Positions 1 through 64,000 of a DNA stretch of 64,000 nucleotides are shown piece after piece. A model generated the notes under the pieces. The model saw nothing but the letters and a program-made list of their open reading frames with translations. It was not told the origin of the DNA and made no database searches. Numbering within the stretch: position 1 is the first letter of the stretch; every line of letters begins with the position of its first letter. Source of the stretch: Yuukianura sp. NJ FZ-2021 (lineage: Eukaryota); NCBI GenBank assembly GCA_046563655.1, contig CM102286.1, positions 11,284,001 to 11,348,000 of the forward strand, given 5' to 3'. Made by a program: the position numbers and the translations under genes.

Positions 1-3000
1 TTTTGGAAGAGGACTTTCTCCACTTTCCCTTCGAATATGTCGACTCAGGAGAAAGCCCTAGGCACAACCTCCGTTTTCCCAAAGATCTTTCATCCGACTA
101 ACTTCTTCTGCTGCAGGAAGAATCCTTTCCCAAATCAAGAAACTCCCGCTCTTTTTGGAACTTCTGTTTAAATCATCCTCGAATTCCTCGGGAGTCGAAA
201 TTGGAAAGCACGGAAATTCTTTAGCCTATTCATCTCGGAGATTCAAAGGGAAGGAGAGCAGTACTTTCTTTAAATCTTTTCATGAAACACCATGTTTTGT
301 CAAAGAAAAAACATTTCATTTTAATGATGACTTCAAAAAAGTATTTTTTGAACAAAAATCTTTTTGAAAACGCATTGCCAGAACGTATCGAAACTGTCTT
401 TAAAAATTCCTCTTTTTTTCATAAGTAAAAGAAAATGATTGTAAAAGCGTAAGTGAAAGTTTATTTAATTCCTCTCATGGCTAAACAAAAGCGGTGAAAT
501 GCCTTCGTAATTGTTCTTGCTCATATTTTCACAAATTGCCACTCCCTGTCGCATAAATTGGCAGAAATTGCAAAACTACAAAGATTGTCACTTTCACTCT
601 TTCCGTTTATAGCATGAAATGAATCGTTTTAGCGGAGTGGTCAATTATTAGGTCAACACTCAGCGCCTCCGGGAGAGGAATAATTAAATCCGATTCCCGG
701 GTGAAACAATTCACTTTTGTGGTTTCGGATCCATTTTCAGTTCCATTCTGCGAGTAGTCTACTACTCCACTGCTCTAATCGTGTGAAATGCCTAAAACTT
801 TTAATGTAGCCCATTTGGATGAGGAGATAAAGTGATGAGTGTCCATTAAAGCGGGTAGTGTGAAGATATCCTGGAACTGGACTCAATGCTCGAACATAGG
901 GAAAACAAAGGAGGAAGTGAAACAAAAGCGAAAGTGGAACTCTATTTACCCAATTCCCCTTATTCCTTCACGCCTTCTCTCTAAAGTGACGTCTCCTTTC
1001 CATCTCCATCAGCAGCAGGGAGTTTCTCCACTTTCACCACTTTCTCCTGCAGTCCACTACCAAATAGTCACGTATTGGCCATTTCAAACCTTCCTGCCAA
1101 GAAAAAAAAAAGACTTCCAATTCCATTTTCGATGCTTTAGGACTTTGGACGTAAAGAAAGAGTGAAAGTGGAGATGAGATCTGTGGCGTCCATTCACTTT
1201 TTTCCCAAAAAATATCCACTCTCCTCAAGCCATTTGGGCTTGGCTCAAGGCCGGTAACTTCGACTGCAAAATATTCAAGATTTGTAACACATCTTGGTAA
1301 AAATTTGCAACAACTTTACATTCGAAGGTAGTTATTAATTTGTCATTTGCTCATGTTTTTTTGATTTATTATGTTGAACCAACGAATTAACAACTAACGT
1401 TAGCTTTCTTTTCATTTTTTTTACTTTGTTTGAAATTTTGCGCCGTCAGCTGAGTTTTGACGTTTTCTTTGATTTTTGCCTGCTTTCTTTATCTTTTTGG
1501 CATGTTCATGAGTCGGTTGAGTCGATTGTGTTGCCCCTGGCCGTCCATTTCTGGCGTTCCTAAGTGGACTTGTTGTCAGAGTAAAAAAGAAAAAAGAGAA
1601 ATAAAAAACCCGGGTAAAAGTGGACGCCGAGAAAAGGTTAGAAATTGAATTTGAGTTAGATTTTTTTGGCAGTCGTCCCCAGAGTGCAACAGAGTAGTAA
1701 CTTTCATTTTCCCGCTTCTGCTTGGTACTGATGGAGCACCTGATAAATATTTATACTTTTCTTGGTGGCGGTGGGACTGGTGGGGCCTTTGGTGGCTCAA
1801 AAGTTGGTGGTGGCGGGTGGATCGTCGCCTACGAATCATCCTCTCGAGTCCGCCCCCATTCCCCTTCCCCCAAACTTCCACTAAAACATCTTAATCTTCA
1901 TCCTAATCCATTCCCTGTCCTGCCCAGCAATTCGCAATTCATCTCCACTTTCTCCCGCTTCACCAAAAGTGAACCGGACCCTCACTTTCATTTAAATACC
2001 AAATTTAGAGCTACTCCCCGGGAAAATACAAAATCCTAGAATAACCGAAATTTCGGAACAACGAACTTTAGGGTTATGGCCGTCTCGCCTGCTCAAACTT
2101 TCTTTTTGGCTTTCACCGGGAGAAAAGTCGAGGCATGACGACTTCACTCTTCCAATTGTTAACCGGCCAGTTCAAATTGATTCCTTACATGAGCAAGTTT
2201 CTTTTTATACTTTGTTGCGTTTTTTACTTTTCTTAAGTGGATTAGGCCCATACTCATGACTCTTACGTTTGATGGTCAGTAATGAATTAGGCTACACGGA
2301 CAATTAACCTAGAATTCTAGCCCAAAAGCACAAAACGAATTGGACGCGTTTCACTGCCTTTGGACCTGCTCCAACGTCCACTAAACACAAAAAAATGCAA
2401 AAGATTTCTTGTTTTTCTTTAAAGCAAATTTCATTTGGGTAGTCAAAGGTAACCGACGAATCTACTCCTGAAAAACTAAATCTTGGGTTTTTTTATACAA
2501 ATTTTTCAATTTTTTGTTCTTTTTGTTTTTTCCGTGCTAGTGACTTATGGAGAAAAATTGGAAATGACGTTGGACAGAGCTGGCTGGGGCATAATTCCTG
2601 AACTTTTGGTGATTTGTATTAAGAAAGGGAGGAGTAGAACTCATGGCAGCACAAAGTATTTTACATTTCACTCACTTACAAACTAAAAAAAACTCAGAAA
2701 CTTTTCTTTGGAAAAAAAGTGAAAAGTTTCAGTTTCAATTTTTCAAAAAAAAAAAACAGCCCTTTCCATTTCCTCCTGCCAAGTCTGAAAATTCTACTAA
2801 CCCAGAAACAAAATTTAGAGACACAAAAAAAATTTTCATCTTTCAGACAGTGTAGCGGTTAAGCCGTTGTATAGAAACTAAAAACTTTGAAAAAAAAAAT
2901 TCACGACCCAGGTTTACATTTGGAAACATAAAAAGTTTTTTTTTGCTCTTGTAGCACCACGGTACACAATCTAAAATGTAAACACATTAAGACACAAAAA

Positions 3001-4378
3001 TTTGACAAAATCTAACTGTTGTTCTCAAATTTTTGGAATTTCAATTTAAAATTCAATTCCTTTCACCTGTAATTATTCGCTTCGAAAAAATTCCTTCAAC
3101 GTTTGTCTCAAAACTTCTTTTGCATTTAAGTTCTACTTCTTATTTTCCCACTTTGGTTCTAACTTTTGGAAAAGGAAGTTAATCTGAAATTAAGTCCTAA
3201 AAAGTTGCAAATCCTATTTCACAGCTCTAAAAAGGTAAATAATTCATTTAAGAAGAGGAGGATGGAGAGACCTGAACTGGCGCCTCTTGTGTGTCTGGTG
3301 CTGCTGGAGTAAGAGCGTGTGTCGCTGGAAGTGAAAGTTGAGAAGAAAGTGAATAACTCATCTCTGTTCTGGATGAATTAGAGAAAGTGAAAGTGAGACT
3401 TAATTAAAATGCAATGACAGGATACCTCTCGCTTCCTTGCCCATCCCTTAAGGTTAGGTTTTGCAGAACTTAGGGACGGGTGAGTGAGCGGTGAAAGTGG
3501 AGAAAGCACCTTCTGCTCCCCCCGTCACAAACAGATGTGGGCAAAAACTTTTCGGATTTTCTTCTACTTCTCAAACTTCTAAGGCTAAGCTTAGAATTGG
3601 AAACGAGGACTTGAGAAAATCGGATTCTGGAGAAAATTCGACCTTGTGAAAACAATAGGAAACCAATTATAGGAGAGAAAAGAATTAATGGCATTCCGCA
3701 TCGCTAAGTTCACAAAATACCGCTTGTCTCTCTTTCCGCTAACTTCCGACAAAAATTCCAATTTTTGGGAACAAAAACGAATTTTCAAAACTTACGGGAA
3801 AAAAAAACTCTCTACATCACTTTGACTTTATTGGATAAAGCATTTTCTGAAAAATGACTTCAAGCCTCTGCCAATGTGTTTTGGATAATGCTTCAGCATG
3901 AAAATTCACGCGTCGAAACGATGCTGCTTGAATGAAGCATCTGTAGAGTGAGCTAGATGGCGTGAGAAGTACGCGGTCAAAGGTTAAATGTCTTAATTTT
4001 GTATAAGGCTGAGGATGGGAGAGACTGGTTAATCTGCTTACAGCTCTCTGCACTCAAGAGAAAGTGAAATCGTTTCCTTTTGAAAATGGAGCCAAATCCC
4101 CTTGAGGGGTTTTTATTTGGAAGCAAAAGAGGATTTCCGTCGTCTCGTCTTACGGTGACGCCGACTCCTTAACGCACAGAATCCAGACGATGGAAAGTCA
4201 ACTGGAATCACAATTCACAATTCAGCATTGTCAACTTGACATAAGGGAAGAAGAGCTTGACAGGCTGAAGGAGGGCTTCAACATGCGGAAAAGCCAGTAG
4301 GCAGACTTGTGCAACACTCCATGAGGAAGTCCTCAAACCATATATACAAGGTTGCTGTAGCAACCAATTGTAATGCTA

Positions 4379-4560
4379 CAAGAGGTTATTCAATACCTCC
4401 GACGTTTGTAAAAATTGAGTCAAAACAACTTTTTGAACCAATTTTGAACCAATTCCCATTAGACTACATACAAATCATTACCATAGAAAGGCATGGCGGA
4501 GCAAGTTTTGCAAATTATTTAACAAAATTAAAAAACCTCGAGTTAACGAATAACCTCTTG
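4379..4560. mobile_element. Small MITE-like element, probably Tc1/mariner type (TA flanks)
   Basis: Perfect 18-bp inverted repeat TGCTACAAGAGGTTATTC (4374-4391) / GAATAACCTCTTGTAGCA (4548-4565). This can be read as TA + CAAGAGGTTATTC...GAATAACCTCTTG + TA. Non-coding interior. Confidence 0.55.
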
Positions 4561-7500
4561 TAGCAATCAACAATCTGTTTGTTTACCCACCTTGCATATA
4601 TACCTAATACAAAGTCCTCAAACCACACATGATACTCTTTACGTAAACTTAAAGAAAGTCACTCGTCCGAAAAACTACGTCTGTGCCAAAATCAACTTAA
4701 AAGCAATTTTTTAAATGTATAAACAGAAACGTAAATTATAATTTATATATCAAGCGGCACATGTTGTTGTTTTTTTTCACAACAGCTTGTCAAATTTTGA
4801 AAATATTTGCAAACAGGAGATAAAAAAAATGCAATAATTAAAAGAAAAGTAACACACTTCGGATATGACACTTTTGATTTGAAGATGTTGAAGATTTTGA
4901 AGATGTCCTTGAAATAAGTGCTCAGCATAGAAAAGGTAGGGGAAAGGAAATCCTTTTACTTTTTGGAGCCTGGAGTTATTGTGTCACTAAACAATAAAAT
5001 CAAAATAAGAATAGGATGAGGCTCCTCTCATGCAAAAAAGAAAAAGAAAACTCGAAGAAAGTTGACACTTTCCAACCAGACAAGGATAACCAAAAAACAC
5101 GCTTTTCTCCTTCGCCCACGCATCTCACAAATCAGATCATCCAAAAGGAGAGAGTCACCAGAAGTCTTAACTTTTTCTTAAAAACAAAAACTTTCACCTG
5201 AAATAGAACTTCTTGAAAAAGAAACACATAAAAGGATGAACCCCATGCGATGACAGTTTCTTGAAATACAAACCGTCCAAGTGTCACAACTTCTTAGTTG
5301 TGCAAGGAGATCAAAAATTCATTTGAAAAAAATATTTGTTTTCATGAATTTATATATACTATCTTCCGCTTGCACAGAATCCAATTCAACATTGGTTTTT
5401 CTTTTACTTTTCCCTACATTTTTTAAAGTCTCGAAAATGTTCGAACAAAATCATTGAAATTTGTCAAGTCAGCTTCTGCCTGCCGTTCCACATGACTGAG
5501 GCGACAGACAACAAAATGGCAAGCTATCATAATTCTATAAAATTGAAATGACAAGCCGAGTGCAGACAGAGAAAGAAAAAAAAATAAAATGCTCAAGGCA
5601 TCTTTCAGTTCACTTTCTCTGGCCCAGAAACCAATTTTCCTGACTGGACAATTTTCTTTTTTCGCTCGTCAAAAATCAATCGCTGAGCCAAAAACAGTGA
5701 TTTTTTTTCAATTTTTTTTTGTGATGTCTCAAGTTCCAGTAGTATTGGAAGCCTCGAGTCAGAAGTTGATGGTGGGCATTGTTTGTTTTGGTGGAATGGA
5801 TTTAGGATGGGATTAAATAAACGGTTTTGACAGATGATAGGGGTCTGGTGGGCGAGGGGTGGGGAAGAAAGTCCTTTCTCCCGCTTCCATTTTGATGAAT
5901 CAGATTGAAGTACCCGGGAATTTCAAATCCAGGAATTGACGAACCGGAAGTGAAGGGAGAAGCAAAGCGGAAACAAATTTTAGTGCAGCTTTTTCCTACC
6001 GTTGAGGAGAAGAAAACCATGTGTACAGGGTTACACGAAGCTTTCACAAAAAAAGAGAGAATGGCATTTGAGTTTTGAATTTCGACTTCAAAATTGTGTT
6101 AAGTATGAATTCGTTGCCAGTGATATCAGTGGAAAGTTATTGTTTTTTGCCAATTCTGATCAACAGCTCATGAGACATACCTGATATCTTAATACTGCCA
6201 AAAAATTGCATAAAATTCGCGTTGCTACTTGGTTTCATATCTTGCCAATTTATCTGTTAGGTTAGGCCTACGTCAATTTTTGATAATTTGAAGTTACTTT
6301 GGCAGTGAATTTATGCATGGGTCTTGCAGTATGCTCTCTGGGCTATTTTGGAGTTGTTAATACATGTGAATTTAACTTCTCTGCAAGAACCAATATCGTC
6401 TTAACATGTTGGTTTTTAGATCAATGTCGAAATATTATGCTTTAAACAATTGATTCCGTAACTTTTTCAACAACTATGAAAATGATCGGTAATTAAGCCA
6501 CTCATCAACGTGAATTATACTACTTCTCGTTTTTTTGGTAAACAAAAGAATTTTAACTATTTCCTTCGTCTTTAATTCAATCCTGAGCGAATGATGCTTT
6601 CTTGGTAGGTTTTTTGAGATATTTTTTAAGGAAAAAGTTTTAGAGTTTTTCAGAAATTTTTTTGACAAAAATGAATCATCACATTTTTTCATTTTGTTCT
6701 TCACAAAGTTTCTTTTAGGTCTGAGGCATAGAAAAAGATTCGGTGAGGTTGGAAGGTTTAGATTACAAATTTTTTTGAGGTTAGAAAACTCAGCACATGA
6801 AAACTTTTTCTAGAGCAATTTCTTCCAATTGAGTTTTTCAAAAATCTCCTGTCATTTTCCAACTTCCTCCTCCACTTCCATGGATGTAATTTAGCCACGG
6901 AAAAGTCGCCCTCTCCTTATCCTCATAATAAGTTACTCTAATTTTTACAAACCAACGGAAACCCACGGTTCTAATTTAGTTTGACACAACTTTTATTATT
7001 AATGTGGAGCTTAGAATCTAAGGTCAGACCCTAAACCAACAGAACTCTAGTGTAACTTAACACATGATGCAGCCTAAACATTGCAAAACCTTTCAAAATT
7101 TTGATACAACCCCGTCAAAAAATATTTTCAAACTACAAAAAAACTTTTCATCTCTTTCTTTTCTTTGGATTTGTCGGGAGCGTTTCTAGTCACCTTTAAG
7201 GAGAGTGAATGATCGATATTAGATACAATTTTGAACGTTTTCAAAAACTAACTTTGGCGAGATTGTCTGTTTACTTTCCTCAGAACAAAATCCATCAGAG
7301 TCAGTTAACGTCAAAGGAAAGTGGAGCCAGCGTGCCTTAATTCGACATTAATTCCAAAATAAGCCAATTGGAATGATGGTGGATTCCCCTTTTCAGAAAA
7401 TCTGGATATTTTGAAAAGGTAGTATTTTCTAAAATTTGAATTTGAAAATAATTGGATTGACTTGGAGCTGGAGAGCGGGAAGAATGGATTAGGTATTTGC

Positions 7501-8291
7501 ATTATTGAACTGTGTGCTTTGTGTTCGGCTATTCAACTCCCACTTGGTATTCCAGGTGGGACTGGAAGTGCATTGTGAGAGAAGGGGGTGGTTTGTGACC
7601 ATTTTTCATGATACCGGTGGGTGGGGGGACCACGACCCTTAAGGGCCCCCCTCACCACTACTTTACCATCAATTGGAAATTCAGGAAGCGTTTTCCTCTC
7701 TTTCCATGAACTGACTGTGTGCAGAAAGTTACTCCCTCCGCCGAAGTGGAACTTTTGAACAGTTCCAGGGAGACCATTAGGTTTCTGATTCCAGGAACAG
7801 ATTCAACGCTTAAGTCTTTCATCATCCCATTACTTCGTCCTGTTTCTACAGATTCATAGTCCAGATCTTAAATTCAACAAAAACAAAAGAAAACTTCCAT
7901 TAGGCCACAGGTCAGCTCATAGTTAGGAACTACTGTTCTTTATTATAATTAAAATGCTATTTGGATGGTTTAATTCATGTTAAGTGGAAATTTTTCACTT
8001 AACATGATTCTTCAAATCATAATTAGCAGAGATGTCATACACATGTAGTCCCCGTGCTCGTAATGTTAATAAAAAACTATTTATGTGGTTTTCGTTTCTA
8101 CATGTTTATTTATTTGCCCATACCTTTAATGTTAAACAAGTAAATATTTCGTGGATTAAAAAAAAAATATTTTTTTGGTCAATATTTTGGGTGTTTTTAG
8201 CATATGTTTTTTTTTGACAACCATGATGCATGGTTCACATTCAAGTACAAATTGTCGAAACGACTTTTGTACCGAAACTGTCCAAATAATT

Positions 8292-9668
8292 TTAGCGCCG
8301 AAAAGTTAGTAGGAGGTCGGTGAGTCTGAGGAAAATAAAATGCAAAAGTGATGAGAAAGTTCCGTTTGAGATGTACTGCGTCACTATGGAAACTGCAAGG
8401 GGGCAGAAAGTCCTTGAGATCTTGCGGTAGTACGCAGCTTTAAATGCATGTCGGATGTTGTTCCGGTTGAATTGAACTGCATAATCTAATGACATCGTAC
8501 GAAGTTGTGCTGGGAAAGCACATATTTTTTGTAATGTGATCAAGAACATGGCGATTACTGTAATTCCACACATTGCCAACGGCAATCCGCAGATATCGAA
8601 GCAGTAGAAGAGGCAGAACGTCAGAATGGGGATGGACGTGGTCAATTCATACATCAACGCGGCCGACCAGTTCTGAAGGTCTAGCGAAATGCGATTGTGT
8701 ACAACCTGCATAGTGCGGTAGAGTAAGGCCTTCCTTCCAGGCTGATTCCAGAAGTCGTAAACTCCAGAGTATGTTCTGTAAAGTCAAAAGATATTCATAT
8801 ACGGATAACAATTGAAATTGGACCCGGCGGTTGGAAACGCCATATTTATGTCAGCAACTGGTAACCAAGTTCTTACCTCCCTCGATCCAGAATGTTGCAG
8901 CACCACTTGGGTATTGCTATGAGATAGAGGAGGTGTGCAAAGCACCATACGTCAAGAATAACTACGACACAAAACAATGGCGCGACAAGGCAAAGGGCCG
9001 TCAAAAAATGTTGCCCAAAAATGATAACAAATATTTGTTTCACCGTCATAAAAGAAGGGATTTCGCTTTCCAGCGTTGAAGCAACCAAGGCCATTGGTGA
9101 TGCTACTACTCCAAATGCCGTAAAGCAAAGCGATCGCGTCAACCACGCTTCTAGACCATCATGTCCATAAAATGTCCATCCGTACACATTTTCTAAAAAC
9201 AGATTTTTTTCATCACAATTAGAAATTAAAATTTCCGTTTTGAACTTTACCTAATGAGGACATTAATTTGGAAGTGTTTTGGAGTAAATAGTAAATGGAC
9301 TTCCGTTTTTTCAAAACAAACATTTGAATTGTAATGATGATAGTGAAGACTGATACTGCAGCAAAAGCCAATGCTCTGTTTTGTGTAGGTGAGCTAGAAG
9401 TGACCTCTCCAAAGGTCACGAAAAACGCAATAATTCCGCCGTGAACGGCAGTTAGGCCGACTATTCCTAACACCGACAGCATTTGACGGACCTCTCCTCC
9501 ACTGACAACTTGGATGGCACAAGTTGTGTTACCTTTGACATTGTTCTTGTGTTTTGTTTTTCTATCTGAGCAAGGGTAAGGTACGAGCAAAATCTTGTCA
9601 GATGAAATGCCAAGGTAGTAGCCACTATTAAGAATATGTTGGACTACGGTTAAAGTAAAAGTAGACAT
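8292..9668 (-). CDS. Gustatory/chemoreceptor-like multi-pass membrane protein, 3 exons, 405 aa
   Basis: Exons 9668-9251, 9192-8877, 8775-8292 join in frame through GT-AG introns (1218 nt). Multiple hydrophobic helices, ~400 aa, C-terminus RTFCPLAVSI...LTDLLLTFRR similar in layout to the two receptor-like genes at 52-56 kb. Family assignment is inference. Confidence 0.7.
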
Positions 9669-10218
9669 AGTAAAACGAAGATTAGTAACTTCAATTCCTT
9701 TTAAACCTTTTTTAAATTAAATTCAAATACATAACCTATCCGTTTTCGAAAGTATTCCAACGCTTCAAGTAAACTGAGAATGTGAATTACGACAACTCTT
9801 ATTGCTATATATTCTGCTATTATTAGCGGCCAGGAGAAGTCCTGTGTTGGAAAATACTTTATATTTTAAAAAATCAACGACTTAATTTTATAACATTTTG
9901 AGTGCTTTGGCAAAACTTTGAAAAATATAATGGATTCGAAATATTTATCAAACCACAGATCGCTTCTAAATGGACACCCGATGCTTTTAAAAACAATCAA
10001 TTATTCAAATTTAAAATATTTTTAGGATATTTTAAAATGCCGTCGCGGTTTAATTCACAATGCCTCAGACGGGTTCATAAACATGTTTCAATAGGTTCAT
10101 AAATATTAGATTCTTTGAGAGGTTGCTCTTAATAAGCAGTAAAAGATTCTGAGTAGATAAGATTGGTGAATCAGTACACGTCAAGTCAACCATGACAAAA
10201 CCCAATATGTAAATAGTT

Positions 10219-10565
10219 TGTAGCGGCCTTGTCCCTTTCCCCCAGTTTTCCCCCCATTTCGTCATTGGTTAGTTAGTTAGTAGGAGGAGGAGTTTAGCTT
10301 TTCGTTTTGCCTGCTACACGGACTGCGATCCGTGTGAGCAGTTCAGTTTCAGTTAGTTTAGTTAGTCTTCGTTTTGCTTTCTGCGAGTTAGCATTGTTGG
10401 CCAAGAGCCAGGTTGTTTTGTGGAGCAATAAACTCCACAACCATCACTACGTTCGTTTGTTGTTTCGTTTATTGTCTTTTCGTTTCCTGGAGCTCGGGCC
10501 TTCAGCCCCGGAGAGTTGTCTGGTTTTTGGAGCGTTCTCTGGTGTTTGGTAGCCGTAGTGCTACA
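10219..10565 (+). repeat. 5' LTR of the gag-only element (347 bp)
   Basis: Direct repeat of 13186-13531, TG...CA ends, internal AATAAA near 10427. Confidence 0.95.
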
Positions 10566-10569
10566 AAAG

Positions 10570-10580
10570 TGGCGACCGTG
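10570..10580 (+). promoter_or_regulatory. Primer-binding site, probably tRNA-Arg
   Basis: TGGCGACCGTG 4 nt after the 5' LTR, complementary to the ...CACGGTCGCCA 3' end of insect tRNA-Arg(TCG) as I recall it. Confidence 0.7.
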
Positions 10581-10721
10581 CAGTGACTCCATTCGGAAAC
10601 GGAAGGTCAAAGTTAGGTCAAAGTTATTGGCCTAACATTCCAAACTTGCGAGTTTGGGTTTTGGATTTGAACGGGAAGTCGCGGGAGTACGGCTTCCTGG
10701 CTATAGTGTATAGCCCACCGA

Positions 10722-12146
10722 ATGAACAAAAAGCAGAGACGAGAGTTGCAGAGACTTTCAATTCCAGAAAGTTCCTTTTTTCACAGTACACAGGAAAGTC
10801 GTAGTGACGGCTCTTCCTGCCACTACCTCAGAAGTCAAACGAATAGCAAAATACCCGTGTCCGGGTCATCTCCAAGATCGATTCAGTCTCCGTTGCCATT
10901 GGTGGTGATGGCAACATACACAAAAGCCGAAGTAGATGCCATGGTGGCTGCTGCGGTGGCACAGGCGATGGCTACGGTGGATCGGAGGATAGCACAGGCA
11001 GTCGCAGCGGCGGCTCCTGCCCCACCAATGCCACAGGCACAACCGAATGACCCTACTCAAGCATTGGTTGAAGCATTAAGAACAGTAAAATTGACAACGG
11101 TCACATCCACTATAAAAGTGCCGACATTTGACCCAAAAACGATGTCGGCAGTCGGCTTCTTGCGGGAAGTCGAAAGATACTTTACTATGCAAGGTCACGA
11201 GGTCAACCAATATCTTTACCTAATAAAATCTATTTTACCGTCAGAGTCACAGTCGTGGCTTGACTATGTCCTGACAACGGTCGATGACTGGGACGAGTTC
11301 AAGGACGAATTTGAAAAAAGATATGATTCATGGATAGATGCAAATGAGCGGATGCGTCTACTCCATAATCGCGAACAAAAGTTGAATGAACCCGTGGAGA
11401 GTTTCATTTATGACATGATCAGGAATTCAAGATTAGTTTTTCCTGACGAAACTCTCGCACAAGCGACGCGGAGGGCAAAGCTCGCCCTTTACCCAAGGTT
11501 ACGGACGGCCTTAGGTACATTGGAGTACGTGACTCCAGAAGCGTTGTTCGAGGCAGCAAGAGTAGCTCATGTAAATCTCACTGAAGAGAACGAGCTTAAC
11601 AAAGAAAAAATTCAATTACCTCCATTGGTAAAAACGGAGACACAAGAGACAGAGACAGACAAGAAGGAAGATAAGCCATCAGAGAAGGAGACAGAAGTTA
11701 CAGAGCAAGATAAGGAAGCAGAAGTCATTGAGAATGGCTTCAGAAAAAATGATTGGCGTGGAGAACGACAGCTTTTCATACAGACTCAAGCGGACGCAGA
11801 AACACATACGCCGTCATCAACTCAAGGTCAAGCTCAAGGTCAATCCCAAGAGCACGTTCCAGACCAAAGTCACAGTTCCACAGGAATCAACCCTAATTTG
11901 CCTATTCGCGGGACGACAGGCCAAGGTAATGGACAAGGTGGAGTTCAAGGTCGGGGTCAACCAACTACAAGACCACCAGATCTTAGCAACGTGAGTTGCT
12001 ATCGTTGTACGGGTGTTGGACACCGTCAATTTGAATGTCCATCAGCAGTGGGAGCAGCGATGGCAGCATTTGGAATTGAAGTCGAAGTTCCGGCTTCATA
12101 TTCCACTCAAGGTCAAGGATCAAGTCAACCTCAGTACGAATTCTAA
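10722..12146 (+). CDS. gag: Retrotransposon Gag (capsid plus CCHC nucleocapsid), 474 aa; the true start may be MATYTKAEV at 10908
   Basis: Ty3/Gypsy capsid-like segment KVPTFDP...FLREVERYF...WLD...WDEFKDEFEKRY...REQKLNEPVESFI and zinc knuckle CYRCTGVGHRQFEC (CX2CX4HX4C). Lies between the LTRs. Confidence 0.9.
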   Translation: MNKKQRRELQRLSIPESSFFHSTQESRSDGSSCHYLRSQTNSKIPVSGSSPRSIQSPLPLVVMATYTKAEVDAMVAAAVAQAMATVDRRIAQAVAAAAPAPPMPQAQPNDPTQALVEALRTVKLTTVTSTIKVPTFDPKTMSAVGFLREVERYFTMQGHEVNQYLYLIKSILPSESQSWLDYVLTTVDDWDEFKDEFEKRYDSWIDANERMRLLHNREQKLNEPVESFIYDMIRNSRLVFPDETLAQATRRAKLALYPRLRTALGTLEYVTPEALFEAARVAHVNLTEENELNKEKIQLPPLVKTETQETETDKKEDKPSEKETEVTEQDKEAEVIENGFRKNDWRGERQLFIQTQADAETHTPSSTQGQAQGQSQEHVPDQSHSSTGINPNLPIRGTTGQGNGQGGVQGRGQPTTRPPDLSNVSCYRCTGVGHRQFECPSAVGAAMAAFGIEVEVPASYSTQGQGSSQPQYEF

Positions 12147-12588
12147 AAAAGGAGAATGAACTTCAGTCCATCATTTCCCATTTTTCAATTGACAGTGGAC
12201 GTGTCATTTGTATATAATTTTTTTTTTTGAGTCAAAGTCATTGGCTCTAAACTGTGGAAGATCACAGTTGAAAATGTAAATTAAAAATTAACTTCTTTTG
12301 GTTAGCAGAAGAAGTCATAGTTATTAAAAAAGTGAAGTCGATGTTGTTCGGCTTCACCTCAAGGTCAGTGTCGGTGACCTAAGGAAGGAAGGAAGCTTCA
12401 TTACGGAAGGGGATTTCAAGGATTTTTGTTTTCATCAATGGCCATGGTGCTACAATTATCAGATGTCCATAGTTCCGGTAGTGAAGAACGAAGCAGCAGA
12501 AAGGTACACTGCGGTGACCTAGTAGTCGAGGGCGTGGCCTTGATACGTCACTGAGTCACGTCTCTCAGGCTCCCGTGCGCGAGCTTTC

Positions 12589-12905
12589 ATGTTACCAGTT
12601 CTGAGGAATTCGGCTCAACATAATCTACAGCTGCATCGTCGGAGGAACATGTTACCAGTTTTCACGAACGCGGTTCAACAGTTACTCAATTTCATCAAAA
12701 GTCGCAGTGGCGGCTTCCTTCAAAAATTCTACGTACAACGGAGGAAATGTTACCAGTTTTCACGAACGCGGTTCAACACTACTCAAGAAATTCATAAAAA
12801 GTCGCAGTGGCGGCTTCCTTCAAGATTTCAGTCATTTTGGGAATGAGAGGTCATATGAGAACATGTTACCAGTTTGCCAGAACGCGGTTCAACAGTTACT
12901 CACAA
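12589..12905 (+). repeat. Four-copy repeat array inside the gag-only element
   Basis: ATGTTACCAGTT..(N)..CGG(T/C)TCAACA units start at 12589, 12649, 12747 and 12863. Copies 2 and 3 also share AAAAGTCGCAGTGGCGGCTTCCTTCAA. Confidence 0.85.
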
Positions 12906-13185
12906 ATTCAAGCATTATCAAAAAAGCCAAAGTTTTGGCTAAAATTCAAAATTAATAAGTTCAAGTCAGAACTTATCATCAAAAACCACTTTCGGATCGA
13001 GAGGACATTCCGATGAAGATTGGACTTTGCTGTGGTGACATTGGGATTCGGATGGAGCAATTCAGAGGACATCTACTGGTGGGAGAAGAAGAGGACCGCC
13101 AATTCCAAGTCCGCTTTCCAGAGGTCAAGGTCATGGAGAAGTTCGCCGAGGATAGCCCCGCCAAACTTCTCTTCAGGCAGGAAGA

Positions 13186-13531
13186 TGTAGCGGCCTTGTC
13201 CCTTTCCCCCAGTTTCCCCCCATTTCGTCATTGGTTAGTTAGTTAGTAGGAGGAGGAGTTTAGCTTTTCGTTTTGCCTGCTACACGGACTGCGATCCGTG
13301 TGAGCAGTTCAGTTTCAGTTAGTTTAGTTAGTCTTCGTTTTGCTTTCTGCGAGTTAGCATTGTTGGCCAAGAGCCAGGTTGTTTTGTGGAGCAATAAACT
13401 CCACAACCATCACTACGTTCGTTTGTTGTTTCGTTTATTGTCTTTTCGTTTCCTGGAGCTCGGGCCTTCAGCCCCGGAGAGTTGTCTGGTTTTTGGAGCG
13501 TTCTCTGGTGTTTGGTAGCCGTAGTGCTACA
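13186..13531 (+). repeat. 3' LTR of the gag-only element (346 bp)
   Basis: Direct repeat of 10219-10565, followed by TSD AGTT. Confidence 0.95.
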
Positions 13532-16500
13532 AGTTTCCGAACGTATCTACGATTATTTGGTTAGCGGTTATGAGACATAGAATGTCAATGTCAATATCCG
13601 GTAGTACCACAGCCGTTGCGATTGGTGCTGCTATGGAAAGCGAAAGTTTCAATTCTAATTCCGAACAATATATATTGTTCAACCATTCCATCCTTAGATA
13701 CTCGTTTTCATAAACAAATACATAAAATCTTAAGGATTATGCCTGTGCTGGAATCCTGGGGTCAAAATGACGCTTGTTTTACTTCTTAATTCTTTTACTT
13801 ACGAATTACATAAAAAAATTAAATATCAAAAATTGTTACGTTTATTTCTGAAATTTTGAATGTGGATTCATGTTTTAAATATTCTAGCTGTAAAAGCACA
13901 ATTAAATTGTGTAAGTGGCATTGCCATTTATAAAGTCTTACATAAAAACATAAACCAGTCAATTCATTTAATCCTGTTCATTGGGTCACTGTAACAAAAG
14001 TAAAATTTTAAAAATGCATTGCAAGTTTACTAGTTAGCGTCGGTTTTCAAAATCTATACCCGAATTCGACCATTCCCCGTAGGTTGTGGGTTTCGGCAGG
14101 AAATGTTGTAGAGGGAACCTTTAAATGGTTTCCAACGTTTCTGAAGTTGACGGTAGCTGGAAGGAAAAGAAGAAGAAAGTAAAAAGAGGGAAAGTTTCGT
14201 ACTTAAAATTATGACTCCCGAGAGTCCCATTAGAAGAATAACGGAAACGAGAGAAAAAGGAAAGCACTACACAAAACAACTACATGTCAATTATAAACTT
14301 AAGTCCCCATTTTCCACTGCTTTCCAGAAAAAAAAATCCTCATTGAAGCTTTTTTTCTTTGAAATTTAACATTTTGCAGATGCCCTGAAGCTGCTCCTTT
14401 TTTTAAACGTCAAAACCTTTTTCCTCTATGAAAAATTATTTGTTCGTCGAATGAAAAAGTTCGAAATTTTCAATGGAAGGGCGCATTTAGTTCAACATTG
14501 AATTGGTTCAAGGGCTTAAATAGTTCAAACGCAATAGATTCAATGTGTATTTAAGTTTTTGAACTGATTTTTTGAAACATGGTTTCAAACCAATTTAGTT
14601 GAAGCAATTATACGGAACCGCGCAAAAAGGGTTTTCACTTAAAGTTGTTAAAATTATGAACTTAAATTAAAAAAAAAACGAAGTTAAACGTGAGTTTTGA
14701 AAAGAGAAAGTTGCGTTTTAATTCCAAACTGATGAAAATGGAAGGAGTGAAAGTCGGATAATTTCTTCGAAGTGTTTGGGTGCGGATAATAGCGGAAGTC
14801 CTTCTCTCCTAATGGTTACGTTTCTTGTTTTAGGTTTAACGTTAAGTTCGAAGAGAAAGGAGACAAATTACTGTGGACAATAAAACAAGAATAATGAGGG
14901 CAAAGGAAGCTCTATTCAGCCAAGCAAAACTGTTTGGAGGAGCTGGGGAAAGCTGACTTTTTCCTTCAAACCGAGAGAAAGCAAAAACAGAAAAAAAGCG
15001 CGGAAAAGGAGTCACATAGAATTTGAGTTTCCATTGAGGAGTCTGCTGCTGTGTTCCCCATGGGACAGTGCCAAAAATTGTGGCCTTTTGCCAAGCGTTG
15101 ATGCTAGAGAAAGGCCTGCTTTCTCTGCAATTACAGTCACACTCCCGTCTAATCGCCTTCCCATAGGCTACTGGGCTATATAGAAAAACATACAGGTCAA
15201 ATTGAACATTTTCTGTTTTTCTGTTTTAAAATCCATTTCCAGTTTTTCTCCAAAAACTTTCTCCTGAGTGAGTCTAAAAATGTGGAATTTTGAACTTTGA
15301 ATTTTCCCTCGCTCGCTCCATTTCCACTTTTCAGTTCAAGTCTCTTTGATGACTAATATCAAATTATGCTCCTTCCAGTAGGGAGACTTTGTTAAGTCAC
15401 TCTTACGTTTTTTCCTTTCATTTTCTATGTAGCAAAAGTTAAAAAAAAAAGATGGTTTCACTTCCATTCTCAAAAAAAAAATCTTTTCTTTTTAACTTTT
15501 CTCAATTTTGAAATTTCAAAAAGTGAATTATTTCCACTTTCTCGTTTCGTGTTCTAAATGAATGTGATTATAATCCCTGTGTCGAAAAGAGTCAAAAAGT
15601 GAAGAGACGCTGGTAATGGAAGCGGAGTTTTTGATTTAATCATAATTCACTTTTTATGTTGAAGAATTGAAGTGGGCGGAAGGATGAAGTTGGTTACTTC
15701 CGGAGAAAGTTGGAAAGGCGGAACTGGGGCGGGGAAAGGGATACTCTGCCTAAGTTTGAATATTTTAAGTTCCCGGGCCCTTAGAAAGAAAAATTTTGAA
15801 AAAATTCGAATTTCGAGAGTTGTGCTTTTTCCACTTTCTCCAAAGTTTTGTTGATAGTAAATTAAACCCAGGGATGGGTTTGGGCGGGGAAACTTAATGC
15901 GCTCAACTTATCTTTTTCCTTCTTTCCTTTCCTTAACTTCAATCCTTTTTCTTCTCTTCGTTTCGACAAACGAAAAGAGAAAAATGCGAAGAAGAAGAAT
16001 TCACCAAAAGCCGTTGTTGGTGGTTGAACTTTTACTCCCATTTTCTTCAGTACTTTTTAAAATACAAAAAATTTTGCCAAATACTTTTTGACTCACTTTG
16101 TTGTGACGCTTGAGCAAGAATTTAGCCAGTGTTTCTGAGGTAGAAAAAATTGTGCTCAAAAATAAAGCTCGGTAGGTATTCCGCTATCTATTTTGAATTC
16201 AAAAAAAGTAAGAAAAATGTTCAGGCAAGCGTACAGCCGTGCTAGAACTTTTATTTCTAGTTGTATTTAGTTATAGGAAGCCAAAATTTGGCCGAAATAA
16301 GTCATTCTTTAAATATTAAAATTTCGGTGAAATCTAACTATTCGGTGTGTACAATCTTTTTTTGTCGTATTTTATTAGCCATAATAGGAAAACAATGTTG
16401 GCTGAAAGTGACAGAAATGGAGAAACCCGGGTCGGCGGCAGTCAGTGTGGCTTAAAACTGGTTATAATTCCGCCGTACTAAAAAAAAAGAAGCGCAAAAA

Positions 16501-19500
16501 ATGTAGTTTCGCGAACTTTACGAACTCTCGTACTGCAAAAAAAGTCAAAACTCGGTAGAAAAAAGGAAGGAGAAAGTTGATTGGCGACAATGTCGACATG
16601 GGACAAAGTCTTTGGACAAAAAGTTCTTGGCTTAAGTCCGGAGACACAGTTTCAGTGGCTTATAAACAAGGAGTCCCTTTGCTAACTCTGACACTGCAAA
16701 CGGCCTCTTACTCTACACCACTCTCTACCTCTATCCTCATTCACCCGCAAAGTTTCCATGTGCAGAAAGCAAGCACAAAGTGGAGTATTAGTGGAAACGG
16801 CTTCTTGAAAAAACGAATATAAATTTTGGTTGAAAATGACAGGGAGAGGAAGTGCTGAGGAAAAAAAATTTGAGGGGAGGGTGAGGCTGGAGCCAAAAGT
16901 CCAGTGCTGCAGAAAAAGAAAAGTTTTTTTCCTTTTTTTGAAAAAGGAAGAATATTTTTTTTTTTTTTTTTGAGGCGGAAGAGGCGAAAGCCCACCTTGG
17001 GATTAGGTTGTAATGGGCTTCCACTTGTGTGGGGTGTACTTTCTCCACTTTCTCCGACAGAAGACAAATGAGGAGAAAGTGGAGGTAATAAAATAATAAT
17101 AACCTAATAGATATTAGGGGGGCGGCAATAGAAAGTGACAGATTCTCATCACCACTTCTCCTAGCCACTAGGAAATCTTTAAGGGCCCCCTTTGAAACTT
17201 ACGTTTTTGGAGTAAAAATTATGGAAGAGCCCTTAAGACAGAAAAGAAACTACCGCCAGCCGGAACTGGCAGATTAATTGGAATCCAAAGTTCAAATGAG
17301 CAGAAATTAAATTTTTTGGTTCTATGAAAACCCATTTGAGGTAGCTTAGAAACGGTTTCGCGCCTTTTCTTAATTGATTCTTTCTAAAATGATAAAGCGA
17401 CTCAGTTTTTTTCCTCAACTTAGCTACAAAGTTGGGTGGAAAGAGGAAATACTAGTTAACGGTTCGCAATTTTTTAAAACAATTTTTATGTGTGCTTACC
17501 TAATTTTAAAGAATAACTAATTAACAAGTTCTAAAGCATAAGTATAAATTAAAATATATATAAAACTAGAAACGATGTTGGAATTACTATAATGTAGAAG
17601 AACATATACTCGTCCGGTACTAGTATAATGGTTTTCCGCTTTGAAAATGAATTTTCCCGCGTCTGATGTGCTGCGCTCATGTGAAGTGTTTGCGGCTAAA
17701 GTGAAAGCGAAGCACTTTGTGTCTGTGTTATGACAAATGGGATGAAAGTGAAAGTGAAGCTTTTATCCCCATCTGACTACAATGACTAATTAATTTACTC
17801 AAATAGCTCCGCCCTAACATAGGAACAAAGTCAAAGCTCTTTAGGTGTCCATTTCCGTTTCAACTTCCATTGTTCTCTATTCTAGAACAGTCACTTTCTA
17901 AAACCTGAAGTATCCTAGCTTATACCTTAAGTGAAATTCAACTTTCTGTTGTCTTTGGCATGTCAGTTGAGAACTATTTCAGTACCTTGGGCCGAACTGT
18001 ACAATTCAGCTTTTCCATGAAATGTCTTTTCAAATACTTTTTCGAGGGCAGCCGCTCATTAGCAGTTTCCAAACATAAATTTCTCTGAAATGGCGCAATT
18101 GAAATTTTGACCTCACAAATTTTGAACAACCAAAATTAAAATTTTATGGAAAATTTTAGGCAAATAATGGAGTAAGTCATTGAAACTTTTGGACTCCCAA
18201 ATGAAATGAGATGCCGATGTATAAATCATGAATAAGATAATCCAGTCGTGTAGCCAGGGAGAGAGTTATGAGGGCTATTAGCAGAGGGACTGCTTTCACT
18301 AGGATCCAGCCCTCCACCAATCCCGTGCCTTCAGTCAAGCGGACGGAAGTTGTGGCCATAAAGGCCGGGCGCGGGAGATATGAAAGTTCATTATCAACAT
18401 TCCCTTTGTTTATGGACTCAACCTGGGAGGTTTATGAGGTTCCGCCGAATTCAACCAAAACCCAATGTCTAACAACCTGGAACGTACTGCCCGCAACAAC
18501 TCGGCCTCCACTCTGCACGGAATTTCCTCTCTCCAACTTTCTCTTTACGTTTTCAAAAATTTATTTTGAATCTTCAGTCTTGCCAGGCTCGACCTTGCAA
18601 CTTTTTCATTTGATTTTTTTTAGTTTGTTCTCCTTCGGTCGTTTGTAATTTGGCTATTCTTAGTCATCTAGCGGATGGGCTCGCATACATTTTTGAAATT
18701 TGAAAAATAAAACTTTTATGCTCAAATGTGGAACGTGGAGAGGTTTAATTTTTGAATAACCTTTTCCTAAATTCTGTGCTTTTGGTTCTTTATCTCTCGC
18801 AAAGAAAGGTTTCTGTAGGAAGGAAGAAAGCGTCCGTGGCTCTATTCTTAATCCATTGTGAAGGAAGTAATTAATGTCAGAGAGAATATCCTCTAATTTA
18901 TTCCCTCTATTCTTCCTCTCCTATTTAATAAATATACAGAAGACCACAGTGGAGATCCAAGTGCCCTTTGCACCCACTTTCTTCAAAACACGAGAAATTG
19001 GACTTGACTTGGGAATTCCCTGAGAATTAAGAGGGGACTTAGGAGTGGCCCTTTGGCGGAAAGATGAGAAAGTTCAAGTCAAAGAGGGGAACAATGGAGG
19101 GGCTCAGGCGTGGAGAGTAGATTAAGACAATTTGAAATTTATTTATCACAAATAAAACATTAAGGGCAAAGGGAGAATCGTAACTTCAAAGGAGAAAGCA
19201 ACTTCACAACTTCCACAAAGTCCATTCTTCATTTTCACTTTATCTTTGTTAAGAGTTCCTTGGTTTAAATTATTATAATTCTAGGGCCCTCTCCTGCTCG
19301 TGGTAGGAGGGGTCTGACCTGCCGCTCCCACTCCCTTAAGGTTCCAAAATGATCTCAAAAACTTTAAAACTTTTGAAACAGAAAACGTGAGGGAAATGAA
19401 CAATTTCCTTTGGAACAGGAAAAGTTTTTGAGAAATGTTTAGAATTTTGTAACTCCGAAATTTGAAAAAAAAAAGTGAAGGAGAAAATAATAAAAGCCAG

Positions 19501-20490
19501 GTTTAAAATTAAAGACAAATTTTGTCAGAGTATGTACAGTGTACTCATCTTGTCCAGGGGAAAACATTTTCAAAAATTACTAATGTTTGAATTTCCAAGT
19601 TCAAAATTTTTGCTCTGTTTGAAATTTTGAAGGTTGGCGACTTGAGGGAATTTGGTCTTGACAAGTCAACGCTGTTGTTGAAAATGTTAGCTTAACTTTA
19701 CGTAGATTTGCAACTTTCTCTGGCTCTGTTTTCTCTTCTATGGAAATTTTGTCCAGGACGTCCAAACTTTTAACTTTTGTGAATTTTCCATCTCTTGCAG
19801 AAGTTGTACAAAACTTGAAGTTTAGTTTGTAATTAATTAATTGTTAAGAGATTCCATCCTACACGGATCTTCTCTGTCGACGCGCATAATTGTTTCTGTG
19901 TTTATGTTTTCCGTTTTCTCTCCTTTGAAATTTATTCCTTCCTCAAGTGTCCTTTCTATTTCTCCAAAATTCCAGTGAAAGCTAAAAGACAAAAGTTTTC
20001 CTTTTGAAACTCAAAGTTTCATCTCCTTCCGTCTCTCCTTTATTTTGTCTCATCTATTTCAAGTGGAGGAAATTTACATTTTTGGTTGGATTGTTGTACA
20101 CGACGTTTCTAAGATTTTGTAATTTACAGTAATTTACGGATACTTTACTTCTACAGTTTACGTTAATAGAAGAGCGTAACATCTTCAGAAAAGTTCCAGC
20201 CATAGTTGGTTATAATTTGTTTTCAGTATCACTCCCATGTTTTTATTGTGTTTTTTCGTGAGTGGGGGTGGGGATGAGGTGAGTAGGAGTGAAAAGGGGG
20301 AAATTTATTTTTAAGTGGTTGCGGAGAAAAGTGGAATTGTTCAAACATTGTTGCTCAAAGCTCGACGTCGTCGTTCACCGCAGATAGGTTGTACAGCGCT
20401 GTACCAGTTACAAGCGCAGAGTTGACGCTAATATGACAGTTGTTGGTGCGTAAGAGGTCAACTGAGGTCACGCCCCAAGCCTAGGGTGAG

Positions 20491-23400
20491 TCAGTTCACG
20501 TGTAGACATTGAAAGGTCATTTGAGCGAAGAGAATGAAGAACCAACATGATTGATGAACTCGTTGAGCAGATCCTGAAAATTGAACAAAAAAGTGGAAAT
20601 AAAGATTTTTTTGTTTGCTACTTTTCCAAGTTCTTTTTTCCATTTACTTCCAATTTTTTTAAAAAGACAAAAAGAAAAAAGTTAAGAAAAATTATGTTCT
20701 AAAAATTGTTGTTTTTTGCTCAATGTGCCAAATTTCCATTTTCGTGTCACTTAAGAGTTTTGTATCTCCTGGTAGGGATCTCATATGCACAAGAAATTGA
20801 TTTATGAGACACAAGAAAAAGCTGAGAGTGCACATACATTAGAGGAAGCCAGTGCCACTTCCAAAGACATCCATAAAATGTTCAGAGCGTAAACACTAAC
20901 CTAATGCCCCGAACCTAAACTAAACCTAATGCCTCTCTGCTCTCTGTTAGTATTTTCCATTTTAAATTTCCATCTGCAAAATGCACAAGTCCCGAGAGTC
21001 CAATCCGCCTCCGTTGAAAGTGTCAGCCGAGGCGACATTTGGTCCATATGCTTCCCGTGTAACTCCAAACGACTCTCAACTCCGTCGAGACTCGATCCAC
21101 CGCTACACTGCTCTTCTTGAATAGTTTAGAAGTGTGTAGTGACCTGTCACCTAGCTAAAAAGTGGGTCTTGACACCTTGTCCTATTTTTATCCCACCATG
21201 TTCATGGCCCCACCAGAACACTACTCCACCACCACCCTTCCCCAGCCCATGTTCTTGAATGTCATCAATTCCCGCTGTGACTTTCCCCCAGTTTAATACT
21301 GGTGGGATCTTTATGAGCTCATTCCAGTAATGGCCTCGTGACATGTCACTCCATCCTCCGTCTCGCTTCGAATAGCATGAGAAGTAGGGAAATGTCATAA
21401 GGAGTGACAGTTTGGACCAGCATGTCGCCAACGGAAGTCACTGGATTTATAACTCGGCAAGTAATTGAAACCGAACTTCATTTTTGTTTATGCGATCCGA
21501 AATTATAACCGATTCTTTTTGAAACTCATAGGAACTTTGTAGATTTAACATTTGAATTGTAGAAATCTAAAAAATTTTTTTAACTAGGGCTGCAAATCAG
21601 TTTCACTGAAACACCCAGAAACGTCCAGTGGCTTAATTGCCACTTCCACTGGATATCCACTGGAAAAAATCCACCCGAAATGGATGAAACGTTGAGTGTA
21701 TGGAAGAAATTAAGAATTTAGCCCGAAATTCAAAAAAATTTAAATTTAGAATTACAAAATAATATCGAAAAAAAGTTTCTTTCATTGTTAAAATTAGTCA
21801 TTTATTTAAAACTCATACGAAATCGACACTTCCTTCGTTTTTGTAAGGTATTTTGAACTTTTTAAAGGTTTTGTGTTTAATTAAATCAAAGCCTACGGGC
21901 AAAGCTCCGCACCTTTGGATTCATCCAATTCGTCCATTTCTTCCACTGGATATTCGGCCCCGTGGATGAAATGTCAAAAAAGTAGATATCCAACAACACT
22001 GCTCCCAATAGTTTTTCGGCTACTCTAAACCATTTTTGCAAAGATTGCTCTTTATTTGCCCCAGGGAATTACTTTTAATCAGGCAGCCTTTTTGACCGTG
22101 GCTTTTGACCTACTCGTCATTGACGATGCTGTCTCACCTGCCGTAGTTTCGTTGACTCTTGTGAGCGTATCGGGGCTGGTAGACATCATGGAAAGCCGTC
22201 TCGGTTTGAGCACAATAGGCATTTCAGATGACATTTCGTAGACGCTGAATAGAGTGCCCATGCACTTGAGACGAACGAGCGGAGCGTTGTCAGGTAGTTG
22301 AAAACTGAGGCTCGAAATTGTAGAGGTCAATGAGGGGTCACGCGGGTCTGGTCGCAGCGAAGTTTGAACCCTCATCTGAGGCACCTTGCACGAAAAGTAA
22401 AAAATAACTTTTCCAAAGAAACACAACTTATTATTGAAATTTTGACTCGTTTTTTTAATTTACCGGAGCACCATTGATGAACCATGTGATGTTAATTGGC
22501 GGCCATGTTCGGTCAATTGTGCAATTGGCCCTGGCCATGTCACCTTGACTGTAGTCCACTTGGTCCATGTAGAGTTTAGGACTGTCATATCCCACCACTA
22601 GCAAAGTTAAAATGATTTCAATTGAATTTGAATTCACATAAAAAATTTTTACACGTTCGAATTTAAATAAAAAAATCAATTTTTTATTTCAAAAGCATCA
22701 AATGTTCCTGCGACTCAAACTTTTTTTCCCAGGAAAACCAAAATCTGAAATTGGTGAAACTTTCTTGAGTGAAACCCTCGAAGATTCCATGCAGGAGAAT
22801 TTGATTGGTCAGCGAGCAGTCGTGCGGGATTTGATTGGTTGAATGATTTTGGCTAGTGTGATTTCTTTACTTAACGAAAACCTTACCCACAACTGTAATC
22901 TCCTGAGTGTCTTCAAGCGTCTTGAACGTGATTTCAGCTGAAACGGAACACTTGAACTTGCCTGAAGTGTCTCTCGTTGTGTTTGTTAGCACCACTTGAC
23001 GATCATTGGAGAAAGTCACCTGAAATGGGAAACAGGAGAGAATACAGAACATGGTTTAAGAAAGTTTCTTTTAAGAAAAAAATTTTCAATTTGAAATTGA
23101 AAAGAAAAATTGTGTTCAAAATTGAATGGCTTCTCCTTTTGTAAGTGTATAACAAACTGCACTTTTTCACAAAAACAGTTTTGAAACCCTACCTCACTTT
23201 TTCATATTTCATCACCTTTATTTCTATTGAATTGAAGCAGAAAATATTTCCGGGGAAATTAAAAAATTCAAACTTTCACTCAGGTCACACAGCAGCAGGT
23301 CTTTATTCAATTTCCTTTTCACTTTCATAGTCCACTGCTCACCGGCGGAGCGGAATCAAAAACCTGGTTGGGTTTCACAGCAAAACCATCATAAATAATA

Positions 23401-26400
23401 AAAAAAAATAACGCCCCACCCTCTTGTCGTTAGGCGTCACACTGCCCCCTACCACATTGCAACTTCATTTCTTCCCAACTTTTCGAAAACTTCCCAGAAA
23501 CATTGCAAATTTTGTTGAAAATTTGAAATTTTATTTTCTTTGAAAACTTCACAAAAGGCTGCACTTTTAATGAATTTTTAATTTCTATTCATGTACTGTT
23601 CGATTGGGATGAAATGACTGTTTCGTAAATTTAAATTTGGTGGATTTTTTTTTTGTTTTTTTTACTATATTGTAAAATATGAAATTAATAATTTAGTTCT
23701 TCAGTGCATAACCCACACCCACTTGTGTTTCCAATTTATGAACTCCTACGCTTTATACTTCCAGCGTACATGAAACTAGACGACCATTAGCAGAAAAGTG
23801 ATGCAGTGGATCTCTCAGTTCGTTGCTCCTTTTTAGCATATTCTTATTAACTTTCCGTTTCAAATTTGCGCTCTCGTTGCTTTGCCGCTCTCTCTCAGCG
23901 CGTTCCCTTTTCTTGGAAGCCGAGTGAGCATTAATCAGTGTTGCTTTGAATCAATGAATCCCCGTCACCCGCCCGCATGATTTACTACTTGGATGGGAAA
24001 TTACCGAAACTAAGCACAAGGCACATCCAAAACGGTCGAAACACGAAATTTCAACAACACTTTGAGAGGCGCCGCTAAAATCTATAGTGGCTGCAGCAGC
24101 GCATCTTCTGGTTCTTCATAATGGGATTCTTGTGGTTTTATTTTCCAAGTTCAATTAGGTAAATAGATTTTGAATGCAAATGATTTAGAGCGTGTTAGTC
24201 GTAAGCTATAAGTTAGCGTTACGGCGTCTAAAACTCCAGTGCTGGCTCGTCAAATTTTTCTAAATAGCGTCTTATACTATACACGACTCATTCCAGAAAA
24301 GACTCCCTTGACTCGACCATCAAAATCATCATCCGAAACCTAAAATCCTAAAACCTAAAGCTGGTGCGGAACCTAATTCCCTGGCAGCTCATCAGAGAGA
24401 AAGCAAACTTTCTGGGTTCGACTCTAATGACCTTCCTTGCGCCCCACCAACTTAATAGGAAAAGTTGTCATCATTTACTTTAGTACAGAGTCCATTGACT
24501 CCTAATTGAATTTTTAAAAGGGACTGGGACTAGTTTTGGCAGAGAACCCATTTGCCCCACGAAATGGTGGGGCTAATCTTAGTGGCTGTGGGACTAATAA
24601 TGTCCCACCGCTACGGACGGTTGGTGAAGCGTTGAAGAGGGAGGAAGAAAGTGGAAAAGTATGGAGCAAGGTAACATTAAATTAAATTATCTTTTTATCT
24701 TCCGGACCCACGTGACTTATTCTTCTCAAAATCCGCACTTATAACTTTCTCCATTTTTTTCTCCGGGGAAAAGCAATCCTTGAGTTGGCGGGAAAGTGAA
24801 AGCGGGGGAAAAGGATTCATTGCCTGAGTGTTGACTTTAAGTGGGAAGATGTAAAGTAGTGCGGAATTTTGGACGGTGAAAAAAAAGATATTGGAAAAAT
24901 GCAAAGATGCATGTAGAGTTAACCCGCGATATCAAAAACATCGACATACAAAACCTCTAAAAATTTCGATATTAAAGAAGTTAAAAAAATAAGTTAATTT
25001 AACAAGCGCCTTTTTTGAATATTCCACTTTAACACCAATACCGTTGTTGACTTTTTAAAACGCCACGATCTTTTCCGTTCAGAGCATCGCAAAACGCACT
25101 AACAATGTTGGCAGAATGTAATTTCGATAGCTCCTGAATTTTTTGAGCACAATATAGAACAAGTCTGAGTAACTGAACTGCCGGAAACAACTCAACCGAA
25201 ACTGTTAGCATGAGGAGGACTGTGGTATAGATGTATCTGTCGGTGTGTAAGGCCGGCCAAATACTACCACGAACGGTATCCCAATGGCTATATGAAGGAT
25301 GGGTTCACACTATAACCGTTGTCGATTTCCCAACGTCTAATGTGACTGTCGAAAGTCGAAAGTCTAATGCCGAATGTCTAATGCCGAATGTCTAGTGCCG
25401 AATGTCTAATGCCGAATGTCTAATGCCGAATGTCTTGTGCCGAATGTCTAATGCCGAATGTCTTGTGCCGAGTGTCTTGAGTCGAACGTCTAGTGCCGGG
25501 TGTCTAGAGCCGAGAGTCTAGTGCCGAGTGTCTAGAGTCGAACGTCTAGTGCCGAGTGTCTAGAGCCGAGAGTCTAGTGCCGAGTGTCTAGAGTCGAGCG
25601 TCTAGTGCCGAGTGTCGACTGCCGAGTGTCTGATGCCGAGTGTCGACTGCCGAGTGTCTGATGCCGAGTGTCGACTGCCGAGTGTCTGATGCCGAGTGTC
25701 GACTGCCGAGTGTCTGATGCCGAGTGTCGACTGCCGAGTGTCGAGTGTCGACTGCCGAAAGTCTAATGCCGAGTGTCTAATTCGACTGTCGAATGAATGA
25801 AACTGAGAACAAGAGAACTTCCGACCAAGAGAGTGTATTCTGAACTGACTGATTACTGATTTCTTACTGACTGTCGAACTGAAATACACAGGTATTTATA
25901 GAAAAAGGGGGGAGGAGTCAGAAGAAGCAAGATCTTACCACCCAAACGTGATGTCTGGGGGTAACATCTTACTCCTTCCTATCCCTTAACTGCTGAAAGA
26001 AAAGACTTATCCTACTGAATGAATAACCTAGGGGGAGGGCTGACAAAGGGGAAAAACCATATCTGAGCTTAAACTAAAGGGAGCAGGGGTTAACAGGGGG
26101 AATTCCAACTTAACCTAAAAAACTGTTAACCTATACTGCCTATATCTAGAAGACCTATAACTAGATGAATGCCTAAACTAGAAGAACGCCTAACTACGGG
26201 CACGTCCATAAGGGGGGGGGCAGACGATCACTGAATTAAAATTTAATTACCAGAAAAAATAAAAAAAAGGACATCGTCGCTACATTCCCCCCCGTATGAA
26301 CGTGCACGTTCATACTAAAAATAAGCGATGTCTACTACTGATTAACTTTAAGGACGCATAACTTGGTGGCGGGTCTCTTGTAATGTCCTGCTGCTGTCCT

Positions 26401-29400
26401 GATGTTGGCCCAACGTGTCTGTCCGTCCTTGGTTTCTGGGACCTCCTCGACGATGCCTTTCAGCCAGCAGTTCCGGGGAAGGGAATCGTCCACGATCAAG
26501 ACAACGTCTCCGACCTGGATGGGGGTAGCCTTCTCGATCCACTTCTGGCGGTTGGTCAGGGTTGGCAGGAACTCACGAATCCAGCGTCCCCAGAAGTGAT
26601 CGGCCAGTCGCATCGCAAGTCTCCACTGCTTCCCAGGAATGAGGTCTCCATCGTCAAAGGCTCCAGGTGGTTGGTACCCGTTGGGTGTTCCGATGAGAAA
26701 GTGGTTGGGAGTGAGAACTTCTTCTGATTCCACGTCTGAGTCAACATATGTAAGCGGGTGGCCATTGACGGTATTCTCGGCTTCTGTGAGGAAGGTAAGT
26801 AGAGTCTCTTCTCGAGGTGTTCTTTCCTTCAGTACTGCATGGAGAGCTCTCTTTACGGCCTGAACCATCCTCTCCCAACTTCCTCCCATGTGTGGTGCAT
26901 ACGGCGGATTGAAATGCCATTCAATGGTTCTGATGGTCATCTCAGCACGAATCTTCTCTTGATCTAGTTCTTTGATGGCCTTCTGCAGTTCGTTGTTTGC
27001 GCCCACGAAGTTGGTGCCGTTGTCTGAGTAAATATGGGCTGGGTTGCCCCTGCGGGAGATGAAGCGACGAAGAGCCATGATGAAGCTGTCGGTTGAGAGG
27101 GATCCGGCTAATTCCAGGTGAACTGCACGGGTTACCAAGCAAGTAAACAGGGCACCATACCGCTTCTCATGTCTTCTTCCAATAGTCACTTCCATAGGTC
27201 CAAAGTAGTCAACGCCTGTCCTAGTGAAGGGTCTCTGGTAACTGTCGAGTCGTGCCAAGGGCAATGGAGCCATCTCTGGAGGTACTGGGCGAGCACGATC
27301 ATTTTTGCAACGTTGACAGTTGAACCAGGCCTTCTTGACTGCTTCTCTGAGACTTGTGATGCAGAACCGCTGCTTGAGATCATTGACAACTTGGTCCTTG
27401 TTTTGGTGTCCTGCCTTCTCGTGGTAGTGTCTGATCAGTAAGATTGTGTATGGATGTTTCGGATGAAGGATTACTGGATTCCGTTCCAGGTTTCCGATCT
27501 CAACATCAGCCTGCACACGTCCCTTGAGGCGAAGAACTCCCGTATCATCCATGTAGATTGACAAGCCTCGCAGTGGTGTGTGTAGCTGGTGTTTGGCTGC
27601 TCTGGGGTAATCTTTCATACGGAAGGCAAGGACAACGGCTGGATAAGATTCCTGTTGAGCCCATCTCCACCAAAAGGTCTCCGACTCGAAAAGCTCGGAA
27701 ATGGCGAAAGGTGGATAGGGGTGACTGCCTCCACGAAATCCGAATCTGACTGCGCGAAGAAGGTACCCGGTTGCTCTGATGAGTCGGGTCCATGAGGAGA
27801 ATCGTGAGATGTCGAAAGGACACTCACCTGCAGTCTTTTTCAAGTTTTCCACATGTCCACAAAACTCCTTCTTGATTTCTAATATCTCCGGATCTTCGTT
27901 CAGTTCTGATGGTTGTCCGATGGGCCACTGGTTTGGGGGAAGCTTCAGGAAACTTGGTCCATTCAGCCATCTGCTGTCTGGTGAGAAATCGCATGGATCT
28001 CTATCTCTGGTGGCTTCATCGGCAACATTCTGATGGGTGGAAATCCAGTTCCAATCTGTCTTATCTGTCAAATCCAGGATCTCACCTACTCTGTTTGATA
28101 CGAACTGCTTTAGACGACATGAGTCCATGGACAGCCAGCACATGACGGTGCGACTGTCGGTCCAGAAGAAACACTTCGTAGGCTGGATGCTATGCCACTC
28201 CTTGATGGATTGGGAGAGTCTGGCTCCCATGACTGCGGCCTGAAGTTCATACCTCGGAATGGTCATAGCTTTGAGAGGAGTAACTCGCGTCTTGGCTGCT
28301 ACGAAGGAAGTTTCTCCGGAGTCCAATCTGAAGTAGGCTACGGCGGAGTAGGCTAACTCACTGGCGTCGCAGAAGACATGAAGTTCAATTGAGTCAGCAG
28401 TGGAGAAGTGGTGGGAGTAACATCTCGGAATCTTGAAGGAAGAGATCGTTCTGAGGTCTTCAATCCATTCCTTCCACTTGATCCACAGTGATTCTGGTAG
28501 AATATCGTCCCATCCAATTCCGGCGCGCCAAGCAAGTTGCAACAGGATCTTTGCCTTGACTGTGAGGACTGCTGCAAAACCCAGGGGATCGAAAACTGAC
28601 ATTACCACAGACAAGGCTTCTCTCTTCGTAGGCGACTCCTGTCCGTCGAGGATCTCCTTCCTGACTTTAAAGAAACTGGTTGAAAATGTGAAGAAGTCCT
28701 CTCCGGGGTTCCACTCAAGACCAAGGATCCGCTCACTGGCAATGGTGTCTTTATTTCCGAAAGACTTCTGAGATTTGGAGCGGAGATCTTCTGGAATGTT
28801 CTGGATGAATGTGGGATCGTTGGATGCCCAGTTGCAGAGATGGAAGCCTCCATGTTTTTGAATCTTGAAAACTTCCTGGAAGTGAATCAAGGCCTTGGCT
28901 GAGGTGTCGCATGAATCCAACAAATCGTCCACGTAGTGACGAGCGACAATAGCATCCACTGCTCTGGGAAATCTGTCAGCAAACTGCATGGCGTTTTCTC
29001 TCTTGACAAGTTGAGCACAGTATGGCGAACAGGTTGCTCCAAAGGTCATGACTGCCATCTTGTACTGGTTTGGAGGGTTGACTCGATCCATTCCTCTCCA
29101 AAGGATTCTCTGACTGAGTTGATCTTCCTCACGCATCTTGACTTGGTGAAACATCTCTTTGATGTCGGCTGTGATGGCAATTTTTCTCTCTCTGAATTTG
29201 CAAAGAACTGATGGTAGGGGTCTGAGGATGTCTGGTCCACTGAAGAGTACGGAATTGAGGCTGACTCCGTGACTGGTGGCTGCTGCGTCAAAGACTAACC
29301 TGAGTTTTTCTGGCTTACTAACCTTGCTAACTCCAAAGTGAGGAAGGAACCAAGTCCGCGGAGATACTGTGTCCGCTTCTTCCTTCGACATCTTCTGGAG

Positions 29401-32400
29401 GTAGCCTGAATCGATGTAGTGTTGGACATTCTCGCAGTACTTCTTAGCGTAGACAGGGTCCTTGTCTAGTTTCCGTTCGATGGAAGAGAGTCGCTGGAGT
29501 GCCATCGTCTTGCTCTCAGGCAGCGTCACTGTCTCGTCCTTCCAAAGAAGTCCAACCTCGTATCTGTCTCCGACTCTGCGAAGCGTCCTCATTGCAATTT
29601 CTTCAGCCTTCTGCTCGTCCTTGGTGTAGGGAGAAGAGATAGTGGGTCTGACGCCGAACTCTTCTGTGCTGAAGTACTGCTTCACTAATTGATGCAAGGG
29701 ATCTGATTCTGTAATGCTGTAGACTCCATTCACAAGGTTCACTGTCTTGCATTCTGCTGGTAGGGCCATCTTCCCGTAGACCATCCACCCGAGTGGCGTC
29801 TTTCCCGCTGCTGGGCTGTTCTGACGACCTTTCCGGACCTCTGTGGGTGTAATCAGCTCATGGTGCGGAAGGCCAATCAGGATCTTCGGCCGGACATCTG
29901 AATACAATGGAAGAGGCAATCCATCGAAATGCTTCCATTCTGAGAGTTGTGACGGAGTCACGGTGCCGGCGCGAAGAGTCAGTGACGGGAAAGTACGTAC
30001 GTCGGTGATTTTGAATGATTCTCCGGTAGTGGGATTGACAATACTTAGTGATACTGAACGTGATGGGATTTCTGATCCCTGACTGTGACTGATTGTGGAG
30101 AAACCAAGTGGTTGTCTCTTACCTCGGAGTTGAAGTTGGTCCGCAAGTTCTTCGTCTAGTAGAGTATAGCCAGATCCCGGATCCAGCAGAGCATAAGTGG
30201 AGACTTCTCCCTTCGGACCTCTAAGTGTGACGGGAAGAACTTGGTAGGTAACTTGACTGGAAACGTGTAGCTGAAGTGGCTCGACGTGATTGGTGGCAGG
30301 AGTCGCGGTCCGGTGCAGAAGCTGATGGTGGAAGTAACTGCAGTCTCCAACTGTGCATTTCTTCTTGGAACGGCAATCTTTGGTTCCGTGGCCGAAGTTG
30401 AGACATCCATAGCAAAGCTTCCGGTCCTTGACTGTCTTGAGGCGAGCTTCCAAAGTGGCTTTCTTGAACTGGTCGCATCCTTGGATGCGATGTCCATCTG
30501 TCTGACAATGTTGACATCGGGTGACTTTCGGTGTAGACTGCTGCTGCTGAGACTGAGGCGATGAATCTTGAGATTTCTGCTGAGAAGTCTGTTGTTGAAG
30601 TGATGTTTGAGACGTCGACGGAGTTGACTGGGTAGTACTTCCTTTTTCTGTTGTCAGTACTGATCTACTGGTTTGTCTGTCACTCCTGGACTTCTCCTCT
30701 TTGAACTTCGGTGTAGAGATTCTGCAAGCTGTCCTCACCTTCTTCATGATCCAGGCTTCAAACTTTTCCAGTGACGGATCCATTTCATCCTCGGAGTCTT
30801 CTCCCCACTGTAGTCGAAGGCTCGTTGGTAGTTTTTTAACTAGGTCCTCAAGCATTTGGAAGTTATGGAGACAAGACTTTGACTGAAATCCTCGGAGTGT
30901 CTCCATAAGATTACTCACGTGTCTTCCAAACGCGATGAGGGATTCCAAATCGTTCTCTTTGAGTACTGGGATCGTCTGCAGCTTGGACAAGAAGTGTGAC
31001 AAGATGTGGTGTCTCTGACCGTAGCGAAGTTCCAATCTTTCCATAATCTTCGGCACGTTCTCTGGGTTCTGTAGCAGGCATTCGACCTCTTTGTAGGCTT
31101 CTCCCTTCAAGCATCGACGAAGACGGTGAAGATTCTCGTAGTTTGAGAACTCGCATTTCTCTGTTGACTGGGTGTATGCTGTGTGGAAAATCAGCCACTC
31201 TTCTGGACGACCATTGAATTGAGGAAGATCACTGCCGTAAGCTTTTCTGGCCAGCACCTTTTCGGAGGTGGAGGAAGTAGTTACCGGTTTCAACTGTTCC
31301 AATGCCTTACCGAGGGCCGCGGCAATTACCTCTCCGACCTGGACAATTTCAGATTTGGCTTCTGACTGGTGAATTGATGCTGGTGGATGCTCTTCCTTGA
31401 TTGAGTGGTTTGACGGTGGTTTTGAAGGAACTGGAGATGGTGGACCGGACGGAACGTTGTTGACCCAATCCTGAGTACTTCTATGTTGAATCTCTGGACG
31501 GTTGGCCACCGGTTTAGGCCATTCAACGAGTCCCATTTCTTCCAAAATGTCCTGCTCTTCGTCTGCGAGGTTCTCCAGTTCCATCTTCAGCTTCATCTCG
31601 GCGATCTCCTTGTCCTGGCTAGCTGTCAGCTCGGCGAGCTTCCGGTCCGCTTCCATTGACTTGAGTCGTGCTGCTAGCTCCAGTTCTCGCTGCTTCTTAC
31701 GAATGGTTGACCTGACTGAGGCGTGACTGACATGTGATACGACACTTCTGGTGTCGTCTTCTGGTTGGATGACAATTCCCTGTGGACTTGCCCTGACTGA
31801 TATGACGGTTTCGGCCTCAGTGTCTGCCAATTCTTCGCTGGGTGGATTTCGAGATGAATGCGGAAGGTCTGCCATAGCTGAAAACGGGGACTGAGATTAG
31901 ATTGGTAATGTAATGATACGTTTGGGACGATATCACCTGATGTAGAGCCCTGTAGGTTTTTTGGAGCTGGCTCGGTGCTCACATAGACCTTATAAAAAGG
32001 TGATGACTGATGTCCAAGTGGGATGTCTTCCTCTGGTTTACTGCTCGTCAGATGGCTGGGTCGATCCGGTTCGAAGGACCATGTAATTTCGATAGCTCCT
32101 GAATTTTTTGAGCACAATATAGAACAAGTCTGAGTAACTGAACTGCCGGAAACAACTCAACCGAAACTGTTAGCATGAGGAGGACTGTGGTATAGATGTA
32201 TCTGTCGGTGTGTAAGGCCGGCCAAATACTACCACGAACGGTATCCCAATGGCTATATGAAGGATGGGTTCACACTATAACCGTTGTCGATTTCCCAACG
32301 TCTAATGTGACTGTCGAAAGTCGAAAGTCTAATGCCGAATGTCTAATGCCGAATGTCTAGTGCCGAATGTCTAATGCCGAATGTCTAATGCCGAATGTCT

Positions 32401-35400
32401 TGTGCCGAATGTCTAATGCCGAATGTCTTGTGCCGAGTGTCTTGAGTCGAACGTCTAGTGCCGGGTGTCTAGAGCCGAGAGTCTAGTGCCGAGTGTCTAG
32501 AGTCGAACGTCTAGTGCCGAGTGTCTAGAGCCGAGAGTCTAGTGCCGAGTGTCTAGAGTCGAGCGTCTAGTGCCGAGTGTCGACTGCCGAGTGTCTGATG
32601 CCGAGTGTCGACTGCCGAGTGTCTGATGCCGAGTGTCGACTGCCGAGTGTCTGATGCCGAGTGTCGACTGCCGAGTGTCTGATGCCGAGTGTCGACTGCC
32701 GAGTGTCGAGTGTCGACTGCCGAAAGTCTAATGCCGAGTGTCTAATTCGACTGTCGAATGAATGAAACTGAGAACAAGAGAACTTCCGACCAAGAGAGTG
32801 TATTCTGAACTGACTGATTACTGATTTCTTACTGACTGTCGAACTGAAATACACAGGTATTTATAGAGGAAAAAGGGGGAGGAGTCAGAAGAAGCAAGAT
32901 CTTACCACCCAAACGTGATGTCCGGGGGTAACATCTTACTCCTTCCTATCCCTTAGCTGCTGAAAGAAAAGACTTATCCTACTGAATGAATAACCTAGGG
33001 GGAGGGCTGACAAAGGGGAAAAACCATATCTGAGCTTAAACTAAAGGGAGCAGGGGTTAACAGGGGGAATTCCAACTTAACCTAAAAAACTGTTAACCTA
33101 TACTGCCTATATCTAGAAGACCTATAACTAGATGAATGCCTAAACTAGAAGAACGCCTAACTACGGGCACGTCCATAAGGGGAGGGCAGACGATCACTGA
33201 ATTAAAATTTAATTACCAGAAAAAATAAAAAAAAGGACATCGTCGCTACACAGAAAACGTGTTGATCTAATAGCAGTTGAGTTAACTAAAAATAATATTA
33301 ACATATGACAAGCTACATGAAAGCAGCTGCAATCAGATTGCTGTACAAGCATGAGAAATTAATTTTGATCAAACGTTGTTTACTGTTTTACTTTGTAAAA
33401 ATATTCAATAAAGTTGCGATTAGTGATTTGAATTGCTTTACAGTACTTTGGTACTTGCAGGTATGTTGTTGGTAAAAATTTAGTGTTGCACAAGTTGTGT
33501 TGATGAAATTGCAAGGAATGGCCTGATTGTACCTGAAGAGGAGAGCAGGGATTGTGAATTGAGGAGATCAAGAGAGCGAGGGAAGAAGAGTCTCGTTTAA
33601 TTGATCAATAAATCTTTATCAGACGTCTTTCATTTCCTCTTTTCTCTCATTCCTTTCCCTTGCTTTCTCTCTGCTCAACTTCAAAATTCCGCGCTTCCTC
33701 AGCCACTACCTTCAAGCACTTTCTTACGCTCCCAAGCACCAATATTATTATTATCTTCATGCAGTACTCATCCAGCAACAGAAAGCAATCTGAAGGACGC
33801 ACAGAAAGCACAAAAAGTTCAAAGCCTTTCTTTTTCTCGTTTTCAAAATGCAGTTTTTTATGTCTCACAAACTTCCGTTTCAATTCGGATTCACATTAGT
33901 TTTCAAAGTTTCTTTTCTGTCAAGGTAAACTTCAATGTTTTTCATCAAATTCTTTCCTTTCGCTTCATGAACTTTGTTTTTACTTTCATAGTCAGTTCAC
34001 AAAATCATCACAGTGAGGCTTCCATTGGACATGACAGTTTGAGTTTTGGCCAGTTTCACGGTTTGAATTTACAAATGTAATTCTTTTTTTTGTTGAAAAA
34101 GTTAGATTTTGAAAATATACTAGAATGACTTTCAGAAACCGACAGATTCGATTTGCTCTTTTATAAAAATCGTGTTTCAGCGACTTGACTAAATGTTGGC
34201 TGAGTTCAATGATTTGACTTTAACGGATTTATTGTTGTTTAGTTTTAGTTGTGGGCGGTTCTGTTGAAACGGAACAATGCTGCGGAGTGACATTGACACA
34301 CAACAATGATTCCTAATTCAGAAAGTCTTTTGCAAAGGGAGGGCCCTTCAAAGGGCCTAATAAATCTAGGAAATCCTTCACCATGGTCCAATCCCACATC
34401 ACATCAGCTTTATTCCTTCTTCTCAATTTGTCTTCCTCTTCTAATCAATTTATTTCATTTCATTTCCTCCCCACTTTCTCCCAAGAGCACCCCACACAAC
34501 CAACCATTACTTCATCATTTGAGGCCATCCACCACTCGTTTGTCTTTCCAATAATCCAACAACTCAGTAGACCCAGCCTAACCAAAGACCTAACTCTTAG
34601 GTTAACCTAACATAAGTTTTTGAGTTAACCTAACGTCTTGAGTTGGTGGGGGAAGGTCATGGGTAGGAGAAAGGGAGCTTTAGATTTAATAGTTTTTGGT
34701 TAACTTAGACTGAAATGATGACTATTTGGTCATGACTTTGGAAATTTATGTTAAAAAGTAATAGAAGAGGTCATAGGCAGGCTGTGTTGGAAAGTGAGCT
34801 CGATGATAATTCGATTACAATCTACCCGATTTTCCACGTTTTGCTTTCACTTTTCCAGTTTCCACCCCTCCCCCTCTTTTGGCTTGCTGGCTGAGAGCAA
34901 GGGGGGTAAAGGGGGCGGGGTAAATGGGGGCGGAGAAAATAACATGAGTCAAAATAAATGGAACAGATGCTGATTCTCTGGTTGCAATTTATGAGATGGC
35001 TTTACAGTCCTGGTACAGGCACTGGCGCTACTTTCAAAATGTGCAAATGTACAAGTAAAAGTGGAGAAAGCAGATCCATACACACATAGGACACACCGCA
35101 GTACAGATAAAAATCTAAAAAAAAAATTCAGGTTTTTGGCAACCAAGCCATAAAACGACGTTCGCAAAATGGTGAATTCAGTTTTCCTTTTCTTCAGTAT
35201 CTTATTTACTCAAAAACAAATTTAAATAATTTCACACTTCCAAAACAACACTGACTTAAAGTTGACATTTTGTTTTAAACTTTCGTTTTTGAAAATACTC
35301 ATTCTTGCTCTAAAAACATATTTTCAAATCCATTGAACGCTTTGTCAAGTATTCTTCGTAAGCGTGAGTGGAGAGTAAAAGCAGAAGTTATTAATTTAAA

Positions 35401-38400
35401 AACCAATTTTAATTTTGCTCATGTGAAAAAACGTTTGAAAAGCTTTAGAAGAACATAAAATCTATGGAATCATATTTTATATAGAATTCATTTTTTTTTT
35501 TTTTGAAAATTGACATTTTTATTGAAGAAATGAAGAGAGTGAAATGTGGATATTTTATTGAAGGGATAAAATACGTGCAATGCGGATGAAGATGTCTTGA
35601 TGAAGGAAGGGAAATGATGAATATGAAGATTGAGGCGCGTGAAAGCGTCATTTCGTGAACCACTTTCACGTACCGTACGTTCGTTCACTGTCACTCCATT
35701 TTATGACTCTATTGATGGCCTGCACTCGACACTTTTACGTTTCTGAAAAAACAGGCTCTCTTACGTGAGTAGAACATTTGTAGGCGAAAAACGCGGCGCG
35801 TTGCGTAAGGTGACACTGTGGTTACAGGAAAAATCCGTTTTCTCTTCTCTCTTTTATCAGACTACAAGGTTCACCAGTATATCTAGCCTTCAACCGTTAC
35901 GATTTTTGTTATTTGAAAATCACTTCGCCAATGTTAGTTTAAATTTAGTGCGAATTTCTTAAAATTAAACTCTAATTCTTACGTTGACATGGATTCCGTC
36001 TTTGGGAAAGACTTGTTGCGGCGGACTCTCTTTGGGGAGGTATCTGTAGAATTCCTCTGGTCCATGGTACCACTTGACAGCATAGAGAGATCGCGTGTCA
36101 ATGTCATACTGACATGTCAGGGTGACCTCTTCGCCTTCTCGCACATACGAAGGCGCGTCGAGTCTTATTGACTTCAGTCCATCAGAACCTGTAGAAACAA
36201 ACACAAATCAGACGACACCACAGAAACTTAACACAACTAAAATTTGACAGCTCAGTGCAATTATAGCTTGCTCTTTGCCCAAGTCAAACTTTTTCCAATA
36301 TTGCGTAACGCTATATACCAAAATTGAAACAATTTTAGCGATTATGGCCAACATTTATTCCATTTATTCGGGTTTTGCTTTTTTTGCTGCTTCTTTTAAG
36401 TTATAGTTTCGTTATTTCGAAGTAGTATTTCGTTTTAAATTTGCAGAAAAAAAACGAAAAAGTTGTTTGAAAGAGCAGCAATGTAAGTTAAGCCAAACCA
36501 CGAGTGGTCAAAGGTGTTTTCTCCGCCAGATGACCTGTTCAGGGGTCATTTTGATCTATGAGGTCATTAACCTCAGCTGGGATGAAACTGAGCCCATTTC
36601 AACAGTCCACACCAGAAGAATCATAGAAATTGCTTTTTCGTCTGGATCCAGAATTCTTCATTTCCTCTGCCTAACGTGTAGTAGCTGTCGAATGGGCGTA
36701 TAAGATGATGATGAATTTGAGATTGAAGGGACGGCGGTTGTGGATGGGATCCATCTTTCATGTGTCACCACAAGTGAAACTGGGAACTGTAGCACACCGT
36801 GCCATACGGTTAGCACAAAACTAGTTTGTTGTACTTTTGTATACAACTAACCATGTTCCTTCCAGGCTCAAACTTTGTATGTCACAGTGCCAGTCTCCCA
36901 GAAGAAGTGCAGTCGAGCGGAGAGGGATGGAGGAAAAGTTTCTCCTGCAACTTCTGCTTTCTCTTACCTTCTTTTTCTACACGGAGACTGCTGGCGAGCT
37001 AAAGTGGAAGTAGTGGCTAAAGGCTATTGAGCCACCACAGAACCACTCAACTGTTTGATCTCCACTGGGACTTTCACTTTTTCATTTCTACTTCCTTCTT
37101 TTTCAAAAAGAAAACTTCAAAATTGTGTCGATTTTGAAACCGGGCCACGCATACTACTTAAGTTTACTAAGAGTTGGATATAGTGTAGTCGGTCATCTGA
37201 TTTTCTTAACACGTACTTTGGAATTGTAACACTTAAACAGAAAAATACATCAATTTTTTTTAAAACTTCAAAAAAAAATGTAGAAGCAAACCTAACAAGT
37301 CTACGTTCTAAAACGGATCTTTGAAGGAAAAACCTTATGTACACAAAAAATATTGTCAGTGAAAAAAAAACACAGCACCGAGCATGGTAAACGCAAAACC
37401 TTAAACCATTAAGAACAAAAAGATATAGAAAAAGACATATTTTTTTTTTCAAAAGTAGGAAGCGGAAAACATCTCTGAAAAGAGGAAGCTTTATGAGTTA
37501 AGAAGGAAAGACGGAGGAGGTTTTTGAAAAAAGAAAAAAAAAAGCTGAAGACAGAGACACAGTTGGAAGAAAGTCATGCCAAATTGATTTTCGATACAAA
37601 AGGAAAAACTGGAGAAAAGCAGAAAAACGGAAGAAAAAGCTGAAATTCCATCAATTTTTTCTTGCCCGTTTGCTTTTGTTACAAAAAATGGGTAGTAAAT
37701 TCCATTTTGGGAGATTTTGTCTTTTGGGCTTTTTCTGGTAAGGGGAAAGTCAGCTTTCCCCAAATGCAAAAAAAAAGTTCAGATTTGGATCTCTCTTTTT
37801 TTTCTTTTGAATTCCTTTATGGCGGGAATAGGAAATGACCAAAAGGAGATGAAAACGAAATGTTTACTGGAAATGAAATCATAACTTACGCTACGCAGAG
37901 AGTAAGCATATCTTTACTTCGAATAGTCTAATCCTCATGTTAAGGTCCCTGTCCTGTCTTTCTTTTCCGAAAAAAAAATTCAATTTAAAAAACTTTTTAG
38001 ATTTTGAAATTTTGTGTCATTCATTAACCGTCTAAGTGATGCACAAGAACACAAGATCACTAAACTTGGTAAACAGAAGGAACATAAATTGACTTTTCAG
38101 AACTCCGACATTGGAAAATTGGGAAAAAGAAAAACGAAAAGCTGATGATGAGATTCGATCAGGAGTGCGTTTGCCCCAACTTGATCTTAACCTAACATTG
38201 TGCTAAACCTAACCCAAAGCCGAACTTTCTCTTTGTTTGTTGCATAATGTAAAAGTGTAATTTAGGTTTAAGACTGTTTTGGTGAAAATTGCTTTGGTGA
38301 AAGTTATGTTAAGCCAAAGGAGCAAGATGGGAAAGAGGTATTATAAAGTACTGCTAATGGTAAACTCTCTGAAGGTTCCCCTCCGCCTCCTTTCTCTGAC

Positions 38401-39719
38401 TTTCATTAGGAGAAAGCACTTGAACTCAAAAGTAAAACTGGAATGAGCTATTACAATAACCATTCTTGTCCCACTTCCCCCCACTCTCATAGCCTAATCC
38501 CCCTTAGGTTTAAGGGTACCCCCCACTCCTTCCAAGATATAGCCTAATCCATTAGGTTTTAGGTTAACCCACCCCTTTAGCCTTATCCTACTCCTGCAGA
38601 GAAAGACAATCCCTATTGTTATCGTTCCTTACAAATTCTCATCTCATCACATTTTAGGTTTTGAGAGTAATTCCATACAAGAAATACGACAGTTTCAACA
38701 ATCAAAACAAGCATAACAATCCATCAACCCCTTCTTCCGTTTCTCCATCTTAAATTACACAACCTCTATACATTTTACGCACTTTCGCACAGTATTTGAC
38801 GCAGTTTTTCTTCACCTCTTAGCATTGCACATATTAACTTCTCGAGTTTTATACTTCTCCGCCTACTTCAAATTAGGTTTCTGGATATATAATTTTTTTC
38901 AATGTTATGCTATGGCATGACTGAAAAAAATGTAAACATTTTTAGAGGAGCTTTTTTTTCGAAAAGAATAGCTTTGTTCACAAAGTGATTTCTTTGTCAT
39001 TGACCAGCAAATTGGGACTGCTGCCGGTCAAGTGGAGAGACTTGAAAAGTGAAAGTGGCCGCTGTTGTCATGGTTTCCGGCTAAAGGGGTTACGGAAAGA
39101 TCGCTTCACTTTTTCCTGTCTTTTTGTGCCAAGGTTTCTTTGTTTGTTTGGAGGGGTGGTGGCGGGAGTAACTAAACTTTTGCTTCCTTTCTCCCTTTCT
39201 TTCATTTCCGCTTCCTTTCTTTCGTGGCGGTGAAAGTGAAGAAAGCAGGAAAGAGTCCCACCGGACCTTCCTTTTCTCCACTTATCTCCTCCCGGGGTCC
39301 CTCAATAAAAAGAAATAAAGCAACGTTACGTTAGATGCGACTCACCGATGGACCCACCATCATGAAATCCGCTAGCATGCGTTCCCCCTCGAAAATGCTC
39401 TAAATACATCAAATCCCAGCAGCAGAACGACACAAATCTGATTACTTCTTGTTTTCTTTCCATTTAGAAAGACGTTTTTCCCCCAGCCTCAAATCTAATT
39501 CCCACAATTGGAACTTTACTTGTCAACATTGAAGAAGGAAATAACTCCTTGGGGAATTTTCCATGATGTTCATGAAAGGCGACAGAACTGACACACAAAC
39601 TTAAGTCATCGTCTCACAACAATTGACGTGAAAAAGGAAGACTTACCTGGAGTAAGCGCAAACGTATAAAACAGGAAGAACAGATGAAGCCAAACTGAAA
39701 CTGAGGAAACCATGTCCAT
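20491..39719 (-). CDS. beat: Beaten path (Beat)-family two-Ig-domain cell-surface protein, 6 exons, ~291 aa
   Basis: Exons 39719-39647 (signal peptide MDMVSSVSVWLHLFFLFYTFALTP), 36188-35983 (LTCQYDIDTRSLYAVKWYHGPEEFYRYLPKESPP, a typical Beat Ig1 motif), 23019-22887 (SGKFKCSVSAE), 22597-22464 (ANCT...PPINITWFING), 22384-22138 (LKC) and 20573-20491 (hydrophobic tail). All GT-AG and in phase (876 nt). The first and last exons are less certain. Confidence 0.85.
25117..26284 (-). repeat. 3' LTR of the BEL/Pao element (1168 bp)
   Basis: Near-identical to 32082-33250, TG...CA ends. Confidence 0.95.
25347..25793. repeat. 14-bp minisatellite (TGCCGARTGTCTRN) with 28/56-bp higher-order structure inside the 3' LTR
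   Basis: Directly visible tandem units TGCCGAATGTCTAA, TGCCGAGTGTCTAG, TGCCGAGTGTCTGA/TGCCGAGTGTCGAC. Confidence 0.95.
26335..31875 (-). CDS. BEL/Pao Gag-Pol polyprotein, 1846 aa
   Basis: Gag LPQFNG...W..F, three Cys/His knuckles (CQHC...H...C, CYGC...H...C, C..C...HHQLLH), protease YALLDPGS, RT (LVFDAA, ADIKEMF, YVDD), Pao RNase H LHVFCDAS, integrase H-H-C-C plus GVDYFGP / SDNGTNF / GGSWERMV, C-terminal LTPNHFL...FWGRW..E domain. PR-RT-RH-IN order. Confidence 0.97.
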   Translation of the reverse strand: MADLPHSSRNPPSEELADTEAETVISVRASPQGIVIQPEDDTRSVVSHVSHASVRSTIRKKQRELELAARLKSMEADRKLAELTASQDKEIAEMKLKMELENLADEEQDILEEMGLVEWPKPVANRPEIQHRSTQDWVNNVPSGPPSPVPSKPPSNHSIKEEHPPASIHQSEAKSEIVQVGEVIAAALGKALEQLKPVTTSSTSEKVLARKAYGSDLPQFNGRPEEWLIFHTAYTQSTEKCEFSNYENLHRLRRCLKGEAYKEVECLLQNPENVPKIMERLELRYGQRHHILSHFLSKLQTIPVLKENDLESLIAFGRHVSNLMETLRGFQSKSCLHNFQMLEDLVKKLPTSLRLQWGEDSEDEMDPSLEKFEAWIMKKVRTACRISTPKFKEEKSRSDRQTSRSVLTTEKGSTTQSTPSTSQTSLQQQTSQQKSQDSSPQSQQQQSTPKVTRCQHCQTDGHRIQGCDQFKKATLEARLKTVKDRKLCYGCLNFGHGTKDCRSKKKCTVGDCSYFHHQLLHRTATPATNHVEPLQLHVSSQVTYQVLPVTLRGPKGEVSTYALLDPGSGYTLLDEELADQLQLRGKRQPLGFSTISHSQGSEIPSRSVSLSIVNPTTGESFKITDVRTFPSLTLRAGTVTPSQLSEWKHFDGLPLPLYSDVRPKILIGLPHHELITPTEVRKGRQNSPAAGKTPLGWMVYGKMALPAECKTVNLVNGVYSITESDPLHQLVKQYFSTEEFGVRPTISSPYTKDEQKAEEIAMRTLRRVGDRYEVGLLWKDETVTLPESKTMALQRLSSIERKLDKDPVYAKKYCENVQHYIDSGYLQKMSKEEADTVSPRTWFLPHFGVSKVSKPEKLRLVFDAAATSHGVSLNSVLFSGPDILRPLPSVLCKFRERKIAITADIKEMFHQVKMREEDQLSQRILWRGMDRVNPPNQYKMAVMTFGATCSPYCAQLVKRENAMQFADRFPRAVDAIVARHYVDDLLDSCDTSAKALIHFQEVFKIQKHGGFHLCNWASNDPTFIQNIPEDLRSKSQKSFGNKDTIASERILGLEWNPGEDFFTFSTSFFKVRKEILDGQESPTKREALSVVMSVFDPLGFAAVLTVKAKILLQLAWRAGIGWDDILPESLWIKWKEWIEDLRTISSFKIPRCYSHHFSTADSIELHVFCDASELAYSAVAYFRLDSGETSFVAAKTRVTPLKAMTIPRYELQAAVMGARLSQSIKEWHSIQPTKCFFWTDSRTVMCWLSMDSCRLKQFVSNRVGEILDLTDKTDWNWISTHQNVADEATRDRDPCDFSPDSRWLNGPSFLKLPPNQWPIGQPSELNEDPEILEIKKEFCGHVENLKKTAGECPFDISRFSSWTRLIRATGYLLRAVRFGFRGGSHPYPPFAISELFESETFWWRWAQQESYPAVVLAFRMKDYPRAAKHQLHTPLRGLSIYMDDTGVLRLKGRVQADVEIGNLERNPVILHPKHPYTILLIRHYHEKAGHQNKDQVVNDLKQRFCITSLREAVKKAWFNCQRCKNDRARPVPPEMAPLPLARLDSYQRPFTRTGVDYFGPMEVTIGRRHEKRYGALFTCLVTRAVHLELAGSLSTDSFIMALRRFISRRGNPAHIYSDNGTNFVGANNELQKAIKELDQEKIRAEMTIRTIEWHFNPPYAPHMGGSWERMVQAVKRALHAVLKERTPREETLLTFLTEAENTVNGHPLTYVDSDVESEEVLTPNHFLIGTPNGYQPPGAFDDGDLIPGKQWRLAMRLADHFWGRWIREFLPTLTNRQKWIEKATPIQVGDVVLIVDDSLPRNCWLKGIVEEVPETKDGQTRWANIRTAAGHYKRPATKLCVLKVNQ
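32066..32081 (-). promoter_or_regulatory. Primer-binding site (tRNA-Tyr type)
   Basis: TGGTCCTTCGAACCGG immediately internal to the 5' LTR. This matches the tRNA-Tyr PBS commonly used by BEL/Pao elements. Confidence 0.8.
32082..33250 (-). repeat. 5' LTR of the BEL/Pao element (1169 bp) with the same minisatellite at ~32312-32758
   Basis: Near-identical to 25117-26284. Confidence 0.95.
32831..32865 (-). promoter_or_regulatory. Putative LTR core promoter (TATA plus Inr)
   Basis: Minus-strand TATAAATA (32865-32858) with an arthropod initiator TCAGT about 30 nt downstream (32835-32831). Confidence 0.6.
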
Positions 39720-42502
39720 GACGAGTCTTTAGAACAGTTTAAAATGTTTTTTTTTGGTAAATCGTTTTTGAAAAAAAAATTCTGAGTTTTCCCCAGCTTT
39801 CACCGATCACTTTCTAATTAACATCGGAATTCTACTATTAACAAGAGTTTTAAAAAACAACATTCAAAATGCTTTAAGCTCTTTTTTCAGCACAAAGAAT
39901 TTCCAAGATTAACAGTTTTTGACGCTTAGGTTTTACGAATTTCAATTCCTGATGTGATTAAACGGTAATTTTTGGAATATAATTGGTTTAAATACTGTTT
40001 TAGTGTTTAGTGCTGTTCAGAACAGAGTCGACGGGTTGTTTCGGAGGATCCAGAGTGAAAACTGAGAAGTTGGAAGTGAGAGGCAGTGTTTTCATATGAA
40101 ATGGGAGGCTGTGGTCCACGAAGGATTTCGTCTTTTCCACCGACTCTGCAAAGATCCTATCGCTTGAGCCCTTTCGAAATGGAGAAAGCTAAGAACATCC
40201 AGAATCTAGAGGTAGAAAAAATACCTTTCCCGCTGCCAAGGACTCGCTAGACAAGCGCACAAACTTCAAAAGGTTATTTAAGTCAACAATAAACACGTCA
40301 ACATTAGACTAACATCATACAGTAATAAAATTGCAAGTACAATAGAGAATACAAATTAACTTTACAGATACAGTGATACTGGTTTAAAGGTTCTCGTTTC
40401 AAGTGCGTCAAACAATTTGCGGACTCGTTGTTTTTCATCCTGTGTATGATTTATTTCACTTTCTTTCTTTTTTTTCTCTTTTTAGGGAATACTACTTTCC
40501 CCGAAAAAAAGCGTAATTGAAAGAGAGCGATATGATCCATTTGAAGTGGACCAATTGTGGGTGGAGTTCAGAAGTCCAATTACGGGACACCCTCTGTCAA
40601 GTGTGTAATTGGACTTTGAGCACTTGAACCCCCCAGAACACCACTTCCATCATGTTTGAAGTTGTGGTGACCACTTCTTGAGGTCATTGACCTCAAAGCA
40701 GCCCTCGATCGAGTCATCTCTTCAAACTCAATGTGAAAAGAACACAATTTTTCCAAATTTTTCTTCTGTGATCATTGATCCTAAAAGGCTTTGAGATCTA
40801 TAATAACTCCTTTTCATTTCTCTTTCGCTGACGAAAAAAATTTCAGCAAGAAAGAGAACCAAAGCAAGAAAGATCAGAACGACTCGAACCAAAAGTATTT
40901 TTGTTAGTTCTGCTTTCAAAGAAAAAATTCCAATTCATAAAACTGTAAAATCTGCAAACTGGAAGCGAATTTTTTTTCCTTTGAATTTTTTTTCAGTCCA
41001 AAAAAAACTTGAAAAAAATGGCAACAAATGGCAAATGTTGCCAAAAGGAGGGAAAGTGTTGAAAGTTAGGAATGGAGCAGGAGAAGTGTTGGAATAAGTA
41101 AAACTCGTTTCCGTCTTAGATTTAAGGAAGTAGGTTCGCTCCAAGCTTCCTTAGGTCTCTTCTGATGAAAGTTTCGATAGGTTTAAGCTAGGTTGGACTA
41201 GGTTAACCTAACCTAAAAAATAAACCTAAAGAGAGTTAGGCTATGGACCAACTGTCCCACATGGACGGTCTTTGCTGCTAGTGGTGGGTGCTACTGCCAA
41301 ATGTCTCTTCTTCTGTCTTCTGATGATCATCCTCTGCGTCTTATGATCCATGAAATGGAATCCTACTTTCACTGTGTTTTCTCTCGCCTCGCAGCACTGT
41401 AAAAGAAATGTACTTCAAGGCAAAGCTCACCCAGCACTACTCGACTAGCTCCAAATCTCAATCAAACAAAATGAGAAGTTTAAATGAAACGAATGGAGGA
41501 CCTATTGAAAAAAAACGAAAGGAAAACATTAGTTTTTCTCTTTTTCAAAAGAATTTTCTTCAGAAAGAAAACATTTTCAAAACTTTTAGCCTGTGTACTA
41601 CGATACATCTACAGAAAAGTAAGTCTTTTGACCAAATTCTGGAAATTTTACCGTATTTTTTTTTTTTTTTGAAAACTATGATGCTTTAAAAAACATCGAA
41701 GAACTTAGAAATGCTAAAATTGAACTTTTTTTTTTTTAAATATGAAGTCGAACTTTTGTCGTGTTTCTCTGCTAACAGCGACTCTTTTCTCCCCTTCTTC
41801 TTTTAGTAAAAAAAAAGTCGGAGTCGAGCAATGTTGCTAAGGGCACTTTTCCTTTTCCATTCACTAAATCATAATTCATGGAAGTGACATTTGGAAGATG
41901 AAGAATTTGTTTGACGGTACGGTGTAGTTGTGAAGGGCCCTTCCCCTAAAAGAGGGGAGACTTTTTTCATGTTACGGACCTATTTTGCTGTTTGGTTTCA
42001 CTTGGCCTTACAGTACCGGAAAAAGTGCATACATTTTGAGGAGAGCTGGAGAATAGTTTCTGAGCAGAGCATAAGTTTTGAATCAAAAATATTTTTGAAA
42101 ATTAAAAATCAAAAATTGATTGATTTAGGAGGAATTGAGGGGCTGGGAGCAAAAAAAGTGACTTTGGAGCGTCCGGGGGAATAAATAATGCACTTGATTT
42201 CTGAACCTTGCCTAAGCGTACTACACCAGTCGAGAAGAATGAAAAAGTGAAAGTGAGTTATGGGGGTTGGACAAGTTCCATTTGAAACCGAATTTGAATA
42301 GGCAGAAAAGAAAGGGACAAAATGGATTTCTAGAAGCATGACTGAAGATGATGGATTGTTCTGTCCGTAGGGGTCAAGGGTAAAAAAAATTCAATAAAAA
42401 CAAGGTTAGACTGACAGTAGCCTCTTTGTGGATAAACAAGTGTTTTACTTTTGACTTTTAAAACGTTGCAAGTTTACTGTTAACTGTAGTGCTTCGAATT
42501 AC

Positions 42503-43099
42503 AAAGGATAAGGGCCAAAACCCATTGAAAAGTTGCCTTGGTGCGATTCGAATGAAATTTTTACCAGTGGTTAAGGTCAACGTTGGGATCATTTTTGCAA
42601 ATTTTCAGCCCCCTAGAAACGATAGGTCACGGATGGCATGGGGTCAAAGGTCACCCCATCAATCCATGACGACCCCATGCAAGTAGCATATCGTTGCAAA
42701 GCGCTTGACCTCCTGATTCGAAAAATGTATATGTGTCAATATTTATGACGTATGACAAAGAAGTTATGGCGCCGAAACCCGAAATAGGTGAGATTCTGAA
42801 ACGGGTCGGACTTGCGATTTTTACGTTTAGCGCCATAACTTCGTTGTCATACGTCATAAATATTGACATATGTACATTTTTCGAATCAGGAAATCAAGCG
42901 CTTTGCAACGATATGCTACTTGCATGGGGTCGTCATGGCTTGGTGGGGTGACCTTTGACCCCATACCATCCGTGACCTATCGTTTCTAGGGGGCTGAAAA
43001 TTTCCAAAAATCATCCCAACATTGACCTTGACAACTGGTAGAAATTTCATCCAAATCGCACCAAGGCAACTCTTCAATGGGCTTTGGCCCTTATCCTTT
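42503..43099. mobile_element. Foldback/palindromic element (~270-bp inverted arms, ~57-bp spacer)
   Basis: Arms 42503-42772 and 42830-43099 are reverse complements with about 18 substitutions by hand count and no indels. Ends AAAGGATAAGGGCCAAA...TTTGGCCCTTATCCTTT. Confidence 0.85.
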
Positions 43100-43651
43100 T
43101 CGGCTTTTGCTAGGAATTTGTTTTGGAACATTTTGTCATCTGAAAAAGAAGATAAAAAAAATTTTCACTTCCGACTACCACCTCGCGTTGCTGTGAAAAT
43201 CTTATCTTCTTATCCCACTTGCGATATTCGCACTTAACGTCAAACAGTCAAATTACAACATCAGGCAAATCTGCTCAAACGAAATTTTTTCTGAATACTA
43301 CGAAATGGACAAAACATTACCAAACTTTTATTGTTTGTTGGTCACAACGCTCAAAAAGCAACGCAGTTCCTGTCATAACAGTTAAATAATCAGCTGAATA
43401 GGTCAGCACATGCCACTACGCTATCCTGGTCGCTCTCAAATTTACGGTAACATGCTTTACTTAGCACTTAAGTTTATGTTTATGTAAGAAATCGAGTCTA
43501 ATGCCCAACCATATGAGATGCGGGTGATGTAGGTTCAAGGTGGAACTGCTTGTCAACCCAATTTGTTTTGATATGAGATGAGATAACCAAAACCTGGAAA
43601 CAAAACAAGAAAACAAGATATCTGACACTGGAGACTTTCCCAGGAAGAGTT

Positions 43652-43861
43652 TTATAGTTGGGGCAACCAAAATAGACCCAAGTTTTTCTAGAGGATACTC
43701 GCACTCACGCCCTTCTCCAACTGGCACCCGCTTCTCCACTCAACTCCAAAATGAACCTCCCATCTAAGAAGAGACTGCCACAGTGCCACAAGCTTTACAG
43801 AGGTGTGAGTGCGAGTATCCTCTACAAAAACTTGGGTCTATTTTGGTTGCCCCAACTATAA
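43652..43861. repeat. 57-bp inverted repeat with a 96-bp spacer (MITE or hairpin)
   Basis: 43652-43708 versus 43805-43861, reverse complementary with one mismatch. Confidence 0.85.
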
Positions 43862-44072
43862 TCATTCTTTTCTTTCAGTGTTAGGAAATCAGATTCAGAG
43901 ATAAGGATAAGATTAACAGATTAGTGTAGTCAGCGATTCGTAGTAGGACAATCTTATTAATTAATATTTGTGCCATTTTTTGTTTAAGACATTGTATCTT
44001 TAAAACGCCGTTGCCATGATGTGAAGAAGCCACAGTCACTAATTACCGCGTTTCATAGATAGATTTGTTGCG

Positions 44073-45221
44073 ATGGACCAGAGGAGTCCTCCTCCTTATA
44101 ATGAAGCGATTCGACTCCACGATCTTTGCACCGAACCACTCTTGCAGCCTGGAATATCGTTCCCGTCCGAATTGCCTAGCCTTGACGCAGTATTTTACTC
44201 CTTACCGGGAACAGTAACTATCAATTTAAGCACAGGTAAAAGTCCACTGTAACTAAATTTATTAATGGCATTACATAGGTGTCTAACTGTCCTTTATTTA
44301 ATTTTTATAGATGATTCCAACACGTTTTACATTCGTGATTTGCAGAACTGCGTCATAGTCAAAGGAAATATATCTCCGGGTAACATTGCCCTTTACAATG
44401 CGAACGGCGGAAAGTTTTTGAGTATAAATAATAATCGAGTTCGGGTGGATGAAGCGTCGAATGCTGTAAGTTAAAGCTTGAGTCGATAAATTCTTTAAAA
44501 AGCACCAGAATTAATTAATTCCATTCGATCAAGGCTACTCGAAAGTACGTACACAAATCCACTGTGTTACACAATACACATAAGCTTGGGACAGTGGACT
44601 GTCCTGAATTCGATCTGAACCGTATCTCTGTCGCAAACTGTTTCAATAAATACGATTTCTTTACAAATTGTATGGGCAATACTACTAAGGACATCGTGGT
44701 AAGTCTTCCTAATGTTAATTTGCTTGTTATATTTTCTCAGTTTCGTATGGGTTATTGATTTATATACTGCGGTAATTTTTTGTTGTAGATATCCAAGTCC
44801 AGGAACTCTCCACCAATTTGCCAATCACATATTGATTCTGGTGAAGTATCATCTTTCCATGCAACACTGGTTTTTCCAACCGAAACGTCCATTACTCAGG
44901 TTGAGCAATGTCTCTGTATCGCCGCCATAATCACTTTCGTAAGTGCATTTATATCAAAATTGGAAAAACTTTACAGAAACAGTTGTTAGCTACCAAGTCA
45001 AAGATGCTCATGGATGTGAATTTTAAACTGCAATTTTGACCTTTGAACAGATTCTTGCTCGGAACTATGTACAGACAGAGAAGAAGTCCTCCATGCAGTG
45101 TGCATCTATAGTTGTGTGCTTCATAATTTGCATCTTTGTTGCACTTATTGGCTACGCTTTCATTACTTGGCTACATGCAGAAGAGTGTCGTCGCTTTCCC
45201 TACCGGTGCAAGAAAAACTAA
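44073..45221 (+). CDS. Uncharacterised 267-aa protein: N-terminal PPPY, possible scramblase/Tubby-like fold, C-terminal TM helix
   Basis: Exons 44073-44235, 44311-44465, 44534-44698, 44789-44938, 45051-45221 are in phase with GT-AG introns (804 nt). Starts MDQRSPPPYNEAI, contains LVFPTETSITQVEQCLCIAAIITFIL, ends with hydrophobic IVVCFIICIFVALIGYAFITW. The fold call is inference. Confidence 0.75.
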
Positions 45222-45504
45222 AGATCTTCAACCAAAGGCTTTGATGGGAATTGCGAATGAACTTTATTGAAACCAATCAACTGGTGCTGAAGCGACAAGG
45301 CGTAACTTTCGCCTTATTATTACCATTGGAATTAAATAATTTTCTAATGTGCCTGACATGTAAGGAACGCCGAATTAAAATTATCAGCTTCTCTTTGTCT
45401 AAAATTGTACTACCTACTAAATATACTAGCATACATTGACAGGAACAGTTACAATCGAAAAATCTCAATTGCACGTTTACATGTAACGTTGCGCGGAAGT
45501 CATT

Positions 45505-48500
45505 TTAAGATATCGATTCTGCTTGTTCTTCAACAGTTACTGCTATAGCATTCTCATCCACATATGTAGAGTCGTGCTTAGCTAGGAGACGCAAAAGCGG
45601 CCGAATATTTAGCCACCACTGGTTACAGGGTATTCTATGTTTGAAGTCAGTGTAGAGTTTCAGTTCTTGAATTGGGGTAAACTGATACTGACGTCGTACA
45701 ATGCCGAGCATGACAACGGTGTCTGGTGTATTGTACGTATGAACCCCACTCATCAACTTGTGTACAAACCATTCTACTGTTTTGGCAGCCATTTTAGTGG
45801 CCATGTTCCGATCAAATGGTGACGGGGATCCGCCTTGTTGCATGTGACCTAAGACGTTGACCCTTGTGGTAAAAACGTCTCTCCCCTCCTCTGTGTACAG
45901 ACGATGAATAAAGTCTGTGTTATAATTTTCACTGGCGCACTCATTTCTAAAATGGAAACAAAATCAAGGTTATTTTGTAGGTTGATCAAGTTTTTAGCAG
46001 TTTTCTATTTAGTTAGGAAGCAAAAGATGATTACCTTAAAACAAGCCCCCGGGTGATTTTTCCACTTGAAATTTTGGAAGACAAGTGCTTCACGTCTTCA
46101 ACCAACTGATCAATAGTTTGTGGATCCTCGAAGATGTAAGCAGCATCAGCTCCACCAGCCAATCCAGCTAATGTTGCCAAGTATCCACAGTATCCGCCCA
46201 TTGTCTCGATTATAAACGTTCGACACTTCGTTCCTTGAGCAGACTGTCGAATGCGGTCACAGATCTCAGTAATTTCATTCAAAGCAGTGTCGCAGCCCAG
46301 GGAGAATTCCGTACCAGGAACGTTATTGCCTGTAATTTACAAACAAAGGATTTAGACGTTGGGATACACTGATGTTGTTTAGTTATAGTTCAAACGAAAC
46401 CACCAAAACCTACTTACTTATTGTCGCTGGGATAACAACCATTGGGATACAGAATGATGGAAACCGATGTCGGTTATCTGCCATCATGAGAACTGAATGG
46501 AAGGCTTCAAACCCTCCAACAACCAGAAGACCATTGATGCCAAACTTCTTGAGTTGCTCTGCAATTAGGGGCATCGTGTCTGCTGTTGGGATAGTTCGTT
46601 TTGTTCCAAGAAACGCCCCGCCCTGTGCCACCCATCCCGACACTTCACCCCATGTCATCTCGCGAATATTGCCTTCCACAAGACCTTCAACACCGTCGTG
46701 TACAGCCACTACCTTGTCGCCTCGATAAATACAATTTCTTACAAATGAGCGAACCGCAGCATTCATTCCACAGCAGGGTGCTCCAGCGTGCATCACAGCC
46801 AACGTGAATCCTCCCTGGAAAAAAAAAACAATACGTAGTAGATACCTAAACTTGGAGGGTATATCAACCTACCAACGGGCGAGCCCGAGCAACAAGTATT
46901 GGGATGTCCAATCATTTGCCAAAAAACAGTTAGTGAAAAGTGCGAGTCTATAGTGAGGATAGCACCCTCTCGACTTGTCATTGCCCGATCTAACCGATTT
47001 AGTGGTAACAATTTTGTCATATTTCACTCTTCGCTCGCCCGTTTTATGGAATGCGTAACAAGTCAAGCACAGTGTTGAAAACAAATCCCCAACATGTATA
47101 TCGAGACGTGTTACTTAGGATTGCGTGAGGTGATAGCACATAGGAATATGGGATAGCGCTGCAGTGCAGTTCAGCAAAATAAACACGGATCACCTTCACA
47201 AGTTAACAAATGATAGGATTGGAACACCTTACCGATGATCCGCAAAGTGTGTCTTGCTGTGCACAAAAAAAAAACGAAAGAATTAGCAAAAACAACATTC
47301 ACCCATTTGATTGCACGAACAGTAAATAATCACGTTACTTAAATAGGACATGTTGGAAATTATCCAAAAAAAAAGGCACAAATATGAAATAAACTTAAAA
47401 TATTACAAGAAATTACTCACCCTTGATAGGGCACGTTCTCGAGCCTGTAATAGAAAACAAGCGGAAGTTAAACGTAAATTCAAAAATCGTCGAATATTAA
47501 GTTTTTAACCCGTTAATTTCTGAGGTTGACAATTGTCAACACCTCAGTAATCCGCGTCTCATTTTTGTTATGCCATTCCCGTATATGGACCCCAGCGCCA
47601 TCCCCCGGCCATGTATATGACCCTAACAAAATTCTGAATCGATTCGGTTAGGGTAAACCACGCTAGGTGGCGCGTAACTCCTCATTTTAAATTAAAAAGT
47701 ACGCAATTAATTTCTGAAAAATTAAAAAAAGCCCGAGCGGTGATCCGACCCAGCCCAGAGGAGGAGGTAGGAGTTAACAATGCTGCATGCACTCGCTCTT
47801 GCCTTCTCTTCCACTTCTACGAGGAGAATAGGCAACAGTGTCCTTAACTCCTCCTACGGTTGACAGGAAGACACCAGCCGGGTGTCGGGATCGGCACAAA
47901 ATTAACACGGCGCTAAATGGCGTTGACCGAGAGTCACCCTCAGGATAAGACGTGGAATTGGCCAGATTTGGGTTTAAAAAAACGTCTGCGAAATTAACGG
48001 GTTAAGTTAGGAGATGATGCTTCGATTTGAATATTTGTCGAATTAGTACATATGCATTTTTATTGTCTAAATATACAAATCACACGTTACCTGTTGGATA
48101 CCTTCAGGGATATTCTTTGGAGGCTTCAGGCGAGTAAGCATCTTAAACGTTTCCAAATTGCGCTGAAAACTCCTGAAAAAAAAAGAATTGATATTAGAGA
48201 AAAATTAGGACGAGACTGCCGATTAGAGAAGACTCTTAACGCAATTCAAACACCAATTACTTTTTCATACTGTACAAAACCAGGTTTACTAATTTACTTA
48301 CTTTCCTCGCAGTTGTACTGCCAAATCCCACTTTTTCTCTGCCATAGCCTTCGAAACAGCCTGCGTCTTTTGAACGCATGCCATTAGTGGCAGTCGAACA
48401 GCCTGGTTTCCATCCAGCGAAACCACACACGGTTCAGATTCTGGCGTAGCCTCCATTAGCGCCATCACTGCTTCTGCACCCATTCGACATCCCTGAAAAC

Positions 48501-50587
48501 GGAAGTTAAGAGTAACTAACAATAGAGGGAAGATACAGCAGTTAATTATTGAACAAATAGATAGTAGCTTATGGCTGCGCTAGATAAATAAGTTATAGGT
48601 ACAAGTGTAAGAACTCACGAGTATTCTGTCAAACGCGGATGGACTACCGCCTCGTTGCACATGTCCGAGTACTGTGACGCGCGTATCCTGATTCAATTTA
48701 TCGACGATAACTTGACGCACTTGCTCTGCAGTAATGGGATCCCCATTTCGATCGATTGCACCTTCAGATACGATTATAATATTCAAACGCTGTCCGGTTT
48801 CCCGCTCCTGTTATTATTGACAAAAACAATAAATAAACCAGTGTTAATTACGAAATAATAAACTGAAACAAAACAAAACAAGCATAGGCAGTCTATCGCA
48901 TTGCAGGGTTTTATAAGTAGAGGCAGCGAGGCAGGAATCTTAAGAATAGGCCAAAGATCAAAGTGAGGTCATTGCCTGTGTAAGCTTTCGACAAAGCTTG
49001 TTTTGCCAGTCAGTCTCCGCTGGCCATTCTGGAATGAACACAAAATCTGCTTCTGCTGCCAGCGCTCCCACCAATGCTAAATATCTAATGTTTTATATAA
49101 TACTATATTAGGTATAATAACAAAGAAGTTTTCGAAGAAGAAGGTTAAAAAACACTGCATAGGTTTTAAGGCGACTATTAAATGGGGCAGCGCAAACTTA
49201 AAACCAAACCACCAATCACCAGGTTAACTCAAACCTAAATTGGCTTGCCTTAATTAGTTTTTGACAGAGTTTCTGTTCCCAATCAATTGGAGGAGGAGAT
49301 TCCGGTAAAAAAACATAATCGGCTTCTGTTGACAAAGCGCCAACGACGGCCAAATATCTTTACATAAACGACAAAGATGCTAATGAAAAGCTATATGAAG
49401 ATTGGACTTTATACTATTTTAGTGCCAGTGATGTGTAGCGCGTAGTCAAAGAGAAATTCGAAACGTAAAACAGCGACGTACCCGCAGTTTCTGCCCATGA
49501 CTTCTAAAATAAATGTCCGTTGGTGCGACATTGCTGTGGAAACAATTGCGTCGACTGCCTCAATGATCCTATGAAGAGCGGAATCCGTGCCTGCAATATA
49601 AAATATACTAATTAATAATAAATGATAGGGGTATAAATTAGTATATATCATGTATAGCAACACGTTTTGAAAAATAAAATTCGAAACGAGAATGTACTTT
49701 CTGAAGACTCATGCCGAAGTTAGCACAATGCAGTGTGTGTTGCATGAATCACCCAAATAAACGAACAACGTTTTTACCTATTGTCATATCGGTTCCGCAG
49801 AAGTCGTTGTCAATGGATCCAACCATTCCAACAATATTAAGAGTCCCGTACTTTGAACGTTGATCGTCTGTTATAGTTTTTGTCTGAAGTAATTCGTCCA
49901 ACAATGACGGCCATTCTTGACGAAAAATGTTTGCTCCCGTTAGAGAACCATCGCCACCGATTACAACCAAATTTGAAATCCCATTTTCAATCAAATTTTT
50001 AGCAGCCTTTAATCGCCCTGCTCTCTCTCGAAAATCTTTACACCGAGCCGACCCAATTATTGTTCCACCCTGCAAACGAAAAGAGGATCGAAAAGAGGTA
50101 GTAAGTAGTGCATTTCCATTTCCAATTCCAACATCCAGCCAAGGTTATCAAAAAAATAACGCTAGCTCCCTAACCACGAATTTCGATTTGTATTATAGTA
50201 TTGGCGTTGTCTCATGTCTCACGTACTTTATGAATAATAGCCGAAACTGATGGCCAGTGTGCTTCTTCGATGTAGTTTCCACCATCAACCATTCCCTGAT
50301 ACCCTTCTTTGATGAAAAATACTTTACACCCAAAGTAAAGTCCGACTCTTACAACAGCTCTTGTAGCAGCATTCATTCCTAGTGAAAGTAAAGCAACATT
50401 GCCAGAGTATCATCATAATCTGAACCTAATTAATAGAATTAGAATTTTAGTTTGAATTACCCTGAGAATCGCCTCCTGATGTTAGAACAGCCATTCCCTT
50501 TCCAGCATGAGCACCAGGCATCGTGTTGAAGTGACTCTTCTTTTGTCCCTTTCGTGTCGCTGAAGAGCTGGGTGATACCGACGACAT
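45505..50587 (-). CDS. Pfk: ATP-dependent 6-phosphofructokinase (eukaryotic two-half PFK1), ~794 aa plus optional microexons
   Basis: Exons 50587-50461, 50378-50227, 50069-49778, 49590-49482, [49357-49249 or 49084-48976], 48807-48619, 48492-48302, 48172-48091, (47444-47421), (47256-47233), 46814-46418, 46329-46035, 45946-45505. Motifs [69 protein letters not shown]. Confidence 0.97.
47509..48001. mobile_element. piggyBac-type non-autonomous element (493 bp) in a Pfk intron
   Basis: TTAA TSD (47505-47508, 48002-48005) and 12-bp TIR CCCGTTAATTTC / GAAATTAACGGG. No ORF. Confidence 0.85.
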
Positions 50588-50951
50588 TGCTAGGCAACAG
50601 CTGAAATGGCTGAATAGGTAACGATAATTTAAATACACTACTTTCCTTTTAGTGAAGTTGAGGAGACTGACCAAGACCATGGAAGTTACTACCTACCTAC
50701 TAAACCATTCCCAGCGCTCGGTCAGACCATTACCAAGTAGGTCCAGAGTTCCTCCACTAAAATTAAAGGGAAGGAAGGACGAAGGAGTTTCTCATTTCCT
50801 GATACAGCAGATTCCGCATCTTTTCATTGCAATTTGCAATAGTCAAAATTACAGGAACTCGAAGAGATTGACGTAAGCCTGAATGAGCGCTTTTGTACCC
50901 ACGCTGTAAAATGAGAATGATTTGTTAACCACACTGCACTGCTTTGCTCAT

Positions 50952-51250
50952 TAAGTAGCGAAAGCTACTTATTGGTTTGACGTTGTCGGTCTGTCCGTCT
51001 GACCGGACGTCAGCGGCAATTATCTCGGAAATGGTTTAACATTTCCAGGATCTTTTTTCGCTGGTGGACACCTAGTGCCGCGGTGATGGGCACTGTTGAA
51101 AATTATCCCGGTGGGTGAACTCCTTCCGGGTCAAAGGTCAAGGTCAACCGGTTTCATCACCAGTAACATGGAAAATGATCTCTACAAAAGTTGTTCGTTT
51201 CGTCGGACCAACACCTTTTGTGTATATCACATGACCCCAAGTTTTCTCGC
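50952..51250 (+). mobile_element. Possible Helentron/DINE-1-like non-autonomous element fragment upstream of Pfk
   Basis: Terminal hairpin TAAGTAGC-GAAA-GCTACTTA, a short GTCY run (GTCGGTCTGTCCGTCTG), ATCTCGGAAA, and GGTCAAAGGTCAAGGTCA shared with 54105-54160 and the 42.5 kb foldback. The right boundary is uncertain. Confidence 0.45.
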
Positions 51251-51259
51251 GGATGTGTA

Positions 51260-51555
51260 AGTATGCTAAAATTTAATAAAAAAAAAGAGATATTTCTCTA
51301 GGAGTCTACAATTTACTAAAAATTAAGTTCATTACTCCAGTAAGCTATAATTTAATAAAAAAAAAAAAGACTACTGCTCTCGTAGGCTACAATTTACTTA
51401 AGAAAAGCTTACTCCTTTAGTCCGCTACAATTTCCTTAAGAAAGCTGTACATATTAGGCTACAATTTACTAAAAAAGCTTATTCCTCTTGGGCTATCTTT
51501 TAAAAAAGCAAGTTTATTACTCTAATAGTAGGCTACAATTTACTCTCAAAAAGTT
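51260..51555. repeat. Degenerate ~35-45 bp tandem repeat with core GCTACAATTTAC
   Basis: About seven (G)CTACAATTT(A/C)CT...AAAA units are visible. Confidence 0.7.
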
Positions 51556-52056
51556 ACACACGCTTTTCAACCCTATCATTTCGGGAGAACATATCCTTAA
51601 AACTGTGGATTACCTTGGCGTTTTTACCACTTACCATTACCTTTTTTTGGAATACGTTGGACAAGCATTATGGAGACAGATTTCAATATATATAATACGA
51701 ATTTCTTCGTACACCAACTTAAGCCAACCGCCAAGGAAGAAAAAGAACTTTGAGTTTCATCATATAGCATCCTACCTGGAAATCTTTTTCGACGTGTTTT
51801 TTGTTCTTAACGCTCAAAAATTATTTTAGGATTTCAAGAACGGGCATTTGTTATATTTTGGAACAGGTGGAAAACAACATTGTTTTTTGAAGGTTAGAAA
51901 AATTTACACATTTATCTTGGATGAGAAACATTCAGAAAATATCTTACCTGAGGTATATCGCGAACCGTGAAATACTAAAGCCATTCTATTTCAAGGTGTT
52001 TCAGCTTCTAGATAATTCTGTGTTGAGTACCACATAAAAGTAGAGATATTTTTGTA

Positions 52057-53356
52057 ATGGATCGAACCAATTTGTGGGTGAGGTTAATGTATACTTGGAC
52101 AAGGTTTATGCGCTACGTACCGGTAACATACCATTTTGGACATGGACTTCCTGATACTATTGTTCCGACTAAAAACAACGCAATCTACAAGGCGTTTGCT
52201 GTATTTTCTACGGTTGCTTCTGGGACACTTATAGTATGTTGGTACTACGAAACCGTTTTCGGTGGTACGACCAAATTTGAAAAAGTAATTGCTGTGGGGA
52301 TAAACAGCGTCTTTAATGTAATGCATGTGGCACAATGGATTCTACTCATTCCGACTACACGACAACGTTGTATCAACGTCACAAACATTATTCTCGATAC
52401 CAAGTTCCATTCATCCGGAAAATTGCCGCGCTATTATGGAATGGTGTGTTTCCTCATATGTTCGGCAACAATGATGTACCCATTTATCGTACTGCCATTC
52501 ATATATGCTATGTCGTGGGCACTACCTGGACTCTTCACAACAATTCACAATATACTGGCCACTACTGTTTCCCAATTCAGCATCCCGCAGTCTACAACGT
52601 ACGTTCGGCTGTTCACCATAGTCCAATTTATAACTTTTGCTAGTATTGCAGTAGGCATAGGTCATTCAGTAGTCGCTAGTAGTACGTTGTTTCATTGGAT
52701 CTTCATGTATTTTTTCACAACTAATCGACAACTAAAGGATCTCTCGTTGACCGAGTATGTTGTATAAAATTTGTCGTGTAGTTATGGTTTTTCGGTTTTT
52801 TACATTTTTGAATTGTTTTTTGTGTGTTTTGATTAAATTTTGATTATTTTTTAACTTTGCCTGTAGTGAAGTACTCCGGCAAGAAGCAGGGAAAATTGCA
52901 ACTCCTCAAATTTGCCCAGATACATCACAGTATTTGAAAGTTAAAGTAATCGGTAAAGGATTTCTCGAAGCTTTTGGAGGTTTCATTACTGTAATTGCAA
53001 TTAATGTTTTAGTAGTTATAATTATTTTTTCATTTTTTGTAATTCGTGCAAGTGCTGAGTATCCAATTGCGATAGTTTTTGTTATTGTTGATGCGGATTT
53101 CATTACTGCAGTATGTACAGCCCTCCTCTTGTCTATTGGAACCGATCAGCACATTTTATCTAAAAGTTTAATTAAACTCGCTCGTAACCAAGGTAGAAAC
53201 TCCTGCTCAGAATATAAATCAAAATTTTGGAGGAGCATGACTCCACTACGCATCGATGTTGGGAGTTTTGCATCGCTTGAAACCAAAGAATTCATTTTGC
53301 TCATTTGGTCACAAGTAGTTATTGTAGCAATTATAAACCTGCTTTTAGCATTTTAG
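52057..53356 (+). CDS. Gustatory/chemoreceptor-like multi-pass membrane protein, 2 exons, 395 aa
   Basis: Exons 52057-52754 and 52867-53356 are in phase (1188 nt). Several TM helices, C-terminus FWRSMTPLRIDVGSF...IINLLLAF. Confidence 0.75.
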
Positions 53357-53556
53357 AATGATAACATATTCAGCATTCATCTAACGTTAAAGAGTTAAGT
53401 TTACAATTTAAAAGTTATTATTGAACCTATTTCGTTAGATTTAAACTCAAACCACAGCACCACTTTGCAAAATGTGAGTTTGTTTTATTTTTAAAGCGTC
53501 TTATGAGATGTACTCAAAATTTTTCTGATTTTTACCTTCTGTGTAATTTGTGTAGT

Positions 53557-53870
53557 AGAGGATGACTCCATTCGCTGTCGGGAGTTTTCTTCGCTTCAAA
53601 CTAAAGAATTCGTTTTGCTGTATTGGTCGCAAGTAGTTATTTTATCAATTGTAAATCTTCTGTTAACATTTTAGAGTGATAAGGATAACTTATTCAGGAC
53701 TCCTGGTGTGTAAATTTAATAATTTGCAAATTAAAAGTTATAATTAAAAAAAATTCACTTCGCACTTCGCGAATTCTGAATTAATAAAATGTGTGCTTAT
53801 TGTATTTTTGAGTTTAAAAGTTTTTTTACGAGATGTACTAAAAAGTTTTCTGCTTTTTACCTTGTATAGT
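53557..53870 (+). pseudogene. Partial tandem duplicate of the 3' end of the upstream receptor gene
   Basis: ATGACTCCA...GGGAGTTTT...AAAGAATTC...TGGTCGCAAGTAGTTATT...CATTTTAG parallels 53237-53356, and the downstream UTR blocks are also duplicated. No upstream exons. Confidence 0.75.
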
Positions 53871-54954
53871 AGAGGAATAATATGTGAACATTGTAACAAT
53901 TAAATTACTAGCAAAAAATATGTTAACTTATTTAGTTAAGTTGTGTTGAACTTATTGCTTAACATTTACAGTGTGATACAAAATTTTACGTCTGCTCAGG
54001 TTAGATTACACAAACTTTTTCAACAAACGTTGTACCGAAAATTTAACATTAGTTTTGACGCCATACCGGTGTGAATGTTTGCGTGGTTTCGCATTCCAGG
54101 CGCAGGGCCAAAGGTCAAGGTCAGCAAGTTTCATCCATTACTAACATAGAAAATGACAGAAATTTTCGTCTCATGTAGACTTTTCTGTAAACTGACATCC
54201 TTTCTGGTCAAAGGTCAACTTTTCCATTTTACAGTTCACAACCGCATAGTGCATTACAGATTACTGTATAATTCACCTTACAAGTTACAAGCCGTTTTCA
54301 TTAAACTCATGCAAGGATCGCAATGCTTATTTAATTTGTGTTCTTGTTTCTTCGAACGGATGTCGTGGACTTCCATTGTCGAGGTGCTATATAAGCACCA
54401 AGGATTATCACCCTACCTTCAACCTTAATTAAGTATAAAAAAAAAGTTTCAGTTTTTCAACGTCTGGAAAAAATTATTGACAAACAAATGCCTATATTTT
54501 TTCGCACTTTCTTTCTTTTTTCCTCGCTAATCAAAAAAAAAAGAGAATTGACATCACATTTAATTTAGGATCTAACAAGTCAAAAAAAATATTCCAGCAA
54601 TTAAATTTTGTTTACCTTCAATTTCATACCGCCATATGCAATGGATTTCATTTGGCGAAGTCATATATACTGTTAATTAATAAGGTCGCCCCTCTAGTTT
54701 TTAATTTAAGTTCGGAATTCGATACTGTTCAATATTGATCACAAAATTGATCAACATGCATGGTTTGTTTTTCAATCGATTATTTTGATTACCTTATCCA
54801 AGGTGTTATAATTTCCCAATTTGAATGTGTTAATTCTATATAATGTAATTAAACACATCCACTTTTTACCACTCCCTTCCACCTTTGTATTTCTTTCCAT
54901 TTTACTTTTGGCCGAAAGCTTCAGTTGCAGTTTAGGTGCTACTGAAATCCGAAC

Positions 54955-56284
54955 ATGGTCCTGTCCGAAGTAATTCCGTTTATACAAGTTCAACTTAAAA
55001 TTCTACAGATGCTTGGAATGTCACCTTTCATATACTCAAATTCTACAAAACAGTTTGAAAATACAACGCCAAATTCTAAATTCTTACGGCGTATTCGAAT
55101 TGAAGTGGCTGCTATCTTGATCTACATCACATTCGCAACGGTCAATGGCGTCTACCATCTCTACTTTCTGGATCAGCTAGAATCAAAAGCTCTTCGGCTC
55201 ACAAACGCCAATGATCGCCTTTTTGTTCTGTTTTTCACTTTGGTATTTCCAGCCGTTTGCGCCACTATCTCACCGTTACTGATGATACCTCATGACATTG
55301 TAGCTTCACTCAACTCCATGTTAATCTTCGAAAGATCAATTTTCCTCGATGAAAACAAAAACAGATCAAAGTCAAGTCGGCCGTTTCTGAAAATCCTGCT
55401 GGCGTCGTTCACGCAACTGTCGCTAACGGGTCCGTTCAGTGTCGCCGTCTTCAATATATTCAAACCATCGCTATTACCATTCCTGGGTTCTGCTTTGCCA
55501 CCTCTGAACAAGGTCCTAGAAACTGAGGACTGCACAGGCGCAGTAGCCACGATCCTTGCTCATATTGGCGCAGTCGTGTTTCAGTTCTGGTTTTACTTAG
55601 TAGCAGCAAGTTCGGGGTTCTTGCTTATCGGGCATACGTTTATGATTTTGTCGTTCAGTATGCATCATTCGTTCAAATTTTTAATCAGGTATAAAACAAC
55701 AAAGTAAAAGGGTGGGAAATTTTATTTCTACTTAAATCTTTGATTTTTGCATAAGGGAAAATGGATATTTGACTACTAACGAGCAATTTTTGCGGCAATT
55801 GGTTCAATATCAGAAGATGAGGTTGTTGGAGGTTAACATGAACTCCTGTTTTCGAAAAACGTTTCTGCCAAGTGCATTTTTCTACATTTGCGTATTAAAC
55901 ATTTTCGGAATGACGTTAACCGTGTCAACTATAAATGAAATGGGTCTCCGAAGTACCGTCCCCATTAGAGAAACCGACGGTGAGAGCGGAACCGCAAGAC
56001 TCGGAAAAATTCTTTTTCCAATGATTTTCATCCAGGGCTATATTGCAACAATGACGCTGGGGACTGTCGCTGGTAAGCTGAACAAAACTTCCAAACGGTT
56101 TCTGCGTAAATTAAAACATTCCCACTATCATGCTGGACTCAAAAATCAAGAGTTTTTAGTAGCATGGAGATCCTGCGCTCCAATAAAAATTCGTTTTGCA
56201 AATAACTTTTTTGAAATTTCGACTCCACTTGTAATTCTTTCTTTTTGTCTCAAAATTACTGTTAGACTACTTTTGTTTACCTAA
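54955..56284 (+). CDS. Gustatory/chemoreceptor-like multi-pass membrane protein, 2 exons, 420 aa
   Basis: Exons 54955-55688 and 55756-56284 are in phase (1263 nt). N-terminal LQMLGMSPF (GR-like), C-terminus WRSCAPIKIRFANNFF...TVRLLLFT. Confidence 0.78.
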
Positions 56285-56768
56285 AAGTATTTCTCATTCT
56301 TAGAATAAAAAAAAAATCAATTAAAGAATTAAATTCTATCACAGACTGTTTATAGTATTAAGAATTCCTTTCCATTTTTAGTGTTGTTTACTTTCAAAAG
56401 CATTTCAATAACCCGACTACAGTAAGTAGAAAAGACACAAAAACATCACCTTAAAAATTGAAGTTCTTGTGTCAATCAGGTTCACTTACAATTAGAACTC
56501 GCTGGATGTTTTTCATATTTTTTCAACCGATCAGGCAATACCGCGCATATGTTCATGACAGTTTTTCATGTTTCTTGCATCCCGGACGCACAAAGTGGTT
56601 TCCAGTGTCAATCATACAAACCGCACTTCCTTTAATTTCGCTTGTAAAAACAAACTCCAAATTAAGCTAAACTAAGGTTCGAATTTGAAAAGTTAGCGTT
56701 ACTTAAACTCCACTTTGTCCTTGCGTACATAGTCGGAATCCAAACTTACAGCAGCGTTGACTTTCAAG

Positions 56769-57519
56769 ATGGTGTCGAAGTCAAATCCGCCCTGTTGTAT
56801 GAGCTTGGAAAGTGGAGTCAAAGCGGTGGCAATTGGACACATGGTAAGAATGGCAATTAAAACTGAATAAAATAATATAACATGAATAAAAATAATAAAC
56901 TCATGTAAAATGATTAAATGTGTGCTGAATAATTTTTATGCAATAACTCATAGGTTCTGGATGTGATTGGTTTCATCATTTACCTCTGGTTTACAATTGC
57001 TGTTGGTCACGTCCAAGCCAAGTATGGTGGCAAAGAGAGTACGTAAGGAACTTAGGTAACTATCAACCTGGAATGAGGTAAAATTATTATATTTTTTTTC
57101 CTTGTTAGCAACTTCTGGAGCTGTTTTTATTATGGTCATTTTGGTATTTAATATGCTTTGTTGCATCCTACATTTTGCACTTTGCATTGTTCTCTACCAG
57201 GGTGCAGAACAGGTTTAGAAAAAGTTAAAATAGAAAATACTCCTCAGTTTGAACAATGACTTTAAAATATTTGTTGTAGCGCAATCATTCAAAATGCCGG
57301 ATATGGTTCATCGTTACCATCGTGTTCACGATTTTTTCGTTCCTGGGGAGCTTGCTCAGCGGGGAAATACAGGAAATTCTCCCTGGCATTGTTTTAGCTC
57401 TTGTTAAAATTTACCTACTCTGGGTAGTTCTCGCTTTCATGGAAGAAATCAAACGAGGTCAAGGAACTACGGAATTGAGAAATGACCCAGAAGTCAACCC
57501 CGCTCAAACAGACAACTAA
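56769..57519 (+). CDS. Small four-TM protein (DUF4728/LAPTM-like), 4 exons, 167 aa
   Basis: Exons 56769-56843, 56954-57038, 57109-57212, 57280-57519 are in phase (504 nt). N-terminal CCMSLESGVKAVA, then LYQGAEQRNH..C.IW, four hydrophobic helices and YLLWVVLAF. Confidence 0.75.
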
Positions 57520-58650
57520 GAGTAGAGTGTGCTGAAAATGGAAAACTCGACATTCGGTCTTCAAACTGCACTGAAACGTTCATGCTTACGAATATGGTAT
57601 ATGCAGAACATTTTTCGCTTACAAAAATTGATTTTATGTTGACATATTTGTAAAAAACACATTCTGTAATGCTAAGTTCTTCCCGCTGTTGGACAAAGTT
57701 GTAAGTAAATCTACTACCTTATAACATACTGAAACCATCGACGTATCAAAGCGATTTCATTCTATAAGTTAGATACGAAGGTGGTTTTCAGGTAACTTTA
57801 TTTGAAACCATTTTTAACAATCTCTACTTTTAGTACGTAAGTGAATAACTTCATGCAGAATATTAATTGCTTTGATTGTGGATATTAATCCAAACTTTTA
57901 GTTAAATGAACCTTTGTTTGTACACCAGCGAATGCTGGCGCTGCATTCGCAAACGAACACAACACGGTGAAGTATTGCGGATTGTGGTTGGGAACGGTAA
58001 AATAAAAACACGTTGATCTTCGACTGGGTAGAGGAGGTCATTTGTGGTCATGTGATGTACAATACCGTCCGGGAACCATTTTAAAGGGTTTTGTGTACTT
58101 GAAGTTTTGAACGAAAGCGAATGTGGAAAGCAATACAAATTAACATGTGAAGATGTTGATTTGATTTGAATTTACATTCCACGTTGTATCGGCGGTTTAC
58201 ATAACATAATTTTAGTTCCTACATATGATAAATACATAAGAAAAATAACCTGAATTCGTTAGAAAAAAAATGTTGAACTTGAATCCGATTGGAGACAGTT
58301 TTTAACGTATACTAAATAAGTTCCGTTTGATGATTTCAGGCGTGACCTTATACAATAGAGAAATAAAAATATATATACGATATTTTTCCATCTTTCAAAA
58401 TTTCAAAAAGCATTATATCACAGATAAAAAGTCAAGGCCAAGTTCAAACTAGAAGTTCAATTTTATGACATCGAAATAGGACTAAATTATGAAATTATTA
58501 TGCGCAGGCTGCATAACGATAGTGTAAATATAATTAGTGCCTTCTATAAAATTCTGGAGAAACAGGAGAGATTCAACATGAAGTCAACTTACTCTAGGTT
58601 TCGGTTTTTCTAACACGCGGTCTAAAGAGCAATTGAATCAATTTTTTAAA

Positions 58651-60858
58651 ATGACACCGTTTCTTATTTTCGCTTTGACCGTCACCGTTCTCTTGTTCAC
58701 TTTGAAAAAAAATTCACAACGGACACATCTTCCACCAGGTAAATTTGTTTCTTCTGGTAAAATATATTTGTGCAAAAACTGAATTTTAATGATTGAAACT
58801 TTTCCTCCTTTTTTATTAAAGGACCATTTCGGTTGCCTTTTGTTGGAGTACTGCCAATACTGGCCTATGGAGGATTTCAAAAAAATTTTGCGAAATGGAA
58901 AATTCAATTTGGAAATATTTTCAGTTTTAACAATGGCTCCGAGAGGTTGCATGCCATCATAACATATGATAAATTAACTGACTTTAAATGCATTTCTAAT
59001 TTCAACCAATTTCTGATGAATGTTTTTAACTAATTTATGTTTCAAGAGTTGTTCTAAGTGGCTACAACCTAATCAAAGAAGCATTTAGCCTGGACGAATT
59101 TTCTGGACGCCCTTTTAGTCCACACGTTCGTGTAATCGCCGGAGAAGAGAAAAGAGGTGCAATTTGCTTTAAATGCGATACCACCAAACACTTAATAGAA
59201 CAATTTGTACAATTTTTGTTCAGTATTTCCTGGATAATTTTTTTAAAAAGTACAATGGTTTAGGAATTGTCCGTGCAGAAGGTGCTCATTGGGAAGCACA
59301 GCGACGTTTTACTCTGCGAAATTTACGCGACTTCGGGTTTGGTAAGCGATCTATGGATGCAGCTATGCACGAAGACATCGTTGAGCTAATCGCCAAGTTC
59401 AGAGAGCTCAAAGGTCAGCCGGTTTCAATAGGACTCATGTTCAACGCGTCTATGGTTAATGTCTTGAGCCAACTTCTGTTGAGCCACAAATTTGAGCTGG
59501 ATAGCCACGAACCTCACCTTATTGGTCACAACTTGAATATGTACGTTCGAATTAGTTTTGCTCTTCTTTGGCTTCCTACGTCAACATACCTACTCTCTCA
59601 TTGCTTTTGTTGATAGGCAATGTGGCTAACAACAGTTTAAAAATTAGGAGCTCGGAAATATGTAAGAACTCTTTCACAATTTTCTTTAATGTAACAGAGG
59701 AGCTGCGGTGATGCTAGGAAATGTCAAACCCTTGCCAATGAACGACTTTGTACTTAACCTTGCTCCAAAATGGACACGATGGACAGAGTTCAAAACTTCT
59801 GTTGTATTTGTAAAGAAGTTTATAAATGACCAACTTCAGTACCACAAGAACACGTTTCAGGAAACCAACTTTCGAAACTTTATAGACGTTTACATGAATG
59901 AAATTAATCAAACAAAGGATCCCAGTTCTTCGTTTTTTAAAAATGCTGGTGGTAATTTCAACAAATTATGCCAATGCATTTTTTTATACCGAATTCACTA
60001 AAAACTGCTCATTCCTTGACATATTTTTCTTTGCAGAGGAGAATTTGCGAACCGTAATTATGAATCTATTTGCTGGTGGTACCGAAAGCATGAGGTTAAG
60101 TTTAATAATTTTTCTTGTCCAGTAAATAACTGAATTCAATAATTAAAAATGATTGAGTAATAATTCGAGCCCGCTCAATTCAATTCTTTTTATTTAGTTC
60201 AACGTTAAAGTGGGCTGTATTCTATTTATCAAGACATCCAGAAATACAGACAGAACTTCAATCTGAAATAGACCATGTGATTGGGAAGTCAAGACTACCG
60301 AGTTTGGATGATAAAAATGAGTAAGATTTTAAGAGAAAGCGAAAACGGGTAGCTCCCGTCATTTAACTGTTTGTTGAAGTTGATATTTTTGTATTTTTTT
60401 TATGTAGCATGCCATTTGTTTCGGCAACAATCTTGGAAATTCTTCGGAAATCTACAATTCTTCCTGTGGGCGCTCCACATCGTACGATGTCCGAAGTGAA
60501 GTTTCATGGTTTTACAATTCCAAAGCACACGAGTGTTTTCTCAAACATTTACGATCTGCATCACAACAAGGAGATTTGGGGCGACCCAGAAATTTTTCGA
60601 CCTCAAAGGTTCTTAACCCCTGACGGAAAAGCTGTGGTCAAAGGTCATCCACCTGTAATTCCTTTTGGCATTGGAAAAAGACAATGTATTGGGGAAACAA
60701 TGGCTAGAAACACCATATTCCTCTTCCTCGTTAGTCTATTTCAGACGTTTCGCATCAATTCATCTTTGTCGTCTCCGGAAGACGTATACAGGCCAGGGGA
60801 TTTGTTTTCGTTTGCACCCGATTTCAAAGTCATCTTCACCGAACGACATGAGCAATAA
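58651..60858 (+). CDS. Cytochrome P450, clan 2 (CYP15/303/304/305-like), 8 exons, 494 aa
   Basis: Exons 58651-58738, 58822-58945, 59047-59156, 59264-59540, 59698-59951, 60037-60094, 60198-60320, 60408-60858 (1485 nt). N-terminal anchor, PPGP hinge, WEAQRRFTLRNLRDFGFGK, AGGTES, EILR, FRPQRF, heme motif FGIGKRQCIG. Confidence 0.93.
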
Positions 60859-63070
60859 AGTTAAAATCCACTCGGACAAGTTGTGTATAGTACGTACATA
60901 AGGTGAAATAATTAAGTTTTCATTTAGCTCTACAAACTTACCTATGTGCATATTTTCAAAAATGTAGTGAACATATTCAATAAATTGTAGCATTGTTTTC
61001 TAGTGTGATTTCATTAGAATAATTAAAATTATGTTTAACGTTGATGGGAGTCTTCAAGCGGCGGGAAAGTAAAGTCGTAATGGTAACCCAAATTCGCAAT
61101 TTAGAACAAAGGATCTAAAGCTATAACAGAAATTTTTGGAATGGTTATAAATAGTTTCTTTAAAATTATAAAATCAGAATTATTCAGATTAAAATTTTCA
61201 AACGTTCTTTTTGACATTTAGATTTTCACGTTTTAGATTTGAATCTGAAAACAGATTTTTCAAGTGATATTAAATATTTAGTGTTCGTGTTTTGAACGCG
61301 GGTGCCATAACATTAATTTCTGACCAATTTCTCTTCTAGGCCGCAGTTGAGGTCATATCTCATGGACATCAAGGAACAGTAACAGTGATGTTTTTGTATT
61401 AACGCTGTTGAAAGAGATAAGCAAAATTAAACTTGACACATTTCTTTGGCACTACAGGACCTACCGCAGTGGCTTTGCTAAATCCGTAGTATAAGTTGTA
61501 AATCCAGGAAACTGTTTACTGTATTTTATCATTTTGCAAAAACAAATCTTTTAATATGGAGGGGGAATTGTGTCTTAATCTTAATCGTTGAACGGGGAAA
61601 CCCTTGACATCAAGCTTATACACAAGAAAACCTACACTTGAAAATTTTAAGACAAGAAAACTTGCCCAAAAAGTGAATAAAAAAATACCTACTACAGATT
61701 AAAACAGTTCCCTTAACGAGCGTCATGGTAGCCGGCCAGCGTAGCCACTTTGCGGCTATAAAGCGGTGGCTCAATCCAAGTTTTCAGGGGTACGTTTTAT
61801 ATAAAGTTAAATTGCAAGTGCAAGTTTTTGCACTTTGCCTCAAGCAAAACTTGGAAAACTGACACAAGAAAAAAAGTTTGTAATAGTGATACATTGAATG
61901 GTTGCAAAATGTGGTACTGCATAGGTATTTATTAATATATATTATTTAACCTCCGGAATCTGCTAAATTTAAGGCAGATGATTGCATAATTTTGTACTAA
62001 TTCTGTTTGTTAAATGATTATTTTTTAATTAAACATCAAAATGCATCGTATTGATTTCATGATTTGATGCGGGTTACCTTAAATTCAATGCAGTGGAAGT
62101 TGAAGTCCAGCGTTGATTTACAAAAGAAGAAGATGTTTTTTAAAGCAACAAATTACATTAGTATTCTTGTGTTTGTTTTATGTCCGTTTTCTTGTGTGTA
62201 AGCTCGATTTCAACGGTGTGCACTATTCAAGTGTTATGACACCATCCCCCCTCCATATTGTAGCGCATCTCTTAACTTACAATTAGACAATAATAACATC
62301 AATCTGTCGTCATTCCCAGACAAATTTAGCTGGCGGCAATTTGACCCCGAAAGAAAGAATAGGTCAGCTTGAAGTTTGAGATAAATGAAATGCAATTTAC
62401 TAACTTAAACGACCTATTTGTTTATCGTCGTGGTTTCCAGTTTTTTTTACTTTCCCATGAAACCGCGGTGTGCGAAATGTAATTCTGCAGCTATCTCAAC
62501 TACGATTTGTTCTACATAAATTGCTACTGAAATTGATTTCACTAACTGGCTTAATTATGTGTATAAGTGTAATTTACAATAATTTAATTAACCAAATTAA
62601 TTTTTCTAAGAAAAAAATGATCAATTGAAAGCTTTTGCATTACGTGAGCCAACAAGGAAATAAATCTCTACCACATTTTCCCGTTTTCAATGTGGTGTAA
62701 CTAACATAAGCTATGCTAAGCTACATACGTCAGCTATGCATTTTTTAAAAGTTGAAAGACTTTTTAACCCAGAATGACGTTGGGCCCTGTTTTACTGTGC
62801 AGTTAAATATGTGTTGATACTATTGCGTTGAACTTGTTGGGGAGAACTTTCACAATATGGGGTGGCTCAGTGGCTGTAGTGGCTACGGTCTAAATTTTAT
62901 TGCGGCTATTGCATCTTACTCTGATTGCTTAAAACCCGAGCCGCATTTCATTTAGACGTTAATCCGAAAGTTAGAGTTGATAAGCACGGTTGCAGTTAGA
63001 GATTAAAAATTGCAATAAACTGTGTTTTTAATTGGTTGCACAAAATCTTGGCAACCAAGATCAGCTAAAA

Positions 63071-64000
63071 ATGGGCCCGAATGCAACAATCTTAAATGAT
63101 ACTTGTGGTCCACAACTTCCCGGCACTTCGTGGAATTTTGTCATTGTAGCCGTTGTACTTCTAATTCTTACGTGTAACCTAACCTACGTGTAAGTTTTCA
63201 TCATTTTCCAAAATTTTGAAACTTCAAATATGCTCATAGTTGTTTTGCTCAATTTTATTTTAATTGCACAATGTAAATTAAGTTTTATTTCGCTCTAACT
63301 TACCATTTGTTGTTTTCTTTTTATGTTGTTTTCAGGTTCTTGACACAAAATCACAATTACTGGAAATCTCGAGGAGTTCCTGGGCCCACTCCGCTTCCAT
63401 TTTTTGGAACCTACTTGCACCAGTTCTTTGTTCCATTTCAAGTCAGCGAGGAGGAACGCTTCAAGAAATACGGAAAAATTTACGGGTAAGATTCCAAATT
63501 CAAATTGAAAATAGTCGAAGTTCAATTTAAAGCACCTTGTTGAAACAATTTTCTGGAAAAAGGAAATTTGCACGAACTTAAAAATTGAAATAGCTGAGTC
63601 ATGCAACCCTAATGTTTTAAAACTTTTATTTTTAGAATTTATGACGGAACTACTCCTGGGCTCATTGTCGGTGAACCTAAATTCATCCGCGAAATTATGG
63701 TTGGTACAACTGCGCTCGACATTTTCACGAACCGTCGCGCCGTCAAAACAACACATCCCATAATGTCAAAATTTCTTTCATCTTTGGAAGACGACGCCTG
63801 GAAACGCGTGCGATCCATCACAACTCCTACTTTTAGTTCCGGAAAATTGCGATCCATTATTCCAATTATGACGTCATCGGCCACGCCCATGCTTGAGACC
63901 CTCTCTGCCGCTGCACAGTCGCAGTCCCCGGTAGATTTGAAATTACTTTTTGGAACTTACACTATGGACATTATTGCCCGAAGCGCTTTTGCCACCGTAC
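63071..64000 (+). CDS. Cytochrome P450, clan 3 (CYP6/9/3A-like), 5' part, truncated by the window end
   Basis: Exons 63071-63189, 63336-63485, 63636->64000. YWKSRGVPGPTPLPFFG, KKYGKIYGIYDGTTP, FTNRR, WKRVRSITTPTFSSGKLR, YTMDIIARSAF. Confidence 0.9.

Follow-up and report, generated by a model that had tools for sequence, protein, structure and literature searches.

A non-autonomous strategy like that of Q, the element described here, has precedents in plants, fish and mice, the plant TR-GAG elements reportedly having been described by Chaparro et al. in 2015. The TR-GAG class comprises elements of at most 4 kb with LTRs, a primer-binding site (PBS) and a polypurine tract (PPT), with gag similarity, without PR, IN, RT or RH, and with at least two copies (PMC4350172). 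Q is built in the same way, with its 3.3 kb, LTRs, PBS and PPT, a single gag, no PR, RT, RH or IN, and at least two copies, and a closely matching autonomous partner has been found neither for Q nor, according to the text of that paper, for TR-GAG elements. However, TR-GAG elements have plant hosts and a 5-bp target-site duplication (TSD), whereas Q lies in an animal genome and has a 4-bp TSD, which is why we do not count it among the plant TR-GAG families. A further difference is that for Q we measured selection on gag and name candidate helpers, while the word "selection" is absent from the main text of PMC4350172.

In zebrafish, the BHIKHARI elements Bik-1 and Bik-2 resemble Q in being non-autonomous, with gag and without pol or env, in their few intact copies, polymorphic insertions and TSDs, but they are related to lokiretroviruses and have a demonstrated developmental role, whereas Q is a Ty3/gypsy element and is not known to have a host role (PMC12067270). 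The closest mechanistic model is the mouse IAP 1-delta-1 element, which needs gag and pol in trans and whose own Gag-derived product is reported to be cis-acting; an in-frame deletion makes that product a fusion of Gag and Pol, whereas Q has a whole gag with its own stop, no pol frame and no frameshift-like site (PMC6466679). The bdelloid Ty3/gypsy elements Juno and Vesta are comparable to the pol-bearing relatives of Q (families A, B and C), which have gag, pol and a third frame (ORF3) for a DEDDy exonuclease (PMC5408684). The ORF3 of these relatives is closest to Rrp6/EXOSC10 and carries an HRDC domain, a term absent from the text of PMC5408684, and Q itself has no ORF3. The Q Gag has the two-lobe helical capsid fold of Arc, dArc and Ty3, but in contrast to Arc and dArc its gag is still within a mobile LTR element and unfixed in the host.

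Gag-only LTR elements as such are already known, and what this analysis adds is repeated pol loss with a shift of linker charge beside a conserved capsid. In the literature covered (mostly openly accessible papers, repeat databases excluded), we found no report of gag-only invertebrate elements or of a change in linker charge.

Structure of the Q element

Q is a 3,313-bp Ty3/gypsy LTR retroelement at positions 10219-13531 of the window, the whole 64,000-nucleotide stretch of DNA that was analyzed, and its features are presented in Table 1. It has the structure of Ty3/gypsy (Metaviridae) elements, with TG...CA LTRs, TSD, tRNA primer site and PPT, and a Gag with a retroviral-type capsid and a CCHC knuckle. 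The pol order PR-RT-RH-IN is present in its nearest gag relatives in the capsid tree, families A, B and C; Q itself is without pol, and hence without PR, RT, RH and IN of its own. The near-identical LTRs, exact TSD, PBS, PPT and uninterrupted Gag described in an earlier note on this DNA were all recovered, the LTRs being apart by a single 1-bp indel and no substitutions, the TSD reading AGTT on both sides, and the tRNA-Arg(TCG) that matches the PBS being a genomic tRNA of the same genome. The gag frame is uninterrupted from 10707 to 12146, and in runs X1 and X2 most of the contig depth, like the second copy, lacks its upstream ATG.

Table 1. Features of the Q element, in positions of the window.
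Feature	Position	Strand	Remarks
5' TSD (AGTT)	10215..10218	+	repeated 3' of the element; empty-site joint
5' LTR	10219..10565	+	347 bp, TG...CA, AATAAA at 10427
PBS	10570..10580	+	11 nt complementary to the 3' end of tRNA-Arg(TCG), including CCA
gag ORF	10722..12146	+	474 aa from ATG 10722, or 412 aa from ATG 10908
Two-lobe capsid domain, Arc/dArc/Ty3-type fold, purifying selection	11100..11609	+	profile, fold, dN/dS
Capsid-to-knuckle linker	11637..11990	+	net charge -9 (-6 with other boundaries), 3 RG; dN/dS 0.67
Single CCHC zinc knuckle	11994..12044	+	C-X2-C-X4-H-X4-C
pol 5'-end vestige, ~55 nt	12147..12201	+	by eye against families A/B/C/N
Non-coding 3' region	12202..13174	+	no detectable pol/ORF3 domain; imperfect repeats 12588-12910
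PPT	13175..13185	+	purines at 10/11 positions
3' LTR	13186..13531	+	346 bp
3' TSD (AGTT)	13532..13535	+

Copies of Q and recent mobility

A second full copy of Q (G000:C1:6468145-6471456) has identical LTRs (348/348) and the TSD GTGG, and its body is colinear with that of the first and likewise pol-less. The pol-less structure is therefore shared between copies and is not the product of a single deletion after insertion. Other remains of Q comprise one copy truncated at its 5' end, two relics and three solo LTRs, which are full-length and flanked by TSDs. The empty-site joint of the window insertion was present in three of four runs, in contigs from two studies. The Q insertion is thus polymorphic and young, and new insertions have been made recently; together with the LTR identity and the TSD, this bears out the earlier description of Q as a recently mobile non-autonomous element.

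The Gag capsid and selection on gag

Pfam gave weak matches of the Q gag to zf-CCHC, Retrotrans_gag and Arc_capsid, all under the curated cut-offs, and a single-sequence homolog search found 2 matches among 8,000 scored candidates, against 3,828 in a profile search. The identity of the capsid was confirmed by profile and fold comparison. The capsid profile matched Arc with E 2e-17 and dArc1 with E 8e-7. Comparison with the Arc, dArc and Ty3 reference structures (PDB 7r1z, 6gse, 6tap, 6taq and 6r24) gave Z 9.1 for the N-lobe (rmsd 2.0 over 70 residues), and for the capsid Z 7.9 against dArc1 (rmsd 5.0 over 152 residues) and Z 6.7 against Ty3 (rmsd 5.4 over 149 residues).

Among solved structures, Arc and dArc are the closest to the Q capsid, and the young gag-only Bik-1/2 have developmental roles in zebrafish (PMC12067270), both of which would suit an element at the outset of becoming an Arc-like host gene that packages RNA. 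We regard this as very improbable. The profile behind the Arc likeness includes pol-bearing relatives, which makes the likeness a trait of the lineage as a whole, and a domesticated gene would sit at a fixed locus outside a mobile LTR unit, whereas the Q locus is missing from other haplotypes, its LTR pair is intact and its copies are at unrelated sites. Insertion, LTR and copy-location evidence thus gave no sign of domestication of the Q gag, and the suggestion that Q is an intermediate toward a domesticated capsid gene is not supported.

Between the two full copies, the single pair available for this estimate, dN/dS was 0.22 for the capsid (Sd 21/137, Nd 16/445, P = 6.8e-6) and 0.32 for the whole gag, neither of them near 1. 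The capsids differ at 13 amino acids where about 26 differences would be expected; with either of two transition rates, none of 5,000 randomised placements gave so low a number. These values show purifying selection on the Q capsid sequence and are in accordance with the selection on Gag proposed before. For the linker, dN/dS (0.67) was not different from 1. Indels between the copies cause no net frameshift in gag, and 10 of the 12 internal indels in the 3' region are non-triplet.

Selection could also act on translation of the open frame, through RNA stability or coupling to packaging, with the capsid protein itself of no importance. The IAP 1-delta-1 fusion product, which works in cis (PMC6466679), is compatible with this, as are the sister pol-less elements, in which long second frames are retained with scant conserved content. 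However, the capsid, unlike the linker, is depleted in amino-acid changes as well as in stops, and this capsid-specific dN/dS already largely refutes such an explanation, to which we assign very little probability. The capsid dN/dS suggests that the Q Gag may act in cis, in the manner of IAP 1-delta-1.

Loss of pol

The earlier note had described pol as essentially gone and also as riddled with stops, and had drawn from the stops an argument for selection on Gag. The first part holds. In the 1,039 nt 3' of gag, HMMs of related proteins (8 pol, 8 ORF3) found no domain above 3 bits, while the same pol HMM detected remnants in all four sister pol-less elements (11-16 bits; peak of 300 shuffles, -0.3). 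Nothing significant was obtained for pol remnants with Pfam on five short post-gag frames, with tblastn using 12 related proteins, or with nhmmer, where a marginal DNA-profile match (E 0.046) fell on the 5'-end vestige. Beyond this vestige no recognisable pol remains that could be riddled with stops, and the argument based on them falls away. By eye, the last ~40 nt of the 3' region resemble the end of the family A ORF3. In addition, a slippery-like heptamer ahead of the gag stop in families A, B, C and N is absent in both Q copies. With pol erased beyond profile detection and the heptamer gone in both copies, a long pol-less history is implied, and the Q family probably lost pol long ago yet still transposes as a non-autonomous Ty3/gypsy retrotransposon.

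This long history speaks against a close autonomous parent, missing from the assembly or the individual, whose particles the Q RNA would ride while selection on gag was imported by recombination. In the same direction, both genome matches to the Q leader-plus-capsid DNA are pol-less, and none of the 14 Q LTR matches, every one of them inspected, flanks pol. What would fit a hidden parent is the uneven divergence between the full copies (gag ~6% of nucleotides, non-coding 3' region 5.8%, LTRs 1.2%, synonymous gag sites 13%), which indicates mosaicism or uneven constraint; equal divergence of gag and 3' region beside low LTR divergence would need recombination or non-coding constraint. Moreover, 101 of 129 candidates were scored in the gag search, and the counts of copies and relatives are lower bounds, so a closer parent may have been missed or be absent from the assembly, and a hidden parent is also considered in the Discussion of the TR-GAG paper (PMC4350172). 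Taken together, we consider a hidden parent unlikely.

Candidate helpers and the proposed mechanism

Families A, B and C, the nearest pol-bearing relatives of Q, have gag-pol and the Rrp6-like ORF3, each with copies in which the gag and pol frames are uninterrupted, and their primer site and 4-bp TSD are as in Q. The 8 terminal U5 bases of Q are those of family A, the Q leader gave z 4.5 against family A, and the pre-PPT tail gave z 6.0 against one family A copy and 2.5 against another; these comparisons place the cis signals of Q nearest to family A. The LTR bodies of Q and the candidate helpers are weakly similar (z 1.7-4.6), with the top value for family C and not A, and capsid identity is 54-66% per lobe, so that the compatibility of Q with these helpers is uncertain, which counts against our best reading. 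Of the autonomous partner with the same LTR ends and PBS envisaged earlier, candidates thus exist that share the primer site and terminal bases with Q. We regard families A, B and C as likely helpers of Q. A BEL/Pao element at 25117-33250 was rejected as a helper, being of another superfamily, with a 5-bp TSD, a different primer site and no LTR similarity.

Most likely, Q moves with enzymes borrowed from related full-length elements, and we hold it probable that Q is a helper-dependent parasite with its own Gag acting in cis. The LTR-to-LTR RNA would yield Gag alone, since there is no frameshift site and no pol. This Gag would bind its own RNA via the zinc knuckle and enter particles also containing helper Gag and Gag-Pol, which would give the parasite RNA a packaging advantage in cis. 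Copying of Q, primed by tRNA-Arg, and its insertion with a 4-bp duplication would be the work of the helper protease, RT and integrase. A basic RG-rich linker may, to judge by Ty3 and Ty1, serve RNA chaperoning. The helper could supply this function, and the Q linker may have decayed or turned acidic.

A conserved capsid with a linker whose basic charge is lost would also fit a protein able to assemble yet poor at chaperoning RNA, and trans-dominant Gag derivatives have precedent (PMC4599808). The Q Gag might then get into helper particles and spoil them, like Ty1 p22, helping the host or limiting competitors, with the Q RNA a mere passenger. This seems improbable to us: the zinc knuckle is intact and its region 97% identical between the copies, an element that poisons its sole helper would undercut its own transposition, and the insertion is polymorphic and young, so selection seems to work via transposition.

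Repeated pol loss and linker charge

In the lineage of Q, at least four events removed or gutted pol, and where this happened the capsid has stayed conserved but the capsid-knuckle linker, otherwise basic and RG-rich, has become less basic or acidic. The capsid tree splits Q from the N lineage (95/92, 95/95), with a single clade not rejected by the AU test (P = 0.059), so that the two may have lost pol either separately or together. Four public homologs have an acidic linker, and in an outside comparison one locus (L118) that carries pol and ORF3 has a linker charge of +12, which agrees as a single case with the rule that an acidic linker means no pol.

We tentatively propose that pol-less LTR elements that keep gag may converge on a specialised parasite Gag, with capsid and knuckle conserved and a once basic, RG-rich linker made neutral or acidic, which would co-assemble with the basic Gag of a helper and package its own RNA in cis while the helper chaperones. 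If true, four or five independent replicates of such convergence would exist in this genome, as an LTR-element analogue of a satellite virus remodelling a shared capsid. With several independent pol-loss lineages beside pol-bearing relatives, there is a natural replicated comparison of the Gag functions that a parasite must supply.

Why gag-only elements keep gag is a question that the TR-GAG paper leaves for future work (PMC4350172), and the Q family gives a partial measured answer, namely that after pol loss the capsid is under selection and the basic linker is not. Q also illustrates the raw material that may be available for Arc-like domestication ahead of host capture.

Structure and recent insertion of the Q element

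The pol-less Ty3/gypsy element of the window, here called Q together with its family, is bounded by LTRs of 347 and 346 bp that start with TG and end with CA. A single 1-bp indel is the only difference between the LTRs, and AGTT flanks the element on both sides as a 4-bp target site duplication (TSD). An 11-nt primer site lies 4 bases downstream of the 5′ LTR and a purine tract directly 5′ of the 3′ LTR; a single gene in the genome fitted the primer site in a pattern search, and ARAGORN calls it tRNA-Arg(TCG). The features of the window are collected in the table.

Features of the window and their coordinates
Feature	Position	Strand	Remarks
Q element	10219-13531		exact ends; LTR pair and flanking AGTT
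gag ORF	10707-12146		sole long ORF of the Q element
Imperfect repeats, three to four, 33-54 nt	12588-12910		non-coding 3′ region of Q; still there in the copies on C1 and C10; may be a signal for packaging or export
BEL/Pao-type element (class taken from domain layout)	25117-33250	minus	intact-looking; one 1,853-aa ORF; LTRs about 1,167 bp with 14-bp tandem array, 1,162/1,170 aligned LTR columns identical; 5-bp TSD
Inverted repeat, long (270 nt, 93%)	42503-43099		probably foldback or MITE-type
Inverted repeat, long (60 nt, 97%)	43652-43861		probably foldback or MITE-type
Presumed host ORFs	8292-9716 and 45505-60858		by-eye likeness to chemoreceptor-type membrane proteins, phosphofructokinase and cytochrome P450 exons

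The window insertion is young and polymorphic, because contigs from three of four public DNA runs, representing at most two samples from two studies, show the empty site, with 10214 joined to 13532 and a single TSD copy. The recent mobility claimed in the earlier note from the near-identical LTRs and the TSD is thereby confirmed, while its alternative, an intermediate toward an RNA-packaging capsid gene, is not supported: the insertion is polymorphic, has both LTRs intact and has its copies at other loci, unlike a domesticated gene with a fixed locus outside any mobile LTR unit. The element lies about 500 bp upstream of a presumed membrane-protein exon and antisense to it. Contigs of run X4 reach a depth of about 535–590 over window 11514–13215, against about 5 in the flanks, and begin inside gag with 30 foreign letters; they may be an amplified variant in which the 5′ part of gag is missing, or may have arisen as an artefact of the library.

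A genome search with the Q LTR returned 14 matches from 14 candidates. Besides the window element they include another full copy, on contig C1 (LTRs 348/348 identical, TSD GTGG), with the same pol-less 3.3-kb body; the others are one 5′-truncated copy on contig C10, three full-length solo LTRs, each with its own 4-bp TSD, and partial relics. A DNA search with leader plus capsid gave 2 matches from 2 candidates, both pol-less. The truncated copy (L005/L086, G000:C10:858156-859710) starts at the last gag codons and has an internal duplication of about 160–190 bp, followed by extra LTR-like repeats from another element, and a Q solo LTR (L007, G000:C3:6548055-6549811) is split by a ~1.4-kb element with terminal inverted repeats.

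Capsid identity and absence of pol

Pfam matches of the Q gag were weak. A capsid profile built from 32 related capsid regions, all from this genome, matched Arc (E 2e-17) and dArc1 (E 8e-7), and the AlphaFold model of the Q capsid (pLDDT 84.6) matched the Arc, dArc, PEG10, Copia and Ty3 capsids. Together with the complete CCHC knuckle downstream of the capsid, these matches agree with the Gag described in the earlier note; in the fold comparison that the note called for, dArc and Ty3 are among the matches.

The claim that pol is riddled with stops proved wrong: HMMs built on the pol proteins of 8 related elements and on 8 ORF3 proteins (ORF3 being the third ORF of pol-bearing relatives) were run over the sequence downstream of gag in the two full Q copies, and no domain scored more than 3 bits. 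The pol HMM picked up remnants at 11–16 bits in each of four sister pol-less elements (best of 300 shuffles, -0.3). By eye, ~55 nt just past the Q gag stop resemble the pol start of relatives. The heptamer that closes gag in those relatives, which reads as slippery-site-like, is absent in both full Q copies.

Purifying selection on the capsid

Between the two full Q copies, the single pair on which these values rest, dN/dS was 0.32 for the whole gag (Sd 38.8/290.7, Nd 43.2/945.3; Fisher p 1.1e-6), 0.22 for the capsid (p 6.8e-6) and 0.67 for the linker between capsid and knuckle (p 0.55). The 37 capsid substitutions cause 13 amino-acid changes where random placement expects about 26, and none of 5,000 random trials gave 13 or fewer, whichever of two transition rates was assumed. 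The gag frame is kept with no net shift, whereas the 3′ region has 12 internal indels of which 10 have a length not divisible by three. The suggested selection on Gag is therefore upheld as purifying selection on the capsid, whose dN/dS lies below the value of about 1 named as refuting it. Since the pol-less 3′ region is common to both copies, their divergence postdates pol loss, unless a parent that went unseen was the source of gag. This reading is complicated by the total divergence, which is as high in the non-coding 3′ region (5.8%) as in gag (about 6%) and only 1.2% in the LTRs; sublineage recombination or non-coding constraint must be behind this pattern.

Pol-bearing relatives and candidate helpers

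A genome search with gag gave at least 90 matches (101 of 129 candidates scored), and 63 stretches around gag and LTR matches were inspected. The nearest pol-bearing families, A, B and C, are ~8 kb long and carry gag, a pol (PR-RT-RH-IN) read in the -1 frame, and an ORF3 closest to Rrp6/EXOSC10. In L047, L048, L052–L054, L068 and L072 of this genome (G000), and in L118, an unrelated metagenome contig with the same gag/pol/ORF3 layout, ORF3 encodes a DEDDy exonuclease resembling Rrp6/EXOSC10, whose catalytic motifs are present, whose tail is acidic and which in most cases has an HRDC domain; PMC5408684 gives a precedent in bdelloid rotifers for DEDDy ORF3 cargo. The best named pol match by identity, at 53%, came from the springtail Orchesella dallaii, in keeping with a springtail-like host.

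The capsid tree (33 of 40 rows, excluding 7 near-identical, unclear or distant) places Q sister to A+B+C+N, where N is a second pol-less group. The tRNA-Arg primer site and 4-bp TSD are common to Q, A, B, C and N. Family A is the best helper candidate: its U5 end shares 8 identical bases with that of Q, its pre-PPT tail is the nearest (z 6.0 and 2.5 for two A copies), and its leader is the nearest of any pol-bearing family (z 4.5). The LTR body is closest to family C (z 4.6). Candidates for the autonomous partner sought in the earlier note, with the same primer site, are thus present; capsid identity of Q to A, B and C is 56–64% (N-lobe) and 54–66% (C-lobe).

Repeated pol loss and linker charge

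Besides Q, elements that have paired LTRs but lack pol or hold only a gutted one are spread over several clades: N, two copies derived from family D, three related to family E, and L083. Pol was lost or gutted four or five times in this lineage, the number depending on whether Q and N go back to one origin (AU test for one clade, p 0.059). Group N (L056–L061, L063, L089) is 3.3–3.8 kb long and pol-less with the frameshift-like heptamer kept, and in most copies a second long frame holds remnants of the pol start and of the RNase H end. In their LTR ends and parts of the capsid, L058 and L060/L063 resemble different pol-bearing families, which suggests helper switching by recombination.

Among 40 intact gag frames, linker net charge was +5 to +19 in 22 pol-bearing rows and +3 in two distant rows. 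Q had -9 and -7 (-6 and -4 with other boundaries), and six rows of N ranged from -18 to -29. The D-derived copies had +3 and -1 (parents +10 to +12), three rows related to E lay at +2 to +3, and L083 had +8 (parent +15). A partly deleted C copy kept the parental +6, and L099, of unclear structure, had +3. Of 151 public homologs, 110 have both capsid and knuckle; their median linker charge was +8, and 4 of them lay at -5 or below. Within pol-less groups, dN/dS was 0.03–0.30 for the capsid and 0.25–0.93 for the linker, versus 0.04–0.43 for the linker in pairs without a pol-less member. A charge-drop test covered the D-derived copies, L083 and six control pairs, Q being too diverged from its relatives. 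The D-derived drop exceeded random substitution (p 0.001–0.035; four pairings, one lineage), and that of L083 was borderline (p 0.05–0.08). Control shifts were 0, 0, 0, +7, +1 and 0, so a shift of 7 is possible between pol-bearing copies. Linker charge loss after pol loss is, on these sequence comparisons, a lead rather than a result.

Relation to known systems and proposed mechanism

Q is real, and gag-only LTR elements as such are already known: PMC4350172 describes TR-GAG of plants and PMC12067270 Bik-1/2 of zebrafish. Q has all the structural features given for TR-GAG and differs in its 4-bp TSD and animal host. PMC10089650, on non-coding non-autonomous ERVs, has no bearing on the Q claim. 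In literature searches of partial coverage, no arthropod was listed with a gypsy family that is gag-only and for which selection had been measured, nor was any case of a linker turning acidic once pol is gone.

Q has its cis signals, a recent insertion, a pol-less lineage, capsid-specific purifying selection and candidate helpers. Its RNA would be translated into Gag only, which would enter particles carrying helper Gag-Pol and give its own RNA a cis advantage, and helper enzymes would reverse-transcribe and integrate that RNA. The IAP 1-delta-1 product acts in cis, according to PMC6466679. The review PMC4974528 assigns RNA chaperoning to the basic regions of Ty3 and Ty1 Gag and assembly regulation to the Ty3 acidic spacer, and a linker role in Q is proposed by analogy with these. 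Tentatively, and with the odds rather against it, pol-less elements may convergently evolve a specialised, parasitic Gag.
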